Part shown: one piece after another, positions 1 to 64,000 of the stretch
Numbering within the stretch: the stretch's first letter is position 1
How the letters are laid out: the number at the start of each line of letters is the position of its first letter
Source of the DNA: an uncultured Planctomycetales bacterium
Lineage (GTDB): Bacteria > Omnitrophota > Gorgyraeia > Gygaellales > Profunditerraquicolaceae
Length of the DNA: 64,000 bases
Reading direction: 5' to 3'
Assembly (NCBI GenBank): GCA_964427405.1
Contig: CAYRUB010000006.1
Location: 15,558-79,557, forward strand
The notes under the pieces: model-generated
Told to the model about the DNA's origin: nothing
The model's database searches: none
The model's input: only the letters and a program-made list of their open reading frames with translations
Made by a program: the position numbers and the translations under genes

Positions 1-381
1 ATTCCGGATGTGGATTTTAATAAACTTAAAAATGACCAGAAGGTCACTAATATTCTAGCTAAAATCCAGCATTTGGATTTGAGAGTTTATTCAGCTTTGG
101 ATGATCAGGATTTTAGTTTGGCTTTGGAAGCTATCTGGGAATTGATTGCTATGGCTAATAAGCATGTTGAAGAAATCAAACCCTGGAATCTTGCCAAAGA
201 GAATAAGCAGGAAGAGTTGAAAGAATTTATTCGTTTATTAATTGATGTTATCAGAGCAGTATCCAGAGAGCTGGAGATTTTTATTCCTCAGACTGCCCTA
301 TCGATTCAGGAACAGTTTGGTGAGGACAGAATAAAAAAAGGCAATCCTTTATTTCCTCGTATTGAAACCAATAAGAAGTAA
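1..381 (+). CDS. metG: Methionyl-tRNA synthetase, C-terminal fragment; gene starts upstream of the window
   Basis: ORF open to the window start. The KPWNLAKE-containing tail resembles the MetRS anticodon-binding/C-terminal helical region. Confidence 0.55.
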   Translation: MPDVDFNKLKNDQKVTNILAKIQHLDLRVYSALDDQDFSLALEAIWELIAMANKHVEEIKPWNLAKENKQEELKEFIRLLIDVIRAVSRELEIFIPQTALSIQEQFGEDRIKKGNPLFPRIETNKK

Positions 382-392
382 TTCCATATCCT

Positions 393-1154
393 ATGTTAGT
401 TGATACCCACTGCCATCTTGATTTTTCACAGTTTGATCCGGACCGCGATGCAGTTATACAGCGCGCCGGAGAGGCAGGGATTAGCTACTTTGTAAATATC
501 GGAGCAACTTTAGATTCTTCAAGCGCCGCTTGTGATTTGGCCGCAAAATATGCGCAAGTTTATGCCGGTGTGGGTGTGCACCCGCATGACGCGGATAGCT
601 TTAATCAGGAAGCAGAAGATAAGCTAAGGGAATTGGCTTTAAGGAATAAAGTTGTGGCTATTGGAGAAACTGGCCTTGATTATTACCGTAATTTATCCTC
701 CGAAGAACATCAATTACATGCCTTTAGCAGGCAGATCAAGTTAGCTAAAGATTTAAATCTGCCCCTGGTAATACATAGCCGTCAGGCAGACGAACAGGTT
801 ATACAGGTTTTAAAAGACGCTATGCCTATCCGGGCGGTAATACACTGTTTTTCCGGTGACGAAAGCTTCTTAAAGGAATGTTTAGGTTCAGGTTTTTTTA
901 TTTCTTTTACCTGCAATATTACCTATAAAAATGCTCAGGGCTTAAGGGATATGATTAAGCTTACCCCGCTTGATAAATTAATGCTTGAAACTGACGCGCC
1001 TTATTTATCTCCCGATGGATTTCGCGGAAAACGTAATGAGCCGATGCAGATAAAATTGTTGGCTGAAGCAGTTAGTTTGATAAAAGGAGCCAGTGTTGAG
1101 GAGATCGCGGATAAAACAACCAAAAACGCCAAAGAGTTTTTTAATTTAAGATGA
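393..1154 (+). CDS. tatD: TatD family metal-dependent hydrolase/DNase
   Basis: N-terminal VDTHCHLD motif; about 253 aa with conserved His/Asp/Glu metal-ligand spacing typical of TatD/YcfH. Confidence 0.85.
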   Translation: MLVDTHCHLDFSQFDPDRDAVIQRAGEAGISYFVNIGATLDSSSAACDLAAKYAQVYAGVGVHPHDADSFNQEAEDKLRELALRNKVVAIGETGLDYYRNLSSEEHQLHAFSRQIKLAKDLNLPLVIHSRQADEQVIQVLKDAMPIRAVIHCFSGDESFLKECLGSGFFISFTCNITYKNAQGLRDMIKLTPLDKLMLETDAPYLSPDGFRGKRNEPMQIKLLAEAVSLIKGASVEEIADKTTKNAKEFFNLR

Positions 1155-2269
1155 ACGCGAAGATTTCCGTAGTTAAGTGTAATAGTTATGAGCCGCATGC
1201 CGTAGAACAGGCAGTCAGGAAGACAGTTGATCTTTTAGGCGGGATAACCTGTTTTGTTAAGCCAGGCTCCCGCGTGTTGGTTAAGCCGAACTTGTTAATG
1301 TCTAAAGAACCCGAATACGCGATTACTACACACCCGCAGGTGGTTCGTTCGGTGATCCGTATTTTGAAGGAGATTAATTGCCGGGTTATTATCGGAGACG
1401 GCCCGAGCGTCTGGGATAGGTATATAGATAATCTGGATGAGGTTTATGAGATTACTGGTATAAAAAAGATTGCGTTTGATGAAGGGGCTAAGCTGGTTAA
1501 ATTTGATAAGCGTAGAATGCGCGATAAGTTCCCGCTTACTACCTGGCTGGATGAATGCGATTATTTGGTTAATCTGCCTAAATTTAAGACTCACGAGCTT
1601 ACTTTAATTACGGGGGCGATTAAAAATCTTTTTGGTTTGGTTTCAGGCACCTATAAAACCGAGTTGCATAAAAATTATTTTAAGCCGTCTGAATTTTCAA
1701 AGATACTTGTGGATATCTATCAGGAGGCAAAGCCCGCATTAACGATTATTGACGGGATATTGGCTATGGAAGGTGACGGTCCGGGGACTAGCGGGAAGAC
1801 CCGTCAACTTAATCTTTTGTTAGGCGGTTCTGATTGTGTGGCATTAGATACGGTTATGGCTAAGATAATGGGGATTAAGCATCAGGAGGTTTTGTCTACC
1901 AGGGAAGCGGCGCTGCGCGGTTTAGGAGAAGGAAAGCTTAGCAGGATTAAAATAGAGGGAGAGGATATTGATAAGTTGAATATCCGTCCGTTCATTATAC
2001 CGCAGGTCTCAAAAATGGAGAATCTGCCGGATGCCTTTAAAATAATCCTTAAGTCGTTAATTAAGTATTATCCTTATTGCCTGTGCCTGAAATGCACGCG
2101 TTGTGGGCATTGTGTGGATATTTGTCCGAAAAAATGTATCACACTTAGTAAGAAGGGTATAGTTTTTAATTATAAAGAATGCATCGCCTGTTTCTGTTGC
2201 CAAGAGGCTTGTCCGTCGGCAGCAATATCAGTAAAGAAAAGTTTGTTGGCCAAGCTTATAGGATTATAA
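1151..2269 (+). CDS. DUF362 domain protein with C-terminal 2x[4Fe-4S] ferredoxin domain
   Basis: DUF362-like N-terminal region. C-terminus carries two CxxCxxCxxxCP motifs (CTRCGHCVDICP, CIACFCCQEACP). Confidence 0.7.
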   Translation: MNAKISVVKCNSYEPHAVEQAVRKTVDLLGGITCFVKPGSRVLVKPNLLMSKEPEYAITTHPQVVRSVIRILKEINCRVIIGDGPSVWDRYIDNLDEVYEITGIKKIAFDEGAKLVKFDKRRMRDKFPLTTWLDECDYLVNLPKFKTHELTLITGAIKNLFGLVSGTYKTELHKNYFKPSEFSKILVDIYQEAKPALTIIDGILAMEGDGPGTSGKTRQLNLLLGGSDCVALDTVMAKIMGIKHQEVLSTREAALRGLGEGKLSRIKIEGEDIDKLNIRPFIIPQVSKMENLPDAFKIILKSLIKYYPYCLCLKCTRCGHCVDICPKKCITLSKKGIVFNYKECIACFCCQEACPSAAISVKKSLLAKLIGL

Positions 2270-2452
2270 GATTAGCGTATGGCTTGGCTTGTTTCTAAGC
2301 AGGGCGTTTGCAGGCCGAGCGGGCAAGGTTACCCTGCTATATGCGAAGTAGGTAGAGCGAGGCCGAAACCCGAGCGAAGTTTGACACGCCGGGTCAAACG
2401 AGCGTCCCTGCGGGAAACAAGACAAGGCAGACGCGTTAATACTATTAATAAG
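2270..2452 (+). ncRNA. GC-rich structured leader or candidate riboswitch upstream of mtnA
   Basis: About 180-nt GC-rich island in an AT-rich genome. The 5' and 3' ends are complementary (GGCTTGGCTTGTTTC / GAAACAAGACAAGGCAG). Several internal hairpins; GCAGGG can pair with either of two downstream CCCTGC copies. Confidence 0.3.
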
Positions 2453-3508
2453 ATGAATATTCGCACAATAGACTGGAAGAATAATAAGGTTAGGATAATT
2501 GATCAGACTAAATTACCGCAGAAATTAGTTTATCTGAACATTGATAAGATAGGGGATTTGAGCAGGGCGATTAAGATAATGCAGGTGCGCGGAGCTCCGG
2601 CTTTGGGTGCTGCCGCTGCTTTGGGGATGTATTTAGGAGTAAAGGATTATTCAGGTTCTGATTGGCCGGGATTCAACCGTAAGTTAAATACGGCGGCAAA
2701 ATATATTGCCAGCTCCCGTCCGACAGCAAGGAATCTTTTTTGGGGGATTGAAAGGGTTACTACTGCGGCTTTAAAGAATAATAGAAAACCTGTTTTTAAA
2801 ATCAAAAAGGCTATTCTCGAAGAGGCAGAGAAGATCATGCAGGAGGATAGTTTATCTTGCCGCAAGATTGGTTCTTACGGAGCCAAGTTGCTTAAGCGCG
2901 ACAGCAAGGTTTTGACAATCTGCAATGCCGGAATATTGGCGACGATTGATTACGGCACTGCCTTGGGAGTTATTTATTCTGCCTGTGACCAGGGTAAGAA
3001 AGTTAAAGTATTTTCTTGTGAAACCCGGCCTTTGCTGCAGGGTAGCAGGTTATCTTCTTGGGAGCTTTATAAACAAGGTGTGGATGTTACGATGATCGCA
3101 GATAATACAGCGGCTTCGCTTATGGCTGAAAGAAAAGTGGATTTAGTAATTACCGGAGCAGACCGTATTGCCGCTAATGGCGATTCAGCGAATAAGATCG
3201 GGACATTAAATTTGGCAATTTTATGTAAATATCATAAAATACCTTTTTATATCGCAGCCCCAAAGAGCACATTTGATTTTAAGATAAAAAGCGGCCAAGG
3301 CATTAAGATTGAAATGCGTAATCCGGGTGAAGTTACCAGTATTTTACTTAAGAAAAGTATCGCGCCTGCCGGAGCTAAGGTAATCAACCCTGCTTTTGAT
3401 GTTACTCCTCATGAGTTAATCAGCGCGATAATTACGGATAAGGGTGTTATCCGTCCGCCTTACATTAAGAATATCAGGAGAGTTCTTAGGGGGAATAAAT
3501 GCATTTAA
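2453..3508 (+). CDS. mtnA: Methylthioribose-1-phosphate isomerase (eIF-2B alpha/beta/delta family)
   Basis: MNIRTIDW...RIIDQTKLP N-terminus, GAPALG and TGADRIAANGD motifs. The track's extended N-terminus (from 2279) is GC-rich leader, not coding. Confidence 0.8.
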   Translation: MNIRTIDWKNNKVRIIDQTKLPQKLVYLNIDKIGDLSRAIKIMQVRGAPALGAAAALGMYLGVKDYSGSDWPGFNRKLNTAAKYIASSRPTARNLFWGIERVTTAALKNNRKPVFKIKKAILEEAEKIMQEDSLSCRKIGSYGAKLLKRDSKVLTICNAGILATIDYGTALGVIYSACDQGKKVKVFSCETRPLLQGSRLSSWELYKQGVDVTMIADNTAASLMAERKVDLVITGADRIAANGDSANKIGTLNLAILCKYHKIPFYIAAPKSTFDFKIKSGQGIKIEMRNPGEVTSILLKKSIAPAGAKVINPAFDVTPHELISAIITDKGVIRPPYIKNIRRVLRGNKCI

Positions 3509-4440
3509 GAGAGATCGGTGAATTTGGTTTAATCAAAAGGTTTCAGAAACAAATCAAGACTGACTTTTCAGTTTTTAGGGGCAGCGGAGATGACTGCGCG
3601 GTTTTGCGCCTGAATAGCTACAGTTATCAATTATTTACCTGTGATATGATTATCGAGGGGGTAGATTTCAGGAAGGTTGATAATCTGGAAGCGGTGGGCA
3701 GAAAGGCCCTGGCCATATCTATAAGTGATATTGCCGCCTGCGGAGGCCTTCCTAGGCATGCGCTAGTATCGTTGGGCCTGCCAAAAAATATGCGAGTTCA
3801 TCAAGTAGATCTTTTAGCTAAAGGGATATTCGGTTTGGCGAAAAAATATAAAATAAATATCGTTGGAGGTGATATTAGCGCTTCTACTAAATTAATTATT
3901 GATGTGAGTATGCTGGGAGAAGTACAGAAACATAAACTTTGCCTGCGCCGGGGAGCAAAATCCGGTGATATTATCATGGTAACAGGCAGCTTTGGCGGGT
4001 CAATTAAAGGTAAACATTTAAAATTTACCCCTCGATTAAAAGAAGCGCGTTTTTTAGTGGATAATTTTAAGATCAATTCTATGATCGATGTTTCCGACGG
4101 CCTGATACAGGATCTGGGGCATATATTAGAACAAAGCTCTGCGGGGGCTGTTTTATATGAAAGCCTTATTCCTTTAAGCAAGGAAGCCAGGGGGATAGAA
4201 GAGGCGCTTTGTTCAGGTGAGGAATTTGAGCTGCTTTTTACTGCTTCAAGAGACCAGGCCAGCAAGATTATCAGATGTTCAAAATACCGTTTTAAGGTAA
4301 TCGGGGAGATCATGCCAGCATCATTCGGCTTAAGGTCGATTAACCAAAAGAATAATTATTCCCGGCTTAATTTTAAGTCCGGGTACAGCGCAGAGGCGCG
4401 TACCGCCCGGTCCAGTAAGGGCGGGTATAGACATTTTTAA
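3499..4440 (+). CDS. thiL: Thiamine-monophosphate kinase
   Basis: GEFGLI N-terminus and AIR-synthase-related fold motifs (GDDCAV, GGDIS). Confidence 0.75.
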   Translation: MHLREIGEFGLIKRFQKQIKTDFSVFRGSGDDCAVLRLNSYSYQLFTCDMIIEGVDFRKVDNLEAVGRKALAISISDIAACGGLPRHALVSLGLPKNMRVHQVDLLAKGIFGLAKKYKINIVGGDISASTKLIIDVSMLGEVQKHKLCLRRGAKSGDIIMVTGSFGGSIKGKHLKFTPRLKEARFLVDNFKINSMIDVSDGLIQDLGHILEQSSAGAVLYESLIPLSKEARGIEEALCSGEEFELLFTASRDQASKIIRCSKYRFKVIGEIMPASFGLRSINQKNNYSRLNFKSGYSAEARTARSSKGGYRHF

Positions 4441-4907
4441 TGAAAAAACTATCTACATCGGTCAAGCAAACACTAAAAATAGGTAAGTTGCTTGCGCAAA
4501 AACTTTGCGGAGGAGAAATCATCCTTTTATCCGGCTCACTTGGCGCAGGCAAGACTGTTCTGGCTAAGGGGATAGCTCAGGGGCTGGGTATTGATAAAGA
4601 TAATGTAGTCAGTCCTACATTTGTTTTTTTGCGCGTATATAAAGGGAAACATTTCTTAAACCACTTTGATTTTTACCGGGTCAGGAACCATAAGGAAATT
4701 CTGGCTTTAGGGTATGAAGAGTATTTTTACTCTGATTCCATAACGGTTATTGAATGGCCGGAGCGGTTAAAATTCCTCTTGCCAAAGGAATTCTTAAAGA
4801 TTAAGCTATCTAATAAGTCCAGAAATCAGAGGATGCTTGAATTTATTGGCAGGGGACCCAGGTATAAACAGCTAGTAAAGATAATTTATGAAAATATTAG
4901 GGATTGA
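4440..4907 (+). CDS. tsaE: tRNA t6A biosynthesis ATPase TsaE (YjeE)
   Basis: P-loop GSLGAGKT; about 155 aa; directly followed by tsaB. Confidence 0.8.
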   Translation: MKKLSTSVKQTLKIGKLLAQKLCGGEIILLSGSLGAGKTVLAKGIAQGLGIDKDNVVSPTFVFLRVYKGKHFLNHFDFYRVRNHKEILALGYEEYFYSDSITVIEWPERLKFLLPKEFLKIKLSNKSRNQRMLEFIGRGPRYKQLVKIIYENIRD

Positions 4908-5562
4908 TACTACTACTAAGTTTTTGTGCCTTGGGTTGTATGTAGACGGCAAGTTCTATGAATACAACCTTGAGACAGGCAGAAGCCTTTCTGTTTTATT
5001 GGTTCCGACTATACAGAGGGTTATCGCTGCGGCGGGATTGAAAATAGCGGATATTGATTATTTTGCCTGTGGTTTAGGGCCGGGATCTTTTACCGGCATG
5101 CGCATAGGCCTGGCTACGATAAAAGGATTAAGTGTTGTTAGAAATAAACCAGTGGTCGGAGTATCTACACTGGACATCCTGGCAGAAAATGTCCTGGTTA
5201 ATAATAATTTGATTGTCCCTGCGATAGATGCCAGGAGGGGGCTTATTTACTGCAGCTCTTATAAAAGAGAACGGGGCCTATTGAAGCGTAAAAGCGAGTA
5301 CCTGCTTTTAAACTTGGATGAATTTGTTAAGAAGTTTGCTAGTAACCCGATAGTTATAGGAGATGCTGCAGTCTTATATGGCGATAAGATACCTGTGCGG
5401 ATAAAAGGCGCAAGTATATTGGATAAGGATTACTGGTTCCCTAAGGCGCATAATCTTATTAAACTTGCTTTAGCCAAAATAAAATCCAGACAATTTAGCT
5501 CGGCGCAAACCATCAAGCCAATTTATTTATACCCTCAAGAATGCCAGATAAAAACAAAATAG
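4888..5562 (+). CDS. tsaB: tRNA t6A biosynthesis protein TsaB (YeaZ)
   Basis: MKILGIDTTT N-terminus; ASKHA/YeaZ-like; synteny with tsaE. Confidence 0.8.
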   Translation: MKILGIDTTTKFLCLGLYVDGKFYEYNLETGRSLSVLLVPTIQRVIAAAGLKIADIDYFACGLGPGSFTGMRIGLATIKGLSVVRNKPVVGVSTLDILAENVLVNNNLIVPAIDARRGLIYCSSYKRERGLLKRKSEYLLLNLDEFVKKFASNPIVIGDAAVLYGDKIPVRIKGASILDKDYWFPKAHNLIKLALAKIKSRQFSSAQTIKPIYLYPQECQIKTK

Positions 5563-6668
5563 GTTACCGGCCCACCTGGGCAGAGGTTAATCTTAATAAC
5601 TTAGAGCATAATTTTAAGCAAGTGAAGTCGCGCCTGCGGACACAGGTAAAAGTTTTAGTTACTGTGAAAGCCGATGCTTATGGCCATGGGTTAATTCCTG
5701 TATCTCACAGATTAGCTGTTTGCGGCGTGGATTATCTGGGGGTCGCTTCTATTGACGAAGGGATAAAATTAAGAAAAGCGCATATAAAAACGCCTATCCT
5801 TGTACTGGGATTAATTTTTAAGCGGGATATTCATTCGCTTTTTACTTTTAAGCTTACTCCTACTATTTGCGATTACGCATTAGCCAGTTCCTTAAACAGA
5901 AAAGCCAGCGCGTTAAAGAAGCCGATACGTATACATATTAAAGTAGATACCGGAATGGGCAGGATCGGAGTCGCGCATCAGGATGCCCTTGAGTTAGTGA
6001 AGAAAATCCATAAGCTTAAATCTATCATTATTGAAGGTATTTTTACGCATTTCCCCTTTGCTGACTCCGAACGTAAATTTACCGCTTTCCAGATCGGATT
6101 ATTTTATAAACTGGCTGATGATTTAAAGAAAAACGGGATAACTATTCCGTTAGTGCATGCCGCTAATAGCGCTGGTTTGATTAACCATCAGGACAGCCAT
6201 TTTACCATGGTTAGGCCGGGGCTGGTTATTTATGGCTTGCATCCGGTTAAACCGGACTTGAGGATAAATCTAAAACCCGTATTAAGTCTTAAGACACGTG
6301 TAGTTTTTATTAAGCAGGTCCCCGCCGGTTACGGGATAAGCTATGGCCACGCCTACGTAACTAAGCGTCCGGCTTATATTGTTACCCTGCCTGTCGGTTA
6401 TGGAGACGGCTATCCGCGTAATCTTTCTAATCTCGGCCCGCTTTTAATCAGCGGAAGGAAGTTCCATATCAGCGGCAGGATTTGCATGGATCAGATCATG
6501 GTCGATGTAGGTAAATTTAAACTAAAGCTTGGCGATGAAGTAGTCCTAATAGGAAAACAGGGCAAAGAAAGAATTACCACTGAACAATTGGCAGATTTAG
6601 CCAGCACTATTCCCTATGAGATCGTCTGTGGTTTAGGCAGTCGCATCCCGCGTATTTATATCTCTTAA
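5541..6668 (+). CDS. alr: Alanine racemase
   Basis: PLP-binding VKADAYGHG motif; about 375 aa; typical Alr C-terminal beta domain. Confidence 0.9.
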   Translation: MPDKNKIGYRPTWAEVNLNNLEHNFKQVKSRLRTQVKVLVTVKADAYGHGLIPVSHRLAVCGVDYLGVASIDEGIKLRKAHIKTPILVLGLIFKRDIHSLFTFKLTPTICDYALASSLNRKASALKKPIRIHIKVDTGMGRIGVAHQDALELVKKIHKLKSIIIEGIFTHFPFADSERKFTAFQIGLFYKLADDLKKNGITIPLVHAANSAGLINHQDSHFTMVRPGLVIYGLHPVKPDLRINLKPVLSLKTRVVFIKQVPAGYGISYGHAYVTKRPAYIVTLPVGYGDGYPRNLSNLGPLLISGRKFHISGRICMDQIMVDVGKFKLKLGDEVVLIGKQGKERITTEQLADLASTIPYEIVCGLGSRIPRIYIS

Positions 6669-6675
6669 AAAATCA

Positions 6676-7776
6676 TTAAGGTAGTTTTGCGATAAGATAA
6701 AGGCTGCTGGACAAAACAATTAAATGGCTCATTGATGCGGCCAGGGAAGGCATAAGTAGTCCGGATTTTCCTATAGCCAGGAATACGGCATCAAGGATAT
6801 AATAAAGAAACCCCACGATAATCGAGATTCCGACAGAGGCCATGCCTGTAGCGCGCCTGCCCGCCATCAGAGAAAAAGGAATCCCTAAAAGTATAATTAT
6901 CAAGCTGGTAAATGGAGCAGCAAAACGCTGGTAGAGATCCACTTTTAAATTACGGATTACGGTAGTCGCCCCGCTTTTAGAAACTCTCCAGATATAATCC
7001 TGCAACTGACGGATATCCATCAGCTCAGGTTTCTGCCTGAGGTTGGCAAAATCCCGAGGAGTTTCAGGTATTGCCATAATCTCTTCCTCAAAATAAGACG
7101 GTTCATCGATCACCTGGCCGTTACGGTCAAAATCATATGTAATGCATTGGGAGAATCTCCATAACCCGTCCACGTAAGTCCCCTTGTCTGCGACAATCTT
7201 TTTGGTAAGATTCTGGTTTTCATCATGCTCTAAAATTGTAATTCCTTCCATGGTTTTGGTATGAGGAAAGAATTTACTGATAAAAAACAACCTGTTTCTT
7301 GAACCGTACATGGAAAGGTTTAAGATTACATCGAGCCTTTTGATTTTATTGCTTTTGGAACCTTCTTCCATTTGTATTTTTATTTTCTGGTTTTCAGCCA
7401 GGGCGGCAGGAACGAGCCTGTCATTTACCCAGAACACCAACAAGCTGATCAGTAAGCCAAAGATCAGGACATTTCTGGCAATTTCAAATATGCTCAAGCC
7501 GCTGGAACGCATGGCAATTATTTCATTATTGTGATTAAGCTTGCTAAATGTATATACTGTACTCAATAGGCAGGCAAAAGGGGATACCTGCACGAACATC
7601 ACCGGCAGGTATGAAAGATAATAACGCGTTAAAAGTCCCAGGGTGGCGCGGTGTTTCAATATTTCGTCTAAATTAGAAAGCAGATCAATGGTGATGTATA
7701 GAAAAAGAAAACTGAAAATACAGGAAAAGAATATATAAATAACTGATTTTAGGATATAGCGGTCTAGGATGCGCAT
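6676..7776 (-). CDS. LptF/LptG family LPS export permease (downstream member of pair)
   Basis: YjgP/YjgQ family: MRILDRYI N-terminus, six TM segments with a large periplasmic insert; adjacent to its paralog. Confidence 0.8.
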   Translation of the reverse strand: MRILDRYILKSVIYIFFSCIFSFLFLYITIDLLSNLDEILKHRATLGLLTRYYLSYLPVMFVQVSPFACLLSTVYTFSKLNHNNEIIAMRSSGLSIFEIARNVLIFGLLISLLVFWVNDRLVPAALAENQKIKIQMEEGSKSNKIKRLDVILNLSMYGSRNRLFFISKFFPHTKTMEGITILEHDENQNLTKKIVADKGTYVDGLWRFSQCITYDFDRNGQVIDEPSYFEEEIMAIPETPRDFANLRQKPELMDIRQLQDYIWRVSKSGATTVIRNLKVDLYQRFAAPFTSLIIILLGIPFSLMAGRRATGMASVGISIIVGFLYYILDAVFLAIGKSGLLMPSLAASMSHLIVLSSSLYLIAKLP

Positions 7777-8867
7777 AGTTTATGAGTTAAATAAACCCCT
7801 ATACTGGCGAATATGATATTAGGTATCCAGAGGGCAAGTGCGGCAGGAAGATGCCCTTCAATCGCCAGCGCCTCAGAGCCGATAAGCAGGGGGTAGTAAC
7901 AGATAATAATTAATACGGCTATACCGATGTTAATTGATTTTTCGCGTCTACGCGTAATAATTCCTAATGAAGAGCCCAAAAGCATAAATACAAAACAAGA
8001 AAAGGCCAGGGCTAACTTTTCATGGATTTTTGTAATCAGCGGAGCCGGGCTGATTCCTTCTTTTTTTAATTTTTCAGCTTCTTTCTTTAATTCCCGAATA
8101 GTCATTTCTTTATATTTTTTATCCACAACCTTGTCCTGCATCTGGCCCATATCCAGGTTCATGAAGTAAGTGCGAAAATTAAGTTTATAGAAGTTAGTGG
8201 GATTTTCCGGGTCAGGTTCGTCGCTTGTGCCGTCAATGAGTTTTAATTTTACGATATTTTTTTCCGGGATACTGATAAATTCACCTGCCTTAGCTACAAT
8301 CGTACGCGTGGGTTTGTCATCTCCCTGAGGTTCATAGATGCGGATGTTATTCATGCGGTTTTTCTTTTGGTCGACATGATAGATAAAAAGGATATACCTC
8401 TGGAATGAGTCGATAAATACCCCTTCTTCAAATGCCGCGGTGGGATTTTTTATCCCCATTTCTTTTAAAGTCTTGCGGTAAGCAAAATGCGCGTAAGAAG
8501 CTGCCTGGTCATTGAAGACTACAAGCCCCAAGCTTAAGATTAGGCTGATGACTAGTAAGGGCAGGATTAATTTAAACAGGCTTACACCGCTTGAACGTAT
8601 AGCAATTATTTCGTTGTCACTGGAGAGCCTGCCTAAAGCAAGTAATACTGCTATAAGCACTGATATGGGTAAGGTGTAGGTAACTATATAGGGAGTAAGG
8701 TAGATAAAAATCTGTATTACGCTGAATAAATCCACTCCTTTGTTAATTACCAGATCGGCAATACGTTTTAAATTACCGATTAAGACCATAACAAAGGTGA
8801 GTACCCCCAGCGATAGTAATAGGGGGGAGAAAAATTCTTTTAAGATATAATTACGCAGGATTTTCAT
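7764..8867 (-). CDS. LptF/LptG family LPS export permease (upstream member of pair)
   Basis: MKILRNYILKEF N-terminus; YjgP/YjgQ topology; overlaps the paralog by 13 nt. Confidence 0.8.
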   Translation of the reverse strand: MKILRNYILKEFFSPLLLSLGVLTFVMVLIGNLKRIADLVINKGVDLFSVIQIFIYLTPYIVTYTLPISVLIAVLLALGRLSSDNEIIAIRSSGVSLFKLILPLLVISLILSLGLVVFNDQAASYAHFAYRKTLKEMGIKNPTAAFEEGVFIDSFQRYILFIYHVDQKKNRMNNIRIYEPQGDDKPTRTIVAKAGEFISIPEKNIVKLKLIDGTSDEPDPENPTNFYKLNFRTYFMNLDMGQMQDKVVDKKYKEMTIRELKKEAEKLKKEGISPAPLITKIHEKLALAFSCFVFMLLGSSLGIITRRREKSINIGIAVLIIICYYPLLIGSEALAIEGHLPAALALWIPNIIFASIGVYLTHKLCAS

Positions 8868-8869
8868 TA

Positions 8870-9595
8870 TTAGTTGGCCAGGGTCATCACGAGAATTATT
8901 CTTGCCCCGGAGTCTTTCAAAGCTTTGGCCGCCTCGCTTGAGGTGGCTCCCGTAGTCAGCACGTCGTCAATGAGCAATAGGTTTGTATCTTTAATTAATT
9001 CAGGATTATTAACCGTAAAACTCCTTTCAACATTTTTACGCCGTTCTTCAAAGGTTAATTCGGTTTGGGTCCTGGTCGGCCTGCTGCGTACTAAAACATC
9101 AGGGAGAACCTTTTTATTAAACTCTTTAGCTACCTGTTCGCTCAAGACCTGGGCCTGGTTGAATTCTCTTTCTCTCAGCCGGATTTTATGCAGTGGTACA
9201 GGGATGATAAAATCAAGATATTCAATAGGCAGGCGGTAATCTTTAATGAATTTATTCATCAGCCTGCCAAAAGGTTCCCCTAAATAGTCTTTGCCGGAAT
9301 ATTTAAACTCGTGAATTAGTTTTTTTATTGTCCCTGTATATGTGCAGGGGCTAAAGGCCCGGTCAAAATGAAACCTAAACTTTAAACAACTTGAGCATAT
9401 GTTTTTGGCCACGCTTAATTTATCCAGGCGTCTGCCGCATGAGGCGCAGAAAGGGGGAAGGTTCTTTTCGATCTTCTCCCAACACTGGCTGCAGACTAAA
9501 TCATGAGCTTTAGCCGGGTCTATCCTGTTTTTGCAGGCCAGGCAGCAATTTGGATAAATTAAATCCTTTATGCCCTTAAAGAAGCTGCGCAACAT
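8870..9595 (-). CDS. comF: ComF family protein (phosphoribosyltransferase domain)
   Basis: N-terminal Cys-rich zinc finger (CxxC...CxxC) plus C-terminal PRTase motif LIDDVLTTGAT. Confidence 0.75.
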   Translation of the reverse strand: MLRSFFKGIKDLIYPNCCLACKNRIDPAKAHDLVCSQCWEKIEKNLPPFCASCGRRLDKLSVAKNICSSCLKFRFHFDRAFSPCTYTGTIKKLIHEFKYSGKDYLGEPFGRLMNKFIKDYRLPIEYLDFIIPVPLHKIRLREREFNQAQVLSEQVAKEFNKKVLPDVLVRSRPTRTQTELTFEERRKNVERSFTVNNPELIKDTNLLLIDDVLTTGATSSEAAKALKDSGARIILVMTLAN

Positions 9596-9672
9596 AAAGA
9601 TATAATAACAATGAAAATCTGGTTTGTCAAAGTAATTGACAGTCGGGCCTATCGATAGTAAAATAATTAATC

Positions 9673-10233
9673 ATGGAAAGCCAAACTCGAGCGCAACTCA
9701 AAGCAAGATTGCTGGATTTATTGAATAAGGAGGCCTTAAAAAGAGGTAAATTTGTGCTTTCTTCAGGCAAAGAAAGCAATTATTATCTTGATGGCCGTGT
9801 AATTACCTTAACTCCGGAAGGCGCGTATCTGGTTGCCGGTATAATATTGGATATGATTAAGCATGAGGTCTTGGATGCCATTGGCGGGCCAACCCTGGGG
9901 GCTGATCCTATCGTCGGCGCCCTGGCAGCCTTAAGTTATATTAACAAGTGCCCAATTAAGACCTTTATCGTGCGTAAACAGGCTAAAGAGCATGGGACAC
10001 AAAAGCAGGTAGAAGGCCCGGCGCTTAAAAAAGGTGCGCGGGTAATTCTTGTGGATGATGTGGCGACCAGCGGCAAGGCGATCATGGAAGCTAAGCTGGC
10101 ATTAGATAAGATCGGGGTAATAGCTGAGAAGGCGATTGTGATTGTTGACCGCAGCGAAGGCGCGGTTGATAACTTGGCTAAAGCGGGCTTGAAATTGGAG
10201 TCAATCTTTAAGTTAGCGGACTTCGGTCTCTAG
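9673..10233 (+). CDS. pyrE: Orotate phosphoribosyltransferase
   Basis: GKFVLSSGKESNYYLD and PRPP-binding ILVDDVATSG motifs. Confidence 0.85.
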   Translation: MESQTRAQLKARLLDLLNKEALKRGKFVLSSGKESNYYLDGRVITLTPEGAYLVAGIILDMIKHEVLDAIGGPTLGADPIVGALAALSYINKCPIKTFIVRKQAKEHGTQKQVEGPALKKGARVILVDDVATSGKAIMEAKLALDKIGVIAEKAIVIVDRSEGAVDNLAKAGLKLESIFKLADFGL

Positions 10234-10242
10234 GTAAACTTT

Positions 10243-11487
10243 GTGCAAAAGATAAAGATTGTAGTAATCGGCGGTGGGCCATCGGGTATGATGGCAGCGA
10301 TCCGGGCTGCAGGCCTTGGCCAGGATGTAACTCTTCTTGAAAAGAAAGACTCTCTCGGTAACAAACTCCTTTTAAGCGGCAAGGGCCGCTGCAACCTTAC
10401 AAATACAGAAGACCTCGAATATTTTCTGAAGCGATTCTCTAAAAACGGCGATTTTCTAAGGGATGCCTTTAAGAAATTTTTTAATCGTGAGCTTATTGAT
10501 TTTTTTGAGCAGCGCGGTTTAAAAATGAAAATAGAGCGTCAGATGCGTGTTTTCCCTCAGAGCGATCGTTCTGCGAGTATTCTTGATATCCTGAAGAAAG
10601 AGCTTGTAAAATCAGGGGTACAGGTTATTTATAAAGCCAAGGTAGTTAATTTACTCTTATCTGCTGGCAAAGTTAAAGCTGTGCGCTTAGAGAATGGTGT
10701 GAATATTGCTTGTGATCGGATAATCTTTGCTTCGGGAGGAGCCAGCTATAGCTTTACCGGCTCTGACGCTTCGGGGATAAATATTGTTCGCAGGCTTGGG
10801 CATGAAATTGTACCTTTGCGGCCAGGATTAATTCCGCTTGATGTAAAGCAGGGTTATCCTAGGAAACTAGAAGGCCTGACCTTGCGTAATATCAGGCTTA
10901 AGTTTTCCGACGGCAAGGTACAAATTGTCTCTGAAATAGGCGAGTTGATTTTTACTGCCTACGGGATATCCGGGCCGCTGGTGATTACTTTAAGCGGTAG
11001 AGTGGTGGATATGTTTTCACAAAATAAAAATGTTTTTGTTGAAATAGATTTAAAGCCGGCCTTATCTATCGAGCAGCTAGACGGCCGTCTACTTAGAGAG
11101 TTCAAGGCAAATGCCAAGAAAAGCATTAAGAACGCGCTTAAGGAATTATTGCCTTTAAGGTTAATCAAGGTTTTTATAGAGGCATCTGCGATTGACTTGC
11201 TTAAGAAATGCAGCCAGATTACGCAAGGAGAAAGAGAAAGAATAATTTCTCTGCTTAAAGGGTTTCGCATGGATATCTCCGGGGCCAGGCCTATTGAAGA
11301 GGGTATGGTTACCCGCGGTGGGGTAAGTTTAAAAGAAATAAATCCACGCACCATGGAGTCACGCCTGATTAAGGGTTTGTATTTTTGCGGAGAGATGATT
11401 GATGTGGATGCGGATACCGGAGGTTTTAACCTTCAGGCGGCATTCTCGACGGGTTATTTGGCAGGCGAAAGCGCTACGATAAGTTAA
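10243..11487 (+). CDS. NAD(P)/FAD-dependent oxidoreductase, HI0933/BaiN-like flavoprotein (GTG start)
   Basis: Rossmann GGGPSGMMAA N-terminus; about 414 aa; HI0933-family C-terminal GGFNLQAAFSTG. Confidence 0.75.
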   Translation: MQKIKIVVIGGGPSGMMAAIRAAGLGQDVTLLEKKDSLGNKLLLSGKGRCNLTNTEDLEYFLKRFSKNGDFLRDAFKKFFNRELIDFFEQRGLKMKIERQMRVFPQSDRSASILDILKKELVKSGVQVIYKAKVVNLLLSAGKVKAVRLENGVNIACDRIIFASGGASYSFTGSDASGINIVRRLGHEIVPLRPGLIPLDVKQGYPRKLEGLTLRNIRLKFSDGKVQIVSEIGELIFTAYGISGPLVITLSGRVVDMFSQNKNVFVEIDLKPALSIEQLDGRLLREFKANAKKSIKNALKELLPLRLIKVFIEASAIDLLKKCSQITQGERERIISLLKGFRMDISGARPIEEGMVTRGGVSLKEINPRTMESRLIKGLYFCGEMIDVDADTGGFNLQAAFSTGYLAGESATIS

Positions 11488-11587
11488 CGGGTCCTGCCAC
11501 GGCGCCACCCTGTTGTCCTCGCTATTCGCTGCGGTCAGCAGGGGACTCGTCGCCGTGTCACCCGTTAATTAAAATCGAGGCATATAT

Positions 11588-12934
11588 ATGAAACAGATAC
11601 AAATATATTTAGCGTCCCACTCTAAGGCCCGCCGGAAGTTATTAAAAGATATGGGTCTGAAGTTTAAAGTCCTCCCGGGCAAAGTTAAAGAGGAAAGGAA
11701 AACCAGGAGAATTTCTTATATCGAGTTGGTAAAGTTGAATGCACTGAGGAAGGCTAAAGATGTTGCCTCAAGAGTAAAGAGCGGAGTTATTATTGCTGCG
11801 GATACTATTTGCGTGCAGGGTGGTAAAATATTCGGCAAGCCGAGAAATATGCAGGATGCCCGTAGCATGCTTAAAAAATTATCAAGCCGTCAGCAGCGTC
11901 TATATACCGGCTTGGCAGTTATAAAAAAAGGCAGAGAAGGAGAAAGGCTTTTACTTGACCATGAAGAAACTAAAGTTTATATGGATAAGTTAAGCGATGC
12001 TGAGATCGCTAATTATTTTAAACAGGTTTCTCCAATGGACAAGGCGGGAAGTTTTGATATCCAGGGCAAAGGGGCTTTTTTTATTAAGAGGATAGATGGG
12101 TGTTTTTATAATGTCGTAGGGCTGCCTTTAAGAAAACTTTACCGGATTTTTCGAAAACTGGGGTTGTTTTTGATGGCCGGGGCATTTTTTGTTATAAGCG
12201 GCTGCTCAACTGAATACAACCTGGCTACCAAGCAAGAAGAAAAATATTATTACAGCACGGATAAAGAAGTACAGATGGGCCGGTCAATTGACCGGCAAGT
12301 GGAAAAACAATATAAATTTTCAGCTGACCCACTGCAGCAAAAACGCGTTGAGGATATAGGTAAAAAAATAGCCGCGGTAAGCGACCGGAAAGAAATTGAT
12401 TATCATTTTCGGGTTTTGGAGGATGACCAGGTGAATGCCGTTTCTCTTCCCGGCGGTTATATTTATGTAAACAGCGGGCTATTGGAGAAGGTTTCAAATA
12501 ATGATGAACTTGCCTGTGTTTTGGCGCATGAAGTAGGGCATATCGTAGCCCGGCATAGCATTAAGAAGCTACAGGCAATGCAAAGCTATACTGTTTTAAG
12601 ATTATTAGTAGCGGTAGCTCCGGGTACAGGAGAAGTGGGGACTGCCGCAGATGTTGCTTTTACCCAGTTTCTTCTTGGCTATAGCCGCGAGGATGAATTG
12701 CTCGCCGATCAATTGGGGGCGCGTTATGCTAAGCTTGCAGGTTATGATCCACATGGCATGATTACTTTTTTAACCAAGCTGCAAGATATAAACCGCAGGA
12801 TGCCGATTCAGGAGAAGTCTTATTATAAAACTCATCCCTATGTTCCTGACAGGATTAGGGTGGTTAAGCAGGAGATGGGGGAAGGAATAGATTTCGGTGA
12901 TTACATCAATATTGAACAAAAGCCTCACGAATAA
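11588..12934 (+). CDS. Maf-like NTP pyrophosphatase (res 1-195) in frame with an M48-family Zn-metallopeptidase lipoprotein (res 196-448)
   Basis: Maf N-terminus (LASHSKARRKLL...AADTIC) and C-terminal VVGLPL. Then an internal Met at nt 12173 followed by lipobox LMAGAFFVISGC and an HEVGHIVARH (HExxH) M48 domain. No stop codon separates the two parts. Confidence 0.6.
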   Translation: MKQIQIYLASHSKARRKLLKDMGLKFKVLPGKVKEERKTRRISYIELVKLNALRKAKDVASRVKSGVIIAADTICVQGGKIFGKPRNMQDARSMLKKLSSRQQRLYTGLAVIKKGREGERLLLDHEETKVYMDKLSDAEIANYFKQVSPMDKAGSFDIQGKGAFFIKRIDGCFYNVVGLPLRKLYRIFRKLGLFLMAGAFFVISGCSTEYNLATKQEEKYYYSTDKEVQMGRSIDRQVEKQYKFSADPLQQKRVEDIGKKIAAVSDRKEIDYHFRVLEDDQVNAVSLPGGYIYVNSGLLEKVSNNDELACVLAHEVGHIVARHSIKKLQAMQSYTVLRLLVAVAPGTGEVGTAADVAFTQFLLGYSREDELLADQLGARYAKLAGYDPHGMITFLTKLQDINRRMPIQEKSYYKTHPYVPDRIRVVKQEMGEGIDFGDYINIEQKPHE

Positions 12935-14057
12935 GATAATTTGGTTTATAGTTTTAGTTTTGTTGATCTTCTCTGGTATTTACGCCGGAGAGTCTTTACT
13001 AAAGTCAAATATGAAAAATGATACGGTTATTTTAAGCAAAGAAAATCTTAATAATCCTTTCGGGGTCTTGGAATTTTTACATTGGAATCACTCCTGGAAT
13101 AATTATAAATATTCATCTAAGCGGGATCTGGAAAAAACCGCCTCTTTGATGCAGGAGGCAGGAGTAGGCTGGGTAAGAGTTGATTTTTTATGGAGTGATA
13201 TAGAGCCTCAGGAAGGCAAGTTTGATTTTGCCAAATATGATGGCATTGTCCAGTTGCTTAAGGATAAGGGGATGCATATTCTAGGAATTTTACATTATAG
13301 TACTGATTGGGCGTCCGCGTGCGGAAAATGGAACTGCCCGCCAAAAGAAAATAAGTTTTTTATTAAGTACGCCAGCCGGGTTATCCAGCGCTATAAGGAT
13401 CAGGTTAAATACTGGGAGCTTTGGAATGAGCCGGATTCTCCTACTTACTGGAAAGAGCAGGATGGCCTAAAATCTTATTGTGCTTTATTGAAGGAAGTTT
13501 ATGTTGCTGCTAAACAGATTGACCCTGAATGTAAAATTTTAAACGGCGGAGTTGCCAATGGCGCCTCCAGCGTTAATCATTTATATGATAATGGGGCAAA
13601 AGATTATTTCGATATACTAAACATCCATTTCTTCCAAAACCCCCTGCATCCCGGGGCAATTAAGGCAGTGGTAAGTTATCCGAAATTAGTCTATAAGATA
13701 ATGCAGCGTAATGGCGACGGGGATAAAAAGATATGGATTACCGAGATCGGCTGCCCCGGAGTAAAGAGATGGTTAAGTGTCGGTAACTGGTGGTTGGGCA
13801 AGAATCCTAGTGAGAGCAAACAAGCCAAATGGCTTAAGGATGTGTATACAGAATTATTGAAAGATGCTCATGTTGAAAAAGTATTTTGGGCTTTTTTCAG
13901 GGATACAAAAAACCACTGGAATAACGGAGTAGACTATTTCGGCCTGGTACGCTGGGGTTTTTCCCGTAAACCTTCTTTTTACGCGTATCAGGAGTGTTTC
14001 CGCAAATGGTTTTTTGAATACAGGAAAAATAGTGGTATACTTAATCCAGGGGGGTGA
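12897..14057 (+). CDS. Glycoside hydrolase, clan GH-A (GH5/GH39-like), N-terminal membrane anchor
   Basis: Acid/base ELWNEPD and nucleophile IWITEIG motifs at typical spacing; N-terminal TM helix. Start is uncertain because it overlaps the upstream gene by 38 nt. Confidence 0.55.
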   Translation: MITSILNKSLTNKIIWFIVLVLLIFSGIYAGESLLKSNMKNDTVILSKENLNNPFGVLEFLHWNHSWNNYKYSSKRDLEKTASLMQEAGVGWVRVDFLWSDIEPQEGKFDFAKYDGIVQLLKDKGMHILGILHYSTDWASACGKWNCPPKENKFFIKYASRVIQRYKDQVKYWELWNEPDSPTYWKEQDGLKSYCALLKEVYVAAKQIDPECKILNGGVANGASSVNHLYDNGAKDYFDILNIHFFQNPLHPGAIKAVVSYPKLVYKIMQRNGDGDKKIWITEIGCPGVKRWLSVGNWWLGKNPSESKQAKWLKDVYTELLKDAHVEKVFWAFFRDTKNHWNNGVDYFGLVRWGFSRKPSFYAYQECFRKWFFEYRKNSGILNPGG

Positions 14058-14449
14058 TGCTCTTGAAGAAGAAAATAATGATTATTGACGACGAAGAGAG
14101 TTTTGCCTCAATGCTTAAGATGCGAATTGAGAACTCCGGAGATTATGAAGTTACGGTTTCCCCGGAAGCAAAAGATATAATCAGCCGCATACATGAGATC
14201 AGGCCGGATGTTATCTTATTGGATCTGCTTATGCCCGGTATTGGCGGACTGGATATTGGTGATATGCTGAATCATGACCCTATCGGCCTGACTATCCCGG
14301 TAATAGTAGTTTCAGGCCTGGATAATCCTATGGACAAGATTAAGGCTTATAAGCTTGGGATTAGCGATTACTTGGTTAAGCCTGTTGATGATCTAAAGCT
14401 GATCAAGGCAATAGAAAAAGCCATTGAATTGAAATCAGGACAATCCTGA
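14054..14449 (+). CDS. Single-domain response regulator receiver (CheY-like)
   Basis: IMIIDDEE...ILLDLLMPG...VVSG...K; 131 aa REC domain. Confidence 0.75.
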   Translation: MMLLKKKIMIIDDEESFASMLKMRIENSGDYEVTVSPEAKDIISRIHEIRPDVILLDLLMPGIGGLDIGDMLNHDPIGLTIPVIVVSGLDNPMDKIKAYKLGISDYLVKPVDDLKLIKAIEKAIELKSGQS

Positions 14450-14477
14450 AGTGGGAGTCCTTCTCCGTACAATTTAG

Positions 14478-14558
14478 TGCGGGGAGAGGGAGTTGAACCC
14501 TCAAGGGTTACCCCACACGCTTCTGAGACGTGCGCGTATGCCATTCCGCCACCCCCGC
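14478..14558 (-). tRNA. tRNA-Leu(CAG), class II with long variable arm
   Basis: Minus-strand fold: acceptor GCGGGGG/TCCCCGC, 3-bp D-stem, anticodon loop CUCAGAA (anticodon CAG), 13-nt variable arm, T-loop GGGTTCAACTCCC, discriminator A. CCA not encoded. Confidence 0.7.
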
Positions 14559-14702
14559 AATGCAATTAAGTATATATTAGCCTCTTTATCCTGTCAATTA
14601 GTTTAGTGTTTTGCCTTGATATAAAGGGATTGCGGCAAGGTTTTTTTGCTGTTATAATACTCCTTTCTTAGAACCTAAGCTATTGTCATACAGGGAGAAA
14701 TA

Positions 14703-15659
14703 ATGTTTTTAACTTATTTTAGGATTACTGGTATAGCCATGGCCCAGATATTTTCTTTGGGCGCATTAGGGTATATTTTTGTAAAGAAAAATATACTTTC
14801 CCACGCAGGCCTGGATGCTTTAAGCCGGCTGGTTATACAGGTCATTTTTCCGGCCTTAATCTTTACCCAGCTACTTGAGAATTTTAGTTTTAACCTTTAT
14901 CCTGACTGGTGGATTTTTCCGCTCGTCAGTTTGTTAATTACTATTGCCGGTTTGATAGTGGGTTGGTTATTGCTTAAACTTTTGAAATTAAAGACGCATA
15001 AACTGCAGTTTTTAAGTTTGGTCGGTTTTCAGAACTCCGGGTATCTTCCTTTGGCAATTGTTGCGGCGATATTCTCTGGCCAGGATGCCGCCAATATGTT
15101 TATTTTTATAATATTATTTCTTTTGGGTTTTGATCTGGTGGCCTGGTCCTGCGGTATCTATATGCTTACTTATGAAAAACAGGCAAAATTCAGGATGCGC
15201 AGTATTTTTAGCCCTCCGGTGATCGCGAATTTAGCAACCCTTGCGCTTATATCGTTAGGCCTGAATAAATTTATCCCGGCTAGTGTGTTTAAGCCAATTG
15301 AAATGATCGGTAATTGTACTCTGCCATTGGCTATGTTTGTAGTCGGTGGCAATATTGCCATGGTGCAGTTAAAGAATATTGATAAAAGAGCAGTTTTTTT
15401 TCTTCTTCTGGGCAAGTTAATTATTCTTCCGGCGCTTGGAATAGCCGTAGTGCTAAGACTCGGGCTTTCTCATCTGTTGGGTTTCTTGATTATTATGCAG
15501 TTGGCTATGCCTTCGGCAACTTCCTTGTCGGTAATTATCCGGCATTACAAAAAAGAGGATGCCTTGATTAGCCAGGGGGTGTTCTTCAGTCATATTGTCA
15601 GCCTCTTGACTATCCCCTTATTTTTGAGTTTGTATTTATCTATGGCTGTGCTAAAATGA
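14703..15659 (+). CDS. AEC (auxin efflux carrier) family transporter
   Basis: About 10-TM protein of 318 aa with the two-repeat AEC/malate-permease-like architecture. Confidence 0.75.
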   Translation: MFLTYFRITGIAMAQIFSLGALGYIFVKKNILSHAGLDALSRLVIQVIFPALIFTQLLENFSFNLYPDWWIFPLVSLLITIAGLIVGWLLLKLLKLKTHKLQFLSLVGFQNSGYLPLAIVAAIFSGQDAANMFIFIILFLLGFDLVAWSCGIYMLTYEKQAKFRMRSIFSPPVIANLATLALISLGLNKFIPASVFKPIEMIGNCTLPLAMFVVGGNIAMVQLKNIDKRAVFFLLLGKLIILPALGIAVVLRLGLSHLLGFLIIMQLAMPSATSLSVIIRHYKKEDALISQGVFFSHIVSLLTIPLFLSLYLSMAVLK

Positions 15660-16108
15660 GTAAATCTATCCTTACTAACCGCAAAGCTTACAGGGATTAT
15701 GAAGTTCTTGAGACTTTAGAGTGTGGTATTGAACTAAAGGGCTCTGAAGTAAAATCTTTACGCGCGGGGAAGATTAATTTAAACGATAGTTTTGCCCGTA
15801 TTGAGAAACTAGAGGCTTTTTTATATAACGCACACATCAGCCATTATACAGAAGCCAGCTATCTGAATGTCGACACGGATAGGATACGCAGGCTTCTTCT
15901 ACACAAGAAGCAGATTGAAAGGATTGCCGGTAAACTTGCCCAGAAAGGCCTGACCTTAATACCGCTTAAGGTTTATTTCAATGACCGGGGTTTTGTAAAG
16001 CTGGAGCTTGGGCTTTGTAAGGGTAAAAAACTTTACGATAAACGAGAAAGTATCAAGCGCAGAGAAACAGATCTTGAGATGCGCCGTGCAGTGAAGAACA
16101 GAAGATAG
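15656..16108 (+). CDS. smpB: SsrA-binding protein
   Basis: KAYRDYEVLETLECGIEL...GSEVKSLR; directly upstream of tmRNA. Confidence 0.9.
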   Translation: MSKSILTNRKAYRDYEVLETLECGIELKGSEVKSLRAGKINLNDSFARIEKLEAFLYNAHISHYTEASYLNVDTDRIRRLLLHKKQIERIAGKLAQKGLTLIPLKVYFNDRGFVKLELGLCKGKKLYDKRESIKRRETDLEMRRAVKNRR

Positions 16109-16110
16109 CA

Positions 16111-16517
16111 GGGGGTGAAAGGGTTCGACTTAAGATATGTCGGATAAAAGCAGCATGCCGCGGAGGTAAGGTTAGCCGCGTTAACAACTCCTTACACAAT
16201 TTAAACGCAAACACGCAAGTGTCACGTTTAGGAACATTTGTCACGCCGTCATTTACGGCAAGACCTATGTTCGTACCAGCCTTCGGGCTTAATTAAGTCC
16301 GAAGCCTCTAACCGTCCTGCCTACGGGATGGATTAGGGCCTAAGTAGGCTAGTTCCGGCGGTTAGCCTTTGAAGCCGGGGCGAAATTAAAAAGGCTGCGC
16401 TTTGCAAATCCTGCCCCGCGGGAGTTGCAAAGGTAAGTTTAAAATGCGGGGCTAAGCATGTAGCGGCTTCTATGCGATTACTTAAGGACGGCGGTTCAAT
16501 TCCGCCCACCTCCACCA
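16111..16517 (+). ncRNA. ssrA: tmRNA (SsrA), standard one-piece form
   Basis: 5' GGGGGUGAAAGGGUUCGAC and 3' GGACGGCGGUUCAAUUCCGCCCACCUCCACCA tRNA-like ends; about 407 nt; immediately after smpB. Confidence 0.85.
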
Positions 16518-16525
16518 TATAACTT

Positions 16526-17614
16526 ATGTTTACTAGAAAAATATATATTTCATATTTTATTTTGTTAGTCTTATTGCTTTCCGGTTGCGCTACTGTTGCG
16601 CCCCAGGTTACTATTCCGGCTTATTCTATAAATGGCGTGACTTATTATCCGCTGGTTAGTTTATGCGATTTGCGCGGAGTAGATATAAAATATGATACGC
16701 TTATACGTACTGCTTATTTAAGCAAGGATTCTAAATATGTAAATTTGCGCGCCGGGGATGCTCTGGTTTTAGTTAACGATAGCATTATGCATCTAAAATC
16801 ACCCATAGATATCTATCAAGGCACGCTTGTCGTTCCTAAGCAATTTAAGGAACAGATATTTGATATACTGTTCCCGCAAGTTATTTCAACGCATCGCCGC
16901 CAGAGCCGGGGGAAAATAAATTTAAATAAGGTGGTCATTGATGCAGGGCATGGAGGCAACGATCCCGGGGCCATAGGAAAAAATAGTTTAAGGGAGAAGG
17001 ATGTAAATCTTGATATAGCCCGGAGATTAAGCGATCTTTTAAGGGCGGAAGGGGTGCGTACGGTGCTCACCCGTTCAAATGACAGGTTTATTCCCCTTTC
17101 CACACGGGTAAATATTGCAAATAAATCAGGCGCGGATTTGTTTATTAGCCTTCATTCTAATGCTAACCGTTCGCGCTCTTTGAGCGGTTTTGAAGTTTAT
17201 TATGTCGCTCCCAGTATAAGTGATTCCAAGCGCGCATCTATGACAGCAAGGAGCGCATCGTTGCATTTAAAGAACGCTGTGTTTGCCAGCAACTCCCAGG
17301 ATTTACAGGCGATTATCTGGGATATGATTTATACAAACAGCCGGGCGGAATCAATAGGATTGGCTCATTCTTTATGCAAGGTTATGGATGCCAGTATTGA
17401 TGCCAATATACTGGGGGTAAAAGGCGCGCGTTTTCAGGTACTGAAAGGGGTAAGGACCCCGGGGATATTAATTGAAGTTGGTTTTGTCTCCAATCTAAGC
17501 GAAGAAAGATTATTAAGGAGCAGCACCTACCGTCAGAGATTAGCCGAAGGTATATTAGAGGGGATCAGGGAATATTCGCAGGATATGGCTTTAGTGGAGG
17601 TATCGTCGAGATGA
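16526..17614 (+). CDS. N-acetylmuramoyl-L-alanine amidase (Amidase_3, AmiC-like) lipoprotein
   Basis: Lipobox LLSGCAT; VVIDAGHGGNDPGA and FISLHSNA amidase_3 motifs. Confidence 0.8.
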   Translation: MFTRKIYISYFILLVLLLSGCATVAPQVTIPAYSINGVTYYPLVSLCDLRGVDIKYDTLIRTAYLSKDSKYVNLRAGDALVLVNDSIMHLKSPIDIYQGTLVVPKQFKEQIFDILFPQVISTHRRQSRGKINLNKVVIDAGHGGNDPGAIGKNSLREKDVNLDIARRLSDLLRAEGVRTVLTRSNDRFIPLSTRVNIANKSGADLFISLHSNANRSRSLSGFEVYYVAPSISDSKRASMTARSASLHLKNAVFASNSQDLQAIIWDMIYTNSRAESIGLAHSLCKVMDASIDANILGVKGARFQVLKGVRTPGILIEVGFVSNLSEERLLRSSTYRQRLAEGILEGIREYSQDMALVEVSSR

Positions 17615-18402
17615 AATCTATCGGTGTTTTTGATTCCGGTGTCGGGGGCCTGACAGTAGTTAAGGAATTGATCCGCCAGCTGCCCAATGAAAACATAGTT
17701 TATTTCGGCGATACGGCCCGCGTCCCTTACGGGATTAAATCGCGTGAAACAGTCATCCGTTTTTCCATTGAGAATATTTTATTTTTATTAAAACAGGATG
17801 TTAAGCTTATTTGCGTTGCCTGTAATACCGCTTCCAGCTTTGCCCTTCCGGTAATAAAGAATTATTTCCGCGCCCCGATTATCGGCGTGATTACTCCCGG
17901 CGTAAGGGAGGCGGTTTATGCTTCGCAAAACAGGCGCATTGGCGTAATTGGAACCAAGGGGACGATTAAAAGCCGCACATATGAAATAGAGATTAAGCAA
18001 CTTGATCCTAAAGCTAAAGTGATTACAGCTTCTTGTCCTTTATTTGTCCCTTTTGTTGAAGAGGGTTGGCTTTCCGGAGAGGTTGTCTTAAATGTGGTAA
18101 GGAGTTATTTAAAACCGCTTAAAGCCGCAGGTGTGGATACGGTAATTTTAGGTTGTACGCATTATCCTTTACTTAAGCCGGTAATTCAGCAGGTCTTGGG
18201 CAAAGATGTTATTTTAATTGATTCCGCCAAACAGGTAGCTTGTGAAGTGAAAAAGATTTTAGCCAGCGAAGACTTGCTTAACCGCGGTAAAGGCGGCACA
18301 CATAAGTTTTATGTTAGCGATAATCCGGAGTGGTTTAGCGGTTTAGCGCAGAGATTCCTGGGCAGGCAATTAAGGAACGTGAAGAAGGTGAACAATGTAT
18401 AG
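17611..18402 (+). CDS. murI: Glutamate racemase
   Basis: GVFDSGVGGLTV...CNTAS...GCTHYP motifs. Confidence 0.9.
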   Translation: MKSIGVFDSGVGGLTVVKELIRQLPNENIVYFGDTARVPYGIKSRETVIRFSIENILFLLKQDVKLICVACNTASSFALPVIKNYFRAPIIGVITPGVREAVYASQNRRIGVIGTKGTIKSRTYEIEIKQLDPKAKVITASCPLFVPFVEEGWLSGEVVLNVVRSYLKPLKAAGVDTVILGCTHYPLLKPVIQQVLGKDVILIDSAKQVACEVKKILASEDLLNRGKGGTHKFYVSDNPEWFSGLAQRFLGRQLRNVKKVNNV

Positions 18403-18751
18403 TCTAAAAGTAGAAGGCACATTTAGCTCCGCGCATAATTTGAGAGGCTACAAAGGCAAGTGCGAGGATCTCCACGGCCATAATTGGCGCGTTGAGATTT
18501 CTGTAAAATCGAAAGATTTGGATCATATCGGAATGGTTTTAGATTTTAAATATCTGAAAAATAAATTAAACGTTGTGCTTGAAAAGATGGACCATAAATA
18601 TTTAAATAAACTGATTTTTTTTAAAAAGATAAACCCGACCTCCGAGAATATCGCAAAATATATTTATAATGAACTTAAAACCCGGATCGCTTTGCTTAAG
18701 AGCGTAACTGTCTGGGAGAACAGTACGAGCAGCGCTACATATGAAGAGTAG
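18395..18751 (+). CDS. queD: 6-carboxy-5,6,7,8-tetrahydropterin synthase
   Basis: CEDLHGHNWRVE zinc/catalytic motif; 118 aa; first gene of a queDCEF run. Confidence 0.85.
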   Translation: MYSLKVEGTFSSAHNLRGYKGKCEDLHGHNWRVEISVKSKDLDHIGMVLDFKYLKNKLNVVLEKMDHKYLNKLIFFKKINPTSENIAKYIYNELKTRIALLKSVTVWENSTSSATYEE

Positions 18752-19397
18752 AGGAGTTAAGCAGGCGGTAGTTCTTTTGTCCGGAGGCCTTGATTCAGCA
18801 ACAGTTCTGTATCTTGCTAAAGCAAGAGGATATCTTTGCCGTTGTTTGATCTTTGATTACGGCCAACTGCATAAAAAAGAGATCAATCAAGCTGTGAAAA
18901 TAGCTAAGGCAGCCGGGTGCGCTTATAAAATTTTAAAGATAGATTTTCCTTGGAAAGGGTCTGCTCTTTTAGATCAGAAAATAAAGGTTCCTGAAAAAAT
19001 TAGCGGGGGCATCCCGGCTACTTATGTGCCGTCGCGCAATATTATTTTCTTGAGTTTTGCCGCTTCGTTTGCCGAGACAATAAAGGCACAGGCGATTTTT
19101 ATCGGAGCGCATGCCCAGGATTATTCCGGTTATCCGGATTGCCGGCCGGAGTTTTTCACAGCTTTTAGCAAAATGGTCAAGGCTGGTACCTACGGAGGTT
19201 TTAAAATTCTTTCGCCGTTGTTGCGTAAGAATAAATCGCAGATTATTCTTTTGGGTCAGAAGTTTGGTGTGCCGTTTGAATTAACCTGGTCATGTTACCG
19301 CGGGGCAAAAACTCCTTGCGCAAAATGCGACAGTTGTTATTACCGCGCCAAAGGTTTTAAAGAGGCGGGCTTGGTTGACCCGTTGATTAAGAAATGA
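18741..19397 (+). CDS. queC: 7-cyano-7-deazaguanine synthase
   Basis: PP-loop VLLSGGLDS; C-terminal zinc cysteines CxxC...C. Confidence 0.9.
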   Translation: MKSRGVKQAVVLLSGGLDSATVLYLAKARGYLCRCLIFDYGQLHKKEINQAVKIAKAAGCAYKILKIDFPWKGSALLDQKIKVPEKISGGIPATYVPSRNIIFLSFAASFAETIKAQAIFIGAHAQDYSGYPDCRPEFFTAFSKMVKAGTYGGFKILSPLLRKNKSQIILLGQKFGVPFELTWSCYRGAKTPCAKCDSCYYRAKGFKEAGLVDPLIKK

Positions 19398-20065
19398 AAG
19401 CAAAAATTGTGGAAGTTTTTGACAGTGTGCAGGGAGAAGGCCTGTATTTGGGCGAGAAGCAGATCTTTGTGCGTTTTCATGACTGCAATTTAAAATGCAG
19501 TTTCTGCGATACCAAGCCGGATAGATTTATGGAGTATGAACCTCAAGAATTGTTTGCCGAGATCAAGCTTTACCGCGATAAGTATCATTCCATTTCTTTT
19601 ACCGGCGGGGAGCCGCTTTTATGCAAAGATTTCTTAAAAGAAATATTGCAACTTACTGCCAAGCATGGCCATAGGCATTACCTGGAGACAAACGGTACCC
19701 TGGCTTCTGAACTGGAAGAACTTATTGAGCATATAGATATAGTGGCGATGGATTTAAAGTTTCCCAGCTCAACCGGTATGGGAGAGCTCTGGGATAAGCA
19801 CAAGAATTTCTTAAAAGTTGCCCGTCGGAAAGAGGTGTTTTTAAAAGCGATTATTTGTCAGGGGACTAGTGAAGAGGATTTAAGGCAGGCGCTTGAGCTG
19901 ATTAAAGAGGTAAATCCGGTGAGTATTTTAATTTTACAGCCGAATAGTAATGAGAATCATGGGGCTTTGAATGAAAAATTGTCTAAATTTAAAAAGATTT
20001 GCAGTCAGGAAAGGGTTACTGCCTGCGTTATACCGCAGATACATAAAATAGTAGGAGTAAGATGA
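19394..20065 (+). CDS. queE: 7-carboxy-7-deazaguanine synthase (radical SAM)
   Basis: CNLKCSFCDT cluster motif; 223 aa. Confidence 0.85.
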   Translation: MKAKIVEVFDSVQGEGLYLGEKQIFVRFHDCNLKCSFCDTKPDRFMEYEPQELFAEIKLYRDKYHSISFTGGEPLLCKDFLKEILQLTAKHGHRHYLETNGTLASELEELIEHIDIVAMDLKFPSSTGMGELWDKHKNFLKVARRKEVFLKAIICQGTSEEDLRQALELIKEVNPVSILILQPNSNENHGALNEKLSKFKKICSQERVTACVIPQIHKIVGVR

Positions 20066-20457
20066 TGAAGAAGTCCAGCTACGAAGGCCTGCAAAAGAAT
20101 GTCAGGGCATTAAAGACTCCTGAAATCGAGGTTTGGCAGAATCAGTATGCGGATAAAGTTTATACGATTAACCTGGATATACCGGAGTTTACCTGTATTT
20201 GCCCAAAAACAGGCTTGCCGGATTTTGCAGTTATCCGTCTTGAGTATTCTCCGTCTAAATTCTGCGTGGAGCTAAAATCTTTTAAGATGTATACGATAGC
20301 TTATCGCAATGTCGGGATATTCCATGAGCATTTGATTAATAAGATGCTTGAGGATTTTGTAAAATCAGTCAAGCCGCGCTGGGCCAGAATTCAAGGTATT
20401 TTTAATCCCCGCGGAGGTATTACAACAACCGTATCCCGGGAGTACAAGACTAAATGA
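20062..20457 (+). CDS. queF: NADPH-dependent 7-cyano-7-deazaguanine reductase (unimodular YkvM type)
   Basis: EFTCICPKTGLPDF catalytic Cys motif; 131 aa. Confidence 0.85.
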   Translation: MMKKSSYEGLQKNVRALKTPEIEVWQNQYADKVYTINLDIPEFTCICPKTGLPDFAVIRLEYSPSKFCVELKSFKMYTIAYRNVGIFHEHLINKMLEDFVKSVKPRWARIQGIFNPRGGITTTVSREYKTK

Positions 20458-21278
20458 TGAGAAGAATAGAGGCAGCAAAAATAACCCAGGTTGTCAGGAG
20501 GCTAGTTAAGCGAGCCAGTTTTTTCTTGCGCAGTGATGTTTTATCTGCCCTACGCAACTCTTATATAACTGAGAAGAATAGGCGGGCAAAGAAAATTCTT
20601 AAGGCAATACTGGATAACGCTGCTTATGCCAGAAAACAAAAGCTGGCTATTTGTCAGGATACTGGCCTGCCGGTTGTGTTCATTCAAATTGGACAAGATG
20701 TTGTAGTTCGCGGAGATTTAAAGGCAGCAATAAATAAAGGCGTGGAACAAGGATATAAAGGATATTACCTGAGAAATTCTATTGTTAGTGACCCGTTAAA
20801 AAGAGGAAAGTCGAAATTTTCTCCTTGTATAATGCATATGGATATAGTAAGGGGAGATAAAATTAAACTAATCCTGTTACCCAAAGGTTTTGGCTGTGAA
20901 AATAAATCGCAATTAAAGATGTTTAAGCCTACGGCAAGTATTGAAGAGATCAAGGAGTTTATTGTTAACGTAGTAAGGGACGCCGGGCCTGATGCTTGTC
21001 CGCCGTATGTTATAGGCGTAGGTATTGGAGGGACAGCAGATTATTCCGGCATCATGGCAAAAAAAGCTTTACTGCGCAAGATTTCGTCTAAGAATTCGAA
21101 ACTGGAAAATGATTTATTGAGACAAATAAATAAAACCGGAATCGGGCCGATGGGCTTAGGTGGTATAAATACTGCTTTGGCAGTTCATCTTCAAACACAT
21201 CCTACGCATATTGCAGGACTGCCGGTTAGCGTAAATATCAGTTGTCATGCCTTAAGAAGCGCGTCAGTAACCTTATGA
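20454..21278 (+). CDS. Fe-S hydro-lyase alpha subunit (class I fumarate hydratase / L(+)-tartrate dehydratase alpha)
   Basis: About 274 aa with Fe-S-ligand Cys residues; paired with an overlapping beta subunit. Confidence 0.7.
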   Translation: MMRRIEAAKITQVVRRLVKRASFFLRSDVLSALRNSYITEKNRRAKKILKAILDNAAYARKQKLAICQDTGLPVVFIQIGQDVVVRGDLKAAINKGVEQGYKGYYLRNSIVSDPLKRGKSKFSPCIMHMDIVRGDKIKLILLPKGFGCENKSQLKMFKPTASIEEIKEFIVNVVRDAGPDACPPYVIGVGIGGTADYSGIMAKKALLRKISSKNSKLENDLLRQINKTGIGPMGLGGINTALAVHLQTHPTHIAGLPVSVNISCHALRSASVTL

Positions 21279-21796
21279 AGAAAATAAATACCCCTTTAGG
21301 TTTAAATGTAATTAAATCCTTGAGAGCTGGCCAGGAGTTTCTTTTAAACGGGACAATTTATACTGCCCGGGATCAGGCGCATAAAAGATTTACTCAAGCG
21401 ATTAAGGCCGGCAAGATTCTGCCCATTGAACTTAAGGGCGCGGTTATCTATTATTGCGGGCCGACACAAACCCCGAAGGCCCAAATAATTGGTTCTTGCG
21501 GCCCGACTACCAGCTCGCGTATGGATGTATTTACTCCTTTGTTGCTTGCTAAAGGATTAAAAGTGATGATTGGTAAGGGAGCCAGGTCTCAAGAAGTAAA
21601 AGCGGCGATTAAAAAATATAAGGGAATTTATTTTGTTACTTATGCCGGATGCGGAGCGCTTTTAGCCAAGTGCGTCAAGAAAGCAAAGATAGTTGCTTAT
21701 GGTGATTTAGGACCGGAGGCAATTCTAAAGTTAGAAGTTGAAGATTTTCCGTTGATTGTCGCAATTGACGCTAATGGGAGGAGTATCTATGGTTAG
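21275..21796 (+). CDS. Fe-S hydro-lyase beta subunit (fumarate hydratase class I beta domain)
   Basis: TTSSRMD...GKG motifs of the FumA C-terminal domain. ATGA overlap with the alpha subunit; start chosen at MKKINTPL. Confidence 0.7.
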
Positions 21797-22508
21797 GCTT
21801 GATGGACGCGGGCTGGATAAAATTAGAAAAGTTACTATAACCAGGAATTATATTAAATACCCCGAAGGGTCTTGCCTTATTGAATTAGGCAGCACCAAGG
21901 TAATTTGCACTGCGTCAGTTGAAGAAACTGTTCCGCCATTTTTAAGAGGCTCAGGTACAGGATGGGTTACTGCTGAGTACGGTATGCTTCCGCGTTCCTG
22001 CGGTAGCCGTATCCCACGCGGCAAGGATTCCGGCCGTACTTATGAAATCCAGCGCCTGATTGGCAGGTCACTTAGATCAGTTACTGAGATGAAATATTTA
22101 GGGGAGCGCAGTATCTGGGTTGATTGTGATGTTATCCAGGGCGACGGAGGCACGCGCACTGCTTCTATTACCGGAAGTTTTGTTGCTTTGGTGGACGCTT
22201 TACAGAAGCTTAAAAAAGAAGGGAAGATTGACCGGATACCGATTCAGGATTATATTGCCGCTACCAGCGTAGGTATCTTAAACGACAATATGATTTTGGA
22301 TTTATGTTATGAGGAGGATTCTAAGGCCGAAGTAGATATGAATGTGATCATGACGGGTAAAGGCGAGTTTATCGAGGTCCAGGGAACTGCCGAGCGCAAA
22401 CCTTTTTCCAAAGAAAAGATGGATGTTATGCTTGATTTAGCCAAAAAAGGAATAGAGGAGCTTTTTAGTATTCAGAGAAAACTTGTAGGGGATATCTTAT
22501 CTAAATGA
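21789..22508 (+). CDS. rph: Ribonuclease PH
   Basis: [11 protein letters not shown]...[12 protein letters not shown]...[18 protein letters not shown] motifs; start chosen at MVRLDGR. Confidence 0.9.
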
Positions 22509-23134
22509 TACAGTTGGTAGTTGCAACCCGTAATAAAAAGAAATTATCCGAAATAAAAGAGATTTTAAGAGGAATAAATTTAGATCTGTTTTCTCTTGAT
22601 AGCTATAAAGATGCCCCGCAGGTATTAGAGAACGGCAGGAGTTTTCAAGAGAATGCTGTAAAGAAGGCGGTAAAGTTAGCGCGCTTTACAGGTAAATTTT
22701 GTCTGGGTGAGGATTCAGGTTTGTGTGTTGATGCCTTAGATGGCGCGCCGGGAATTTATTCTGCGCGTTTTTCAGGTCCTACTTGCCGGGTAGGCAGGGA
22801 TAAAAGCGATCTGAAAAATAATCTTAAACTTTTGAATTTGCTCAAAAGTTTACCTCTTGCAAAAAGAAAGGCGCATTATGTTTGCGCTGTTGCGTTAGCT
22901 GACAAGAACGGTTTGTTGGCGGCATTAGAGGGAAGTTGTTCCGGCTTGATTGCTCTTGAGGCCAAAGGCAGCGCGGGTTTTGGTTATGATCCGTTATTTT
23001 ATATTCCGAAATATAAAAAGACATTTGCCCAGCTAGGGGAAAAGATCAAGCATAAAATGAGCCACCGTTACCATGCTTTGAAGAAAGCCCGGCGGGTTAT
23101 CGAGAAATATATTGAGAAGCAAGTAGTGAATTGA
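22505..23134 (+). CDS. rdgB: dITP/XTP pyrophosphatase (Ham1/RdgB family)
   Basis: [13 protein letters not shown]...GEDSGL...FGYDPLF motifs. Confidence 0.85.
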
Positions 23135-23208
23135 TATACTTTATAAGTTATACGGGGCGTAGTCATCCCGCACAAATCATGCGGGATTTCGCCTCGCGAA
23201 ATCTAATA

Positions 23209-23283
23209 CGGGGCGTGGCTCAGTTTGGCTAGAGCGCTTGCTTTGGGAGCAAGAGGTCACAGGTTCAAGTCCTGTCGCCCCGA
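23209..23283 (+). tRNA. tRNA-Pro(TGG)
   Basis: Cloverleaf: acceptor CGGGGCG/CGCCCCG, D-arm GCTC...GAGC, anticodon stem CTTGC/GCAAG with loop TTTGGGA (anticodon UGG), T-loop GGTTCAAGTCC, discriminator A. Confidence 0.8.
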
Positions 23284-23401
23284 CTTAAACGAGCAGATAA
23301 TTTACGGAGCCAGAGGCGACGTAAATTATAGGCCGTAAGGCCGTCTGCGAGTTTAATCCTTGCGAGTAAGGACGAGCAAGGATAGATAAATGATTATTAA
23401 T

Positions 23402-23475
23402 GCGCCTGTAGCTCAATTGGATAGAGCACCTGCCTTCTAAGCCGGTTGTTGGCCGTTCGATTCGGCCCAGGCGCA
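23402..23475 (+). tRNA. tRNA-Arg(TCT)
   Basis: Acceptor GCGCCTG/CAGGCGC, D-arm GCTCAATTGGATAGAGC, anticodon loop CTTCTAA (anticodon UCU), T-arm GGCCGTTCGATTCGGCC. One mismatch in the anticodon stem. Confidence 0.75.
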
Positions 23476-23503
23476 TAATAATCGAAGATAGATAAAGGTT
23501 TTT

Positions 23504-24712
23504 ATGAATAATTGGAAAAGAATCTTTATAGTAATAGTTATTTTGGTAATTTCCCTGAGTTGTTTTTATGCTTTTTTGATTGTTAAGGCAAAATTCATAC
23601 TTGCGGATAAACTCAGTTCTGCTTTTGGCCGTAAAGTGAAAATAGGCCAGCTCAAGCTTAGTCCGCCGCTTAATCTGGAGTTAATGGATTTAGATGTGGA
23701 GGGTTTAATTAATATAAACTATGTCTATATTTCACCCAGCATTCCGAATCTTTTAACCGGAAGACTTGCTTTAAATAAAATAAGGATTGTAAGGCCTAAG
23801 ATATCTTGCGAAAGGAGCTTGCCTCCGGCTCCTCCGGCAGCAACTGATAGCGCCGCTGTTTTAAATAAGTCAGAAGCCGAGAAACCAAAAGAAGAAACTC
23901 CCGCAGCAGCTAAAGCTAGTTTAAAGTTGGTCATCAAGAGTTTGAAAGTAAGGAGCGGGGAGATATATTTTCTTGACCACACCGCGGATTCGCGCAACGT
24001 TAAAGTAGTGATTAAAAATATAGATGTAAATTTAAATAATTTATATACCTATCCTGTCGACGTCATGGTTAATTTCAATCTAAGCGGTCGCCTGCCCTGG
24101 CAGTCAGGTGAGCCTGATGGTAAAATTTACCTTGATGGCTGGGTCAATCCTTATAAAAAGAATATGTCCGCCAATCTAAGAATTGAAGATATCGATGCTA
24201 TCGCTTTCTATCCGTATTATTCTACTTGGGTGGATTTAGAGAAAGCGCGCATTGATAAAGCTAAGCTTAATTTTAGCAGTAAAATTAAGGGAGAGAATAA
24301 TGATATATCTGCGCAGTGCCATTTGGAATTAGCAGATATTGTGCGTAAGGCGAGGCCTCCCGAAGAGCCGCAACAGAAGGCGGAAAGGCTTACTGACGCG
24401 GTGCTTGATATGTTTAAGGCGATGAATCAGGGGAAAGTAGTCTTGGATTTTACTTTGCATACAAAAATGGACCATCCGCAGTTTGGTTTTGAAAATATCA
24501 AATCGGCATTTGAAGGCAAGCTTATGCAGGCCAGAACTAACTCTGGGCTAAGGCCTCAAGATATGTTATTATGGCCGGGTAAAATGCTGCAAGGCGGGAT
24601 TAAAAGCGGATCGGATTTAACTAAAGCCGCAGTTGATGGCGTATTTGCTTTAGGTAATGGATTAAAGAAGCTTTTTGAAGATTCAATGAACAAACAGACT
24701 TCAGAAGATTAG
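23504..24712 (+). CDS. Hypothetical membrane-anchored protein (N-terminal TM, Pro/Ala-rich linker; AsmA/DUF748-like?)
   Basis: Single N-terminal TM helix, PPAPPAATDSAA linker, beta-rich remainder. No catalytic motif recognised. Confidence 0.35.
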   Translation: MNNWKRIFIVIVILVISLSCFYAFLIVKAKFILADKLSSAFGRKVKIGQLKLSPPLNLELMDLDVEGLININYVYISPSIPNLLTGRLALNKIRIVRPKISCERSLPPAPPAATDSAAVLNKSEAEKPKEETPAAAKASLKLVIKSLKVRSGEIYFLDHTADSRNVKVVIKNIDVNLNNLYTYPVDVMVNFNLSGRLPWQSGEPDGKIYLDGWVNPYKKNMSANLRIEDIDAIAFYPYYSTWVDLEKARIDKAKLNFSSKIKGENNDISAQCHLELADIVRKARPPEEPQQKAERLTDAVLDMFKAMNQGKVVLDFTLHTKMDHPQFGFENIKSAFEGKLMQARTNSGLRPQDMLLWPGKMLQGGIKSGSDLTKAAVDGVFALGNGLKKLFEDSMNKQTSED

Positions 24713-24728
24713 TTTTTATTAGATTTAT

Positions 24729-24803
24729 GGTGGCTATAGCTCAATTGGTTAGAGCGCTAGACTGTGGCTCTGGAGGTTGCGGGTTCGATCCCCGTTAGCC
24801 ACC
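24729..24803 (+). tRNA. tRNA-His(GTG) with encoded G-1
   Basis: G-1 plus acceptor GTGGCTA/TAGCCAC, anticodon loop CTGTGGC (anticodon GUG), T-loop GGGTTCGATCCCC, discriminator C. Confidence 0.85.
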
Positions 24804-24847
24804 CATAAACCTTGTATCTCATTGTAGCGCAATGAGTTACAACAACG

Positions 24848-24880
24848 CACCGACGGGGCAACCTGTCGGTGTTTTTTTAT
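24848..24880 (+). terminator. Rho-independent terminator after tRNA-His
   Basis: CACCGACGGGGCAACCTGTCGGTG hairpin followed by T7 run. Confidence 0.6.
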
Positions 24881-24905
24881 CTGGCGATGTCCCTAGGGTT
24901 TAGGG
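24874..24905. repeat. Left copy of ~32-bp direct repeat (TTTTTATCTGGCGATGTCC[C/G]TAGGG[T/C]TTAGG); candidate island boundary
   Basis: Near-identical sequence recurs at 60580-60611. Each copy starts in the T-run of a terminator. Confidence 0.5.
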
Positions 24906-25117
24906 CGTTATTCCCGTCGGAGAATTCTGTAGTATTTTAAAACAAGATCTCCGTCGAGGAAGAGGGGAAATTTTAAAGAAAATTGTTGGAAAATAGCGCA
25001 ATTCCTCTCGTAGTTTATGGGCGCTAGTTTATGCTATATTCGCGTAATAATGCGCTTATTTCTGCTTTGATTTTTGCCATAAACTAGAGGTGAGGAATAA
25101 TCTGGATAAGAGAGGCC

Positions 25118-26728
25118 TTAAGAGGTTATTTGGGTGAGTTTCTGCCACATCGCGTACTGCTTATCCCAGTCGAGCTCGTCGGTGATAGTCCGCAGTTTAT
25201 ACTCCGGGATTTCAAATAGGCATGGATCATTTTGAAGAACGATCGCTTCCTGAATGCGAGGCGAGAGGAAGAGAAAACTCATGATCTGGTTAATGCGCTG
25301 CTGGCTTAAGTTAAGCCATCCCGAAACTTCCTTAATGTCCTTGGTTTTGTTTTTATCGATTAACTCCTGTATCTGATGAGCAAGCAAGAGATTCTGGCGC
25401 AACTGTGGCTCAGATTGTATCAATCGATCCTTGGGCGTTATGGCGTGGTATTTCAGCTCTGCCTTGCTTACATTAAACTTGTGCGATTTCTGCGTACTAT
25501 TAAGAATAATTTCGAGGATTGCTGTCCCGCCGTCATATTTTATTTCTTTCACGATGTCCTTGAGGGCAGTTCTTTTTTGATCAAGAGTATAGGCTTCCCA
25601 TGATTCAGGTTTTAGCCTTTGGTCGTCAGTCAGTTTCCTGAGGTACTCCATAACCTTTGCTTCCATGAGGCCGGCATTTACAAGCCGTGTAGGGCACTCC
25701 TGGTAGCCTCGCTTCTGCGCGTTTAAGCAGACATAATGAAAATAACGCAGCTTGCCGTATTTGATGTTATGGGTAAGATACATTGATGAATTGCAGGCCC
25801 GGCACCGCAATAGCCTGCTTAATAGGCCTATATTCTTGCCGATAGGCTTACGAGTTCCGAATTTTAGAGGGTTTGTATGCAGTGCATCTTGGACTTTCAT
25901 AAAGATTCCATCATCGAGGATTCGCTCATGTTCTCCGGGATAAAGCACATCTTGGTATCTAACTTTACCAGCATAATAGGCGTTTATGAGGATTTTCTCT
26001 ATGCCGGTGCTTGAAAACTTAACGTATCCGCGTTGTTTACCTTCTGCAAGCTTACGGACTTTTGTCCTGTAGCCTTTTGAATTTGCGATTTTAGCGACCT
26101 CTAAAAGCGAACGTTCTTTTAAGTATAGGTCAAAGAGTTCTCGCACAATTTTTGCTTCCTCTGGATTTATGATGAGTTTATGGTTTTCTTTGTCAAGATC
26201 GTAGCCTAAAGGTATGCATCCGCCGACATATTTGCCTTTTTTCCTGGCAGCGCCCATTTTATCTCGGGTCCTTTCACTGATGATTTCGCGTTCAAACTGA
26301 GCGAAGGAGAGGAGTATATTCAAGGTAAGCCTGCCCATCGAGTTTTGTGTATTGAAATGCTGCGTTACAGAAACAAAGGTGACGCTATTCTGGTCAAAAA
26401 ACTCTAATAACTGGCTGAAATCAAGCAGTGAGCGCGACAATCTATCAACTTTATAGACTACAACGCAGTTAATCCTATGGGCTTTAATATCATCAATAAG
26501 CTTCTGTAAGGCAGGTCTGTCAGTATTGGCTCCTGTAAAGCCACCGTCATCGTAGCGATCTGGTAAAATGATCCAGCCTTCAGACTTTTGGCTTTGGATG
26601 TAGCTTTCAGCGGATTCTCGTTGATTATCTAGAGAAGTGAATTCCTGCTCTAACCCTTCTGTTGTAGATACACGCGTATAAATAGCGCATTTAATTGCAG
26701 GTTTTTCTTTATCTGTCTTTTTTTCCAT
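25118..26728 (-). CDS. Large serine recombinase (resolvase/invertase N-terminal domain + recombinase domain + zinc ribbon)
   Basis: N-terminal AIYTRVSTTEGLEQEFTSLDNQRE with catalytic Ser. 536 aa. C-terminal CRAC...CLNAQ...C zinc-ribbon and coiled-coil region typical of phage serine integrases. Confidence 0.9.
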   Translation of the reverse strand: MEKKTDKEKPAIKCAIYTRVSTTEGLEQEFTSLDNQRESAESYIQSQKSEGWIILPDRYDDGGFTGANTDRPALQKLIDDIKAHRINCVVVYKVDRLSRSLLDFSQLLEFFDQNSVTFVSVTQHFNTQNSMGRLTLNILLSFAQFEREIISERTRDKMGAARKKGKYVGGCIPLGYDLDKENHKLIINPEEAKIVRELFDLYLKERSLLEVAKIANSKGYRTKVRKLAEGKQRGYVKFSSTGIEKILINAYYAGKVRYQDVLYPGEHERILDDGIFMKVQDALHTNPLKFGTRKPIGKNIGLLSRLLRCRACNSSMYLTHNIKYGKLRYFHYVCLNAQKRGYQECPTRLVNAGLMEAKVMEYLRKLTDDQRLKPESWEAYTLDQKRTALKDIVKEIKYDGGTAILEIILNSTQKSHKFNVSKAELKYHAITPKDRLIQSEPQLRQNLLLAHQIQELIDKNKTKDIKEVSGWLNLSQQRINQIMSFLFLSPRIQEAIVLQNDPCLFEIPEYKLRTITDELDWDKQYAMWQKLTQITS

Positions 26729-26736
26729 GCCGTTTC

Positions 26737-27210
26737 CTATAGGTTAAAGAATGAGAATCCATTCCAATGCGCGCCTGTGAGCTCAAAAGCAACTGCTGAA
26801 AGGCTGCGGTAATATTTATCCTTATATTCAAAACCTTTATCCAATATTTTTACGTGAACATCCTGGTCTTTGTACTTTTTATAAATAACAGTACCGGGAA
26901 TAGGCAGCCGTTTATCTCGCATAAATGGGATAGAAACGACATTCTTCCCGGCAGAGATTACCTGTGGCCTGAGCGCCTTATTATTAATAGGATCGTATTT
27001 CTCAATAAGGTCGATAATCTGCATTTTGGCTTCATCTGAAAGCCCGCCTTTAGCCGCTTCTTGCAGCTTGTAAGTGATCTTTTTTATAAGATACGGCTTA
27101 TTAGCGCAGGGAGCCTCAGCAACGTTAAAGAGAGCATTGTGTCGCTCCTGGATTTCCGGTAGAGTCGCGTTTTTAAGCGCCTGTATTTCTTCTGAGATAT
27201 TCTCTTCCAT
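26737..27210 (-). CDS. Small protein adjacent to serine recombinase (DUF2924-like; possible recombination directionality/accessory factor)
   Basis: 157 aa, encoded immediately upstream of and co-directional with the recombinase, the position typical of DUF2924 genes. Assignment by context and size; weak sequence recall. Confidence 0.3.
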   Translation of the reverse strand: MEENISEEIQALKNATLPEIQERHNALFNVAEAPCANKPYLIKKITYKLQEAAKGGLSDEAKMQIIDLIEKYDPINNKALRPQVISAGKNVVSIPFMRDKRLPIPGTVIYKKYKDQDVHVKILDKGFEYKDKYYRSLSAVAFELTGAHWNGFSFFNL

Positions 27211-27313
27211 AATTTAACCTCTCGTTAGTACACATATAGCCATACAACTCGAGATATATCAAGGTAAATAGAGAGGTATTTTTGATTGTGTAAAGAACCA
27301 AAAAGCAGTATAA

Positions 27314-27343
27314 TTGACTACAAATTGCTACATTTTGTTATAT
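27314..27343 (+). promoter_or_regulatory. Candidate sigma70-type promoter for the excisionase/defence operon
   Basis: TTGACT-18 nt-TTATAT upstream of the xis-like ORF, in a divergent intergenic region. Confidence 0.3.
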
Positions 27344-27354
27344 AAGAGGAGATT

Positions 27355-27531
27355 ATGGAAACCTTTACCGTAGAAGAATTAGCAAAATATCTTAAGTTAC
27401 ATGAATTCACGGTTCGGCGTCTCGCTAGAGAGGGGAAAATACCATCTTTTAAGGCAGGCGGTCAGTGGCGATTTCGTAAGGATGAAATTAATAAATGGTC
27501 GAAAGATAATAGAGAAAAACGCGAAGGTTAA
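27355..27531 (+). CDS. xis: Excisionase-family helix-turn-helix DNA-binding protein (58 aa; below ORF-track cut-off)
   Basis: METFTVEELAKYLKLHEFTVRRLAREGKIPSFKAGGQWRFRKDEINKW matches the excisionase/MerR-like HTH_17 pattern. AGGAG RBS 7 nt upstream. Divergent from the recombinase. Confidence 0.6.
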   Translation: METFTVEELAKYLKLHEFTVRRLAREGKIPSFKAGGQWRFRKDEINKWSKDNREKREG

Positions 27532-27552
27532 TGTAATAATTTGGAGGGTCAA

Positions 27553-29682
27553 ATGAAATCAAAAGTTTATGAAAATTTAAAAGAAGATCAAATAAAATTA
27601 ATTCAACAGAAAGCACATGATTTTCTGGGAGCGCTTATCCAAGAAGATCAATATGTAGGAGAGCTCTATTCAATTAGTTATGAATATGGATTAGTTCAAA
27701 TTCATGATCGGCATAGGATGGAAGTTGGGGGGATCCCTGGGTTAAGTTTCTTGATTGCTACCCGTATTAAGCCAGGAGAATCAATTGATTATACGAAAGA
27801 AGATTCTTCAATAATTTTGTTAAGAGTCATGGATGCAGCCCCTTTACCTAACGCAAGTGAGATAGAGCGTATCCGAGTTCAAGCAGCTCAAAGAGCTACT
27901 GGTGAAGATAGTCATTGGGATGAAGCTGGACTTATGGATGGACAAACAGCTAACCTGCTTTCTTTTGCTGGAGTTAAATGCAGAGTAATTGGCACGTTCT
28001 ATCTTGAGCTTGTTGAGGGTAAAGAAAACACTGATCTCGCTATTCGTTTTGGAGGAGACTTATCCAATTACTATCCAAATAGAGGGCTGAAGGTATATAA
28101 ACCAAATGCGAAAGCGTTAGAGGAAATAGTAAATTATTCTGATCCAACAAATATTCAGGATCATTTTGAAAAGTACGGAAGCACTGAAAAAGTAAAGTTA
28201 GGACAAATACGCTATGCTTCAACCAATAGAAAATATCAGCAAATAGATAATGTTCCAGTGTATGTTCATCCTGCTGATCTTTTGTCTCAGAAGTCTGCAT
28301 TGTTTGGAATGACTCGTACTGGAAAGTCGAATACAACAAAGATTATAGCGAAGGCGATCTTTGAGTTGCGTAATCCGAAGGATAAAATTAGCAATTCGCT
28401 TCGAATTGGTCAAATAATTTTTGATCCCAATGGAGAATATGCCAATGAGAATGTTCAAGATAATAATAATGCATTGAAGAATATCTGGGAAATTAATTGT
28501 CCGGCTTCTGATGCGGATGCTAGAAAGAAACATAAAGCAAATGAAGTCGTTACCTATGGCATTTCTGCTCATCCTAATGATCCGGAAAGAAAAATGATGC
28601 TTCTAAATTTTTATGTTGATGATAATTTACAGATAGGTAAAGAAATTGTCGATAATCTTTTCTCATCAGAAGATCCGGTATATCTAAGAAATTTCTCCCA
28701 AGTAGTGTTTGAACTTCCAGATACTCAGGATTGGAGCGCAATGACTAGGTATCGTAGAAGAGTTCTTGCTTATAGAGCAATATTAAATCGAGCAGGTTTT
28801 ACCCCACCAGCAAATATTAGTCCAAATACCGATAGATTATTTAATCCGGAGTTAGTTACTGCCCTCAACAATTACACGGGCGATAATGAAGATTTGTATC
28901 ATGCTGCTGCTGGCATATTTTCAAATACAAATCCTTCATGGGGGCAAATTGCTGATGCGTTTGAATCTCTGGATAAGTTTATTAGAGATGGGCAGAGCAC
29001 CGGATACAGTAATTTTGAAAATTGGTATGTCAATACTCGTCCTAGTGCATCGGGAGAAAGATGGGCCGATGAGGATTTTAAAAAGCTGATCGGCATATTT
29101 CAATATCCAAATGGAATACGGAGAATTGGTCGAGTTGCAAATCAACATACTGCCTTGACAAGTACTGACTATGCAATCGATATTTATAATGATTTAAAGT
29201 TGGGGAGGTTAGTTATTGTTGATCAATCAAGTGGAGATTCGGAATTAAATGAAATGGCAGCGAGACGCATAATGAGGGCTATATTTGAAGAAAATAAGAA
29301 ATATTTTACTTCCGGGAAGATACCTCCTGAGATTATTGTTTTTGTAGAAGAAGCTCATAATTTGTTGCCTCCAGATAAGGAAAAAGATTATAAGGATATA
29401 TGGGTAAGAACTGCAAAAGAAGGAGCCAAGCTAAGACTCGGTTTAGTTTATGCGACACAAGAAGTTAGCAGCATACAGAAAAATATATTGAAAAATACAG
29501 CAAATTGGTTTATCGCCCATCTTAATAATACTGATGAGACAAAAGAATTGTGTAAATATTATGACTTTGCTGATTTTGAACCTTCCATAAGACGCGCCCA
29601 AGACAAAGGGTTTCTAAGAGTTAAAACCTTAAGCAATCCTTTTGTTATACCAGTTCAAATTGATAAATTTGAGGTGAAGTGA
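27553..29682 (+). CDS. HerA-like (DUF87/FtsK-HerA superfamily) ATPase
   Basis: Walker A LFGMTRTGKSNTTK, Walker B IIVFVEEAHNLLP (DEAH-like), N-terminal barrel-like region. ATG at 27553 is preceded by GGAGGG; the track's TTG at 27541 is less likely. Confidence 0.6.
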   Translation: MKSKVYENLKEDQIKLIQQKAHDFLGALIQEDQYVGELYSISYEYGLVQIHDRHRMEVGGIPGLSFLIATRIKPGESIDYTKEDSSIILLRVMDAAPLPNASEIERIRVQAAQRATGEDSHWDEAGLMDGQTANLLSFAGVKCRVIGTFYLELVEGKENTDLAIRFGGDLSNYYPNRGLKVYKPNAKALEEIVNYSDPTNIQDHFEKYGSTEKVKLGQIRYASTNRKYQQIDNVPVYVHPADLLSQKSALFGMTRTGKSNTTKIIAKAIFELRNPKDKISNSLRIGQIIFDPNGEYANENVQDNNNALKNIWEINCPASDADARKKHKANEVVTYGISAHPNDPERKMMLLNFYVDDNLQIGKEIVDNLFSSEDPVYLRNFSQVVFELPDTQDWSAMTRYRRRVLAYRAILNRAGFTPPANISPNTDRLFNPELVTALNNYTGDNEDLYHAAAGIFSNTNPSWGQIADAFESLDKFIRDGQSTGYSNFENWYVNTRPSASGERWADEDFKKLIGIFQYPNGIRRIGRVANQHTALTSTDYAIDIYNDLKLGRLVIVDQSSGDSELNEMAARRIMRAIFEENKKYFTSGKIPPEIIVFVEEAHNLLPPDKEKDYKDIWVRTAKEGAKLRLGLVYATQEVSSIQKNILKNTANWFIAHLNNTDETKELCKYYDFADFEPSIRRAQDKGFLRVKTLSNPFVIPVQIDKFEVK

Positions 29683-31034
29683 TGCCATATGAGGGAGAAT
29701 TTGCCCAGTATCGATCTATAGCTCGAATTACTGAGAGCGAGCGAGTTAAGGGATTGTTGTCAAAATGCGATGTGCGGCTACCCCAAGATGTTGCAAAAAT
29801 AGATATCTCTTCGCTTACGGCATCTATAAAAGCAAGTAACTGGTTGCCAAGATGGATTGTTGCAGTAGATGGTAGCAAGCAAGAAGTGCCTCTTAGGAGT
29901 GGTTTTCCCGGTGCGGAAATTTCGTATCTTACAGTAGCAAGCGTTATGTTAAATGTAGAAAAAATGAGAAAGCTTGACGCTGTGCGTCCTGTTGATCCTA
30001 AAGAATTCCGGAAAATAGAACAGGCCGACTCGATTGATACTGCTTTTCCAAGTTGCAATGTAATACTCAAAGGCGAAGTTTCTGCGGAGAGTTCTTTAAG
30101 GCGAGCCTTATTTGAAACATTAAATAATGTAAAAATGACCGATGATGGAGAAAACTTGCTTGATACTTTTGAAGCATTGTTAAAATATAAAAGCGGCAAA
30201 GAACAGAAATGCCCGTATGAGGATTGCCAAAAAAAAGATCAACAATATTCCAAGAGTAACGGAAGTTACATTTGTTCGTGTAGCTTGAAGAGACAACTTT
30301 ATAGCACTGATTCATTGCGTATTCATGAGGGTATGAATTCAGCTGGAAGTAATGGTGCGATGTTTGAAGAGGTGCTTCAAGTCCTTGAACGCCTCTGGGT
30401 TATCCATATTCTGAGAACAATCGAGCATAAAAAATGGATTTCAAGTCTTAAGAGACTCGCCTTCGTTCTTGATGGTCCGCTTGCTGTTTTTGGACATCCA
30501 GCGTGGCTTAGCGAAGCGATTTATCAGGAATTGACCCGTATCAATGGCATTGCCAAAAAGATTAATGGAGAAGATATTCTTTTCGTGGGAATTGAAAAAA
30601 CAGGGTTCTTCGCAAAACATCTCGAAGACCTCGATCATCATGAAGATGGCTCGACAAATAGACTGCCAAACCAAACAGTAATTTTGTTAACAGATAACTA
30701 TATAAAGGATAATGTAATATTTTCACAAAGCGAAAAATTCTATGGTGAGCAAACTTATTTTGGACGCAAGTTTTTTTATAAAACAAAATCCGGCGCTTTG
30801 ATAGTTGCCTCTTTGCCTTTTTACTGCGAAGAGGATAAAGACCTAAATGTTGCTACTCCGGATCGATTCCCACGATTATCCGATGCTTTAAATTTGTTGG
30901 ATGAATTGGCTTCAACGCGTTATCCTAATGCCTTGATTCCTATTATTTCTGCCCATGCAGAGGCAGCAATTCCTATGAATTTAGGTAGTAGGGTTCTAGA
31001 GAAATTGGCACGGGAGTTAGTGGATAAAGTATAA
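29679..31034 (+). CDS. NurA-like nuclease
   Basis: IVAVDGSKQE (NurA motif I IDGS-like), FVLDGPLAVFG (second DG motif), FVGIEKTGF (GISKTS-like). GTGATG overlap with the upstream ATPase gene implies translational coupling. Confidence 0.5.
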   Translation: MMPYEGEFAQYRSIARITESERVKGLLSKCDVRLPQDVAKIDISSLTASIKASNWLPRWIVAVDGSKQEVPLRSGFPGAEISYLTVASVMLNVEKMRKLDAVRPVDPKEFRKIEQADSIDTAFPSCNVILKGEVSAESSLRRALFETLNNVKMTDDGENLLDTFEALLKYKSGKEQKCPYEDCQKKDQQYSKSNGSYICSCSLKRQLYSTDSLRIHEGMNSAGSNGAMFEEVLQVLERLWVIHILRTIEHKKWISSLKRLAFVLDGPLAVFGHPAWLSEAIYQELTRINGIAKKINGEDILFVGIEKTGFFAKHLEDLDHHEDGSTNRLPNQTVILLTDNYIKDNVIFSQSEKFYGEQTYFGRKFFYKTKSGALIVASLPFYCEEDKDLNVATPDRFPRLSDALNLLDELASTRYPNALIPIISAHAEAAIPMNLGSRVLEKLARELVDKV

Positions 31035-32122
31035 TGTTGAAAAAACAAAAAAAATACAATCACAGGATTGACCGTTGGGCTGCTGTTGGGCCTTACTATG
31101 CTATGTTTCCCATAGATTTTATTTTCAATGTTATTGAAAAGCATTCAAAAAATGGAGATATTGTTCTTGACCCTTTTGCCGGAAGGGCTTCAAGTATTTA
31201 TGCTGCAAGTTTACTCGGTAGAAGAGGAGTTGGCATTGAAATTAATCCTGTTGGATGGATATATGGCAAGGTAAAACTTAATCCAGCTCCTAAAAGTTAT
31301 GTTTTAAAACGACTGTTAGAAATAGATGGTTTAAAAAAACGTTACAATTCTGTTCAGAGGAACTTGCCAGAATTTTTTCGCCGTTGTTATTCACCCCAAG
31401 TTCTTTCATTTTTAATATCTGCTCGACGTAACTTAAAATGGAGAAATAATGCTGTTGATAGGACTTTAACAGCCATAATTCTTATTTATTTGCATGGGAA
31501 AATCCATCAATCACTTTCTAATCAGATGCGTCAAGGTAAAGCCATGTCCCCTCAGTACTCTGTTAAATGGTGGAAAAAGAATAAACTAAGCCCTCCTAAT
31601 ATTAATCCGGTAGATTTCTTGACGAAACGAATTGATTGGCGATATGCCAAAGGGAAGCCTAACTTTACGAAGAGCAAAATTTTGTTCGGGAATAGTGTAA
31701 AAATATTGCAAGATTTAAAAAATAGGGAGAATAAGAAATTTGGCTTACTAGTGACATCGCCTCCTTATTTTAATGTAACAAACTATTATTATGATCAATG
31801 GCTCAGGCTATGGTTATTAGGAGATCAGCGCCAACAACCTGAGAAAATGTACGCAGGTAAATTCGCATCAAAGCCAAATTATGAAAATTTGTTAAAATCA
31901 GTTTTTAAGAATTCCGCCCGTCTTATGAAAAAAAATGCAGTGATATATGTAAGAACGGATGCAAGAGATTTTACTTTGAAGACAACTATAGATGCATTGC
32001 ATGCAGCATTTCCCAAGAAAGTGCTCAAAACTTATCGGAGGCCATTTAAAAAACAGACACAAACTGCTTTGTATGGAGATAAAACTAAGAAGCCCGGAGA
32101 GGTAGATGTTATACTACGATAA
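31034..32122 (+). CDS. DNA methyltransferase (N6-adenine/N4-cytosine type; motif I before motif IV)
   Basis: Motif I VLDPFAGRASS and motif IV LLVTSPPYFNV. TAATG overlap with the NurA-like gene. Confidence 0.7.
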   Translation: MLKKQKKYNHRIDRWAAVGPYYAMFPIDFIFNVIEKHSKNGDIVLDPFAGRASSIYAASLLGRRGVGIEINPVGWIYGKVKLNPAPKSYVLKRLLEIDGLKKRYNSVQRNLPEFFRRCYSPQVLSFLISARRNLKWRNNAVDRTLTAIILIYLHGKIHQSLSNQMRQGKAMSPQYSVKWWKKNKLSPPNINPVDFLTKRIDWRYAKGKPNFTKSKILFGNSVKILQDLKNRENKKFGLLVTSPPYFNVTNYYYDQWLRLWLLGDQRQQPEKMYAGKFASKPNYENLLKSVFKNSARLMKKNAVIYVRTDARDFTLKTTIDALHAAFPKKVLKTYRRPFKKQTQTALYGDKTKKPGEVDVILR

Positions 32123-32173
32123 ATTTTTTTGGTTAAGATTACTTAAAAATTTATTTTTAAATAGGGAAATAAG

Positions 32174-33214
32174 TTGAGCATAAAATTAATTACATATAAC
32201 GATGTTCTTCAGGAGCTACCACAGACAAAATATCTACTTTTAGGCAATGGTTTTAGTATCGCCTGTAGTAAGAAGTTTGAGTATCCAAACCTATTTGAAT
32301 ATGTCAGAAAAACCAGCCTTAGTACTCATGTATTAAAAGTATTTGAATATCTGGGCACAAATAATTTTGAAGGTGTAATGCGTTTGCTTGAGGATTCCAA
32401 ATGGATAGCAAAGCACTATGGATTGGAACGCGCTAAGGGTGTAAAGGCCTCTATTTCTAAAGACTTAACATCAATAAAGAAATCTCTTGTTTCTGCTATT
32501 GCTAAAACGCATCTTCCTAATCCTGGCACCATATCTGATGATCGGAAAAATAAATGTGTTGTTTTTCTTGAGCCCTATCAGAACGTCTTTACAACTAATT
32601 ATGATTTGTTACTTTATTGGGTTGCAAATCATGGACAAGATAAATTAAAAGAGCAAGATGGTTTTAGGGCATCTATCGATGATCCAAGCGCTGCATATCT
32701 GGTTTTTAGCGAGCATCTTGGTCAAAATAAAGGTATTTTATTTTTACATGGAGCATTGCATCTTTATGTTGAAGGGGGAGAAACCCGGAAACATTCCTGG
32801 ATAAGAAGCAGTAAGTCATTAATTGAGCTAATAAAAGAAGGTTTAGAAAAAGGTCAATACCCGCTTTTTGTTGCGGAAGGAAAAGCAGATAAAAAAATGG
32901 CTCAGATTCAAAGAAGTGGGTATTTATTTTATTGCTTAGGGAAGCTTGAGCGTATTGCAAGCCCATTGGTAGTTTATGGTTTGTCTTTCAGTGAGAATGA
33001 TCAACATATTATTAATGCGATTGCCGATAATCGTAATCTCGATCGTGTTTTTATAGGTTTACATGGGAAGATAGATAGTCGTACTAATAAGCAAATTATA
33101 CATATCGGTGACTGGATGATGAAAAGGCGCAAAGAATATATAACCAAAGGACGGAAAGCAAAGGAGCTCAATATTAGTTATTTCAGATCTGATACAGCTC
33201 CGGTTTGGGATTAA
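32174..33214 (+). CDS. SIR2-like (SIR2_2/DUF4917-like) protein, paralog A (TTG start)
   Basis: N-terminal LLLGNGFSIA (GxGxS Rossmann motif of SIR2_2). C-terminal VVYGLSFSENDQH, related to GYSxPDAD of the two paralogs. Confidence 0.5.
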   Translation: MSIKLITYNDVLQELPQTKYLLLGNGFSIACSKKFEYPNLFEYVRKTSLSTHVLKVFEYLGTNNFEGVMRLLEDSKWIAKHYGLERAKGVKASISKDLTSIKKSLVSAIAKTHLPNPGTISDDRKNKCVVFLEPYQNVFTTNYDLLLYWVANHGQDKLKEQDGFRASIDDPSAAYLVFSEHLGQNKGILFLHGALHLYVEGGETRKHSWIRSSKSLIELIKEGLEKGQYPLFVAEGKADKKMAQIQRSGYLFYCLGKLERIASPLVVYGLSFSENDQHIINAIADNRNLDRVFIGLHGKIDSRTNKQIIHIGDWMMKRRKEYITKGRKAKELNISYFRSDTAPVWD

Positions 33215-33220
33215 TAAAAA

Positions 33221-34303
33221 ATGGTAGAGGATATTATTTTCTTAGGAGCTGGTGCTTCAAGGGCAGAAGGCGCGCCTTTGCAGGCCGATTTATTTAAAGA
33301 ATATTTCAAATTGTGTAAACCTACTTTAGATAGCAGGCCGGGTGAGAAGACTTTATACAATCGAATGCGTAAATTTTTCTCTGATTTCTTTGGAATCAAT
33401 ATTAATATCGATAATCTGGATAAAGTTTCTTTTCCTACCTTTGAAGAAGCCCTAGGAATTTTAGAAATAGCTATAAGAAGAGAAGAACTCTTTAGGGGAT
33501 GGATATCAGCCTCAGCTAATTCAGACATAAAGATACAGCGTTATAGACAGAGTTTGATTTATCTTATTGGTACTGTTCTTGAGCGTGCCCTCCGAGGAAA
33601 AGCTACTTATCATCGAAGATTAGTGCAGCAATTACAGAACCAAAAAAGGCTTATCCAGACAGCTTTTATCAGTGTGAATTATGAAATATTAATCGACAAT
33701 GCCATAATGGAGTCTGAGCATATTGATTATGGAGTGCCTACTCTAAAAAGTCAAAATCCTTATTCAGAGCATTTGATGATACCTAACAAAGAGCCTATTT
33801 GCGTATATAAATTGCATGGTTCGCTAAATTGGCTTTACTGTCCGACTTGTATTTCATTAACTATTACTCCATTTACTAAGTCGGGAGCTGAGCTTGTTCA
33901 TGAATCTAAACTATGTGAAAAATGCATGAGTAAGGTAGTTCCGATAATTGTTCCACCCACTTTCTTTAAGGTTATGTCGAACCACTTTTTAGAGCAGATA
34001 TGGTATAAAACCGATGAGCTTTTAAGAACTGCTAGAAGAATCATTTTTTGCGGTTATTCCTTTCCAGATGCCGATATTCATATTAGATATTTGCTGAAGA
34101 GAGCAGAGCTATATCAAACTCGCGGATTAGAAATTTATGTGATTAATTATCATAACTCTAAAACCGTAGAAGAAGCTCGAAACGAAGTAAACCGATACAA
34201 ACGTTTCTTCAAAAATAAAGGGTCAGTTCATTATTTGCAAGGTTCGTTTGAGCAGTTTTGTGAATCTGGTAAGCCCGACATGCCCGAATTTGAATTCACC
34301 TAA
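33221..34303 (+). CDS. SIR2-like protein with Zn-ribbon insert, paralog B
   Basis: IIFLGAGASRAEGAP N-terminus, HGSLNWLYCPTC...CEKC zinc-ribbon, FCGYSFPDADIH C-terminal motif. Confidence 0.6.
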   Translation: MVEDIIFLGAGASRAEGAPLQADLFKEYFKLCKPTLDSRPGEKTLYNRMRKFFSDFFGININIDNLDKVSFPTFEEALGILEIAIRREELFRGWISASANSDIKIQRYRQSLIYLIGTVLERALRGKATYHRRLVQQLQNQKRLIQTAFISVNYEILIDNAIMESEHIDYGVPTLKSQNPYSEHLMIPNKEPICVYKLHGSLNWLYCPTCISLTITPFTKSGAELVHESKLCEKCMSKVVPIIVPPTFFKVMSNHFLEQIWYKTDELLRTARRIIFCGYSFPDADIHIRYLLKRAELYQTRGLEIYVINYHNSKTVEEARNEVNRYKRFFKNKGSVHYLQGSFEQFCESGKPDMPEFEFT

Positions 34304-34367
34304 ATCAGAGTCTGGTCTTGATTATATGTCCCGCAACCATAAGCCCTGTCAAAAAGAATAAATTATC

Positions 34368-34396
34368 TTGACAAAGCTAAAATGATTGTGTATACT
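34368..34396 (+). promoter_or_regulatory. Sigma70-like promoter TTGACA-17-TATACT
   Basis: Near-consensus -35/-10 pair with 17-nt spacing, 18 nt upstream of the ORF at 34414. Confidence 0.45.
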
Positions 34397-34413
34397 CTCT
34401 ATAGGTAAACATT

Positions 34414-35124
34414 ATGCAGACCACAGAATCCTTATGGAATACCTTAATACTCTATGAAGACCTTTTAGAGCACCTCCGCTTGAAGGGTAAGGACAAGAAC
34501 TGGTTTGATACGATCCGCACAAGATACGATATGCGTCATGAGCCGATCATCAAGCCATATGATAAGCTTATTGCATCTGGCAGAAAGAGTAAGCACGGCC
34601 GCCGGGTTTTTTACTTACAAGCTATTCTGCCATATCTTGATGAGATAATAGATCTGCATGATAAAGGCGACCTTACCTATCCAGAAATCAAAAAAAAGAT
34701 GCAAGATAAAACAGATGTTCTTAAAAGGCTGCGCGATGCGGATCTTAATGTTGACGAACAGATGGAACCTGAGAGCTTCTTTATCGATTTCCAGACAGCC
34801 AAGGCAAAGCTAGGCAGTTTCTATGGCTGGGGTGATGATTCGCAGGATATCAAGCTATTAAATCACGTATATCAGACTCGCTGCGAAGAGGGGAAGCGGT
34901 ATTTTGAATTGACCAAGAAAATACAGTGCTTGATCGCGGAAGGCCATAAAGCAGAGGTAGAGAGGCTAAAGGAAGAGCGGGACAAAGTCGGCGATACTCT
35001 TAATTACTGCAGGGCGATAATGCTTGCTTCAATAGAGCATTGCGCCGATCTTATAAAAAAGAAAAAGATAGAGATTAGAGAGGAGGATAAAGAGCATGCG
35101 CGATCCGCAGTATTAGAAGGATAG
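34414..35124 (+). CDS. Hypothetical protein (236 aa, charged/helical)
   Basis: Clean ORF with its own promoter; no recognisable domain. Confidence 0.4.
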   Translation: MQTTESLWNTLILYEDLLEHLRLKGKDKNWFDTIRTRYDMRHEPIIKPYDKLIASGRKSKHGRRVFYLQAILPYLDEIIDLHDKGDLTYPEIKKKMQDKTDVLKRLRDADLNVDEQMEPESFFIDFQTAKAKLGSFYGWGDDSQDIKLLNHVYQTRCEEGKRYFELTKKIQCLIAEGHKAEVERLKEERDKVGDTLNYCRAIMLASIEHCADLIKKKKIEIREEDKEHARSAVLEG

Positions 35125-35187
35125 TTTTTTTTGCCTATAAATGATTATGTAAATATAATTAGATAGACAAATAAAGGGAGGAGATAT

Positions 35188-35514
35188 ATGGAAGACAGAA
35201 TTAAAATCAGCTGGTGTAGAAGACTAGAACAATGGCTTGACGGTATGCCATTTGAAGAGAAGCTAAAAACGCTAGAACATGGAAGGCTGCTAACCTGTCT
35301 ATGTTGCGGGTTTACTGTTTTTGATAAGGAGAAGCCAGAGGACAGGATACAAAGGAAATGCGTAGCAGGTAGTCGTGATCATGCGTTCATGGAAAGCGAG
35401 TATTATATTATTCTCAAGCGAGGATTCTCGGGAATAGTTGATATGGTGAATTATAATCCTCCTGAAACATCGGAAGATGCCGTAGTTCGATATTTTAAAA
35501 GCAAAAGAAAATAG
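35188..35514 (+). CDS. Hypothetical protein (108 aa; Cys-containing)
   Basis: ORF with GGGAGG RBS; no recognisable domain. Confidence 0.35.
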   Translation: MEDRIKISWCRRLEQWLDGMPFEEKLKTLEHGRLLTCLCCGFTVFDKEKPEDRIQRKCVAGSRDHAFMESEYYIILKRGFSGIVDMVNYNPPETSEDAVVRYFKSKRK

Positions 35515-35550
35515 GAAACATATCAATTAACCATGACCATGGAGGTGTTT

Positions 35551-36825
35551 ATGGACATCAGAAAGATTAAGATTGAGGCGATTAATCCGGCGCCGTATAA
35601 TCCGCGTAAAGATCTTAAACCGGGAGACCCTGAGTATGAGAGCTTGAAGAAAAGCATACTTACGCATGGTTGTGTGCAGTTGCTTGTTTGGAATATCCGC
35701 ACAGGCAATCTTGCCGGCGGGCATCAGACATTTAAGGTGCAGCTTGAGCTTGGCGTAAAGGAAGTTCAGGTGTGCGTTGTTGATTTGTCTCTTGAGCAAG
35801 AAAAGGCGCTAAATATCGCCCTCAATAAAATTCAGGGAAGTTGGGACAATGAAAAACTCGCAGCGCTTTTAGATGAATTAACGAAAATACCGAATTTTGA
35901 TACAACCGTTACGGGCTTTAATGCCGTAGAGATTGGGCAGATTTTTGACCGCTACCAAGAACCTAAGGACGTGGATGACTATGATTTTCAATCGGCCCTG
36001 GATGATATTGTAGAACCAGTGACAAAAAGAGGCCAGGTAATTACGCTCGGCGAAAGGCATAAAGTTATGTGTGGAGATGCGACGAGTAAAGAGGATCTTA
36101 ATATACTTCTCCAAGGAGAGAAAGTTGCTCTTTTGGACATTGATTGGCCCTATAACGTAAATTATATGGGAGGAAGCTGCCCGCGTTCTGATACTCGTCC
36201 TAAGGGGTCTCGTAAATGGGACGCTATTTATTCAGACAATATGCCGCAAAATGAATATGAAGCATTCATGCTGAAGGTTCTTGTTAATATAAAACCTTAC
36301 TTAAATCCCGGCGCAGCTTTCTATCAGTGGCAAGCACATCGACAGCTTGGTCCGCTTTATCAGATTCTTACTCAACTTGATTTTCATGTTTCCTGCCTTA
36401 TCTGTTGGGCTAAAGAGTCAGCTGCAATATCTTATGCGGACTATAGTTTCCAGACAGAACAGGCGGTTTATGGATTTTTGAAAGGACAAAGTCACTATTT
36501 CGCAGGGAAGCCAGGCGAGTCGAATTTGTGGCAGGTAAATCGTGATTCTACTAAACTTTATTTGCATCCATGCCAGAAGCCAGCAATTTTAGCCGAACGC
36601 GCAATCAAAAATTCATCAAGACGTAATGATATAGTTCTCGATGTTTTTTTAGGATCAGGATCTGTTTTGATTGCTGCAGAAAACCTTGACCGGCGTTGTT
36701 TTGGGATGGAGCTTGATCCGCGCTATTGTGATGCGATTGTTAGGAGATATATTGCTTTCGTAGGCGTAGATAAGGTTTCGGAAGATTTGCGTAAGAAATA
36801 TCACAAGGAGGTTTCCAATGGATGA
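35551..36825 (+). CDS. ParB-like nuclease domain fused to beta-class DNA methyltransferase (phage-type ParB-MTase)
   Basis: N-terminal ParB/Srx-like region (KIKIEAINPAPYNPRK). MTase motif IV (DWPY-like) precedes motif I (VLDVFLGSGS). Start chosen at MDIRKI after GGAGG. Confidence 0.7.
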   Translation: MDIRKIKIEAINPAPYNPRKDLKPGDPEYESLKKSILTHGCVQLLVWNIRTGNLAGGHQTFKVQLELGVKEVQVCVVDLSLEQEKALNIALNKIQGSWDNEKLAALLDELTKIPNFDTTVTGFNAVEIGQIFDRYQEPKDVDDYDFQSALDDIVEPVTKRGQVITLGERHKVMCGDATSKEDLNILLQGEKVALLDIDWPYNVNYMGGSCPRSDTRPKGSRKWDAIYSDNMPQNEYEAFMLKVLVNIKPYLNPGAAFYQWQAHRQLGPLYQILTQLDFHVSCLICWAKESAAISYADYSFQTEQAVYGFLKGQSHYFAGKPGESNLWQVNRDSTKLYLHPCQKPAILAERAIKNSSRRNDIVLDVFLGSGSVLIAAENLDRRCFGMELDPRYCDAIVRRYIAFVGVDKVSEDLRKKYHKEVSNG

Positions 36826-37498
36826 TAGTAAATCAATATATGACGATGAAGAGCCTATTCTTTCTCTTATTCAGCAAATCAAAGATGGTACCTTAAATCC
36901 TAAAACTTTACCTAGGGAAAAAAGACAGTGGTGTGTAGAGTTTCTTTCTAGCGAAGGCTATACAGAGGCGCAGATTGCACAAGTAATAATGAGAGCCGAG
37001 AAAACTGTGTATCGTGATTTGATAGAGATACAGGATCGTAATGCCATGACGCCGGATATTAATTCGGCTAAACGCATTGTAGGAAATATGTTTCAGAAGG
37101 CTATGACACATCATAAGTATCTAATGCGACTTGCGCGCAACCCAGATGCTTCTAATGGAGAAAAAACTCAATCGGAGTTTCTGGCGTGGCGCGTTTTAAA
37201 GGAGGTGGTAGAAAAAATGCAAACATTAGGGTATCTTCCCCTGAAGCCTCAGGAGATTGTAGAAGATATTTTTCATCACGTAACAAATGGGAATGGTGAG
37301 GAAGGAATTACTGAAGCTAAAAATATGATAGGTGAGATTGAGCGCGCAGCAAAAGAAGCCGGAACGCTTGATCTAGAGACCGAAGAGAAGATTAGGGCTA
37401 TAAGGACAAAGATTGAGCAAGTAGAGATTAATCAGGAAATAAATAAACTCAAGAATAAAGAAAATAAACCAAATGACACAAAAGGAGACTCAAAATGA
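36818..37498 (+). CDS. Putative terminase small subunit / DNA-binding protein
   Basis: 226 aa; HTH-like AQIAQVIMRAEKTVYRDL; position immediately upstream of and overlapping terminase large subunit. Confidence 0.35.
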   Translation: MDDSKSIYDDEEPILSLIQQIKDGTLNPKTLPREKRQWCVEFLSSEGYTEAQIAQVIMRAEKTVYRDLIEIQDRNAMTPDINSAKRIVGNMFQKAMTHHKYLMRLARNPDASNGEKTQSEFLAWRVLKEVVEKMQTLGYLPLKPQEIVEDIFHHVTNGNGEEGITEAKNMIGEIERAAKEAGTLDLETEEKIRAIRTKIEQVEINQEINKLKNKENKPNDTKGDSK

Positions 37499-39126
37499 AA
37501 AATAATATCGTAAGTGACCTATCAAGGCTAAGAAGGCAGGAAGGCAGCAAGTCGCTGCTTGCGTTCGCAAAGTTATATATGAAGCATCATTTAGAATGCG
37601 AGCTATCCCCGGCTCATCTTGAAATATACCGTATTCTTGGTACAGCAACTACCGAGAGAGGTAAAAAGATTGCCATCGCCGCACCGCGCGATTTCGGAAA
37701 AAGCACTATGGTTACCTTAATTTACATGGTTTACAGTATTTGTTATTCGAAAGAGAAATTTATTGTGATTATTTCGAATACAGCTTCACAGGCAAACCAG
37801 ATATTAGATAACATCAAAAAGGAGCTAACGGAAAATGAATTGCTAAAGCTGGACTTTCCGGAAGTATTTGAATCAAATGGTAAATTTAAATTGTTGCGCT
37901 GGAGGCAGTCAGATATAATCACCCGCAATAAGGTTTTGGTTTTAGCATTAGGTTCAGGTCAGCAGATACGCGGACGCAGATTCGGAGTCGCCCGCCCGAC
38001 TTTAGTTGTGGCTGATGATTTGGAGGATTCCGAGAATACCTTTGGAAAAGAATCGCGAGATAAGATGCAAGACTGGTATGAAAAGTCGGTTTTAAAGGTA
38101 GGTTCGGAGGATACCAATTATATTTTCATTGGTAACCTTTATCATCCCTATAGTTTACTAAGCGAGTATGTTTGTCCGGATAAGTATCCAACGTGGATTA
38201 AGAGGGTGTATTCCGCCATTGTAGTTTGGCCTAGACGTATGGATCTTTGGGAGGATAAATGGGCTAACATATACAACCATAAGATAGAATTCAATGGGGC
38301 GAGCGGCCCTGTGGTAGCTTATCAATATTATCAAGAGAATCAAATAGCGATGGACGAAGGAACTGAGCTTCTCTGGAATGCGCGATACAGCTTGCACAAG
38401 CTAATGGGAATACGGCAAGAAAATGAGCTTAGTTTTCTCTCTGAATTTCAAAATACGCCAGTTAATCTCAGGGATTGCCTTCTTGACATAGACAATATCG
38501 TATACTGGGATACATCCGAGCGATCCGTTGATGACCTGCTAAAGTCATTAGGTGATAACGTAAGGTTTTATGGCGCATGCGATCCGAGCCTTGGGTTAAG
38601 CACGGTTAAGGGGGATTTTTCGGCTATTATCGTATTGGCAAAAGACGAAGCCTCTAAGACGCTATATATCATAGTAGCCGACATAGAGCGCCGGCCAATT
38701 GAAAAAATAGTTGATGATATTTTAGCTTATTCCCTGAGGTATAAATTTATTAAGTTTGGAATAGAGGGTAATCATTTCCAGCGAGTTCTTGTTGATTTAG
38801 TTAAGGAAAAGGGGGAGAAGGCAGGACTTTATATCCAGCTTGAGACAGTGATCAATAAGGATGACAAGATTGCGAGGATTCAGTCTTTGCGGACGTGTTT
38901 AAAAAGTGGGAACTTACAATTTAGCAAGAAACATAGACAACTTCTGGAGGAGTGCAGATATTTTCCGAAAGGCAAGCACGATGACGGATTGGATGCTTTA
39001 GAGATGGTAGTGAATCTATCTAATGATAATGGGTTTTCGTTCTGGTTTGCCGGCAGCACAAGGCCAAAGCCTTTCAGTGATGACGAAATAGGTCCCTATG
39101 GATACCGCGGATGGGGAAGAAGGTGA
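37495..39126 (+). CDS. Phage terminase large subunit
   Basis: ATPase P-loop IAIAAPRDFGKST, Walker B LVVADDLEDSEN, C-terminal RNase-H-like nuclease (YGACDPSLG...IIVLA...DDGLDALEM). Confidence 0.8.
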   Translation: MKNNIVSDLSRLRRQEGSKSLLAFAKLYMKHHLECELSPAHLEIYRILGTATTERGKKIAIAAPRDFGKSTMVTLIYMVYSICYSKEKFIVIISNTASQANQILDNIKKELTENELLKLDFPEVFESNGKFKLLRWRQSDIITRNKVLVLALGSGQQIRGRRFGVARPTLVVADDLEDSENTFGKESRDKMQDWYEKSVLKVGSEDTNYIFIGNLYHPYSLLSEYVCPDKYPTWIKRVYSAIVVWPRRMDLWEDKWANIYNHKIEFNGASGPVVAYQYYQENQIAMDEGTELLWNARYSLHKLMGIRQENELSFLSEFQNTPVNLRDCLLDIDNIVYWDTSERSVDDLLKSLGDNVRFYGACDPSLGLSTVKGDFSAIIVLAKDEASKTLYIIVADIERRPIEKIVDDILAYSLRYKFIKFGIEGNHFQRVLVDLVKEKGEKAGLYIQLETVINKDDKIARIQSLRTCLKSGNLQFSKKHRQLLEECRYFPKGKHDDGLDALEMVVNLSNDNGFSFWFAGSTRPKPFSDDEIGPYGYRGWGRR

Positions 39127-39325
39127 CATCTGCTTTTACGTAATTAATTTCTAAGATCTAGCAATTTAGAAATATTATTATTGAACGCCTTACTGAGTCT
39201 TCCCAAGTGTCAATTTTGAAGGCAGGAGATTAGGATAGGGTAATGTTAAGACAAGAAACGCCACGATTAATAATCGTGGCGTTTCTGTTTAATAAATGGC
39301 TTTGTTAATTTAGATAAGAATAAAT

Positions 39326-39613
39326 TTATTTGAAATCCAGTAATTTCGAGAGTGGGATATTAAACGCTTTCGCAAGCTTTTGAAGGGTATCTATCTTTGC
39401 GGCAGAAGGGTGTTTACTTTCTAGTAATTGGATGTGCTTGTAATCAATATTAGAAAGCTCCGAAAGCTTCTGTTGTGTATATTTATATTTCTTTCTAAGT
39501 TGCTTCAATCTAGTTGCTAATTTAAGTCTTACTTCATTCTCCATAATTAGAATTATCTCATATCTTTGTTCCCCTTTACACCGTGTGCATACGGTGATAT
39601 AATTAATTTTCAC
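39326..39613 (-). CDS. XRE-family HTH transcriptional regulator (likely true start at internal MENEVRL, ~39541)
   Basis: LKQLRKKYKYTQQKLSELSNIDYKHIQLLE HTH_3 motif. Confidence 0.65.
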   Translation of the reverse strand: MKINYITVCTRCKGEQRYEIILIMENEVRLKLATRLKQLRKKYKYTQQKLSELSNIDYKHIQLLESKHPSAAKIDTLQKLAKAFNIPLSKLLDFK

Positions 39614-39675
39614 TTGCTATTTAACATGATTTATGGCAATGATTACCATGAGAGGAACTTATACCGGAGGTGACC

Positions 39676-40725
39676 ATGGATACAGAAAAGCGCAATGTGT
39701 GGCAAGTTGGTACTGGTAGTCAGGAGCGTTCCTACGGAAATATTTTCTTAAAATATGACGTAATGGCTGTAGGGCCGGGAGATGATGGTTTTTATAACGA
39801 GAAATTATATTCTCCTTACGGTGATATTAAAAACAGTATTAGGCGTTTTTATCAAAATGCCAAGAAAGGCGATTTAGTAGTTTTACGGTTAGGCACTGGC
39901 CAGGTGCTTGCGCTTGGCGAAATAGCGGATGACGGCCCTGTTATAAATGAGGAATTCGCTGACATTGACGACTATCACTTGCAGCATGTCCGCAGAGTAA
40001 GATGGTTCCCCAATACGGCGAAGGGTTTTCCCGTAAGAACGCTTGGTGGGCAGGTAAGAACTTTTGCAGGAGTTAACGCTTCCAGTGTACTTCGTTGGAT
40101 CGGAAGGGTGAGAGTTTCTTCTAAAGTGTTGCATAGGAAATTAAAGCATCTTCCTAAGCCATCAGTTAGTCTCTCGTCTCAGGAGTTAAAAAGAGGACTT
40201 GTTGCTTCTGGATTGTCTATGGAGCGAACTAATAAGGTTGTTAATAGACTTAATTCCTTGCGAATGATAGCGCAATGGTATAAAGATGAAGAAAAGAGAC
40301 TTGGAAAACGGCCATCTGAGCATGAAACGGTTGCTTACATGGTTATTCCATTCCTTCAATCGTTAGGCTGGATGCGCGAGAATACTGCTATTGAATGGAA
40401 TGGGGTTGACGTTGCCCTGTTTGATCGACTGCCGTCTAAAGATACATTTCTTCGCTGTGTAGTGGAGGCGAAAGCTTTTGGGAGTTCAGTCTTTAAGCCA
40501 TTTGAACAGGCTGCTGATTATGCGCGAGTAAAAGGGCGGGATCATTGTAAGAAATTAATTGTTACAGATGGAATACGCTACACATATTTTAAAAAGCAAG
40601 GTGGTGAGTTTAGTCCACAATCGAGGCCGCAAGCGTATTTGAATATCATGCGCATGAGAAAGAACTATCCTCTATATGACTGTGATGGAGCTGTGGAAGC
40701 GATTAAGGGGATGGTAATGGCATAA
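39676..40725 (+). CDS. Hypothetical protein with putative PD-(D/E)xK nuclease motif
   Basis: GVDVALFD ... CVVEAKAF (D ... ExK) in the C-terminal half. GGAGG RBS before ATG at 39676. Confidence 0.35.
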   Translation: MDTEKRNVWQVGTGSQERSYGNIFLKYDVMAVGPGDDGFYNEKLYSPYGDIKNSIRRFYQNAKKGDLVVLRLGTGQVLALGEIADDGPVINEEFADIDDYHLQHVRRVRWFPNTAKGFPVRTLGGQVRTFAGVNASSVLRWIGRVRVSSKVLHRKLKHLPKPSVSLSSQELKRGLVASGLSMERTNKVVNRLNSLRMIAQWYKDEEKRLGKRPSEHETVAYMVIPFLQSLGWMRENTAIEWNGVDVALFDRLPSKDTFLRCVVEAKAFGSSVFKPFEQAADYARVKGRDHCKKLIVTDGIRYTYFKKQGGEFSPQSRPQAYLNIMRMRKNYPLYDCDGAVEAIKGMVMA

Positions 40726-40983
40726 GTGGTATAGAATACTGTTAAAATAGGAAGCGCCGCGGCTTATAACCGTGGCGCTTTTGTTTAGAGGTTGTTTTCA
40801 GAGAGTCTTTCTGACGTTCCGTATTTCTGGTCACCTTAAGGGAATTACCTCTTGTGACATGTCTTGGGAGCGTTTGTTTGGCGAATACGTAAAAATACCC
40901 ACGGATTATAGGCAAGATTTCAAGCGTAAACCGTCCTTTTTATCCCTTAAGTTTTTATTTACGTGGTATAATATGAAACAAAA

Positions 40984-43900
40984 ATGGCTATCAAATCCTG
41001 CTTTATAGGTATCGATAAATATTTAGATCCTGGTATCCGAGACTTAACGGGAGCAGTTAAGGATGCAACTGTTTTATGGTCCTTATTTTCTGATACTGTC
41101 CCTTCCATACAGGCAGACATTCTCTGCAATGAACACGCCACCTTTGATCATGTGAAAAACAGTCTTTCTTCTCTTCTTGAGTCTGCTACCCAAGAAGATA
41201 CAATTATCATTTCATTTTCCGGACATGGCACAAATCACCATCGTCTCGTAACCCATAATACGTCCAAGGCAGCTCTGGATGATACCACGGTATCAATGGA
41301 TGAGCTGGCTGGTCTCTTCAGAAAATCTAAGGCCAACGCAATTCTTTTTATCCTAGATTGCTGTTTTAGCGGAGCTGTCCCCGCAAGAGTCATTGAAGAC
41401 AGCCCTGTCCCCCGGCAAGATACTTTTTCTTTTGAAAGCTTTGCCGGTAAAGGAAGAATATTAATTGCGGCATCAAGCGCCAATGAGCCAGCCTTCGAGT
41501 TACCTGGGTGCGGTCATGGGCTTTTAACAAAGGCCTTAATTGATGCATTACAAACTACAGATGATCAGGTTAACTTAGCATCGGCAATGGACAAAATTAC
41601 TCAGATGGTGAGAGCTGAGGCTGCACGCATTGGCGTAACACAAACGCCTGTTTGGTTTGGTTTCATAGAGGGAGGTTTAACTTTCCCCTCTCTTAGGCCA
41701 GGAGCTAATTTTTATAAGGCATTTCCGGAGAGCAAAGGAATTAGGATTAGTAAAGCGATCGCAGACCTGCAGGCATTTGGGATTTCCGCACCTATTCTTA
41801 TAGAATGGGCTAGGAATTTTAAAAACGGATTGAACAATCTACAACTAGAAGCAGTCAATAAGCACAGGATATTAGATGGTCAATCTTTGCTTGTGGTGGC
41901 ACCTACAAGTTCCGGTAAAACATTTATTGGAGAAATGGCCGCAGCAAAGGCAATATCTAAAGGTGAAAAGGTAATCTTTCTTTTGCCTTACCGCGCACTA
42001 GTAAATGAGAAATATGATTCTTTTGTTCAGTTATATACTGACAATTTAGGGATTCGTGTACTTCGATGCACAGGAGATTATTCTGATGAAACTGGTCCAT
42101 TTGTCCGTGGTAAATATGAAATCGCTATATTGACATTTGAAATGTTTCTCAATTTAGTCTTAGGGAATCCAACGTTATTAAGTCAGATTGGATTAATCGT
42201 GCTTGATGAAGCTCAATTCATTACGGATCCGACAAGAGGGATAACAGTTGAGTTATTGCTTACCTTTCTTTTAGCGAATGCTGAGAAAGGTATTAGACCT
42301 CAAATAATTGCCCTCTCAGCTGTCATTGGCGGTATAAACGATTTTGATCAATGGCTCGGAGTTGAGGCTATGATTTCGTATGAGCGTCCGGTACCCCTGG
42401 AAGAGGGCGTTATGGACCGTAGCGGTAATTTTCAATTTTTAACTCCTATTGCAGAAACTAAAATAACTTCATTAATTTCTTCATATAATATTGTGCAGCG
42501 GGGAAAGAATCCAAGTCAACAAGATATGATTGTTCCATTGATGCAATTCTTAATGAAAGATCTTAAAGAGAAAGTTATTATTTTTAGGAATACTCGCGGA
42601 CCCGCTGAAGGATGCGCTGGATATCTTAGTCGTGAATTAGGATTGCTCCCGGCAAATGATGTAATAGCACAATTGCCGAATCATGATCTTTCAACCACAT
42701 CTATGCATTTACGGGAATGTTTGTCCGGAGGCGTTGCTTTTCATAATACAAACCTTAACAGAATTGAAAAAGCGATTATAGAGCGTTCGTTTCGAGACCC
42801 CGCCGGTAAGATCAGGGTATTAGTGGCCACTACAACGCTGGCCGCTGGAATAAATACGCCGGCATCAACTGTTGTTTTGGCTGAACAGGAGTTTATCGGT
42901 GAAGATAACCGGCCATTTTCCATTGCAGAGTATAAAAACATGGCTGGTAGAGCTGGCAGGTTAGGTTTTAATGAGGATGGCAAGGCAATTATATTGGCTG
43001 AACAAATGCATGAAACACAGGTTCTTTTTAAGCGATACGTACTTGGAAAACCGGAGGCATTAAGTTCTTCGTTCGATTCTGAGAATGTTGAGACTTGGAT
43101 CATTCGGTTGTTGGCTCAAATTAAAGAGGTTCCCCGACATGATATTGTGCGATTACTGGCAAATACATACGGAGGATATTTAGCGAATCGCCAGAATCCG
43201 GGATGGCGAGAAAGTATAAAACAACATCTAGAGGAATTAATGGTAAAAATGTTATCGCTAGGTCTCTTGGAGCAAGAAGGAGATCTTGTACGGCTTACCT
43301 TACTGGGTCGGGTGTGTGGTCAATCTTCGTTATCGCTTCAATCTGCCATGCGACTTGTTGAATTATTAAAGTCCTTAGGGATGATCCAGGTTAGTTCTGA
43401 GTTTCTTATGGCGATTGTCCAAGGGTTACCCGAATCAGATAATACGTATACACCACTTTTCAAAAGAGGAAGCAAGGAAAGCGGAATGCCTCGGGTAGCA
43501 TCTGCCCGGGTTGGTAATGTTGTTGTTAATTTATTACAGAAGTTTGCCGGGGGAGAGATGTTTACATATTATGCCCGATGTAAAAGAGTAGCCATTTTAT
43601 TTGACTGGATTAATGGTGTGCCTACAGAAAGAATTGAGGCTGAATACACGATGAACCCTTACCAAGGTAAAGTAGGATATGGGGATATTCGGCGTTTTGC
43701 GGATGCCACTAGGTATCATCTTAGAACAGTCGCACCTATTGCTAGTCTTATTTTAGTTGATCGTTGCCCGACCGGTGAGTCAATAGATATTTTGCTAAAA
43801 CAATTAGAAGTTGGTGTGCCGAGAGACTCTCTTGATCTACTTAAACTACCAATCGGCTTTGAAAGAGGTGAATATTTGGCACTCTACGGAAAAGGTATCA

Positions 43901-44010
43901 AGACCTATGAAGCTTTCTGGGCTGTACCGGGAGAGAATCTTATTAGAATCCTTGGCTCAGATCGCGCTGCGGAAATTGAAAAGGCTCGAAGTAAATTAGT
44001 TGTTAAATAA
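40984..44010 (+). CDS. Caspase-like (peptidase C14) domain fused to SF2 (Ski2/Hel308-like) helicase with C-terminal winged-helix region
   Basis: Caspase His-Gly (ISFSGHG) and Cys (ILDCCFSGA) dyads. Helicase motifs I APTSSGKT, II VLDEAQF, III LSAV, VI MAGRAGRLG. 1008 aa. Confidence 0.7.
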   Translation: MAIKSCFIGIDKYLDPGIRDLTGAVKDATVLWSLFSDTVPSIQADILCNEHATFDHVKNSLSSLLESATQEDTIIISFSGHGTNHHRLVTHNTSKAALDDTTVSMDELAGLFRKSKANAILFILDCCFSGAVPARVIEDSPVPRQDTFSFESFAGKGRILIAASSANEPAFELPGCGHGLLTKALIDALQTTDDQVNLASAMDKITQMVRAEAARIGVTQTPVWFGFIEGGLTFPSLRPGANFYKAFPESKGIRISKAIADLQAFGISAPILIEWARNFKNGLNNLQLEAVNKHRILDGQSLLVVAPTSSGKTFIGEMAAAKAISKGEKVIFLLPYRALVNEKYDSFVQLYTDNLGIRVLRCTGDYSDETGPFVRGKYEIAILTFEMFLNLVLGNPTLLSQIGLIVLDEAQFITDPTRGITVELLLTFLLANAEKGIRPQIIALSAVIGGINDFDQWLGVEAMISYERPVPLEEGVMDRSGNFQFLTPIAETKITSLISSYNIVQRGKNPSQQDMIVPLMQFLMKDLKEKVIIFRNTRGPAEGCAGYLSRELGLLPANDVIAQLPNHDLSTTSMHLRECLSGGVAFHNTNLNRIEKAIIERSFRDPAGKIRVLVATTTLAAGINTPASTVVLAEQEFIGEDNRPFSIAEYKNMAGRAGRLGFNEDGKAIILAEQMHETQVLFKRYVLGKPEALSSSFDSENVETWIIRLLAQIKEVPRHDIVRLLANTYGGYLANRQNPGWRESIKQHLEELMVKMLSLGLLEQEGDLVRLTLLGRVCGQSSLSLQSAMRLVELLKSLGMIQVSSEFLMAIVQGLPESDNTYTPLFKRGSKESGMPRVASARVGNVVVNLLQKFAGGEMFTYYARCKRVAILFDWINGVPTERIEAEYTMNPYQGKVGYGDIRRFADATRYHLRTVAPIASLILVDRCPTGESIDILLKQLEVGVPRDSLDLLKLPIGFERGEYLALYGKGIKTYEAFWAVPGENLIRILGSDRAAEIEKARSKLVVK

Positions 44011-44084
44011 ATTAGGGCAATAAAAGATGACGGCTGTAATTTTTTAAAATAAAACATCACCATTTTTATCGGAAGTCGAATATC

Positions 44085-45728
44085 TTGAAAAAACATAAAC
44101 GTATATGGGGTCGGTGGATTTCTTATGAACCTTCATTTGCAGAGGGAGGGCAGGCACGATTGTATTTGGTTACCGATACCACTGGAGATCTCAATGGCGA
44201 ATATGTTCTTAAGGAACTCAAGAATCCTAATCGGCTGAATCGCTTTGACGTTGAACTTAAAGCAATTACATCGTTAGCTGTACATCCAAATATTGTTTCA
44301 TTGATTGATTCTGGTATTTATCGAGATCCTGATAAGCCTTGTTTCGTAATAATGAAAGCTGATCAAAATCTCGAGAAATTTATTTGTGATAATGTGATCT
44401 CAATCGATGAATTATTATTGATTTTTGATAAGATTTGCGATGGTGCAGCATATTTACATACAAATTTAATTATTCATCGTGACCTTAAACCAGAAAACAT
44501 TTTGATGTTTAAAAATGAACCTAAGATTGCTGATTTTGGGCTTTGCCTTATAGTTGACATAACAAGGTTTACCCCTTCTTCAGAAGTTATTGGTTCGCGA
44601 TTTTATATGGCTCCAGAAATGGAAGATGGCAGGCAACTAAATGTCGGTTTTGAAGTAGACGTTTATTCTCTTGGTAAAATTCTCTATTACTTGCTTTCAG
44701 GTGGCAAAATTTTCGCTCGAGAAAAATTTAATGATAAAGATTGGAAACTTTCAAGGTCAAAAGATGATTCTCGTTTAGATCTTTTTGATCCGGTTTTTAA
44801 AAAATCAATTGTTCCTGAACAAAGGAGTCGCTATAAAGATGCTAGCGAATTGCAGAAAGGATTCCGACAAGCGCGGGATAATTTTAATAAGCATCCACTA
44901 ACCACTCTATTTAAGAAGTTCGGAAGTATGAATAATGCATTCCGGGGATCAGAAGATAAACTTCAATCTATAAATGAAAACGAAATGTGCGAAATATTCA
45001 GCCATGCAAAGAAGCATGGAGTTGTTTTACCTCAAGCTGTTTTCAACGCCGCTTTCAACTCACTAACTACAAAATTGGCGCAACCATTCGCAGAGGCACT
45101 TTTAGAAAACGAGCCAACTTTAGATGCCCATTTTATTGCTATTGCAGCAGGGCGTATATTTTGTTTACCACAAGTAGAGGCAGCGTTTATTATTTGGTGG
45201 TTGAATTCTGAGCATTTTAATCGTTTAGCATTACACGCTTTAAGCTGTGCAGATAATAAGGTGTTAAATGCAATAGGGAATTGGAGTATTTTTACTCTTC
45301 AACATTGTAATGAAGTTTTGCAAAAATTGTCGGATAACTTTCATAATCTTAATTCAAAAGCGAAACAGAATTTTCTAGTTGCATCTAGAAAATCACCCTA
45401 CGAAAAAAAAGAGCAACTCCTTCTTGAATTAAGTCAAGACACTAACCTTGACAACGTTTCTCTTAGTGCAGTTGTCGCTGGATTATGTGCTTGTGCTTCC
45501 CAGACCGCAATCGCACGAGTAATTGAATTGGCTGATAGGCAAGATATGGACGAAAAGTTGACTGCCATTGGTGGCGGTATTATTTTAGGGTCGTCTAGAG
45601 ATACAGCACTACAGTTGAGCAAGCTTAGTTATAAAAACCCAGTGTTAAAGGTTCTATTGGACACATTGGATGAAGTGGAGAGTGATAATAAGGAAGATAA
45701 GGGGTTCATTGAGCAAGATGAAAAATAA
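44085..45728 (+). CDS. Hanks-type Ser/Thr protein kinase with C-terminal helical domain (TTG start)
   Basis: VLKELKN (VAIK-like), HRDLKPENIL, ADFGLC, YMAPE motifs; about 270-aa C-terminal extension of unknown function. Confidence 0.8.
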   Translation: MKKHKRIWGRWISYEPSFAEGGQARLYLVTDTTGDLNGEYVLKELKNPNRLNRFDVELKAITSLAVHPNIVSLIDSGIYRDPDKPCFVIMKADQNLEKFICDNVISIDELLLIFDKICDGAAYLHTNLIIHRDLKPENILMFKNEPKIADFGLCLIVDITRFTPSSEVIGSRFYMAPEMEDGRQLNVGFEVDVYSLGKILYYLLSGGKIFAREKFNDKDWKLSRSKDDSRLDLFDPVFKKSIVPEQRSRYKDASELQKGFRQARDNFNKHPLTTLFKKFGSMNNAFRGSEDKLQSINENEMCEIFSHAKKHGVVLPQAVFNAAFNSLTTKLAQPFAEALLENEPTLDAHFIAIAAGRIFCLPQVEAAFIIWWLNSEHFNRLALHALSCADNKVLNAIGNWSIFTLQHCNEVLQKLSDNFHNLNSKAKQNFLVASRKSPYEKKEQLLLELSQDTNLDNVSLSAVVAGLCACASQTAIARVIELADRQDMDEKLTAIGGGIILGSSRDTALQLSKLSYKNPVLKVLLDTLDEVESDNKEDKGFIEQDEK

Positions 45729-45876
45729 ATTTTACTCACTAATGTCTGTCTTTTGAACTATTCGTTCTTTGAAGCGGTAAAATTTCCCCACACTAAATTT
45801 TACCAAAACAAAGGTGGTTTCAAAAAGGAGATTGTTACAAAAAATGATTAGGACTTTTGGTATTCTTAGTTAGTTT

Positions 45877-46488
45877 ATGAATAAAACTATAATAGTTTTT
45901 AACGAAAGAGCAAGGTTTAAGGCAGAAAATGAAATGCTTATTAATAATTTTGAAATATTGAATAGGATTTTATTTGATGCTAGAAATTTTTATGAAATTT
46001 GGTTTGGCTACCTAAGGACGAAAAGTAAAAGTAAATATTTCATCACTTTTCTAAAATATAAAGATTTCTTTGAAACCATAGGATATTCTTGCATTACGAG
46101 TTTGACTATAGATTTATTTAAACTATATGACTCAGGTCAAGAATCTTATAGTATTCTTCATTTAATTAACGATATCAACGAGAGAAGCTTACTGAGTAGT
46201 ACAGATAAGAGAAATATTCGTATAAAAAAGAAGCAAGCAATAATAATATGGGGAAAAGTAAAAGAATTAAGACATAAATTATTTGCACATAGGGATAAAA
46301 ATTTAACCCTAAAAGAAATATACGCTATTGCTAATATAACGCCAAATGATTTTCGAGATTTGACTCAATATACTCTGGAAATTCTAAATTATATTGCTCC
46401 AGTGTTGCATAAGAATAAAATAAGATTCCGTAGAGAAGTGAGAAACGATGCAGTGAATCTATTACGGATACTAATGGAAGCTCAATAG
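45877..46488 (+). CDS. Hypothetical protein (possible HEPN/Abi-like, Rx5H motif)
   Basis: 203 aa, very AT-rich; RHKLFAH fits the HEPN Rx4-6H pattern. Otherwise unrecognised. Confidence 0.3.
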   Translation: MNKTIIVFNERARFKAENEMLINNFEILNRILFDARNFYEIWFGYLRTKSKSKYFITFLKYKDFFETIGYSCITSLTIDLFKLYDSGQESYSILHLINDINERSLLSSTDKRNIRIKKKQAIIIWGKVKELRHKLFAHRDKNLTLKEIYAIANITPNDFRDLTQYTLEILNYIAPVLHKNKIRFRREVRNDAVNLLRILMEAQ

Positions 46489-46518
46489 TATCCCTTTGTT
46501 AATGGGGGGTCAATATAC

Positions 46519-47334
46519 ATGTTTAGTGAAACGTTTAAAGCCCTAAACAATGAGGCACAGTTCACCAGAGAAATACTTGGCTCAGGCGCTTCACAGATTA
46601 GAAACGCTACCTACGCAACTAAGGGCATTTACTTCCAGGCATTTATAAGTCTCTCTACTGGATTTGAAAGGATCGGAAAACTTTGTTTAATGCTTGATCA
46701 TTTTATTGATCATGATGGTGAGTTTCCTGATTACAACTATATGAAGAATGAAATTAGGCACAATATATGTGTTATCTATGAAAAATCACAATCGGTGATT
46801 ACAAAACGTTCAATATCCATGAAGTTTCTGAACAACCTAAATGATCCCATTCATCAATCAATACTGAGAATTATCTCCGAGTTCGCTCAAGGAGATCGTT
46901 ATTCTAACATTGATTTGATTGTGGGGAGGCAACATGAGAGAGATCCTATCGCGTTATGGTTTATGGAAGTAGATAAGCCATTATATGAGACTCGCGTATC
47001 AAAGAAGAAAAAGGAATCTATCAATAGTAACGCCGCTGGCATTGCTTCAATACTTGACCTCTACGTCATGGTTAGGCATACATCTGAGACTGGTAGCGAA
47101 ATCACGGACGTAGAAGATGCAAGCCGCAGAACTGGAATGCAAAAAGCTGTTGTTTCGTATCGCCAGCTATATGTGCTTCAAATCATTAGGTATTGGGTTG
47201 AACTATTATCTTCTCTACAAGACATAGCAATGCAGACTGAGAGCGAAGATATTCCTTTCTTCAATGAAGTATTCGCGCCTTTTTATAACGACGACTCTTA
47301 TATTAGAACGCGAAAAACTTGGGATACTTTTTAA
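46519..47334 (+). CDS. Hypothetical protein (271 aa)
   Basis: Clean ORF; no recognisable domain. Confidence 0.3.
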   Translation: MFSETFKALNNEAQFTREILGSGASQIRNATYATKGIYFQAFISLSTGFERIGKLCLMLDHFIDHDGEFPDYNYMKNEIRHNICVIYEKSQSVITKRSISMKFLNNLNDPIHQSILRIISEFAQGDRYSNIDLIVGRQHERDPIALWFMEVDKPLYETRVSKKKKESINSNAAGIASILDLYVMVRHTSETGSEITDVEDASRRTGMQKAVVSYRQLYVLQIIRYWVELLSSLQDIAMQTESEDIPFFNEVFAPFYNDDSYIRTRKTWDTF

Positions 47335-47788
47335 GCCATATTGTTTTAGATATTTTAGTTCAAGTTTAATTTCTGTTTCTTGAAATATCTGTTTTTGTAC
47401 TCTGAAGCGGAGAAATTTTCCCGCACCAAATTTTGCCGGAGCGAGCGTAGCTGTAGGGTGGCGTGTTCGCACCACGCCCGCCACCATGTTTTTGTTTTGA
47501 ACCACAGACTGCAAGAGGCGGGGCATCCCGCGACCCTGGGTTTCTTTGATTTTGGAAGCAGGAACGGACAACCCTGAACCTTCAATTTATATCCTACCTG
47601 CATACAGAGAGTTTTTCTGTCGCGACGTATTTCTGGTCCGCCAAGATGACTCAGAAAATGATTTACAATGGGGAAGAGGAGGTATAGAATAAACTCATCA
47701 TAAAGAGGTGGTAAATGAGGTTCAAATAGCAAAATTTTAAGGCAACTCCTAAAAATAAGGGGTTGCCTGTTTATTTTAAGGAGGCGTT

Positions 47789-48049
47789 ATGGCTAGAAAA
47801 TTAGTTGAATACGGAGTGTTTCTAAATATACACCCAAGTGGTTACGATAAAAGAGTAATGATTCATAAGCTACCTTGTGCGCATTATAAGCAGCATCTTA
47901 AGAAAGGAAGAGCGACCGGGATGTACACTTTTCATAAAGACTGTTTAACCTTTGATGAGGTAATTAAGCGAACTTCGGAATGGGCCTTAGATTGGCATGC
48001 TCAGATTAAGATTTGCAAAAGTTGTCGGGGAAATTGGAAACTTATTTAA
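47789..48049 (+). CDS. Hypothetical small Cys/His-containing protein (86 aa)
   Basis: ORF preceded by AAGGAGG RBS; CxxH...CKSC residues. Confidence 0.3.
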   Translation: MARKLVEYGVFLNIHPSGYDKRVMIHKLPCAHYKQHLKKGRATGMYTFHKDCLTFDEVIKRTSEWALDWHAQIKICKSCRGNWKLI

Positions 48050-48130
48050 TTCCAATGAAGAATGAAAATGGAGCTGCCTCTAATTTTTGAAAAATAGAAA
48101 GTTTGAATTTCGTTAAGGAGTGATTACTAA

Positions 48131-49825
48131 ATGATTAAGTGGATAAGAAAGATTATAGGTAATAAGAGACAAGAAAAACAATACAGTATATCGAAGGAAA
48201 AAATTGAGTATAGACTACAGAAAGAAGACACCAAGCATTACAAATGCTTTGTGTTAATGCCTATTGGTAAAGAGGGTACTGTAGAATACTCAAATAATAT
48301 GCTGGTATTCCATGAGATAATCAAACCCTGTGTAGTTAATAGTGGCTATGCTATTGACTGTTATTATTTAGATTTAGTCTCAGAATCTGGAGATATAGCT
48401 AAACAGGGGATACTAGCTTTAAAAGATGATACTATTGTAATAGCAGATTTAAGGCGTAGAAATCCAGCAGTAAGCTATGAATTAGGCATAAGACATACGC
48501 TTGGCAAGAGATCCATATTGGTTTGCTCAAGTCAATCCGATCATTTTTTCTATACTATCAGACATCGGGCTATTAAGTATAAAATAGATGGAACTTCTAA
48601 TCAGGAATTTTATGATAAATTATCATCTTGTATTGAGGACATATTAATTAATCCAGAAAAATCAGACAACCCTGTAAGCGATATTTTAGGGGGTATTAAT
48701 AGCATTGCTGGAGTGCAGTTATTAGAAAGGGAGGAATCCGGAGAAACAAAAGTGGTTACTTCTGATAAAGAAAAAGATTTCCACCGGTTAGTAGCGGCTG
48801 GAATACAATATGAAAATGTTAATAGACACGATTTAGCTATTGGTTGTTTTGAGGATGCTTTAAAAATAAAACCCGATGATATAGGTCTTCATATTCAGTT
48901 GAGTATTATATACGGTGAGAAGGTCGGAGATAGAAGTAGTAAAGAAAAAGCAATAGAGCATTGTAAGGACGTATTAAGGATTGATAAAAACAATATTTCA
49001 GCAAAGTTTAATTTAGCTATATATACGAATCATTTAAAGGGTTCGAAAGAAAGCTTGCCAATTTATTTAGAAGTTGAGTCTTTAATTAGAATGCAAGGGT
49101 TATTGGGTTCGGAAATAGATGGAAAGTCAAATCTTTTCATAGGACATGATTATAAGAATGCGGGAGACAAGCCAGAGGCTGAAAAACGTTATGAAAAGGC
49201 GATAGCCATATTAAAGAAACTAGTCGATCAAGGAGATAAGGGAAGCGCTTTTTGGTTAACTGATGCAAAAAAGAATTTAAGAAGTATTTTTAAAATAACT
49301 TCTATTTTGAGTGACGAAGAAACAATATTTGTTAATTCAAGTACAGTCATTTTACTTCCGACAAATATTAAATCAGTTGAAGCTTCGATTCATCCTCTAT
49401 GGAAGCAATTTGATCAGAGGCAGCCGGAATTAGAAGGCGCAAAGTGGATTGCAGATCGCCCGACAATAACTAATGAGGAAGCTTTAAAGGGGGGAATATA
49501 TACATTTACTAGAGAATTTGATTTTAACTCTGAAATTGCGCAATTGCGTTCAGCAGAGATATGTTTACTTGTTGACGATTTTTGTGAATTAATAGTAAAT
49601 AGCACACGATTGGGGAGAGTTCATGGATATGAGGAATTACATAGATTCGTTATTACGCAATACATCAAAAAAGGCAAAAATATCGTTCAGTTTATAGTAG
49701 AGAATATTGCAGCTGAAGAATTTAATGATCCCCATAAGAACCCAGAGTTTTATAAATCCACTGAGAAATATCTTTTTAATCCATATGGTTTGAAATATTC
49801 AATTATTTTAGAGTATAGATGTTAA
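48131..49825 (+). CDS. Nucleoside 2-deoxyribosyltransferase-like (TIR/SLOG-related) domain + TPR repeats + C-terminal domain
   Basis: N-terminal CFVLMPIG...NPAVSYELGIRHTLGKRSILV resembles the Nuc_deoxyrib_tr catalytic-Glu region. Central TPR-like repeats (LAIGCFEDALKIKPDD...). Confidence 0.4.
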   Translation: MIKWIRKIIGNKRQEKQYSISKEKIEYRLQKEDTKHYKCFVLMPIGKEGTVEYSNNMLVFHEIIKPCVVNSGYAIDCYYLDLVSESGDIAKQGILALKDDTIVIADLRRRNPAVSYELGIRHTLGKRSILVCSSQSDHFFYTIRHRAIKYKIDGTSNQEFYDKLSSCIEDILINPEKSDNPVSDILGGINSIAGVQLLEREESGETKVVTSDKEKDFHRLVAAGIQYENVNRHDLAIGCFEDALKIKPDDIGLHIQLSIIYGEKVGDRSSKEKAIEHCKDVLRIDKNNISAKFNLAIYTNHLKGSKESLPIYLEVESLIRMQGLLGSEIDGKSNLFIGHDYKNAGDKPEAEKRYEKAIAILKKLVDQGDKGSAFWLTDAKKNLRSIFKITSILSDEETIFVNSSTVILLPTNIKSVEASIHPLWKQFDQRQPELEGAKWIADRPTITNEEALKGGIYTFTREFDFNSEIAQLRSAEICLLVDDFCELIVNSTRLGRVHGYEELHRFVITQYIKKGKNIVQFIVENIAAEEFNDPHKNPEFYKSTEKYLFNPYGLKYSIILEYRC

Positions 49826-50245
49826 GGAGATATTCAAAAATAATCTTTTTCTCTTTCTCTAAAATCGTGGGACTTTTTTGAAAAAGACACAGCTTGGCGA
49901 GACGTGGATAAAGCAGGTTACTTCTTTTAAAAAATAGAAACACCCGTAATTTATAGTCAAACGAATGAATTAAGATTAAAATGGGATATGCAACTCCCTG
50001 GACTCCCAGTTTATCGGGGGAGCGAGGTGCTGTCGGAGCTCGACGTATCTGCGCCGAGCTCCTACTCAGGGTAACAGGCGACAGTGCCCAAACAGGTTCA
50101 CATATACAGTATACAACAATGCTAGAGGGATTCTTTGTTTCAATCATAGTACAGATATTGGATTATATCAATTCTACAGAATATTTTAACTCTTTTGCGT
50201 TAGAATAAATAAGAGCATGCTAATTCATAAGCTAATGAGGGAGCT

Positions 50246-51328
50246 ATGTCAACAGCCATAATATTAGGAGCTGGTTTTTCTAGATGTGCAGGTTTACCAA
50301 TACAGAGTGAATTCTCTAAATTCCTTTTATCTCCAGAACTTTCCCGAACAATTTTAGAGAAAACAATTACAGAGGTTATTAGTGCGTTTATTAGTGATGT
50401 TTTTGGATGGAGACGTGGCAAGCCATTTCCAAGCATGGAAGACTATTTCACTTGTTTAGATTTATCGGCTAACACCGGTCACCACTTAGGAATTCAGTAT
50501 ACTCCTAAAAAATTAAGAGCTATTAGAAGAATGACGATTTATAGAATTTTTCAAATATTGGATTATAACTATCGAAATTCTTCAGAAATAGCGCATTTTT
50601 TAAAGATGGTTTTTAATAAAGGGACTCCAGGGTTTATTGTGCTTAATTGGGATATTGTTTTGGAAAAAGCAATCCATCTTCAACCATTAAGAAATAAAAT
50701 TAACTATGGTTTTGAGTGTTATGAATGGGATACAAAACGTAGGAAAAACTTTGAAGATGACGATATTTTTGTATCAAAGATAAATGGATCTAGCAATTGG
50801 GTGTATTGTGAAAACTGCACAAGCATATTTTATGATCTTAGTACAAAAATCGCTCTTCATAAAATGATGGGTCTTATAAAAGCAGATTTTAGATTATTTA
50901 GAGAAGGATTTACCGATAGACATTTCGATGAAGCGCTGGGGACTTCTCCTCAAAGCCGAAAATGTCATTTTTGCAACAATATGTTAGCAACGCATATTGC
51001 TACCTTTAGTTTTAGAAAATCGTATAGGACATTTGCCTATCCTGCTATTTGGCATAATGCTCAAAGCATATTGTCTAAAAGCAATGAATGGATCTTTGTT
51101 GGTTATTCACTACCAGATGCTGATTTTGAATTTAAACATATATTAAAAGTTTCCGAATTAGCGTTACGGAAAAAAAAGAATCAGCCCCCTCTTAAGATTA
51201 ATGTAGTGGTAAAAAATGATAATGCTGCAAAAAATAGATACCAATCATTTTTTGGTAACCGAATAACCAAAATATGGCAGGGCGGTCTTCAGGAGTTTGT
51301 AAAGAAAAATACAATGAGCAGGAAATAA
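50246..51328 (+). CDS. SIR2-like protein with Zn-ribbon insert, paralog C
   Basis: IILGAGFSRCAGLP N-terminus, NGSSNWVYCENC...CHFC zinc-ribbon, FVGYSLPDADFE C-terminal motif. Same length (360 aa) as paralog B. Confidence 0.6.
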   Translation: MSTAIILGAGFSRCAGLPIQSEFSKFLLSPELSRTILEKTITEVISAFISDVFGWRRGKPFPSMEDYFTCLDLSANTGHHLGIQYTPKKLRAIRRMTIYRIFQILDYNYRNSSEIAHFLKMVFNKGTPGFIVLNWDIVLEKAIHLQPLRNKINYGFECYEWDTKRRKNFEDDDIFVSKINGSSNWVYCENCTSIFYDLSTKIALHKMMGLIKADFRLFREGFTDRHFDEALGTSPQSRKCHFCNNMLATHIATFSFRKSYRTFAYPAIWHNAQSILSKSNEWIFVGYSLPDADFEFKHILKVSELALRKKKNQPPLKINVVVKNDNAAKNRYQSFFGNRITKIWQGGLQEFVKKNTMSRK

Positions 51329-51480
51329 ATACCCTTCCCGTAACATTATTTACCCTGTATACAGAGAGTCTTTCTGCCGCGCCGTATTTCTGGGCGTCCT
51401 TACCGGGGATACCTCTCAAATTTGCCCATAGCTGTTTACAGAGGGGGCTTCCCCTTGTCCAATATTACTGCCCGGCTTAA

Positions 51481-51625
51481 GAAGGAATGCCTAGTGGCAT
51501 AGAAACGCGTTGACAAATCAAATAGTTATGATAAATTAACGTCGTAAGTAGATTAAATCGTCCCGAGTTGTGAAGGGGTAAATCCCGGACGTTAAAAAAA
51601 TAAAACCTTCGTTGGGCTTAATACT
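51481..51625 (+). repeat. Copy 1 of a ~145-bp duplicated promoter/leader module (IR ATGCC-N4-GGCAT, TTGACA-16-TAAATT, terminator-like leader)
   Basis: Near-identical to 52988-53132. Contains an operator-like inverted repeat, a promoter and a GC stem plus T-run just before the gene start. Confidence 0.6.
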
Positions 51626-51654
51626 CGGCGGAGGTTTTTATCTTTTCTAAACAA

Positions 51655-52878
51655 ATGAATATCGGCAATAAATATGAAGATAAATTGGCCGCGTTAGTTG
51701 CTGACCCCTTGCTCATTGATTATGTGCATTTGAGGCCGAAATATAAAAAAGCACTTATTTTGCGCGAATTATGTGATGTTCTTATAGAGTATCAGCCATT
51801 GGCGATCCCTATTCAATTGAAAGTGCAAGGCGTATTAAGGAAAAATTCGGATGATTGGCTAAAAAAAGAGACTGCTAACGCTACAAAACAAATTTTGGGG
51901 GCATTAAGAAGCTTAAATCTTAATCGTGTTGTTATTGAAAATCCTAGGACCGGTATAATTGAATTTCCCCCTAAAACATTAAAGGCAAAACATGGAATAA
52001 TTATTTTGGATTATAAGGGAGATCCTAGTGTTTTGTCGGCAGCTTGTCTTCGTAGAACAAAAGATAAAATACTGCTGCATTATCTAACGTTAGATGATTT
52101 TTCAATACTCTGCCAACATTTAATGACACTACCCGATTTAATGGATTATTTGGATAAAAGGGGAGAGATTCCAGAATGGGCCTTGCCACGTTTGAACGAT
52201 GAGCGCAATGTCTATGCTTACTACCTCACCCATGATAATTATTTCGGTCCTACGGTAAAAATAAACGATTTTGTTGGCGAGTGGGATAGGTTAACTCAAA
52301 AACATGCTAAAGAATATAAAGAAAAGCTTGAGGAGGATAACCAGGCAGAATTATTTAATTTACTTCTCAAACAAATCCACAAAGAAGATCCCGATCAATC
52401 TACTTATTCACCAGATTTTATTCAAAGAGATTCTGAAAGAGAACGTATTTTGAGAAAAGAAGTTACTAGAAAGCTTAGTAGCATAAGACGTCTTTATCGA
52501 AGAGAAATATCAAAGACATTGATAGAAAAATGTCAGAAAGCAAGCACAAGCGAGAAAGGGTTTAACTATTTTTGTTTTATGCCAGAGGGAGATAATACCG
52601 CATATGTCTTTTTGTCTTCTAGACACCCAAGAAAAGAACGCATTACTCAACTTTGTGCAATAGTAAATTGCGTGCTTAATATTCAAGATGTGGATTATGT
52701 CTTGGGTGTAGCTACAGAGAATTTAGGAGTAAAAGGCAGATCAACTGACTTTATAATGATTGACAAAACCATGAAGGATTGCGATCCAAAGGCGATTGAA
52801 GAAAGTAAGCGAATATTTAAAAATATGGAATATCGGCATATATATGATTTTCCTGCAAACAAACAAATTATTATCTAG
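51655..52878 (+). CDS. Hypothetical protein (407 aa)
   Basis: Clean ORF directly downstream of the duplicated leader; no recognisable domain. Confidence 0.35.
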   Translation: MNIGNKYEDKLAALVADPLLIDYVHLRPKYKKALILRELCDVLIEYQPLAIPIQLKVQGVLRKNSDDWLKKETANATKQILGALRSLNLNRVVIENPRTGIIEFPPKTLKAKHGIIILDYKGDPSVLSAACLRRTKDKILLHYLTLDDFSILCQHLMTLPDLMDYLDKRGEIPEWALPRLNDERNVYAYYLTHDNYFGPTVKINDFVGEWDRLTQKHAKEYKEKLEEDNQAELFNLLLKQIHKEDPDQSTYSPDFIQRDSERERILRKEVTRKLSSIRRLYRREISKTLIEKCQKASTSEKGFNYFCFMPEGDNTAYVFLSSRHPRKERITQLCAIVNCVLNIQDVDYVLGVATENLGVKGRSTDFIMIDKTMKDCDPKAIEESKRIFKNMEYRHIYDFPANKQIII

Positions 52879-52987
52879 CATAGGGTTTTAGAAGAAGTGC
52901 CCATCTTTTATGATAAACAAACGAATAGCAAAAGGATTGACCTACGGCATTCCCATAGGGACGCAGTAATATCATTCTTGGGATTGA

Positions 52988-53132
52988 GAAGGAATGCCTA
53001 GTGGCATAGAAACGCGTTGACAAATCAAATAGTTATGATAAATTAACGTCGTAAGTAGATTAAATCGTCCCGAGTTGTGAAGGGGTAAATCCCGGACGTT
53101 AAAAAAGTAAAACCTTCGTTGGCCGTAATGTG
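52988..53132 (+). repeat. Copy 2 of the ~145-bp duplicated promoter/leader module
   Basis: 120 nt essentially identical to 51481-51600, then related terminator-like GC stem + T-run. Confidence 0.6.
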
Positions 53133-53181
53133 GCCGGCGGGGGTTTTTGTTTTTAAGTTGTTTATATAATTTATAAAGAAT

Positions 53182-54426
53182 ATGTCAGATTACAGAAGAA
53201 ATCACTATGTTCCTGATAGATTTCAGCGTCGTTTTTTGCTAAATGACGGGAAAGAGAAGAAGTTTTTCTACCTGGATCTATCTCCTGAAACTGCCTACTC
53301 AAATAAAAGACAGTATGTTCGTAAGTTTTTACATCGATGGGGTCCTCCTAGTTGTTTCTGCGAAGACGATTTGTATACGACTAAGTTTGGCGACTGGGAG
53401 TCAACTGAGATAGAAGAAAGGTTTTTTGGAAAGGTTGATTCTTACGCTCCTTCGGCCATTGAATATTTCGCAAATTTCCAGCATCCTAGTGTTGATGGCA
53501 AGGCGTTTAATAATTTAGTTTCATATATGAGTATACAAAAGTTACGTACGCCTAAGGGGTTAGCTTATTTATCTGAAATATTGCCTAGGTTAGATAAAAA
53601 TCTCATATTGCTTAAGATGCAAGAATTAAGAAATATTTTTTGTGCTTTGTGGACAGAAAGCATATGGAGTATTGTTGATGCTACTAAGGCAGATACAAAG
53701 TTTATTCTTTCTGACCAACCTGTAACGGTATATAACAAGACTTGTTTACCCAATTCGAAGTGGTGTCTTGGTCACCGGGACCCTGACATAGCTCTTTCCG
53801 GTACGCATACATTATTTCCACTAAGCTTAGATAAAGCCCTTATACTTACAAACTTATCTTGGGTACGTAATCCATATGGTCACCCAAGGAAGCCCAGACC
53901 GAATTTTGATCCTTTTAGAGATACAATTTTTAACTTTCTTCACATACAAACAGGTCGATTCCTCACTGATGTAGAGGTAAATGAAATTAATTATGTGATA
54001 AAAACGAGGGCTTACAGGTATATTGCAGCCGCTAAAAAAGAGTGGCTTTATCCAGAGAATAAAATTCCCTCTCAACGTTGGGAAGAGTTAGGGCAGGGAT
54101 ATTTGTTTATGCCAGATCCTCGTTCCGTTACTTTCTCATCAAAAATATTAATCGGTTATGATAATAAAAAAGCAGATGCTTTTGATGAATACGGGAGAAA
54201 ACCCTGGCATCCAGATTATGATAATAAGCCTGAGCGTGATAAAGAATGGGACACATTTCATGCTTTTCAGGGTGAATTTGCACGGGTTTTCGGTCCAAAA
54301 AGGCGCGGTAGGTCTTTTGAGCTAGGAGAATTAAGTAAAGAGGAAGATTCTCCAGATTATCATGCATATCATCTGGGGCTCGAAAAGCATTATAAGCAAA
54401 AGATTACCGGAGAATCCGGTTCTTAA
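53182..54426 (+). CDS. DUF4238-like protein
   Basis: N-terminal RRNHYVPDRFQRRF matches the HYVPQFYLRxF signature of DUF4238. 414 aa. Confidence 0.4.
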   Translation: MSDYRRNHYVPDRFQRRFLLNDGKEKKFFYLDLSPETAYSNKRQYVRKFLHRWGPPSCFCEDDLYTTKFGDWESTEIEERFFGKVDSYAPSAIEYFANFQHPSVDGKAFNNLVSYMSIQKLRTPKGLAYLSEILPRLDKNLILLKMQELRNIFCALWTESIWSIVDATKADTKFILSDQPVTVYNKTCLPNSKWCLGHRDPDIALSGTHTLFPLSLDKALILTNLSWVRNPYGHPRKPRPNFDPFRDTIFNFLHIQTGRFLTDVEVNEINYVIKTRAYRYIAAAKKEWLYPENKIPSQRWEELGQGYLFMPDPRSVTFSSKILIGYDNKKADAFDEYGRKPWHPDYDNKPERDKEWDTFHAFQGEFARVFGPKRRGRSFELGELSKEEDSPDYHAYHLGLEKHYKQKITGESGS

Positions 54427-54430
54427 TAGA

Positions 54431-55204
54431 ATGAAAAACAGCTTAAATCTTCATCCGCTGGTAGAAGGAACAAGAAAAAGTATCGGTGCCAAACCCTATT
54501 TAGACAAGGGCTGTATTATTGGCAGGTACTCTGGCCTTGACATTCGTGTTAGTCTCAATAGCCTGGATCGAGCACTAAGTATTATGGATACTTTATTCAA
54601 GGCTTTTGAGAAGAAAGGGATTGTGGTCGGTATCAAGAAGGATGACTATAAATACATAACAAGCGTGAATGTTTTTGGAGAAACTTTCGCTATTGATATG
54701 TATGAGAAGATTAATAATATTAAGAAAGGCCAGGATCAGTATGGCTACAATCAGTATGACTATATTCCTAACGGAAACCTAGTTCTACGAATTAAAGATA
54801 CGCCTTATGGCGTTCGCAGTGAATGGAAAGATGGTGAAAGAAAAAAACTAGAGGCGTGTTTAGATAGTTTCATTAATGGACTAATTTTAGCGGCAGAAAA
54901 GCAGAAAGCAAACAGACTTAAAAGAGAGCAAGAAAAACGTGAATGGGAAGAGAATGAGCGTAGAGGAGAAGAAGAACAGAAAATAAGGCAACAGGAACAA
55001 GCGCTTATTGATATGTTGGAAAAAGAAGCAATGGGGTGGCATAAAAGCAAGATAATCCGGTCTTATATTGAAGCCGCCACTACTGCGCATATCCAAAAGA
55101 ATGGCAAGGTTGAGTCTGGAAGCGAATTTGATAAATGGAAAACATGGGCTGGCCAACAGGCAGACCGATTAGATCCTTTAAAAGAAATGTTTGTTAATTC
55201 TTAG
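54431..55204 (+). CDS. Hypothetical coiled-coil protein
   Basis: Start chosen at MKNSLNLHP to avoid overlap. Long charged helix KANRLKREQEKREWEENERRGEEEQKIRQQEQ. Confidence 0.35.
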   Translation: MKNSLNLHPLVEGTRKSIGAKPYLDKGCIIGRYSGLDIRVSLNSLDRALSIMDTLFKAFEKKGIVVGIKKDDYKYITSVNVFGETFAIDMYEKINNIKKGQDQYGYNQYDYIPNGNLVLRIKDTPYGVRSEWKDGERKKLEACLDSFINGLILAAEKQKANRLKREQEKREWEENERRGEEEQKIRQQEQALIDMLEKEAMGWHKSKIIRSYIEAATTAHIQKNGKVESGSEFDKWKTWAGQQADRLDPLKEMFVNS

Positions 55205-55209
55205 GGGGC

Positions 55210-55944
55210 ATGGTGGAAGGTGTATGTAGATTTTGTGGCCAGAGTAAAAAACTGATAAAAGCTCATGTTGTTCCTGAGAAGTTTTTCAGTTTAGACGTGC
55301 AAAATCCTCTTCTTATGATTGCCGCTGATAAGCCTTATGAAACTAGATGTCCTATAGGAATATATGATGAAAATATTCTTTGTGCGGATTGCGACAATAA
55401 ATTAGGGGTTTATGACGAGGAAGCACAAAAGCTATTTTTGACAAATATAGGCATCTACAAACATAAAGATAAGGATTTGCATGAAATACCTCCAAGCGCA
55501 TATAACTATGAAAAGCTAAGATTATTTTTTATTTCATTGATTTGGAGAGCTTCCATTTCTTCAATGAATGCTTTCAGAAATGTGAGCCTAGGGCAAAAGT
55601 TCGAAAAGATGGCATTAGATATATTAAAGGATCCAGCATTAGACAGAGAAGATCTATTTTCTGTACTCATATTTAAACTTAAAGAGAATCCAGATATTCC
55701 TTTAGAAAAAGTTTATATTGAACCGTGGTCTTTCCGCTGTGAAGGAGCCAGGATGTATTCTTTTGTATTCGCGGGCTATAATATTCATATAAAAGTAGAT
55801 AAGCGCAAATTAAACCAACCGATTGCAGATTTCTTTTTGAAATCAAATAGCAACTTATTTATATTATCTCAGAATTCAGAACAAGCACTATCCCTTATGG
55901 CTAGAATTACTACTCAACACAACCAACTGAAATCGAATAATTGA
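55210..55944 (+). CDS. Putative HNH-like endonuclease domain protein
   Basis: CRFCGQSKKLIKAHVVPE ... CADCDNKLG (CxxC...H...CxxC) at the N-terminus. Confidence 0.35.
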   Translation: MVEGVCRFCGQSKKLIKAHVVPEKFFSLDVQNPLLMIAADKPYETRCPIGIYDENILCADCDNKLGVYDEEAQKLFLTNIGIYKHKDKDLHEIPPSAYNYEKLRLFFISLIWRASISSMNAFRNVSLGQKFEKMALDILKDPALDREDLFSVLIFKLKENPDIPLEKVYIEPWSFRCEGARMYSFVFAGYNIHIKVDKRKLNQPIADFFLKSNSNLFILSQNSEQALSLMARITTQHNQLKSNN

Positions 55945-55967
55945 TTTAAAGATGTTTATTCTTCAAT

Positions 55968-56260
55968 GTCCGGGTCGAGAGAGGCGGACATTCGTATCTC
56001 TTAATGCCTCAAGAAGTTAGATAATTTCTGGTCAGAAAATACCGGACAAATAGGACAAAATTAGCGAGGAATTACCTCTCTAAATCCAGAATATTCTTGA
56101 TATATTGAGGTATTGCGCATATAATTAGGCTAATAAATTCAGAGAGGTTTCTACTCTGCTCATGAGAGTGGGACCCCATATTTTCCTACGCAATAAGCTA
56201 CAAAAAATCCTCGATGGGGTAACTTGTCGAGGATTTTTATCTTGGGGTTGCTAATGATAG
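55968..56260 (+). repeat. Copy 1 of ~250-bp repeat family: IR TGTCCG-N12-CGGACA, tandem CGGACAA direct repeats, TTGATA-17-TATAAT promoter, ~110-nt transcript ending at intrinsic terminator
   Basis: Shared with 60300-60586 and, diverged, 63040-63230. Promoter at 56097-56125; terminator hairpin ATCCTCGAT...GTCGAGGAT + T-run at 56207-56241. Confidence 0.6.
56132..56241 (+). ncRNA. Candidate ~110-nt sRNA/leader transcribed from the repeat-borne consensus promoter
   Basis: Predicted TSS 7 nt after TATAAT; conserved 5' AGAGAGGTTTC...GAGAGTGGGACCCCA; ends at intrinsic terminator. Paralogous unit at 60467-60586. Confidence 0.3.
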
Positions 56261-56269
56261 TGGTACAAT

Positions 56270-57322
56270 ATGTCTTTGGAGATATCTAGCATGCAAAAAA
56301 CAAAGATGCCGGGGAATAGAATTTACCCCTACTTAATAAGCGTAGGGTTTGTTTTAATCATGACTTTTTTGGGTGAGTTTGTTAAAAGAAAGCTTGAGCC
56401 GACAAATATCGTGATGTTTTATCTTTTGGCTGTAGTAATAGTTGCCATTCGTTGGGGGCAGGGGCCAGCGATCGTAACCTCAATATTGAGTGTTCTGGCT
56501 TTTGATTTCTTTTTAGTTCCGCCATATCTCACCCTTAATGTTCATGATTTTGAGTATCTTTTTACCTTTGGGGCTTTTCTGGTAGTTGGTCTTATTGTGA
56601 GTACGCTTACTTCAAAAGTAAGAGCACAAATTATCCAACGCCAGACTGAGAAACTTCATTGCGCGCTTTTGAACTCAATTTCCCATGATTTAAAAACACC
56701 GCTTGTATCGATCACTGGGGCATTGAGCACTATTTTGGATAATACATCAAAGCTTAGCCAACAGCAAAAGAATGGGCTTTTGGAAACGGCCCGCGGTGAA
56801 TCTGAAAGATTGAATCACATAGTAAATAATATTCTGGATATGACTAGGACAGAATCCGGCGTATTACGGATTTCTAAAAAGCCATGTGATTTAAGGGATT
56901 TTATAGGAGCTTGTTTTGAACAGCTAAAAGATAAGATAGGCAGTCGAAACATAAAAATAAATATTCCAAAGGAGATGCCTGAAGTAAACGTAGATTTTCC
57001 GTGTATGCTCAAGGCGTTCTTAAATGTTATTGATAATGCTTTAAAGTATTCCCCTGATGGTTCGGAGATTGAAATCGGAGCTTCTTGTATCGACGGAAAG
57101 GCGCGTATTTTTGTGCAAGATTATGGTTATGGAATTCCCAAGGAAGACTTGGGACGTATTTTTAACAAGTTCTACCGGGTCCAGTGCGCTCAAAATATAT
57201 TGGGAACTGGTTTGGGATTAAGTATTTCAAAAAATATTATTGAGGCTCATGGCGGCTATATTAGCGCAGAAAGTGTTCTTGGTAAAGGTACCACGTTTAT
57301 TATAGAATTTCCGCTAGAGTAA
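56270..57322 (+). CDS. Sensor histidine kinase, KdpD-like C-terminal portion (TM domain + HisKA + HATPase_c); lacks N-terminal KdpD/Usp sensor domains
   Basis: Four TM helices; H-box SISHDLKTPL; N, G1, G2 boxes (IDNALKYS, QDYGYGIP, GTGLGLSI). Confidence 0.75.
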   Translation: MSLEISSMQKTKMPGNRIYPYLISVGFVLIMTFLGEFVKRKLEPTNIVMFYLLAVVIVAIRWGQGPAIVTSILSVLAFDFFLVPPYLTLNVHDFEYLFTFGAFLVVGLIVSTLTSKVRAQIIQRQTEKLHCALLNSISHDLKTPLVSITGALSTILDNTSKLSQQQKNGLLETARGESERLNHIVNNILDMTRTESGVLRISKKPCDLRDFIGACFEQLKDKIGSRNIKINIPKEMPEVNVDFPCMLKAFLNVIDNALKYSPDGSEIEIGASCIDGKARIFVQDYGYGIPKEDLGRIFNKFYRVQCAQNILGTGLGLSISKNIIEAHGGYISAESVLGKGTTFIIEFPLE

Positions 57323-57329
57323 AAGTATA

Positions 57330-58031
57330 ATGGCAGAACAAAACAATTTAAGAATTCTGGTTGTTGACGATGAAAAATCCATACGTAGTTTTCTTAAGAC
57401 ATCTCTTTCGGCGCACGGTTACGTTGTTTTTGAAGCAGCAAAAGGTAAAGAAGCCCTAACAGAGTCGGTTAGTGTTCATCCGGATGTTATTATTCTTGAC
57501 TTAGGACTTCCTGATATGGATGGAAGAGAGGTCATTGCAAATATCCGTAAACGGACAAAAACCCCGATAATCATTTTATCAGTAAGGGATGATTCGCTGG
57601 AGAAGATCGCTGCGCTTGATGCCGGAGCGGATGACTATCTTACCAAACCTTTTTCTGTCGGAGAGTTGTTGGCCCGCTTGAAGGCGGTGATGAGGCGTCT
57701 TTTGCCTCTAGAAAAGGACCAAATCCTACGAACAGGCAAGCTTATGATGGATATTACTAGTCGTCGGGTTACTGTTGAAGATAACCAGATTGATTTATCT
57801 CCTACTGAATATGACACTCTCAAGCTTCTTCTTTTAAACTCTGGGAAGGTGCTTACTCATAAACAAATTCTGCGTGAAATTTGGGATAAAACAGAAGATT
57901 ATGAGGGTATTTTACATCTTTTACGCGTAACGATGAGTAATCTGCGCAGCAAAATTGAACCTAACCCGGATCGCCCTATGTACATTCTTACGGAGCCGGG
58001 CGTGGGCTACCGCATGAGGTCTGATGATTAA
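57330..58031 (+). CDS. OmpR/KdpE-family response regulator
   Basis: REC domain (ILVVDDE...ILDLGLPDMDG) plus winged-helix trans_reg_C (LSPTEYDTLKLL...GVGYRM). Confidence 0.85.
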   Translation: MAEQNNLRILVVDDEKSIRSFLKTSLSAHGYVVFEAAKGKEALTESVSVHPDVIILDLGLPDMDGREVIANIRKRTKTPIIILSVRDDSLEKIAALDAGADDYLTKPFSVGELLARLKAVMRRLLPLEKDQILRTGKLMMDITSRRVTVEDNQIDLSPTEYDTLKLLLLNSGKVLTHKQILREIWDKTEDYEGILHLLRVTMSNLRSKIEPNPDRPMYILTEPGVGYRMRSDD

Positions 58032-58282
58032 ATTCTCGTTTTGACCTTTTTTTGACTTGCCTTCCTTGCCCGTCAAGCGTATCGTAATCCAATAGAATAA
58101 ATACAAAAATAAGTTGATTTTACACAGTGCCAGAGTGTTTCATTCTCTGGTTTTTTGTTAAATATTATGAAGAAAATAGCTATTTTTTATACTGTTACTC
58201 TAGGAATATTCTGGGAAGCGGTGTATGTAATGGTAATTATCGGCATAGGTTGGCTATTTGTATTAGCATTTCGGTATATACG

Positions 58283-59788
58283 ATGATACTTAGACCTCAA
58301 GTAAATGATATTAAGAACATCGGTTATTATCTGGGAAGAATAATCCTCGGTATCGGCCTGACCATGTTTTTACCGTTTATTACGGGGCTGGTTTTATTTA
58401 GAGAGCCTAATCCTGCTTTGGATTTCTTGATCAGCGCTAATATTGCTATATTTATCGGTTTGGCTTTAAGTTGGCTGTGTAAAACAAATAAGGAGCTAAA
58501 TTCTGGTCAGGCAATGGTTGTTATTGCTCTTTCATGGCTGGCCGCGATGGCCCTTAGTGCTATCCCGTTATTATTAAGTGGTCACTATAAGTCATTTCTT
58601 GATGCTTGTTTTGAAACCATGTCGGGTTTTACCACCACTGGGCTGACTCTTGTGCAAGATTTGGATCACCTTTCCCAGAGCCATAATTTATGGCGTCATT
58701 TAGGGCCTTTTCTGGGAGGGCAGGGAATCGCTATTATTGCGATTTCATTCTTGGTCAAGGGCACCAGCGGGACATTTAATCTGTATCTTGGGGAAGGGCG
58801 TGATGAAAAATTAGTCCCTAATGTTATCAACACGGCGCGGTTTATTTGGGTGATTAGCATAGTGTACTTAATCCTAGGGACCATTGTGTTAGGTTTGGTA
58901 GGGATCTCTATTGGATTGAAACCTCAAAGCGCATTCTTTCACGGTGCCTGTATTTTTATGGCTGGATTTGATACCGCAGGTTTCTCCCCGCAATCACCAA
59001 ACATTCTTTATTATCACAGCCTGATCTATGAAATTGTTATAATTTTCTTTATGGTCATCGGCTCATTTAACTTTAATTTGCATTATCAAATCTGGAAGGG
59101 GAATTTTAAAGAAATTTGGAAGAATATCGAAACGCGGACTTTCTTGTTTGTGATTATGATTGTTACTTTGATTACCCTGGCTGGCTTGAGGCGCTTGGGT
59201 GTTTATTCGGATGGAATGATACTTTTTCGCAAGGGTTTTTTTCAACTTGTCTCCGGACAAACTACAACCGGTTATATGACAATATATGCTCAGCAGTTTA
59301 TTAAGGAGTGGGGAGATTTAGCGTTGAGCGGGATAATTCTTTCTATGGCGCTGGGAGGTTGCGCTTGTTCTACGGCAGGGGGAATTAAAATGTTACGCGT
59401 AGGAATTATCTATAAGGCATTCAGGCAGGATATAAAAGCAATGATGCTTTCGCCAAGTGCTATCGTGGTGCAGAAATTTCATCATATAAAAACGATGTTT
59501 ATTGAAGATAAGCAGGTACGAGCAGTTTTGATTGTTACCTTAGGGTATCTTTTTCTTTACGGATTAGGTACTTTAGTAGGGGTAGGATTGGGATATCCTT
59601 TTTTGGAATCTCTCTTTGAGTCAACTTCTGCGGCTGCCAATGTTGGGCTTTCCTGTGGGATAACTGATACAAGTATGCCGGCAATATTAAAAGTGACCTA
59701 TATAATAGAAATGTGGGCAGGAAGACTGGAGTTAATGTCGGTTTTTGCGTTATTTGGTTTTTTTGTAGCGTATGTGAAAGGTAGATAA
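58283..59788 (+). CDS. TrkH/KtrB family potassium transporter
   Basis: Multi-TM protein with repeated pore-loop signatures (MSGFTTTG, GFDTAG, QTTTGY, SAAANVGLS). Start chosen at MILRPQV; the track's extended N-terminus lies in intergenic DNA. Confidence 0.8.
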   Translation: MILRPQVNDIKNIGYYLGRIILGIGLTMFLPFITGLVLFREPNPALDFLISANIAIFIGLALSWLCKTNKELNSGQAMVVIALSWLAAMALSAIPLLLSGHYKSFLDACFETMSGFTTTGLTLVQDLDHLSQSHNLWRHLGPFLGGQGIAIIAISFLVKGTSGTFNLYLGEGRDEKLVPNVINTARFIWVISIVYLILGTIVLGLVGISIGLKPQSAFFHGACIFMAGFDTAGFSPQSPNILYYHSLIYEIVIIFFMVIGSFNFNLHYQIWKGNFKEIWKNIETRTFLFVIMIVTLITLAGLRRLGVYSDGMILFRKGFFQLVSGQTTTGYMTIYAQQFIKEWGDLALSGIILSMALGGCACSTAGGIKMLRVGIIYKAFRQDIKAMMLSPSAIVVQKFHHIKTMFIEDKQVRAVLIVTLGYLFLYGLGTLVGVGLGYPFLESLFESTSAAANVGLSCGITDTSMPAILKVTYIIEMWAGRLELMSVFALFGFFVAYVKGR

Positions 59789-59790
59789 AA

Positions 59791-60276
59791 GTGAGAAGTT
59801 TTTTCTTATTATTGGTGTTGTGCTTGGTGCCGACTGTTTCTAGTTCTAACTGCTATGCTCAGACACCCACGAGTTTAGAATTGATAAACAATGCCAAACA
59901 GTATGACGGTAAAACTGTTAACTATAGAGGAGAGGTCATAGGAGAAGTAATGGTCCGCGGAGAGTTCGCTTGGCTACATGTGAATGATGGTATTATTGCA
60001 ATCGGTATTTGGGTTCCAAAGACAATGGTTCAAGATATTCTCTATGCCGGGAATTATCATAAAAAAGGAGATATCGTAGAAGTTTTCGGGACGTTTCATC
60101 GAAGCTGTTTGGAGCATGGGGGAGATTTAGATATTCATGCCTCTGAAATAAATAAAATAACTCCGGGAAGTTTGGTTATTCAGCCCATCAGTAGAAAGAA
60201 AGTTTATATCGGAGTCTCGTCTTTAGTACTCGTTTTGTTATTCTATGCATTAAAGAAATTTTTTCAGCGCAGATAA
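59791..60276 (+). CDS. Hypothetical secreted/membrane-anchored protein (161 aa)
   Basis: N-terminal signal peptide, C-terminal hydrophobic helix; GTG start overlapping the trkH stop. Confidence 0.35.
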   Translation: MRSFFLLLVLCLVPTVSSSNCYAQTPTSLELINNAKQYDGKTVNYRGEVIGEVMVRGEFAWLHVNDGIIAIGIWVPKTMVQDILYAGNYHKKGDIVEVFGTFHRSCLEHGGDLDIHASEINKITPGSLVIQPISRKKVYIGVSSLVLVLLFYALKKFFQRR

Positions 60277-60299
60277 CGTTAATATCTGGATTTAATTAT

Positions 60300-60586
60300 A
60301 AATGTCGTCACTCAAGGGCGGACATTTTGTATTCATTTGTCTCTCTGATAGTTGCGTCATTTCTAGCCAAAAAATACCGGACAAAACGGACAAGTTGGCG
60401 AGGAATAGCCTTCTCTAAAACCAGAATATTCTTGATATATTAAGGTATTACGCATATAATTAGGCTAATAATTTTAGAGAGGTTTCCCTTTGTGGAATAC
60501 GAGAGGGACCCCAGTAATATCATTCTCCTCGCTGTATTGGAGAGTTTAAGGCCTATGATCGCAATAGCGGTTGTAGGCCTTTTTAT
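60300..60586 (+). repeat. Copy 2 of the ~250-bp IR/DR/promoter repeat family, including a predicted ~118-nt transcript (60467-60586) ending at terminator AAGGCCTA...TAGGCC+T-run
   Basis: ATGTCG-N12-GGACAT inverted repeat, CGGACAAAACGGACAAG direct repeats, TTGATA-17-TATAAT promoter at 60432-60460, terminator at 60548-60586. Confidence 0.6.
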
Positions 60587-60611
60587 CTGGCGATGTCCGT
60601 AGGGCTTAGGA
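60580..60611. repeat. Right copy of ~32-bp direct repeat; candidate island boundary
   Basis: TTTTTATCTGGCGATGTCCGTAGGGCTTAGGA versus TTTTTATCTGGCGATGTCCCTAGGGTTTAGGG at 24874. Confidence 0.5.
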
Positions 60612-60790
60612 CATTGTATTTATTAGCCATATATCGAAACCTTCCGCACTACATCAAATTCATCTATATCTGTAAACGGAGAGGTCTTCCACTTGTCGAA
60701 TATTACTGCCCTCCTTACCTGGGATACTTCTTGACAAAAAAAGTGTTTTATTATATTATTAGCATATGCCAATAACTAAAAGGAAACTAT

Positions 60791-61087
60791 ATGACTAGAC
60801 CTTGTAGATGTAGAAGAATAAGATGTAGTCCTGACACGAATTACTTTAAGCCTCGGGGCATCCCTTTGGATATGCTTGAAGAGGTTAATCTTACCCTGGA
60901 TGAATTAGAGGCGGTTAGGCTTGCGGATTTAGAAGGTTTATATCAGGAGGATGGTGCTAGGAAAATGGATATTTCCCGGCAGACATTTGGTAATATCATA
61001 AATTCAGCTCACAGGAAAATAGCGGATGTTCTTTTAAACGCTAAAGCATTAAAGATAGAAGGCGGAAAGGTTAAAAAGGTAGGCTAA
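60791..61087 (+). CDS. DUF134 (UPF0251) family predicted DNA-binding protein
   Basis: CRCRRIRCSPDTNYFKPRGIP N-terminus typical of DUF134. Promoter TTGACA-17-TATTAT upstream. Confidence 0.6.
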   Translation: MTRPCRCRRIRCSPDTNYFKPRGIPLDMLEEVNLTLDELEAVRLADLEGLYQEDGARKMDISRQTFGNIINSAHRKIADVLLNAKALKIEGGKVKKVG

Positions 61088-61684
61088 ATGAATAATCTAA
61101 TAAAACAGGATCAAGATAGGTTAAAGCTTTTCAAGAAGCATGGTTATGATATCCCTAAAGCCAGAAATTTTATTCTTGCCAAAGCTGGGCCTATTCAGGG
61201 TCGAGTTTTGGAAGTGGGTACTGGCAGAGGACATACGGCGGTAGCTCTAGCAAGAAAAGGGATAAAACTTATTTCGATTGATTTAGACAAGAAAGCTCAA
61301 AGTGCAGCCAAGTTAAACCTTAAGAAAATGAAGTTAAATAAATATGTTGTTTTTAGGGTAATGAACGCCGAAAAATTAATTTATCCGGATAATTATTTTG
61401 ATTTTGTGATTTCGGTAAATTTTATTCACCATGCTGATTATCCCGGTAAATGCATTAGGGAGATGATAAGAGTTACTAAGGAAAAACTGGTAATTGTAGA
61501 TATTAATCAAAAAGGTCAGCGTGTTATGGAAAAAGTCCATGCGTTAGATGGGCATAGTCATGCGTCGTCTAAAATGTCCATGTTGGTTGTAAAAGAATAC
61601 TTACGTAAAACCGGATTGGTGGTTAAGGTTTATAGAGATGTATGTCAGACTGTTATCGTGGCTAAGAAAGGAGTAGTAAAGTGA
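61088..61684 (+). CDS. Class I SAM-dependent methyltransferase
   Basis: Motif I VLEVGTGRGHTAV; motif II/III spacing typical of small-molecule MTases. Confidence 0.65.
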   Translation: MNNLIKQDQDRLKLFKKHGYDIPKARNFILAKAGPIQGRVLEVGTGRGHTAVALARKGIKLISIDLDKKAQSAAKLNLKKMKLNKYVVFRVMNAEKLIYPDNYFDFVISVNFIHHADYPGKCIREMIRVTKEKLVIVDINQKGQRVMEKVHALDGHSHASSKMSMLVVKEYLRKTGLVVKVYRDVCQTVIVAKKGVVK

Positions 61685-62046
61685 AAGTATGTATTCCAAC
61701 AGAAACAAATGAAGGAAAGAACGCAAAGGTTTATGGTCATTTCGGTAGCGCACCATATTTTACCATTGTTGACACAGAGAAAGACGCTGTAGAGATTATT
61801 GACAATGCGAACCAGCATCATGCGCATGGGATGTGTCAACCGATGAACGCGTTAATGGGGAAGTCGATTGATGCTGTGGTTACCGGTGGAATGGGCGCCC
61901 GGGCGGTTCAAGGACTTAATCAAGGCGGAATCAAGGCTTATCGGGCTATTCCGGGGACAGTTGCTGATATTGTTAGTCAATTTACCAAAGGTGGGCTTGA
62001 GGAAATAACCGTCGAGAATGCCTGCTCTCAACATGGATGTCATTAA
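61681..62046 (+). CDS. Dinitrogenase FeMo-cofactor-binding (NifX/NifB C-terminal-like) domain protein
   Basis: GHFGSAPYFTIVD...VVTGGMGARA pattern of pfam02579-like proteins. Confidence 0.55.
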   Translation: MKVCIPTETNEGKNAKVYGHFGSAPYFTIVDTEKDAVEIIDNANQHHAHGMCQPMNALMGKSIDAVVTGGMGARAVQGLNQGGIKAYRAIPGTVADIVSQFTKGGLEEITVENACSQHGCH

Positions 62047-62059
62047 AGAGGAGGACATA

Positions 62060-62380
62060 ATGAAGATAGGGGTTATAATCTCCAGTAATGATACCGAGAC
62101 TTGTTGGAATGCTCTACGATACGGCAATTTTTGCCTTGGGCAGAAGGATGAAGTAAAGGTATTTTTGACCGGCAAAGGCGTCGAATACCAGAATATTAGC
62201 ACGGAAAAATTCAACACGATTGAGCAGGCGGAAGAATTGCTTCAGTCTGGTGGTAAAATACTGGCTTGCGGAACGTGCATTAAATCGCGGAATCAGGAAG
62301 GTACGGAAATGTGTCCGATTAATACGATGAAGGATATGTATGAAATTATTAAAGAGAGCGACAAGGTTGTTACCTTTTAG
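62060..62380 (+). CDS. DsrE/DsrF-like family protein
   Basis: MKIGVIISSND ... ILACGTC pattern. AGGAGG RBS before ATG at 62060. Confidence 0.45.
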   Translation: MKIGVIISSNDTETCWNALRYGNFCLGQKDEVKVFLTGKGVEYQNISTEKFNTIEQAEELLQSGGKILACGTCIKSRNQEGTEMCPINTMKDMYEIIKESDKVVTF

Positions 62381-62389
62381 CAAGAGGAT

Positions 62390-62581
62390 ATGAATAAAAC
62401 AGTTTTGATCAATGAAAATCTTTGCATTGGCTGCGCAAAGTGCGTTGAATTATGTCCCAAAAATATCTTGTATGTAGATAAGACAAGCAATAAATGTAAG
62501 GTTTCAGATGAAACTAAATGCGATAAGCTTGCTGGTTGTCAACGAGTCTGCCCTGTAAAAGCAATCAACATAATCGAATAA
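62390..62581 (+). CDS. 4Fe-4S ferredoxin (63 aa)
   Basis: CIGCAKCVELCP and C...CQRVCP cluster motifs. Confidence 0.7.
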   Translation: MNKTVLINENLCIGCAKCVELCPKNILYVDKTSNKCKVSDETKCDKLAGCQRVCPVKAINIIE

Positions 62582-62617
62582 TCCCCTACAAAAATAGCAG
62601 AATGAATTCTATGGGAT

Positions 62618-63070
62618 ATGTGGGAATCATACAGAAATATTCTTAGGCGCTACCCTAAAATTCCCCTATCTGAAGAAAGACGTTTGATTCTCAAGGCTCA
62701 AAGAGGATCCAAGAAAAGCAAGGATGAACTTGTTCTCCGTCATATCAGTTTCCTAATCTTTAGAATTCGCAAAATAGCATTTTCTTCCTTGCTTTGGCCA
62801 TTTGGAGAGGATTTATTAGCAGAAGCCATTCTTATCGTTTATAAAAAAATTGAAAGTTATGACCTTAATTACTGCGATAAGAAGGGGAATCCTAACCCGG
62901 TTAAATTTACCTCTTACATTTGGAAACGAATTGATGGTTTCATAATTGATTCATTAAAGAAAGAGCTTAACGAATCAAATTATTACGATAGATACAGCGG
63001 GTATGCCATCAAAAATGGGGATTCATCGTCTATGTCCGGGTCCGGAGAGGTGGACAATTCTATCTCTTGA
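62618..63070 (+). CDS. Sigma-70 family fragment (region 1.2/2-like), apparently truncated
   Basis: LSEERRLILKAQRGSKKSKDELVLRHISFLIFRI resembles sigma70 region 1.2-2.1. Only 150 aa; the C-terminus is encoded by the repeat element. Confidence 0.35.
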   Translation: MWESYRNILRRYPKIPLSEERRLILKAQRGSKKSKDELVLRHISFLIFRIRKIAFSSLLWPFGEDLLAEAILIVYKKIESYDLNYCDKKGNPNPVKFTSYIWKRIDGFIIDSLKKELNESNYYDRYSGYAIKNGDSSSMSGSGEVDNSIS

Positions 63071-63230
63071 CTTATCAGAGAGTTATAAATTACAAGTCAA
63101 TAATGACCGGACAAGGCGGACATTCCCGCTCTAAATCCACAATATCCTTGATATATTGAGTTATCAAGCCTATAATTACTTGTATAAATAGAGAGGGGTT
63201 TCTCTTTGGTTTATACGAGTGGATTATTAT
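63040..63230 (+). repeat. Copy 3 (diverged) of the IR/DR/promoter repeat family; promoter TTGATA-17-TATAAT at 63148-63176
   Basis: TGTCCG-N14-GACAA inverted repeat, CGGACAAGGCGGACAT direct repeats, consensus promoter, conserved AGAGAGGGGTTTC leader. Confidence 0.5.
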
Positions 63231-63259
63231 TTTAATAAAAATACAAGTTATAGAAAGAG

Positions 63260-63634
63260 GTGCGAGATATGAAAAAGATACTTTTAACAGCATTCGTTTT
63301 TGTATTTACTAGCCCTTTGTGTTTTGCCCAACAGGCTTCAGCACCGGTTAGCCAAACTGCGCAAACATCAGCAGGAATCAGAACTATGACCGGCACCGGC
63401 AGGGTTGGTTCGATAATTATTGGGGACTCTACGAAGGGAATAAAATCACAACTTTCGGTTATGGATGACTATGGGAAGAATACTAGCTTTGCAGTATCAG
63501 GCGAAACCGCTATCACTGATAAAGACGGAAAGGTTGTTGCCATAAGTGATTTAAAGAAAGGCGATAAGGTTACTGTAGTTTATGCAGTAGGTAAGAAAGT
63601 TAATAGAGCGCAATCTATTAAATTAGTAGAATAA
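63260..63634 (+). CDS. Hypothetical secreted protein (124 aa)
   Basis: Signal peptide KKILLTAFVFVFTSPLCFAQ; Gly/Thr-rich beta-type mature region. Confidence 0.35.
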   Translation: MRDMKKILLTAFVFVFTSPLCFAQQASAPVSQTAQTSAGIRTMTGTGRVGSIIIGDSTKGIKSQLSVMDDYGKNTSFAVSGETAITDKDGKVVAISDLKKGDKVTVVYAVGKKVNRAQSIKLVE

Positions 63635-63835
63635 TAAGTCGTCAGTAGCGGATTACGGAAAAATTGATATATTAAGCGTCACTTGAAGGCTATTGATCGG
63701 AGACGGTCAGTAGCCTTTTTGCTCCTTTCAATTATACCTAGGTACAATTGATTCCATTTTAGATACTTCTATACTATTACAAGGCTGGAGAATTGTAACC
63801 TATGGAAATTGATTTAGAAAATGGAGGTGAATATA

Positions 63836-63988
63836 ATGGGTGAACACAATTGTTACAAAAAAGATGAAGCGGAGTGTATCAGAAAAAAGGCTTATGAATT
63901 ATGGGAGCAGGACGGACGTAAACATGGCCGTGATCTGAATTATTGGCTGCATGCTGAGAAAGCTGTAAAAATCAAGATTAAAAAATAA
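63836..63988 (+). CDS. DUF2934-like small protein (50 aa; below ORF-track cut-off)
   Basis: AYELWEQDGRKHGRDLNYWLHAE matches the DUF2934 core pattern. GGAGGTG RBS 8 nt upstream. Confidence 0.45.
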   Translation: MGEHNCYKKDEAECIRKKAYELWEQDGRKHGRDLNYWLHAEKAVKIKIKK

Positions 63989-64000
63989 TATAACAAAGGA

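Follow-up and report, generated by a model that had tools for sequence, protein, structure and literature searches.

In HamMAB, DNA plus ATP hydrolysis activates a trypsin–HamA fusion, a helicase-controlled protease (PMC12799240). The effectors of type IV Thoeris are promiscuous, Arg-specific caspase-like proteins (10.1101/2024.10.24.620036). Many defence proteases that are fused to a sensor act on a dedicated pro-effector encoded next to them (MBL, EACC1, Pepco). Hel308 helicases have been described as absent from bacteria (PMC12278908). Here we describe a gene that joins a caspase-like protease to a Hel308-type helicase, located in a window of 64,000 nucleotides (the whole stretch of DNA analysed) from an uncultured bacterium, and compare it with these systems.

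Gene and domain layout

The fusion gene (40984..44010, + strand, like all its parts) is an ORF of 1008 aa plus stop with domain matches in Pfam, PADLOC and NCBIfam. A first-pass annotation had described one such ORF with a caspase dyad and a full SF2 helicase core, and all the motifs it quoted are present in the translation: FSGHG (aa 78–82), DCCFSG (125–130), APTSSGKT (306–313), DEAQ (408–411), SAV (445–447) and MAGRAGRLG (653–661). Domain searches of the kind it proposed recovered Peptidase_C14, DEAD (E 1.1e-21) and Helicase_C (E 1.1e-09) in the fusion and Pkinase in the next gene.

The caspase/metacaspase-fold protease domain occupies approximately aa 1–235 (40984..41688), with the His81 codon at 41224–41226 and the Cys126/Cys127 codons at 41359–41364. 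Straight after the catalytic Cys comes a loop predicted from pLDDT to be disordered (aa 129–147, 41368..41424). A helical linker, assigned from the secondary structure of the model to approximately aa 236–285 (41689..41838), connects protease and helicase and contains conserved F247-P248-E249 and W275, all invariant alignment columns. The SF2 motor core (41839..43053), recognized by Pfam DEAD and Helicase_C, consists of RecA1 (aa ~286–465), which holds the Walker A residue K312 (41917–41919), DEAQ (42205–42216) and SAV, and RecA2 (aa ~466–690), which holds motif VI, GRAGR, at 655–659. The Hel308-type accessory domains (43054..44007), whose approximate boundaries come from NCBIfam, PDB profile and Foldseek matches, are a winged helix (~691–800), a ratchet domain (~801–925) with a long helix at 899–923, and a C-terminal helix-hairpin-helix-like part (~926–1008).

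Fusion homologues among the matches listed (n = 120) are 998–1038 aa long and 56–100% identical, and all carry C14 and DEAD domains except P0013, which has no C14 match. The dyad and the helicase motifs do not vary across an alignment of 25 sequences, and the dyad is also recovered among genomic homologues, so that the caspase domain is not degenerate. Mean pairwise identity is 0.52 in the protease, 0.64–0.65 in the motor core, 0.48–0.50 in the winged helix and ratchet and 0.60 in the loop; by this measure the protease domain is constrained like the rest of the protein. Judged from its sequence, the fusion is real and intact, with complete catalytic motifs. Public records name it only "DEAD/DEAH box helicase", a label that in practice hides the family, and a full-length model is lacking in PADLOC 2.0.

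The protease domain

Peptidase_C14 (PF00656) matches aa 7–224 with an E-value of 1.3e-13 and 51.6 bits, against a gathering cut-off of 21.4, and the N-terminal domain has the caspase–hemoglobinase fold. Among 80 genomic homologues H81 is kept in 77 of 77 and C126 and C127 each in 77 of 78, the Cys pair being lost in only one of the 78. Both cysteines are thus conserved, and C127 is more likely than C126 to be catalytic, because D125-C-C127-F-S-G aligns with the metacaspase motif D-x-C-H-S-G. The counterpart in MALT1 is D462-M-C464. Asp125 stands two residues before Cys127, an arrangement shared with MALT1 and metacaspases that suggests an Arg/Lys preference at P1. The disordered loop, with pLDDT below 50 at aa 129–145 and 129–140 in two models, respectively, is strictly basic at residue 135 (63 R and 15 K) and also at residue 144 (76 R and 2 K), and may be an autoprocessing, gating or regulatory site.

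A search with the caspase domain alone gave 57 matches, nearly all of them fragments of the same fusion family, and by these matches the caspase clade is almost confined to the helicase fusion. The nearest NCBIfam caspase model is the "caspase, EACC1-associated type" NF047832 (E 1e-26), for which the fusion scores 93.6 bits against a cut-off of 140. With this score, and with no conserved small ORF within 900 nt, assignment to the EACC1-associated caspase system was rejected.

The helicase

NCBIfam Hel308 models align aa 282–1000 of the fusion to model positions 26–697 of 704, and the PDB profile match to 9b15 covers aa 287–998. Sequence-profile E-values against archaeal/eukaryotic Hel308 (Hjm, HELQ) and the POLQ helicase-like domain lie between 5e-74 and 3e-69, and Foldseek target TM-scores are 0.75–0.83 for Hel308-type matches, with 0.83 to Hel308 itself. 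The five-domain Hel308 architecture (RecA1, RecA2, winged helix, ratchet and helix-hairpin-helix) is present with its SF2 motifs, and K312, D408/E409 and R656/R659 are each kept in 80 of 80 genomic homologues. Scores stay below the NCBIfam equivalog cut-offs (288.5 bits vs 887 for PRK02362 and 245.9 vs 1200 for helicase_Hel308), and on these comparisons the fusion helicase is a distinct paralogous clade and not a Hel308 orthologue. By its Hel308 type, 3′-to-5′ DNA helicase polarity is predicted.

The resemblance to the Hachiman helicase that the first-pass annotation had pointed out is real, but secondary. The best PADLOC matches of the fusion are HamB profiles (E 2e-35 to 1e-16), which cover only partial RecA1 or RecA2 stretches, whereas Hel308 matches over the whole length; the HamB entry 8vx9_B (E 4e-20) is likewise limited to RecA1 (aa 296–459), and HamB is not among the top 50 structural matches. 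By profile score, archaeal Hel308 is a far nearer match for the helicase than HamB. Some members of this helicase clade carry different terminal extensions in place of the caspase, which fits a sensor with exchangeable output domains; Pfam gave no significant support for the alternative extensions in the sister clades.

Transcription signals

An intrinsic-terminator-like hairpin upstream of the fusion (40752..40786, + strand), read in the sequence and in an RNA fold, has an 11-bp GC-rich stem followed by a T-run. It folds at –25.9 kcal/mol (z –3.1), with 1 of 200 shuffles as good, and by its form it ends the upstream 351-aa gene and separates that gene from the fusion. This is the only strong terminator found. 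A possible extended –10, TGgTATAAT (40964..40972, + strand), was read in the sequence 11 nt before the ATG; the consensus promoter scan did not list it, as there is no –35 match. If used, it would give a nearly leaderless fusion mRNA. Terminator-like hairpins had also been noted downstream of both the fusion and the kinase gene that follows it, and neither was confirmed: in the 74-nt gap behind the fusion, folding is not stronger than in shuffled sequence (z +0.62), and behind the kinase the single hairpin is AT-rich and lacks a T-run (z –0.65). With no terminator in the gap, fusion and kinase could be co-transcribed in this one genome.

Family spread and gene neighbourhoods

The fusion family is found in 207 of 185,579 species genomes (about 0.1%), patchily across many phyla, with cross-phylum identities of 48–59% over the best aligned segment. 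Carriers include candidate-phyla-radiation (CPR) bacteria, Mycobacterium, cyanobacteria, Bordetella and one Methanotrichaceae archaeon. The full-length gene is present on 17 plasmids; of 24 plasmid records with a match, 9 belong to conjugative and 4 to mobilizable plasmids. One copy adjoins a Tn3 transposase and has PLD and Fic/VbhA genes close by. A search of 2.9 million viral contigs gave no homologue, which fits a cellular defence gene without proving one. The distribution indicates that the family is large, horizontally spread and mobile.

In the window, the fusion lies inside a ~31-kb island of defence-type genes that runs from tRNA-His (24730–24804) to about 56 kb and contains a large serine recombinase, a HerA/NurA/SIR2 row, AbiU2 and DUF4238, among others. 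An orphan terminase-like gene is also present on this integrative island. A survey of 80 loci, as the first-pass annotation had proposed, placed the homologues in variable, defence-rich and mobile contexts and not in housekeeping ones. Immediate neighbours matched QatA (7, raw counts as for the others), PDC-S32/AbiJ_NTD4 (5), PDC-S54 (4), Lamassu LmuB (3), PLD (3), type I REase (2) and Mokosh MkoB (2); mad3-type genes and resolvases or integrases also occur, ArdC-N genes adjoin the fusion in two of the loci, and recombinases of the serine or tyrosine type lie nearby. Most immediate neighbours are unannotated, and one relative, P0005, adjoins trehalose and ion-transport genes.

None of these neighbours is conserved. 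Among ORFs of at least 70 aa the largest cluster occurs in 12 of the 80 loci, and among ORFs of 25–200 aa within 900 nt on either side there is no conserved small neighbour; no EACC1, MBL, Pepco or other conserved neighbour, small or large, accompanies the fusion in the 80 loci. HamA (DUF1837) had been reported missing next to the gene and is indeed absent from the window genes scanned, as well as from the 25 neighbour families listed of 90. TIR domains are absent over the same range, and no MBL-fold family was found among the window neighbours or the listed neighbour families. Over the genes and families covered, the locus does not qualify as Hachiman (HamAB), for want of an adjacent HamA, as type IV Thoeris, for want of a TIR partner, or as Canu or a protease–MBL module, for want of an adjacent MBL-fold pro-nuclease.

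The neighbouring kinase

The next gene (44085..45728, + strand) is a 547-aa ORF with a TTG start that encodes a Hanks-type Ser/Thr kinase, with the kinase domain at aa ~15–270 followed by a helical C-terminal domain. Pfam Pkinase matches aa 37–221 (E 1.1e-32). As had been noted, HRDLKPEN, DFG and APE are intact in the translation; the invariant residues are K43, E57, HRDxKPxN at 131–138 (including D133 and N138), DxG at 150–152 (including D150) and APE at 176–178. For the C-terminal domain, put earlier at ~270 aa and here at ~277 aa, Pfam gives nothing even with the threshold relaxed to E 1. In public records the kinase is annotated as 522 aa, with a start 25 codons further in, but homologues cover the 547-aa form, which includes the glycine-rich loop. 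PADLOC matches are PD-T4-6 profiles (E 3e-35 to 1e-16; in the match at 3e-35, 3–211 aligned to 4–213 of 327) and mad6 (E 1e-36). MADS was rejected for this gene: it scores 88.2 bits against the NCBIfam MADS6 equivalog cut-off of 460, and no other mad genes are present among the window genes scanned.

The first-pass annotation had treated fusion and kinase as a pair, and this did not hold up. A kinase lies beside the fusion in the window and in only one of the other 79 loci (L076), where it is a different, 422-aa protein with similarity only in the kinase domain (E 5e-17); it presumably accounts for the one mad6 match in the neighbour set. In four close fusion relatives (73–77% identity) the gene is followed by DUF4062–HATPase, UvrD-like helicase or small unknown genes, never by a kinase. 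Full-length members of the kinase family (~540 aa), in turn, lie in Enterobacter lambdoid prophages, next to TIR genes or behind a CHAT–TPR protein with no fusion gene, and all five kinase-family loci examined lack the fusion. GC content drops from 0.40–0.43 in the fusion to 0.33–0.35 from the kinase onward. Because each family occurs without the other, we read the pair as island adjacency, and judge the kinase to be an independent one-gene module of the PD-T4-6/Stk2 type, with a putative defence role by resemblance. Of the conflict-system combination proposed earlier, we retain the fusion in its defence-rich, mobile contexts as a likely candidate, and judge that the kinase does not belong to it.

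Proposed function and rival explanations

The domain identities and intact catalytic motifs, the breadth of the family, the lack of a conserved partner and the mobile, defence-rich contexts lead us to favour, by a modest measure, the reading that the 1008-aa protein is a self-contained mobile conflict protein, most likely anti-phage, with sensor and effector in one chain. For the trigger, the activation and the substrates we follow analogy with described systems. Like Hel308 and HamB, the Hel308-type helicase would load on single-stranded 3′ tails, forks and other replication or damage intermediates that arise in infected cells. Its contact with DNA and its ATP turnover would activate the N-terminal metacaspase/paracaspase-like protease, either through a change of conformation or because several molecules gather on DNA. 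The protease would use the His81–Cys127 dyad with the Asp two residues before the Cys, and the basic disordered loop after the catalytic Cys (R/K135, R/K144) could be a site of self-cleavage or gating. Once active, it would cleave after Arg/Lys in numerous cellular or phage proteins and halt the infected cell, in the manner of the type IV Thoeris caspase and PCaspase. Proteolysis is probably broad, because there is no conserved adjacent partner or pro-effector gene, although a specific substrate may be encoded in trans. More tentatively, and short of an even chance, we propose a "DNA-structure-activated caspase", in which the helicase directly gates the protease with no second messenger, adaptor or pro-effector, and which kills or arrests the infected cell by broad Arg/Lys-directed proteolysis.

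Other readings account for parts of these data. A mobile-element weapon, which aids establishment of the element, cleaves host defence proteins or serves inter-element competition or addiction, would suit the plasmid copies, the conjugative records, the ArdC-N and recombinase neighbours and the terminase-like gene on the window's island; yet neighbours are mostly of defence type and not transfer genes, the viral contigs searched gave no copy, and mobile context does not discriminate because defence genes themselves usually ride such elements. We consider this reading unlikely. True membership of Hachiman, as a variant in which a caspase fused to HamB replaces the HamA nuclease, is less probable still. 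The HamB profiles that head the PADLOC matches, and the protease fusion known from HamMAB, speak for it, but the HamB matches are confined to the RecA stretches while the Hel308 profile (5e-74) runs over the full length, HamB falls outside the top structural matches, and DUF1837 is found neither in the window nor as a conserved neighbour.

We give an equally low rating to a non-immune reading, in which the protein is the bacterial orthologue of Hel308, repairs DNA as a housekeeping or stress helicase and uses its caspase as a regulatory or scaffolding module. The full Hel308 architecture and the metabolic surroundings of P0005 agree with such a role, but a gene so rare and patchy, carried on plasmids and near transposases, recombinases and defence genes, and scoring so far under the Hel308 equivalog cut-offs, does not; the strict conservation of the protease catalytic residues argues against a mere scaffold. 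Least probable of all is a two-gene system, in which the kinase senses infection and phosphorylates or activates the fusion, or the protease processes the kinase. The two genes share a strand, the 74 nt that separate them contain no detectable terminator, in L076 the fusion is likewise followed directly by a kinase gene, a kinase homologue follows a CHAT–TPR protease (L084), and protease/kinase neighbours recur occasionally. Against this stand the distinct nature of the L076 kinase, the other downstream genes of the four close relatives, the five kinase loci without the fusion and the fall in GC at the gene boundary (about 0.42 before it, about 0.34 after it).

If the more tentative reading of a DNA-structure-activated caspase is true, the family would add a widespread defence system of a single gene that is new, and a bacterial one-chain counterpart of the eukaryotic logic from nucleic-acid sensor to caspase, and true Hel308-type helicases would exist in bacteria as immune sensors with exchangeable outputs. 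The family is tractable (one gene, clear catalytic mutants, more than 200 species, 17 plasmids), could show how a helicase conformational cycle becomes protease activation, and bears on the history of Hel308/POLQ-type helicases and on the deep past of caspase-based cell death.

Comparison with known systems

The fusion has the same five domains over aa ~282–1000, with DExQ/H-type SF2 motifs, as Hel308 (Hjm, HELQ) and the POLQ helicase-like domain, but it is only 21–26% identical to Hel308, no solved Hel308 has its N-terminal caspase domain and linker, and it is bacterial, rare and mobile. The kinase shares an intact Hanks catalytic core, a PADLOC profile match and a life as a lone gene in prophages and islands with the single-gene kinases of the PD-T4-6/Stk2 type, and differs in its own unmatched C-terminal domain.

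With Hachiman and HamMAB the fusion would share a Ski2/Hel308-like helicase as a sensor of infection or DNA integrity that controls a toxic effector. It lacks HamA/DUF1837 and an MBL pro-nuclease, and whereas the HamMAB protease is trypsin-like and fused to HamA, here it has a caspase fold and is fused to the helicase itself. As in type IV Thoeris and in PCaspase of type III-B CRISPR, a caspase-fold cysteine protease would be the defence effector, and the Asp-x-Cys of Arg/Lys-specific relatives appears to be present in the fusion as well. The Thoeris and CRISPR proteases, both promiscuous and Arg-specific, are switched by a TIR-made nucleotide or an upstream protease; the fusion, by contrast, has no TIR, SAVED or CHAT partner, and its presumed switch is the fused helicase. 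The Avs/EACC1-caspase, Canu CanABC and trypsin–MBL modules likewise fuse a protease to an NTPase sensor, but the sensor here is an SF2 helicase and not a STAND NTPase, and the dedicated adjacent pro-effector of such proteases is absent from the fusion loci. An autonomous defence protein of this kind would be a compact link from helicase sensing of DNA structure to caspase-type proteolysis, two themes so far joined only through separate proteins, by trypsin–HamA and a pro-nuclease in HamMAB and by a TIR-made signal in type IV Thoeris.

Caspase-like protease and helicase in one chain

The gene at 40984–44010 (+) encodes a 1008-residue fusion protein, in which Pfam recovers Peptidase_C14 at residues 7–224 (E 1.3e-13, exceeding the gathering score), DEAD (1.1e-21), Helicase_C (1.1e-09) and, weakly, the archaeal helicase domain 4. 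Pkinase matches the neighbouring gene, and the translations contain every motif quoted in the first-pass annotation. An alignment of 25 homologues shows invariant protease residues G80-H81-G82 and D125-C126-C127-x-S129-G130, and invariant helicase residues G311-K312-T313, D408-E409-x-Q411, S445-A446-V447 and G655-R-A-G-R659. The caspase dyad had been described as intact, and the alignments bear this out: it is retained in 77 of the 78 genomic homologues whose N-terminus is covered, and 80 of 80 retain every helicase motif. Mean pairwise identity is 0.52 in the caspase domain, 0.64–0.65 in the RecA domains and 0.48–0.50 in the winged-helix and ratchet domains. The protease and the helicase are intact within one chain and both are under purifying selection.

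Profile searches and structure comparison identify the helicase as a true five-domain Hel308-type enzyme of a separate bacterial clade. Against PDB sequences, Hel308 of three archaea matches at 5e-74 to 5e-68, with one alignment full-length (residues 287–998); the POLQ helicase domain follows at ~1e-44, and the Hachiman helicase HamB (8vx9_B) reaches just 4e-20 over residues 296–459. NCBIfam Hel308 models span residues 282–1000 (E 1e-85 to 3e-60), with scores far under the equivalog cut-offs. The full-length model (pLDDT 81.5, pTM 0.69) aligns structurally with Hel308 at target TM-scores of 0.75–0.83, and HamB is absent from its best 50 structural matches. The best PADLOC matches are HamB profiles, which cover parts of the RecA core only. 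The resemblance to Hachiman is probably one of logic more than ancestry.

When the helicase part alone was searched against 1.84 billion cluster representatives, 55 of the best 150 matches were caspase fusions; their identity goes down to ~31%, and in some of them the dyad motifs diverge to HFSCHG and DSCFSG. Another 28 of the 150 are full helicases with a C-terminal extension of 120–245 residues, of two kinds, and a single match (P0332) has a different N-terminus of 246 residues. This search supports a picture of a sensor with exchangeable output, in which the identities of the extra domains are leads obtained by eye. The sister clades without caspase comprise proteins P0364–P0447 and P0332. 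By eye, one kind of extension, with the pattern GEPD...(E/T)xK...GRPDFHELA, has a restriction-endonuclease-like appearance, the other ends in ...GxYRL and resembles OmpR-type winged helices, and the N-terminus of P0332 appears cyclase-like; none of these end domains has a significant Pfam match.

Distribution of the fusion

The family is large, with 1578 proteins scoring at E ≤ 1e-10. The best 120 of these are 998–1038 residues long and, the window's own copy aside, 56–77% identical to the fusion; 119 of the 120 contain both C14 and helicase domains. When one genome per species was scanned, homologues turned up in 207 species, and 80 loci were retained for a neighbourhood survey. They include Acidobacteriota, Cyanobacteria, Alpha-, Beta- and Gammaproteobacteria (among the proteobacterial carriers Bordetella bronchiseptica and Pseudomonas luteola), Bacteroidota, Planctomycetota, Bacillota, Mycobacterium, CPR bacteria and one Methanotrichaceae archaeon. 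All 80 share 48–59% identity with the fusion over the best aligned segment, and this identity across so wide a range of hosts implies horizontal transfer. Full-length copies are present on 17 PLSDB plasmids, annotated just as "DEAD/DEAH box helicase"; none was found in IMG/VR viral contigs, and phage-encoded copies were rejected on this ground. A search with the caspase domain only, aimed at other partners of this caspase clade, returned almost exclusively fragments of the same family. The clade is essentially private to the fusion, which is therefore old, and both halves evolved together.

The contexts of the fusion are mobile and defence-rich, in keeping with the conflict-system setting proposed earlier. 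Immediate neighbours include QatA/KAP NTPases (7), AbiJ_NTD4/PDC-S32 (5), PDC-S54 (4), LmuB (3), PLD nucleases (3), MkoB (2) and type I restriction enzymes (2), as well as serine recombinases (3) and tyrosine integrases (2). One plasmid copy adjoins a Tn3 transposase, and PLD and Fic/VbhA genes lie close to it.

Candidate partner genes

The fusion has no conserved partner gene across the 80 loci. When ORFs were called in all loci and the neighbours clustered, the largest cluster, c1, occurred in 12 of 80. All 12 are proteobacterial (L049, L051, L056, L058, L059, L067, L070, L072, L073, L075, L077 and L078). Here c1 (~298 residues) precedes the fusion, mostly with a gap of 1–11 nt, the c4 cluster (~400 residues) lies upstream of c1 in 10, a QatA-like gene is directly downstream of the fusion in 7 and a fuller QatABCD-like set is present in 6. 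Since c4-c1 and QatABCD are confined to these loci with their common block, they were rejected as partners; the block is probably one shared mobile island, or, with less likelihood, a lineage-specific operon. Beyond it, no conserved ORF of 25–200 residues occurs within 900 nt on either side, which argues against an overlooked small pro-effector of the EACC1 or Pepco type. In the window, the 351-residue gene at 39670–40725 was considered as a hidden nuclease partner similar to HamA, the nuclease of Hachiman. Its product carries a C-terminal D..ExK-like motif (VDVALFD...VVEAKAF), but its matches are weak (HSDR_N_2, E 0.12; PDC-S02, 2e-4; a weak precomputed DUF8426 match) and include none in the PDB, no homologue lies beside any of the 80 fusion loci, and a strong terminator (40752–40786, z –3.1) separates it from the fusion; as a partner it was rejected.

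The first-pass annotation had combined the fusion with the Hanks-type kinase gene at 44085–45728 (+; 547 residues, TTG start), but the evidence does not support the two as a conserved functional pair. The kinase itself has an intact Hanks core: Pkinase matches at 1.1e-32, and its family shows K43, E57, HRDxKPxN, DxG and APE without variation. The C-terminal domain of ~277 residues, left unassigned earlier, indeed has no Pfam match. The full-length kinase family, about 40 clusters (~540 residues, 29–61% identity), occurs without the fusion in lambdoid prophages of Enterobacter hormaechei, beside a TIR gene and after a CHAT-TPR protein. Conversely, the fusion's close relatives (73–77% identity) have other genes downstream. 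Among the other fusion loci only L076 has a kinase neighbour, a different protein of 422 residues, which presumably accounts for the one neighbouring gene that matched mad6. GC content also drops from 0.40–0.43 to 0.33–0.35 at the boundary between the two genes. Terminator-like hairpins had been noted downstream of both genes; neither stands, as no hairpin in the gap after the fusion reaches significance (z +0.62), while that after the kinase is weak and lacks a T-run. Without a terminator between them, the genes could be co-transcribed in this genome.

At the kinase-homologue locus L084, a full-length homologue of this kinase (P0129) directly follows a 1111-residue CHAT-TPR protease and a 164-residue gene, a single instance of another protease-kinase neighbourhood. 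In the region 44085–44160, the deposited kinase (P0121, 522 residues) starts 25 codons after the TTG of the 547-residue ORF. Homologues align to the longer form, glycine-rich loop included, and the deposited version is therefore probably truncated at its start.

Genomic island

The fusion lies inside an island of ~31 kb that runs from tRNA-His (24730–24804), followed by a large serine recombinase (25118–26728), to a KdpD-like sensor kinase at 56270; a 3' repeat of the tRNA as second boundary was not found within the window. The island holds HerA/NurA/SIR2, ParB-methylase, orphan terminase-like, AbiU2, TPR, SIR2-like and DUF4238 genes. The region 25118–34303 resembles a defence cluster and is a second candidate for one: the minus strand carries the recombinase together with a DUF2924 gene, and HerA-like (DUF87), NurA-like, N6/N4 methylase, DUF4917/AbiH-like and SIR2_2 genes come next. 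At 35533–39126, a ParB_N-methyltransferase fusion and a 226-residue protein accompany a gene that resembles the terminase large subunit (phrog_38, E 1e-89). The surroundings showed no further phage structural genes, and this orphan packaging module could mark a satellite-like element. Further defence-type genes follow the kinase at 45877–54426: HEPN_AbiU2 (45877–46488), a weak SIR2-like gene (50246–51328) and a DUF4238 gene (53182–54426), together with a 271-residue gene, a 564-residue TPR protein whose end domains have no assignment, and a 407-residue gene. Elsewhere in the window, ARAGORN calls a tmRNA (16111–16517) with an unusual 29-residue tag, ANTQVSRLGTFVTPSFTARPMFVPAFGLN, without the usual LAA-type tail.

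Proposed mechanism

Both structure models predict disorder in the loop directly after the catalytic cysteine (residues 129–145), which lies where caspases have their intersubunit linker. The loop's identity (0.60) is above that of the rest of the caspase domain, and throughout the homologue set positions 135 and 144 carry Arg or Lys. An Asp two residues before the catalytic Cys is a feature of Arg-specific MALT1 and metacaspases, and the fusion has Asp125 two residues ahead of Cys127. From this spacing and the conserved basic loop we infer a protease with Arg/Lys specificity, for which the loop may be a site of self-processing or gating.

Function and mechanism are proposed here from context and analogy. 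The helicase would detect phage replication or damage intermediates, as suggested by Hel308/HamB biology (PMC12278908). ATP-driven changes or crowding on DNA would then activate the protease; in HamMAB, DNA and ATP hydrolysis by the helicase activate a fused protease via oligomerisation (PMC12799240). A broadly acting protease would abort infection, by analogy with promiscuous caspase-like effectors that are Arg-specific (10.1101/2024.10.24.620036). The fusion is best seen as a helicase-caspase defence candidate that is widespread and probably acts autonomously.

Comparison with known systems

The architecture itself appears in a census from 2012, where 12 prokaryotic metacaspases carry helicase domains (PMC3501461). 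We found no publication naming or testing a caspase-Hel308 fusion; as literature coverage is incomplete, this is absence of evidence only. Among the window genes scanned and the 25 listed (of 90) neighbour families, the fusion lacks the HamA of Hachiman and the TIR partner of type IV Thoeris. For the EACC1-type systems it falls under the EACC1-caspase model cut-off and has no EACC1 gene, and the MBL pro-nuclease of the Canu/protease-MBL modules is absent from its neighbours. Two features set it apart from sensor-protease modules reported in 2025: the sensor is an SF2 helicase and there is no dedicated pro-effector. Its likeness is to Hachiman and HamMAB on the sensing side and to the type IV Thoeris caspase and PCaspase on the effector side, and it belongs with the known combinations of a sensor NTPase and a protease effector.

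Follow-up and report, generated by a model that had tools for sequence, protein, structure and literature searches.

A solitary NDT/TIR-like protein with TPR repeats and a C-terminal jelly roll, next to a SIR2-like gene in an Omnitrophota defence island

The analysed window (the whole stretch of 64,000 nucleotides) contains a low-GC defence island, adjoining a serine recombinase and tRNA-His, in which a 564-aa gene is followed by a 360-aa SIR2-like gene. Pfam and PADLOC identify caspase-helicase, PD-T4-6 kinase, AbiU2 and DUF4238 genes around the 564-aa gene. The features of the locus are as follows.

47597-47636, + strand: 40-nt direct repeat, left copy (repeat comparison; 90% identity to the right copy)
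47789-48049, + strand: 86-aa Cys/His-rich small protein (ORF list)
48131-49825, + strand: 564-aa gene with NDT/TIR-like domain, TPR and jelly roll (ORF; homologues; dN/dS)
48236-48700, + strand: flavodoxin-fold domain at the N-terminus (residues ~36-190), NDT/DRHyd-like and TIR-related
48728-49285, + strand: TPR repeat region, residues ~200-385 (Pfam; PDB TPR proteins)
49298-49825, + strand: beta jelly roll of galactose-binding-like type at the C-terminus (residues ~390-564), a putative ligand or trigger sensor
50246-51328, + strand: 360-aa SIR2_2-type sirtuin-like gene (profiles, paralog, homologues)
51354-51393, + strand: 40-nt direct repeat, right copy, 26 bp past the SIR2-like stop codon

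The open reading frames described in an earlier note on this DNA are present at their coordinates (564 aa at 48131-49825 and 86 aa from 47789), all on the + strand, and both quoted motifs, CFVLMPIG and NPAVSYELGIRHTLGKRSILV, are found in the 564-aa protein. The 564-aa and SIR2-like genes are real coding genes, since the first is under purifying selection (dN/dS 0.12-0.17 for the gene and 0.06-0.19 across its three domains) and the second belongs to a family of more than 765 homologues. A gap of 420 bp separates them. The 40-nt repeat, of which the window holds only two copies (0.01 expected by chance), encloses a block of three genes, the 86-aa, 564-aa and SIR2-like genes, which may therefore have been mobilized together locally. 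Rfam searches at gathering scores over the whole window, and at E<=1 on 47200-53300, found no RNA family near the genes, and the GC-rich intergenic segments 47395-47580 and 49975-50110 fold no better than shuffled sequences (z +0.53 and -1.40). A promoter and terminator scan of the locus gave background levels and is thus uninformative on operon structure. Neither PADLOC nor NCBIfam assigns the 564-aa, 86-aa or downstream 407-aa protein to a family.

The N-terminal domain of the 564-aa protein, which is preceded by a leader of ~35 residues, has a three-layer alpha/beta flavodoxin-like fold. Its top Foldseek match, TIR-STING, is weak (E=0.018), and the fold search cannot separate TIR/NDT domains from other flavodoxin-like ones such as REC. 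Single-sequence phmmer searches against the PDB returned only TPR proteins with the 564-aa protein as query and no match with the 360-aa protein; profiles were needed. A profile of the N-terminal domain built from 14 homologues ranks DNPH1/Rcl/NDT chains first in the PDB, with 12 of the 15 matches, including the top 11 (best E=6e-3), in agreement with the NDT/TIR-like character proposed in the earlier note. The alignment spans D..VvA.....YELG, and Glu117 (48479-48481; YELG) falls on the catalytic glutamate of DNPH1 (GYELG), the nucleophile that follows the fourth strand in this superfamily. This residue, the predicted catalytic glutamate, lies within an invariant ELGxRH motif; it is invariant across the 14 homologues and at least 90% conserved over 124 diverse representatives, among which Arg121 is invariant. 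A glutamate aligned to the DNPH1 nucleophile and beside an invariant arginine looks catalytic. Asp80 of DNPH1, which binds the deoxyribose hydroxyls, is not conserved, the corresponding position of the profile being hydrophobic (Val/Ile).

A Pfam search with the N-terminal domain produced no match at E<=0.1, PF05014 included. The commonest weak matches among its homologues are Nuc_deoxyrib_tr (PF05014), found in four of the 14 close homologues (E>=2.4e-3) and in 10 of the 124 distant representatives (best 4.2e-8), and CAP12/Pycsar-TIR, with CAP12-PCTIR_TIR seen only below threshold in three of the 14 (best 3.3e-3; cut-off 24.7 bits). No canonical TIR or DUF4062 match was found in the 564-aa protein, the 14 homologues or the 124 representatives. 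On the profile evidence, the domain really does appear to be NDT/TIR-like and sister to TIR domains; the sequence link is marginal for the query itself. Its closest relatives are the NDT/DRHyd enzymes of Pfam clan Nribosyltransf (DNPH1/Rcl, nucleoside 2-deoxyribosyltransferases and MilB) and the NDT-like effector of retron-Ec86 (Eco1), which depletes NAD+ (PMC13276650). Unlike these enzymes, the 564-aa protein has neither a PF05014 match nor an equivalent of DNPH1 Asp80, and it has an additional invariant Arg-His after the glutamate as well as the fused TPR and jelly-roll regions; unlike the retron, its locus has no retron reverse transcriptase or ncRNA.

The TPR repeats reported after this domain are present, with Pfam matches at residues 222-250 to TPR_2 (5e-8, 32.8 bits, cut-off 27) and TPR_1 (2e-7, 31.0 bits, cut-off 27.8) and weaker matches continuing to residue ~370. 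The TPR module alone occurs with other N-termini in two further proteins, P0012 (Schlafen AlbA_2) and P0022. The C-terminal part adopts a beta-sandwich fold of the GH2_N / CBM-like galactose-binding jelly-roll type, similar to sugar-binding domains of glycosidases; searches of the protein revealed no signal peptide and no catalytic glycosidase domain. Elevated dN/dS is often seen in fast-evolving sensors; a domain-wise test for such a sensor found no elevated domain (all 0.06-0.19).

The assignment of the next gene as SIR2-like is weak from the query alone. The 360-aa protein scores below the cut-off against SIR2_2 (PF13289; E=2.5e-3, 18.4 bits, cut-off 24.5 bits), and its best PADLOC match is Aga_SIR2 (2e-6). 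The assignment can be considered solid through relatives, since both a paralog and the family profile match SIR2. The paralog, at 33221-34303 in the window, shows 25% identity to the 360-aa protein (E=2e-21) and itself matches SIR2_2 above the cut-off (6.5e-8, 33.2 bits), while the family profile retrieves only SIR2 proteins from the PDB (ThsA, 0.011; SIR2-like 8w9l, 0.019). The family is uniformly 350-390 aa in length and several members have precomputed PF13289 matches. Counting this gene as a third SIR2-like paralog is also reasonable, given the DUF4917/AbiH-like gene at 32174 besides the SIR2_2 paralog at 33221.

The SIR2_2-type Rossmann core is shared with the defence sirtuins (DSR1/DSR2, SIR2-HerA and the SPARSA SIR2) and with short SIR2_2 proteins such as FAM118. 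Most family members have the GAGxS, N-x-D and K-x-H-G-S motifs; the 360-aa protein has GAGFS, NWD and a Cys4 zinc ribbon (Cys188, Cys191, Cys240 and Cys243). Gly8, Gly10, Ser12 and Asn134 are invariant in all 39 sequences, and Ala9 and Asp136 are conserved in 38 of them. Where the catalytic histidine of K-x-H-G-S is expected, the 360-aa protein has Asn180 (KINGSS; 50783-50785); the 120 homologue clusters listed have histidine at this position in 103 cases and asparagine in 16. In contrast to the defence sirtuins, the protein is only ~360 aa long and without a sensor domain or partner, carries an inserted Cys4 ribbon as classical sirtuins do, and belongs to the His-to-Asn sub-clade of these 16 clusters. 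No SLOG, Macro, CARF-type or other sensor domain was found on it, only the SIR2 core and the ribbon. None of 25 genome loci of the family has a homologue of the 564-, 86- or 407-aa genes within 6 kb or any recurrent neighbour, and the neighbourhoods are mostly housekeeping. The downstream 407-aa gene was considered as a partner and rejected on the same count (0 of 25). The 360-aa protein is therefore best described, from its sequence relatives, as a solitary zinc-ribbon SIR2_2 sirtuin of a His-to-Asn sub-clade within a widely scattered single-gene family.

The earlier note had likened the two adjacent genes to Thoeris; in a system of that kind the 564-aa protein would sense infection and make or process a nucleotide signal that activates the neighbouring SIR2-like NADase. 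The likeness lies in a TIR-related protein adjoining a SIR2-fold protein on one strand, as ThsB (TIR) accompanies ThsA (SIR2-SLOG), in the SIR2-like family profile matching the ThsA SIR2 domain best among PDB entries, and in the enclosure of both genes by the 40-nt repeat; distant relatives of the N-terminal domain do also adjoin TIR and SLATT signalling components. However, co-occurrence of the two genes, whose absence the note itself had named as refuting the idea, is not conserved. The full-length 564-aa family occurs in seven distinct contexts that have only the 564-aa gene in common, and a SIR2 gene is found in none of the six outside this window; conversely, no 564-like gene is found at the 25 SIR2-family loci. 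Among 151 neighbours of 57 distant N-domain relatives there is no SIR2-like match, and SIR2 is not a recurrent Pfam family there. Further differences from Thoeris are that neither the 564-aa protein nor its neighbours match a TIR-family Pfam entry as ThsB would, and that the SIR2-like protein, unlike ThsA, lacks a SLOG, Macro or TM sensor or any CARF-type receptor and has its catalytic histidine replaced by asparagine. The width of the gap between the genes also argues against a coupled pair. Because the two genes are not co-conserved in other genomes, a Thoeris-like two-gene signalling system is not supported and this arrangement is considered highly improbable.

The small Cys/His protein noted upstream is confirmed, with His15, His26, Cys30, His36, His49, His70, Cys76 and Cys79 invariant. 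The closest relative of the 564-aa gene (91% identity; P0001, at L002-L004) has a 94% identical copy of the 86-aa gene upstream at similar spacing (81-82 bp), and DNA homology is limited to 47771-49889 (91.6%), a segment with exactly these two genes. A zinc-binding 86-aa protein and the 564-aa protein could on this basis form one functional cassette, for example a regulator or antitoxin with its toxin. However, the 86-aa gene is not upstream of five other full-length homologues (P0002, P0003, P0004, P0005 and P0008), and its own 10 homologues all occur without a 564-like gene, among them one beside an MvaI/BcnI RM system and one on an Omnitrophota chromosome. The small protein was rejected as an obligatory partner on these grounds; it has moved together with the 564-aa gene solely in the closest relative and is no dedicated partner, and a two-gene cassette is accordingly judged improbable.

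In the closest relative the 564-like gene is followed by a 138-aa gene and a PD-(D/E)XK gene, in an RM island downstream of RecQ/HigB. Other contexts include one with a KAP NTPase and one with AlwI/DpnI RM genes plus AIPR. Contexts with recognizable genes are mostly defence or mobile regions, the exception being that of P0008, which is mostly housekeeping (RecG and fatty-acid synthesis). This last context, together with the membership of salvage enzymes in the NDT family and the resemblance of the jelly roll to glycosidase sugar-binding domains, would fit a protein of housekeeping or envelope-related function (nucleotide salvage, carbohydrate binding) that is in the island by chance. Such a role is very unlikely given that full-length homologues are extremely rare and patchy, forming only eight clusters (59-91% identity) in a search of 5.8 billion proteins, that the neighbourhood changes each time and is mostly of defence or RM genes, that the N-terminal domain is shuffled between architectures, and that neither a signal peptide nor a catalytic glycosidase domain was detected.

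The N-terminal domain belongs to a family of at least 23,000 clusters (50% identity) and behaves as a module that has been shuffled, occurring in fusion with many different N- and C-terminal regions. Lectin-like or repeat C-termini among the relatives include Lcl_C (7/124), FGE-sulfatase (2/124) and TPR-S (4/124), and relatives neighbour a CBASS-like operon or lie within an integrase element. Bacterial proteins annotated as 'TRAFs-binding domain-containing protein' (MAP3K_TRAF_bd/DUF4071 plus TPR-S) belong to the same family, with a homologous N-terminal domain followed by TPRs; one of them, P0023, is 32% identical over residues 39-148, and plasmid members align with residues 39-375 at 25-27% identity. 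The 564-aa protein differs from these in that its TPRs match TPR_1/TPR_2 and not TPR-S, in its added C-terminal jelly roll and N-terminal leader, and in being encoded by a solitary gene, whereas theirs adjoin TIR and DUF4231/SLATT genes. The 142 neighbour proteins of distant relatives include Pfam matches to TIR_2 (9), ThsB_TIR (8), TIR (5), DUF4231 (4), SLATT_1 (3) and patatin (5). Such neighbours in the wider family also fit multi-gene signalling rather than autonomous action.

This enrichment, the setting of the plasmid relatives and the existence of non-catalytic sensors in the TIR-DRHyd-SLOG clade (PMC9503650) would be consistent with the N-terminal domain being a non-enzymatic, SLOG-like sensor of a nucleotide ligand, the 564-aa protein then acting as a receptor or adaptor for a TIR-made signal or as a signal generator for an effector in trans. 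None of the seven contexts of the 564-aa sub-family has an adjacent TIR, SLATT or patatin gene, however, and the near-universal glutamate at the DNPH1 nucleophile position with its invariant arginine looks catalytic; in a sensor role the protein would also consist of three binding modules and lack an output domain. A non-enzymatic role is therefore regarded as unlikely.

The explanation leaned towards here is that the 564-aa and SIR2-like genes are functionally independent and just happen to be neighbours within a defence island, the 564-aa protein being a stand-alone candidate immune sensor-effector made of a single polypeptide. The domain identities, the lack of co-conservation and the defence-island settings are shown by the comparisons above; for the substrate, activation mechanism, trigger and defence phenotype of the 564-aa protein, we infer the following. 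The N-terminal domain, with its conserved Glu-Arg-His site (Glu117, Arg121 and His122), would on this prediction break down NAD+ or another nucleotide as an N-glycosidase. The TPR repeats and the C-terminal jelly roll would keep the enzyme off until a phage-derived protein or glycan is bound; binding would then switch the effector on, probably via oligomerization, and the infection would abort. DRHyd domains have been listed as effectors at the N-terminus of proteins with lectin-fold sensors (PMC8195603) and as NADases (PMC9503650).

Comparable single genes in defence islands encode the TIR-TPR proteins ('TIR-II') of E. coli, where TIR plus TPR defence systems exist (PMC11350192), BcTir/Tpr, and 'Swarozyc', in which a TIR/NDT-like NADase of the DUF4062 (NIR) type and an auxiliary domain make up one protein (bioRxiv 10.64898/2026.05.01.722283). 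Like the 564-aa protein, they combine a TIR/NDT-like head containing a conserved glutamate with a repeat or auxiliary sensor region, and in systems of the TIR-TPR and Swarozyc type trigger binding has been found by experiment to lead to NAD+ depletion and abortive infection (PMC11350192; bioRxiv 2026.05.01.722283). The 564-aa protein differs in that its N-terminal domain matches neither a canonical TIR Pfam family nor DUF4062, and its jelly-roll C-terminus is undescribed for those systems.

More broadly, the N-terminal domain family could, tentatively, represent a very large TIR/NDT branch of NAD+/nucleotide N-glycosidases. Its members would either work on their own to abort infection (as the 564-aa protein would, with a TPR and lectin-like jelly-roll gate that recognizes a protein or glycan of the phage) or take part in TIR-SLATT-patatin signalling systems. 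In databases the family is labelled only as 'TRAFs-binding domain-containing protein/DUF4071', and it was found to be characterized by comparative genomics only; no experimental work was found in the literature on DUF4071, on 'TRAFs-binding' with phage or on DUF4231 with TIR and phage.

A genuine Thoeris-like pair of NDT/TIR and SIR2 proteins would have meant a new signalling system, but the comparative data do not support it. The His-to-Asn sub-clade of the solitary zinc-ribbon sirtuin poses a minor puzzle of its own about SIR2 catalysis. What is left standing is modest but useful: a rare architecture in which an NDT/TIR-like head is joined to TPR repeats and a sugar-binding-like jelly roll. 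If the broader proposal is true, the 564-aa protein would count as an anti-phage system with a name of its own, a counterpart of the DUF4062 'Swarozyc'. Work on the DUF4062 NADases, a close analogue, has recently linked bacterial immunity experimentally to human TEP1, and it is therefore reasonable to study in a similar way the large sister family to which the N-terminal domain belongs.

The three open reading frames proposed in the earlier note, encoding proteins of 86, 564 and 360 residues, were confirmed at their exact positions on the plus strand, and good Shine-Dalgarno sequences precede the 564-aa and 360-aa genes. Intergenic gaps are 81 bp between the 86-aa and 564-aa genes and 420 bp between the 564-aa and 360-aa genes. 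The GC content around the three genes is 33–37%, compared with 40–45% elsewhere, and the region belongs to a large island with the following features.

tRNA cluster (Pro, Arg, His): the island begins just past tRNA-His
25118–26728, minus: large serine recombinase, the first island gene, directly after tRNA-His
within 25118–44010: HerA-NurA genes
within 25118–44010: 1008-aa caspase-DEAD helicase fusion, HamB-related
32174–34303: adjoining DUF4917/AbiH-like and SIR2_2 genes
in the island: PD-T4-6-type kinase, AbiU2 HEPN protein and DUF4238 protein
47597–47636: 40-nt direct repeat, left copy
47789–48049, plus: 86-aa protein
48131–49825, plus: 564-aa protein
50246–51328, plus: 360-aa SIR2-like protein
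51354–51393: 40-nt direct repeat, right copy

The 25118–44010 segment also encodes two N6/N4 methyltransferases, one with ParB_N. Ordinary genes (histidine kinase, response regulator, TrkH) resume at about 56.2 kb.

Comparison with other loci indicates that the 564-aa gene travels without its SIR2-like neighbour. At the three loci (L002–L004) of a 91%-identical relative, nucleotide homology to the window is limited to 47771–49889, from the ribosome-binding site of the 86-aa gene to about 65 bp past the 564-aa stop codon, and is followed by a 138-aa gene and a PD-(D/E)XK gene. Other full-length homologues lie after RecG, after a KAP NTPase, after AlwI/DpnI restriction-modification genes with AIPR and a 148-aa gene, or on two short contigs with unrelated neighbours. 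When the seven contexts were compared all against all, the 564-aa gene was the sole constant; the 86-aa gene recurs in two of them and methyltransferases in three. The SIR2-like family was in turn examined at 25 genome loci, spread over very diverse bacterial phyla and a single archaeon; their neighbourhoods are heterogeneous and mostly housekeeping, no conserved neighbour was found, and no homologue of the 564-aa, 86-aa or 407-aa protein (the last encoded next downstream in the window) occurs within 6 kb. The earlier suggestion of a Thoeris-like signalling pair is therefore unsupported, the two genes not being co-conserved in either set; they lack the defining features of Thoeris and do not form a system.

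The only local hint of linkage is the 40-nt direct repeat (90% identity between copies), which brackets exactly the 86-aa, 564-aa and SIR2-like genes and occurs only twice in the window, with 0.01 expected by chance. Of the other loci compared, L008 alone has it, and that is a contig of the same organism. The repeat may be a local insertion or recombination scar and is no evidence for functional coupling.

The 564-aa protein comprises three domains, all under purifying selection (dN/dS 0.06–0.19). The N-terminal domain (residues ∼36–190) has no Pfam match of its own; the commonest weak matches among its homologues are Nuc_deoxyrib_tr (4/14), CAP12/Pycsar-TIR (3/14) and MAP3K_TRAF_bd (2/14). 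A profile of 14 homologues searched against the PDB gave a top 11 consisting entirely of DNPH1/Rcl/NDT family members (best E = 6 × 10−3), aligning '...DiViaDlrr.npnviYELGiRHa' with DNPH1 '...DVVVAEVTQPSLGVGYELGRAVA'. Glu117 is thereby paired with DNPH1 Glu104 (numbering offset from the D80A and D80N mutant entries), the catalytic nucleophile of that enzyme. An AF2 model (pLDDT 72.7, pTM 0.73) shows a β-α-β flavodoxin-like sandwich; since its best Foldseek match, TIR-STING, reaches an E value of only ∼0.02, the fold fits without discriminating. The NDT/TIR-like assignment rests on predicted fold and motif alignment. Residues ∼200–385 match Pfam TPR_2 and TPR_1 above threshold. The earlier domain reading, an NDT-like head followed by TPRs, is largely borne out, whereas its system-level reading is not.

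A leader (residues 1–35; window 48131–48235) carries the motif EKxYNI..E.F, which is kept throughout the 43–91% identity clade even where the N-terminal domain is internal. It is modelled with pLDDT 71–86 and no regular secondary structure, and evolves faster (dN/dS 0.2–1.6) than the remainder of the protein.

The N-terminal domain is a mobile module. Besides eight full-length homologue clusters (59–91% identity), 13 proteins match residues ∼12–190 only (43–67% identity), set between unrelated N- and C-terminal regions; the TPR block alone is common to two proteins, one with a preceding Schlafen/AlbA_2 domain. An exhaustive HMM search, clustered at 50% identity, gave 23,220 clusters at E ≤ 10−3 and 12,376 at E ≤ 10−10; the proteins, of 170–700 residues, usually start with the domain. 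Among 124 representatives, F..MP.G, V.ADL, N.NV.(Y)EL and His122 are at least 90% conserved and Arg121 is invariant; ten match Nuc_deoxyrib_tr (best 4 × 10−8), and the C-termini include Lcl_C (7), assorted TPRs, TPR-S (4), MAP3K_TRAF_bd (4) and FGE-sulfatase (2).

Within two genes of 55 distant metagenomic relatives, 142 neighbouring proteins yielded the recurrent families TIR_2 (9), ThsB_TIR (8), patatin (5), TIR (5), DUF4231 (4) and SLATT_1 (3); SIR2 was absent from these. Plasmid-borne relatives, annotated by PGAP as 'TRAFs-binding domain-containing protein' and aligning over query residues 39–375, also adjoin TIR and DUF4231 genes. On plasmids of Klebsiella (NZ_CP142977.1) and Agrobacterium (NZ_CP045855.1), such N-domain and TPR relatives are grouped, in clusters that look conserved, with a DUF4231 (SLATT-type 2TM) gene and either one or two genes for TIR-domain proteins; one of these clusters adjoins an ISCR1/sul1/qnrB6 resistance region. 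A literature search turned up no experimental work on these genes as a candidate multi-gene system. Elsewhere (L005, 693–7317), relative P0009 lies directly 3′ of a CBASS-like operon (370-aa gene, Prok-E2/ThiF/JAB fusion, patatin gene and 65-aa gene).

The SIR2-like family (more than 765 matches, uniformly 350–390 residues) has invariant Gly8, Gly10, Ser12, Asn134, Lys178, Gly181, Ser182 and four cysteines (188, 191, 240 and 243), from which a zinc ribbon inserted into a SIR2 Rossmann core is predicted. In the PDB, the family profile matched no proteins other than SIR2s (ThsA, 0.011; 'SIR2-like domain-containing protein' 8w9l, 0.019), with the N-x-D and K-x-H-G motifs in register. In the window protein Asn180 (50783–50785) replaces the catalytic histidine of K-x-H-G-S (KINGSS versus K[ML]HGSS). 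When the best 120 of the 765 homologue clusters are considered, 15 further ones show this replacement and 103 have histidine. Because the remaining motifs and Cys4 ribbon are intact in the asparagine-bearing proteins, the change resembles a conserved functional variant more than a decayed site. Apart from this unusual active-site change, the gene is a solitary sirtuin, ordinary though little studied.

The 86-aa protein, with invariant His15, His26, Cys30, His36, His49, His70, Cys76 and Cys79, is probably zinc-binding. Its homologues, in ten clusters, occur also where no 564-like gene is present: beside an MvaI/BcnI restriction-modification system, and close to an integrase on the chromosome of a Candidatus Omnitrophota bacterium. 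Downstream, a 162-nt direct repeat (51461–51622 and 52968–53129; 93% identity) precedes both the 407-aa gene and the DUF4238 gene. Each copy has a promoter-like TTGACA-16-TAAATT site, and GC-rich terminator-like hairpins with a T-run (51602–51638 and 53109–53147) start in its last ∼20 nt and run just past its 3′ end. The repeat has no Rfam match and a fold z-score of just −1.76; the two genes may share it as a leader or attenuator, or it may encode a small RNA. The 407-aa protein (51655–52878), encoded between the copies, has no Pfam, NCBIfam or PADLOC match and no homologue in the loci compared, and is an orphan candidate defence gene product.

The 564-aa protein is proposed to be an autonomous sensor-effector, in which the NDT/DRHyd-like head would act as an N-glycosidase on NAD+ or another nucleotide and the TPR and jelly-roll parts would bind a phage-derived trigger, releasing or assembling the active enzyme and aborting infection. 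Several precedents guide this model: DRHyd domains, listed both as N-terminal effectors joined to lectin-fold sensors (PMC8195603) and as NADases (PMC9503650), the NDT-like effector of retron Ec86, which depletes NAD+ (PMC13276650), TIR+TPR systems of E. coli (PMC11350192) and DUF4062 'Swarozyc', a TIR/NDT-like NADase whose auxiliary domain binds the phage portal (bioRxiv 10.64898/2026.05.01.722283). Unlike DNPH1, the N-terminal domain lacks the sugar-binding aspartate, so the substrate need not be NAD+, and a role in signalling or sensing is also conceivable, given that genes for TIR, SLATT and patatin proteins accompany the wider family. The protein has no PADLOC match and belongs to no named defence system; it is best placed in the TIR/NDT-like effector-plus-sensor class, as a new architecture.

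Follow-up and report, generated by a model that had tools for sequence, protein, structure and literature searches.

The window, by which we mean the whole 64,000-nucleotide stretch analysed, contains an integrated island with two near-identical sequences in its rightward cargo region, each lying upstream of a gene. The backbone of this island is common to a family and comprises a serine recombinase with DUF2924, variable defence genes, a ParB-methylase, a protein of ∼227 amino acids, TerL and, in the opposite orientation, an XRE gene. The divergent arrangement of the XRE gene and the rightward cargo recurs in other islands, and it is in this cargo region that the module described below is located wherever its context is visible. 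The features of the window are as follows.

25118–27210, minus strand: large serine recombinase and DUF2924, the integration module at the island left end, adjoining tRNA-His (24730–24804)
35533–36825: ParB-methylase, upstream of TerL
36818–37498: 226-aa protein, between the ParB-methylase and TerL
37495–39126, plus strand: TerL (terminase large subunit), island backbone marker
39329–39547, minus strand: XRE-type HTH gene, divergent from the leader-bearing rightward cargo region
51480–51615, plus strand: copy A of the repeated core, with A at 51600
51487–51500 (copy B: 52994–53007), no strand: inverted repeat ATGCC-TAGT-GGCAT, the proposed operator, within chance expectation and not conserved
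51655–52878, plus strand: 407-aa orphan gene, ATG at 51655, 10 nt past the T-rich tail of leader A
52879–52975, plus strand: conserved 3′ flank of the 407-aa gene, common to L002:3783–3880
52987–53122, plus strand: copy B of the repeated core, matching copy A except for G versus A at 51600/53107
53182–54426, plus strand: DUF4238 gene, 414 aa (Pfam DUF4238, E = 3.5e-16), ATG at 53182, downstream of leader B

A repeat search of the window pairs 51461–51622 with 52968–53129, a near-repeat of 162 nt at 93% identity. By direct reading, the 120 nt at 51480–51599 are identical to those at 52987–53106, in agreement with the original prediction of identical 120-nt cores at 51481 and 52988. Past this core there is a single A/G mismatch (51600/53107), and the copies, which lie 1507 bp apart, are again identical up to 51615/53122. 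The direct repeat is confirmed: core pieces of 24–30 nt occur at only two sites in the window, with 0.00 expected by chance, and the repeat is not embedded in a longer duplicated coding segment. A covariance-model search of 24000–64000 with filters off found no third copy, the additional hits being terminator look-alikes of 18–27 bits.

The two downstream genes are unrelated, as had been proposed, with a best BLASTP E value of 13 between them and a Pfam DUF4238 match in the second only. Their earlier description as defence genes holds for the DUF4238 gene, a member of an anti-phage family with experimental support (PMC9122126), and is in keeping with the defence-rich island around it; the 407-aa protein is an orphan. 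It matches no Pfam, PADLOC or PHROG family and has only four relatives among 5.8 billion proteins, and its AlphaFold2 model (five-sequence alignment; pLDDT 53.6) is too poor for a fold search. No cassette precedes its distant homologues (about 40% identity; loci L003, L004 and L006). On its right, the 407-aa module ends within 52879–52975.

The suggested search for the cassette in other genomes, carried out with an exact 20-mer scan and a covariance model, revealed a family of 24 distinct copies, of which 22 are full-length; they are spread over 21 loci, most of these being assigned to metagenome-assembled genomes (MAGs) of Omnitrophota and Planctomycetota. The window itself is probably of Omnitrophota, judging by the names borne by its nearest TerL homologues and by repeats that it has in common with L011. 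The 20-mer AGTTGTGAAGGGGTAAATCC matches 5 genome and 10 metagenome loci, and searching with it skews the sample toward identical cores. The covariance model, R1, identified diverged copies scoring 59–93 bits in L022, L025–L028 and L029–L032, islands that were reached independently, via TerL and DUF4238 homologues. It also detected tandem second copies in L008 and L020, the latter with its own promoter. The plasmid and phage collections gave no blastn match to the cassette, and viral contigs gave none in either the 20-mer or the TerL scan. The repeats are copies of an uncatalogued module, widespread and conserved, that consists of a promoter, a small structured RNA and a terminator. Common to the copies are the promoter architecture (20 of 22), a hairpin of two stems, P1 and P2, a near-invariant internal loop (YGAGUU..GAA), an A-tract and the terminator. 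The core is 100% identical even between islands whose TerL proteins are 55% identical, and the TerL proteins beside identical cores range from only 43 to 55% identity. Within the window, the parts of the two modules are positioned as follows.

51510–51537, plus strand: sigma-70-type promoter, copy A, TTGACA, 16-nt spacer and TG-extended TAAATT
51544–51645, plus strand: predicted leader RNA A, about 100 nt, from the promoter-based start, fold and U-run
51559–51563 with 51587–51591, plus strand: leader A P1, a CGTCC/GGACG stem supported by related sequences
51564–51574, plus strand: leader A internal loop, CGAGTTGTGAA
51575–51577 with 51584–51586, plus strand: leader A P2
51592–51605, plus strand: leader A A-tract
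51602–51638, plus strand: leader A terminator, then U-run
53017–53044, plus strand: sigma-70-type promoter, copy B, TTGACA at 53017, TAAATT ending at 53044, extended −10 TG
53051–53158, plus strand: predicted leader RNA B, covariance-model score 120.5 bits
53066–53070 with 53094–53098, plus strand: leader B P1
53109–53147, plus strand: leader B terminator, then U-run

The TTGACA-16-TAAATT promoter called in the original prediction is present in both copies, with an extended −10 TG in addition. Its hexamers are near consensus, at a spacing within the 16–18 nt of sigma-70 promoters. Across the family, TTGACA is perfect in 17 of 22 copies, and 20 of 22 have the 16-nt spacer together with a TGn-extended −10. 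From the −10 element and a conserved T/A start motif, transcription of leader A is predicted to start at about 51544–51546. Weak AT-rich promoters may also overlap the terminator tail, for example at TATAAT (53163) before the DUF4238 gene.

The leader comprises a short variable 5′ tail, the P1/P2 hairpin with an asymmetric internal loop, an A-tract and the terminator. The internal loop is near-invariant, 5′-YGAGUU(GU)GAA (sequence element GAGUUGUGAA), and the A-tract, UUAAAAAAGUAAAA, is invariant. P1 and P2 are kept in 98–100% of cells of the family alignment with a compensatory change at one pair only, most pairs being invariant. The P1 closing pair is C-G in some copies and A-U in others, and the apical loop differs (GUAAAU, GAA, ACAA or GAAGU) with P2 retained. 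Because P1 and P2 are almost invariant, support from covariation outside the terminator is thin.

Across the family alignment, pairing holds in 97.1% of cells, whereas slid partners give no more than 60.4%, and compensatory changes occur at seven pairs; those in helices 3–5 maintain the terminator stem. This stem is 15–18 bp long in the two window copies. Hairpin energies range from −14 to −25 kcal/mol across the family, with the exception of L002 (−7.7), and the U-run comprises 5–7 U. The G+C-rich hairpin, U-run and compensated stem are those of an intrinsic (Rho-independent) terminator, and the hairpins at 51602–51638 and 53109–53147 account for the GC stem and T-run that had been noted shortly before each ATG. 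Frequent G·U pairs make the terminator specific to the plus strand. We also considered the A-tract as the U-tract of a reverse-strand terminator, which is unlikely given the G·U pairs and the lack of a call in the minus-strand scan.

The P1/P2 hairpin and the terminator are able to form together, and in most copies a truncated leader still folds into P1/P2. The sole antiterminator candidate, UGAAGG with CCUUCG, has an energy of −7.7 kcal/mol compared with −14 to −25 for the terminator, and, with no variation on either side, lies beyond the reach of covariation. The 5′ tail pairs with the invariant loop, or with the 5′ arm of the terminator, no better than shuffled tails do (mean z of −0.30 and −0.13, p = 0.34 and 0.50, respectively). 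Only the L019/L029 lineage stands out in tail pairing. The proposed pairing of AACGTC with GACGTT within the leader was rejected: the AACGTC arm (51538–51543) is not conserved and immediately abuts the −10 element, so that it most likely precedes the transcription start.

Scanned against Rfam 15 at the gathering threshold, the whole window contains tmRNA and tRNAs only. At E ≤ 10, 51300–53300 yields implausible matches far under threshold (MIR5241, 28 bits against 85; STnc240, 21.8 against 55). Apparent resemblances to PyrR-like, preQ1-like and boxA/boxB elements gained no support from the Rfam scan.

The original prediction was that duplication had placed the two genes under the same control. 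This is not borne out, as orthologues of both already carry their own diverged leader. The L002 orthologue of the 407-aa gene has its own diverged copy, and the DUF4238 orthologues in L029, L030 and L032 have the leader directly upstream, with two small ORFs intervening in L031. In addition, the terminator and 3′ flank of copy A match L002, while those of copy B match L029. Because the flanks match different loci and the orthologues have their own copies, the identical 5′ halves derive from homogenisation or recombination in a pre-existing, family-wide leader, and the perfect 5′ identity is a mark of homogenisation, not promoter capture. By sequence comparison, copy A is of mosaic origin, with recombination breakpoints inside the module. 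The core, because it is so conserved, may also provide a homology anchor for the exchange of cargo modules; such an exchange in the window would have left two copies that were homogenised over the 120 nt at the 5′ end.

In all 21 copies followed by an ORF, this ORF shares the strand of the module. It starts 15–45 nt past the U-run in 13 of these and lies 96–254 nt away in 6. The cargo includes a CBASS effector and cyclase, PDC-S39, HEPN, DUF4238, Trypsin_2 (protease), hydrolase and SIMPL genes as well as orphans; these form no coherent regulon and have no single metabolic or transport theme of the kind expected for a riboswitch. RNA–gene pairs nevertheless persist at orthologous loci, namely the 407-aa gene in the window and L002, DUF4238 in the window, L029, L030, L031 and L032, and SIMPL in four loci.

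The arrangement suggests that unrelated cargo genes, most of them anti-phage, are gated in common at the level of RNA. We favour, with about even confidence, a model in which the RNA acts in cis, as a leader with a terminator that gates the cargo gene, making the whole a portable transcription module. Such a module would combine a near-consensus sigma-70 promoter, a leader of ∼100 nt and a strong intrinsic terminator. Most transcripts from the module promoter, and read-through from upstream, would stop at the terminator and give rise to an abundant short RNA, and a cargo gene 15–45 nt beyond, having no recognisable promoter of its own, would be expressed by read-through only. In cis, the module would then serve as both insulator and attenuator, holding potentially toxic cargo at a low level, and read-through could perhaps be raised by a factor that recognises the invariant loop and A-tract. 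In the strongest form of this model, the loop and A-tract would be the sensor of a signal-responsive RNA switch, working by factor- or ligand-dependent antitermination and answering to one trigger for any inserted cargo. We think this form unlikely, and both conditional antitermination and its trigger are speculative. Helper-phage infection or island induction would be possible triggers.

A serious rival, if a doubtful one in our estimation, is that the module is a free-standing small RNA (sRNA) gene carried by the island, with the terminated RNA of ∼100 nt as its functional product. This RNA might work in trans, either through base-pairing or by using the invariant loop and A-tract to bind or titrate a protein, and cargo would gather at a recombination hotspot marked by the RNA gene and be expressed at a basal level through leaky termination. 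The unit is self-contained, with its near-consensus promoter and strong terminator of 5–7 U; it occurs in tandem in L008 and L020; the genes downstream are heterogeneous and at least 96 nt away in 6 of 21 copies; and the loop is so extremely invariant as to suggest a specific partner. The 3′ ends of Hfq-type sRNAs show an A-rich tract and then a U-tail (PMC5558911). The module has a similar 3′ end as well as its own promoter, both of them permissive features only. However, the 5′ tail, the usual seed region of an sRNA, is the most variable part of this RNA, and targets of the invariant loop within the island are not above chance (the best has −22.8 kcal/mol, compared with a mean of −23.3 for shuffled loops; 7 matches to the loop pattern against 4.0 expected). 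At most loci the gap is too short for the downstream gene to have a promoter of its own, and specific RNA–gene pairs are co-inherited, which also argues for the cis-acting model.

We consider it improbable that the module is a DNA-level feature only, a propagated mobile promoter or recombination anchor in which the RNA merely terminates and identity reflects recent horizontal spread. A putative mobile promoter has a published working definition (PMC3488235) of at least 80% identity over 50–100 nt upstream of non-homologous genes of the same genome, and the window pair, with 120 identical nucleotides and unrelated proteins, falls within this definition. The recombination breakpoints inside the module and the bias of exact-20-mer sampling toward identical cores are also consistent with such spread. 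Yet in the copies reached without this bias, by way of neighbouring proteins and the covariance model, variation is confined to the apical loop, tail and upper terminator stem; P1, P2, the internal loop, the A-tract and the lower part of the terminator stem are all retained. This patchy conservation indicates selection on the RNA or on a binding site, not recent transfer, and the divergence of the TerL proteins beside identical cores likewise speaks against it.

The duplicated operator–promoter–attenuator of the original prediction, through which one DNA-binding repressor such as the island XRE protein would control two defence genes by way of ATGCC-N4-GGCAT, is very improbable. Both copies do contain the inverted repeat, in identical form and 9 nt ahead of the −35 element (not 12 nt, as first described), and the XRE gene does belong to the island backbone. 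However, a perfect 5-bp inverted repeat with a 3–6-nt spacer is found in 12% of random 40-nt stretches of the window, and no other member of the family has this one, an insertion breaking it in the closest relative, L012. No other exact copy occurs in the window, even in the vicinity of the XRE gene, whose intergenic region carries a different palindrome, CACCGT-N6-ACGGTG. The leader of each gene also predates the duplication. Least credible is a type III toxin–antitoxin-like system, which shares with ToxIN the order of promoter, structured RNA, terminator and (potentially) toxic gene and for which AvcID is a precedent: the RNA has no ToxIN-like tandem repeats, and the downstream proteins are mutually unrelated, which leaves no way for a single invariant RNA to be the specific antitoxin of each.

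Toxicity is common among anti-phage genes, and to our knowledge little has been established about how islands restrain them, especially in uncultivated phyla. Here, a precisely delimited conserved RNA module of ∼100 nt, absent from Rfam, precedes many defence-type genes in one island family, and is a candidate for a new class of regulatory RNA. It supplies a sequence tag with which further cargo and defence genes, the 407-aa orphan being one, can be found in MAGs assigned to Omnitrophota and Planctomycetota, and a concrete case in which a conserved leader serves to anchor the recombination that shuffles cargo. If the RNA-switch reading were true, it would represent a universal plug-in module for anti-phage control in satellite-like islands of these phyla.

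Like attenuators and riboswitch-type leaders, the module places a structured leader with a conserved core close to the promoter, with a strong terminator immediately next and then the gene, and its lower terminator stem is conserved in sequence, as is seen when a stem joins an alternative pairing. In contrast to these leaders, it has no Rfam 15 match and no demonstrable antiterminator, its downstream genes share no pathway, and each copy comes with a promoter and moves together with mobile cargo.

In the mobile element Tn916, terminator insulators occur together with control by an RNA acting in cis (PMC11658703). As in HK022 put, lambda nut/tR1 and Tn916 T1/canT, a structured RNA encoded by the element lies between promoter and terminators, and premature expression carries a cost for the mobile element. 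In L022, L025, L029, L031 and L032, the module follows the first rightward gene beside a divergent XRE/CI-like gene, a position reminiscent of lambda cro-nutR-tR1. No similarity of sequence or model to put, nut or canT was detected; the Rfam scan matched no curated member of the put, canT and EAR types, to which the likeness is one of layout only. In contrast to these systems, the module RNA lies directly before just one terminator and is preceded by a promoter of its own that looks constitutive, and no N- or Q-like protein was recognised.

We know of no report of a conserved RNA leader at the cargo genes of P2/P4 hotspots. The island resembles these hotspots and PICI cargo (PMC9122126) in holding variable anti-phage cargo, including single-gene DUF4238, at a fixed place in a phage-related element. 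It differs in its backbone of large serine recombinase, ParB-methylase and TerL, in the assignment of its lineages to Omnitrophota and Planctomycetota, and in the conserved RNA leader at the cargo. Finally, the module recalls the putative mobile promoters described in PMC3488235, in that near-identical upstream regions precede non-homologous genes within one genome and are also found between genomes. Unlike those promoters, the module is tied to one island family, both genes had a leader before homogenisation, and the propagated unit is an entire promoter–RNA–terminator module with signs of constraint at the level of RNA.

A repeat search of the window identified a direct repeat of 162 nt with 93% identity (51461–51622 and 52968–53129). 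Read base by base, its two copies, leader A and leader B, are identical across 120 nt (51480–51599 and 52987–53106), differ by a single A/G at 51600/53107 and are again identical to 51615/53122. The original prediction of a cassette with 120-nt identical cores, a promoter and a hairpin with T-run, placed before two unrelated genes, describes these copies accurately. Core pieces have no further occurrence in the window, and an unfiltered covariance-model search of 24000–64000 gives no third copy. The elements, 5′ to 3′, are as follows.

Elements of the two leader copies
51487–51500 (copy A): inverted repeat ATGCC-TAGT-GGCAT, the first element of each copy
51510–51537 (copy A): promoter TTGACA-16 nt-TAAATT with an extended −10 TG, in both copies
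Between promoter and terminator, each copy: about 20 nt, then a hairpin, then an A-rich tract
51602–51638 (A) and 53109–53147 (B): G+C-rich terminator hairpin of 15–18 bp, then a T-run
51655 and 53182: start ATG of the 407-aa gene and of the DUF4238 gene, respectively

The proteins encoded behind the two leaders are unrelated to each other. The 407-aa protein (51655–52878) belongs to no Pfam, PADLOC or PHROG family and is a near-orphan: a collection of 5.8 billion sequences contains only four relatives, and the AlphaFold2 model reaches a pLDDT of 54; its position behind the leader in a defence island makes it a candidate new defence gene. For the DUF4238 family, protection of E. coli against T7 has been shown experimentally (PMC9122126). 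Relatives of the window DUF4238 protein (P0235 and others, 60–88% identity) occur in widely separated lineages, among them MAGs labelled Thermodesulfobacteriota and Methanosarcinaceae (archaea), a distribution that points to this single-gene defence having spread widely by horizontal transfer.

Both leaders lie in an integrated element of ∼31 kb (24730–56000) adjoining tRNA-His, arranged as follows.

Gene order in the island
Left part, minus strand: large serine recombinase and DUF2924
Next: HerA-NurA-like pair, methylases, DUF4917/SIR2
Middle: ParB-methylase, 226-aa protein, terminase large subunit (TerL; phrog_38, E=1e-89)
After TerL: XRE (HTH) gene, divergent
Long rightward defence-type run: caspase-helicase fusion, kinase, HEPN_AbiU2, TPR protein, SIR2-like protein
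After this run: leader A, 407-aa gene, leader B, DUF4238

The large serine recombinase, DUF2924, ParB-methylase, 226-aa protein, TerL and XRE form its backbone. It is dense in defence-type genes: the HerA-NurA-like pair, a DUF4917/AbiH-like gene with SIR2, a 1008-aa fusion of a caspase (Peptidase_C14) and a DEAD helicase, a Ser/Thr kinase, HEPN_AbiU2 and the SIR2-like protein. Many MAG contigs, assigned mostly to Omnitrophota and Planctomycetota, have this backbone too, and TerL homologues bearing a source name are mostly annotated Candidatus Omnitrophica. No capsid or tail genes were seen in this island family, which looks like a satellite-like element.

The leader is one of a widespread family. 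On metagenome contig L002, an orthologue of the 407-aa gene (92% protein identity) lies downstream of a diverged cassette copy. An exact 20-mer from the longest block common to the window and L002 cassettes matched 10 metagenome contigs and five loci in a species-representative genome collection, the latter labelled as MAGs of Omnitrophota and Planctomycetia/Planctomycetales, with one 604-bp contig labelled Patescibacteria; it matched no viral contigs. A covariance model, R1, built from 17 copies, found second, diverged tandem copies in L008 and L020, as well as copies in islands reached independently via homologues of TerL (L022, L025–L028) or DUF4238 (L029–L032). The search of other genomes proposed with the original prediction brings the count to 24 distinct copies at 21 loci; 22 copies are complete enough for tabulation. 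The leader matches no Rfam 15 family, at curated thresholds or at E<=10, nothing similar occurs in plasmid and phage collections, and no description of it was found in the literature.

The tandem units are ∼80 nt apart (L008:1022-1129(-) and 1207-1316(-); L020:1-73(-) and 153-261(-)). The second unit is strongly diverged in both; that of L020 has its own promoter (TTAACA-16-TGnTATAAT), and that of L008 has no obvious one.

Of the 20 other loci, 11 have the island backbone 5′ of the leader RNA; in most of the remainder the upstream sequence is too short to tell. The leader directly follows TerL in L009 and L014, and in L022, L025, L029, L031 and L032 it comes one or two rightward genes past XRE. 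No leader copy was found in the L024 island, whose TerL is 61% identical.

All copies share the same anatomy. TTGACA is perfect in 17 of 22, and a 16-nt spacer with a TGn-extended −10 is present in 20 of 22. A conserved TA(A/G) lies 7–9 nt past the −10 (11 nt in L022) and is consistent with a T(−1)/A(+1) start, which would place the window starts at ∼51544–51546 and ∼53051–53053.

Anatomy of the leader RNA, 5′ to 3′
5′ tail: variable, 7–19 nt
P1: (C/A)GUCC with GGAC(G/U), the closing pair switching from C-G to A-U
Internal loop: asymmetric, 5′-YGAGUU(GU)GAA, almost invariant
P2: GGG with CCY
Apical loop: variable in length and sequence (GUAAAU, GAA, ACAA, GAAGU, GAAU)
Tract after the hairpin: UUAAAAAAGUAAAA, invariant
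Terminator: lower stem CCUUCG with CGRAGG nearly invariant; upper stem and loop freely variable, with compensatory changes

Across the 22 aligned sequences, pairing holds in 97.1% of cells, compared with at most 60.4% with partners slid, and seven pairs carry compensatory changes; none of 500 shuffles reached the observed values. The signal comes mostly from the terminator, as P1 and P2 seldom vary. Because G.U pairs are frequent, the terminator hairpin is specific to the + strand. Islands share an identical core even where the TerL proteins next to it have only 43–55% identity. The exact-match probe biases the first sample of copies; those found without it have the same constrained and free positions.

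This conservation does not extend to the proposed operator. Of random 40-nt stretches drawn from the window, 12% contain an inverted repeat equivalent to ATGCC-N4-GGCAT, with 5-bp arms; the motif is missing from all other family members and has no other exact occurrence in the window, and the palindrome in the intergenic region of the XRE gene itself is a different one. The AACGTC/GACGTT stem, assigned to the leader in the original prediction, lies upstream of the predicted start and is not conserved.

The gene immediately 3′ of the leader RNA is always on the same strand. Besides the 407-aa orphan and DUF4238, these genes encode a SIMPL protein (four loci), a trypsin-like protease, an alpha/beta-hydrolase, an HNH-SAVED effector with its CD-NTase (CBASS), a HEPN protein, a small protein followed by PDC-S39, a DUF2188-like protein and an excisionase-like HTH. 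For 13 of the 21 copies, the ORF begins 15–45 nt past the U-run, often with a Shine-Dalgarno, a gap too short for a separate promoter. At the four SIMPL loci a conserved spacer of ∼110 nt with GCGATTGTTTGTGAAG...CTCGCAAACAACAAT separates terminator and gene (L009:6285-6407, L011, L014:2265-2384, L017:1625-1739) and may be a second regulatory element.

The original prediction held that the promoter had been copied to co-regulate two genes, whereas orthologues of both genes have leaders of their own and copy A is a mosaic. In L002 the 407-aa orthologue is preceded by a leader of its own; close DUF4238 orthologues (79–88% identity) sit in the same island family, where the leader immediately precedes the gene in L029, L030 and L032 and is separated from it by two small ORFs in L031. 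Compared by segment, the upper terminator stem, tail and 5′ UTR of copy A match L002, and those of copy B match L029 and L019. A/B identity is confined to the 5′ part (upstream region, promoter, tail, hairpin and A-tract), where L002 differs. The 407-aa gene also has a 3′ flank common to the window (52879–52975) and L002:3783-3880, shared to ∼52975. We therefore infer that [leader + 407-aa] and [leader + DUF4238] modules became neighbours and that their leader 5′ halves were homogenised; an insertion junction inside the leader would be an equivalent wording. The conserved leader serves as a homology anchor through which cargo is exchanged.

Several other repeats occur in the window. The conserved 407-aa 3′ flank ends in GGGAC.CAGTAATATCATT, and a very similar string lies at 60514–60530, after a D2-type promoter at 60.5 kb. 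A hairpin-containing repeat of 25–38 nt, CAGAGAGTCTTTCTGCCGCGCCGTA(TTTCTGG), is found at 40799, 47605 and 51362 and in L002 (twice), L011, L013, L014 and L019 (twice), always on the gene strand between island cargo modules and often just 5′ of the leader RNA; it may mark the border of a module or serve for processing or recombination. Short interspersed repeats pair 24874–24909 with 60580–60615, directly after terminators (70 nt past tRNA-His and at 60.6 kb), and 51416–51479, just upstream of leader A, with 60654–60717 at 60.65 kb; they may delimit the island or be intergenic repeats found throughout the genome. A second promoter-plus-leader family (56077–56151, 60412–60486 and 63128–63202, each with ∼60 nt upstream and ∼150 nt downstream) has TTGATA-17-TATAAT, a conserved upstream AAAATACCGGACAAA..GGAC and a transcribed part AGAGAGGTTTC...GAGTGGGACCCC followed by a terminator. 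It precedes a KdpD-like histidine kinase (56270), a small gene at 60792 and a gene near 63.2 kb, and has no match in Rfam. The window also encodes a tmRNA (16111–16517, 167 bits) whose ARAGORN-predicted tag, ANTQVSRLGTFVTPSFTARPMFVPAFGLN, is unusually long at 29 residues and does not have the usual ...LAA ending.

The best-supported reading of the leader module, which we hold at about even odds, is a cis-acting insulator and attenuator. The strong promoter would fire, and most transcripts, together with read-through from upstream cargo, would stop at the terminator. Cargo genes, having no recognisable promoter of their own, would be expressed by read-through only, so that potentially toxic products would be kept low and insulated from neighbours. 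Terminator insulators together with cis-acting RNA control are known in mobile elements, as in Tn916 (PMC11658703). The near-invariant internal loop, A-tract and lower terminator stem imply a specific partner, and a factor or signal may raise read-through. The one structural lead is a possible pairing of the loop UGAAGG with CCUUCG of the terminator 5′ arm (−7.7 kcal/mol), both sides being invariant.

The main rival, which we consider rather unlikely, is that the short RNA, an sRNA or protein-binding RNA encoded by the island, is itself the product. This view fits the tandem units, the units' own promoters, the 3′ end with its A-rich stretch and U-tail, and the diversity of the neighbour genes; a search for a trans target within the island gave none above chance. 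The 5′ tail paired with the loop or terminator no better than shuffled tails did. A type III toxin-antitoxin is not supported, the RNA having no tandem repeats and the downstream proteins being heterogeneous. A purely DNA-level mobile promoter (PMC3488235) describes the repeat pattern and leaves the patchy, RNA-like conservation unexplained.

The most novel interpretation, which we regard as improbable and which would be of great interest if borne out, is that one universal RNA gate, responsive to a signal, controls whatever anti-phage cargo is plugged in behind it. Promoter-proximal leaders with an intrinsic terminator, sRNA genes and promoter propagation are all of known kinds. What appears to be new here is the leader family, its tie to TerL and serine-recombinase islands of Omnitrophota- and Planctomycetota-assigned MAGs, and its placement before many unrelated defence-type genes.
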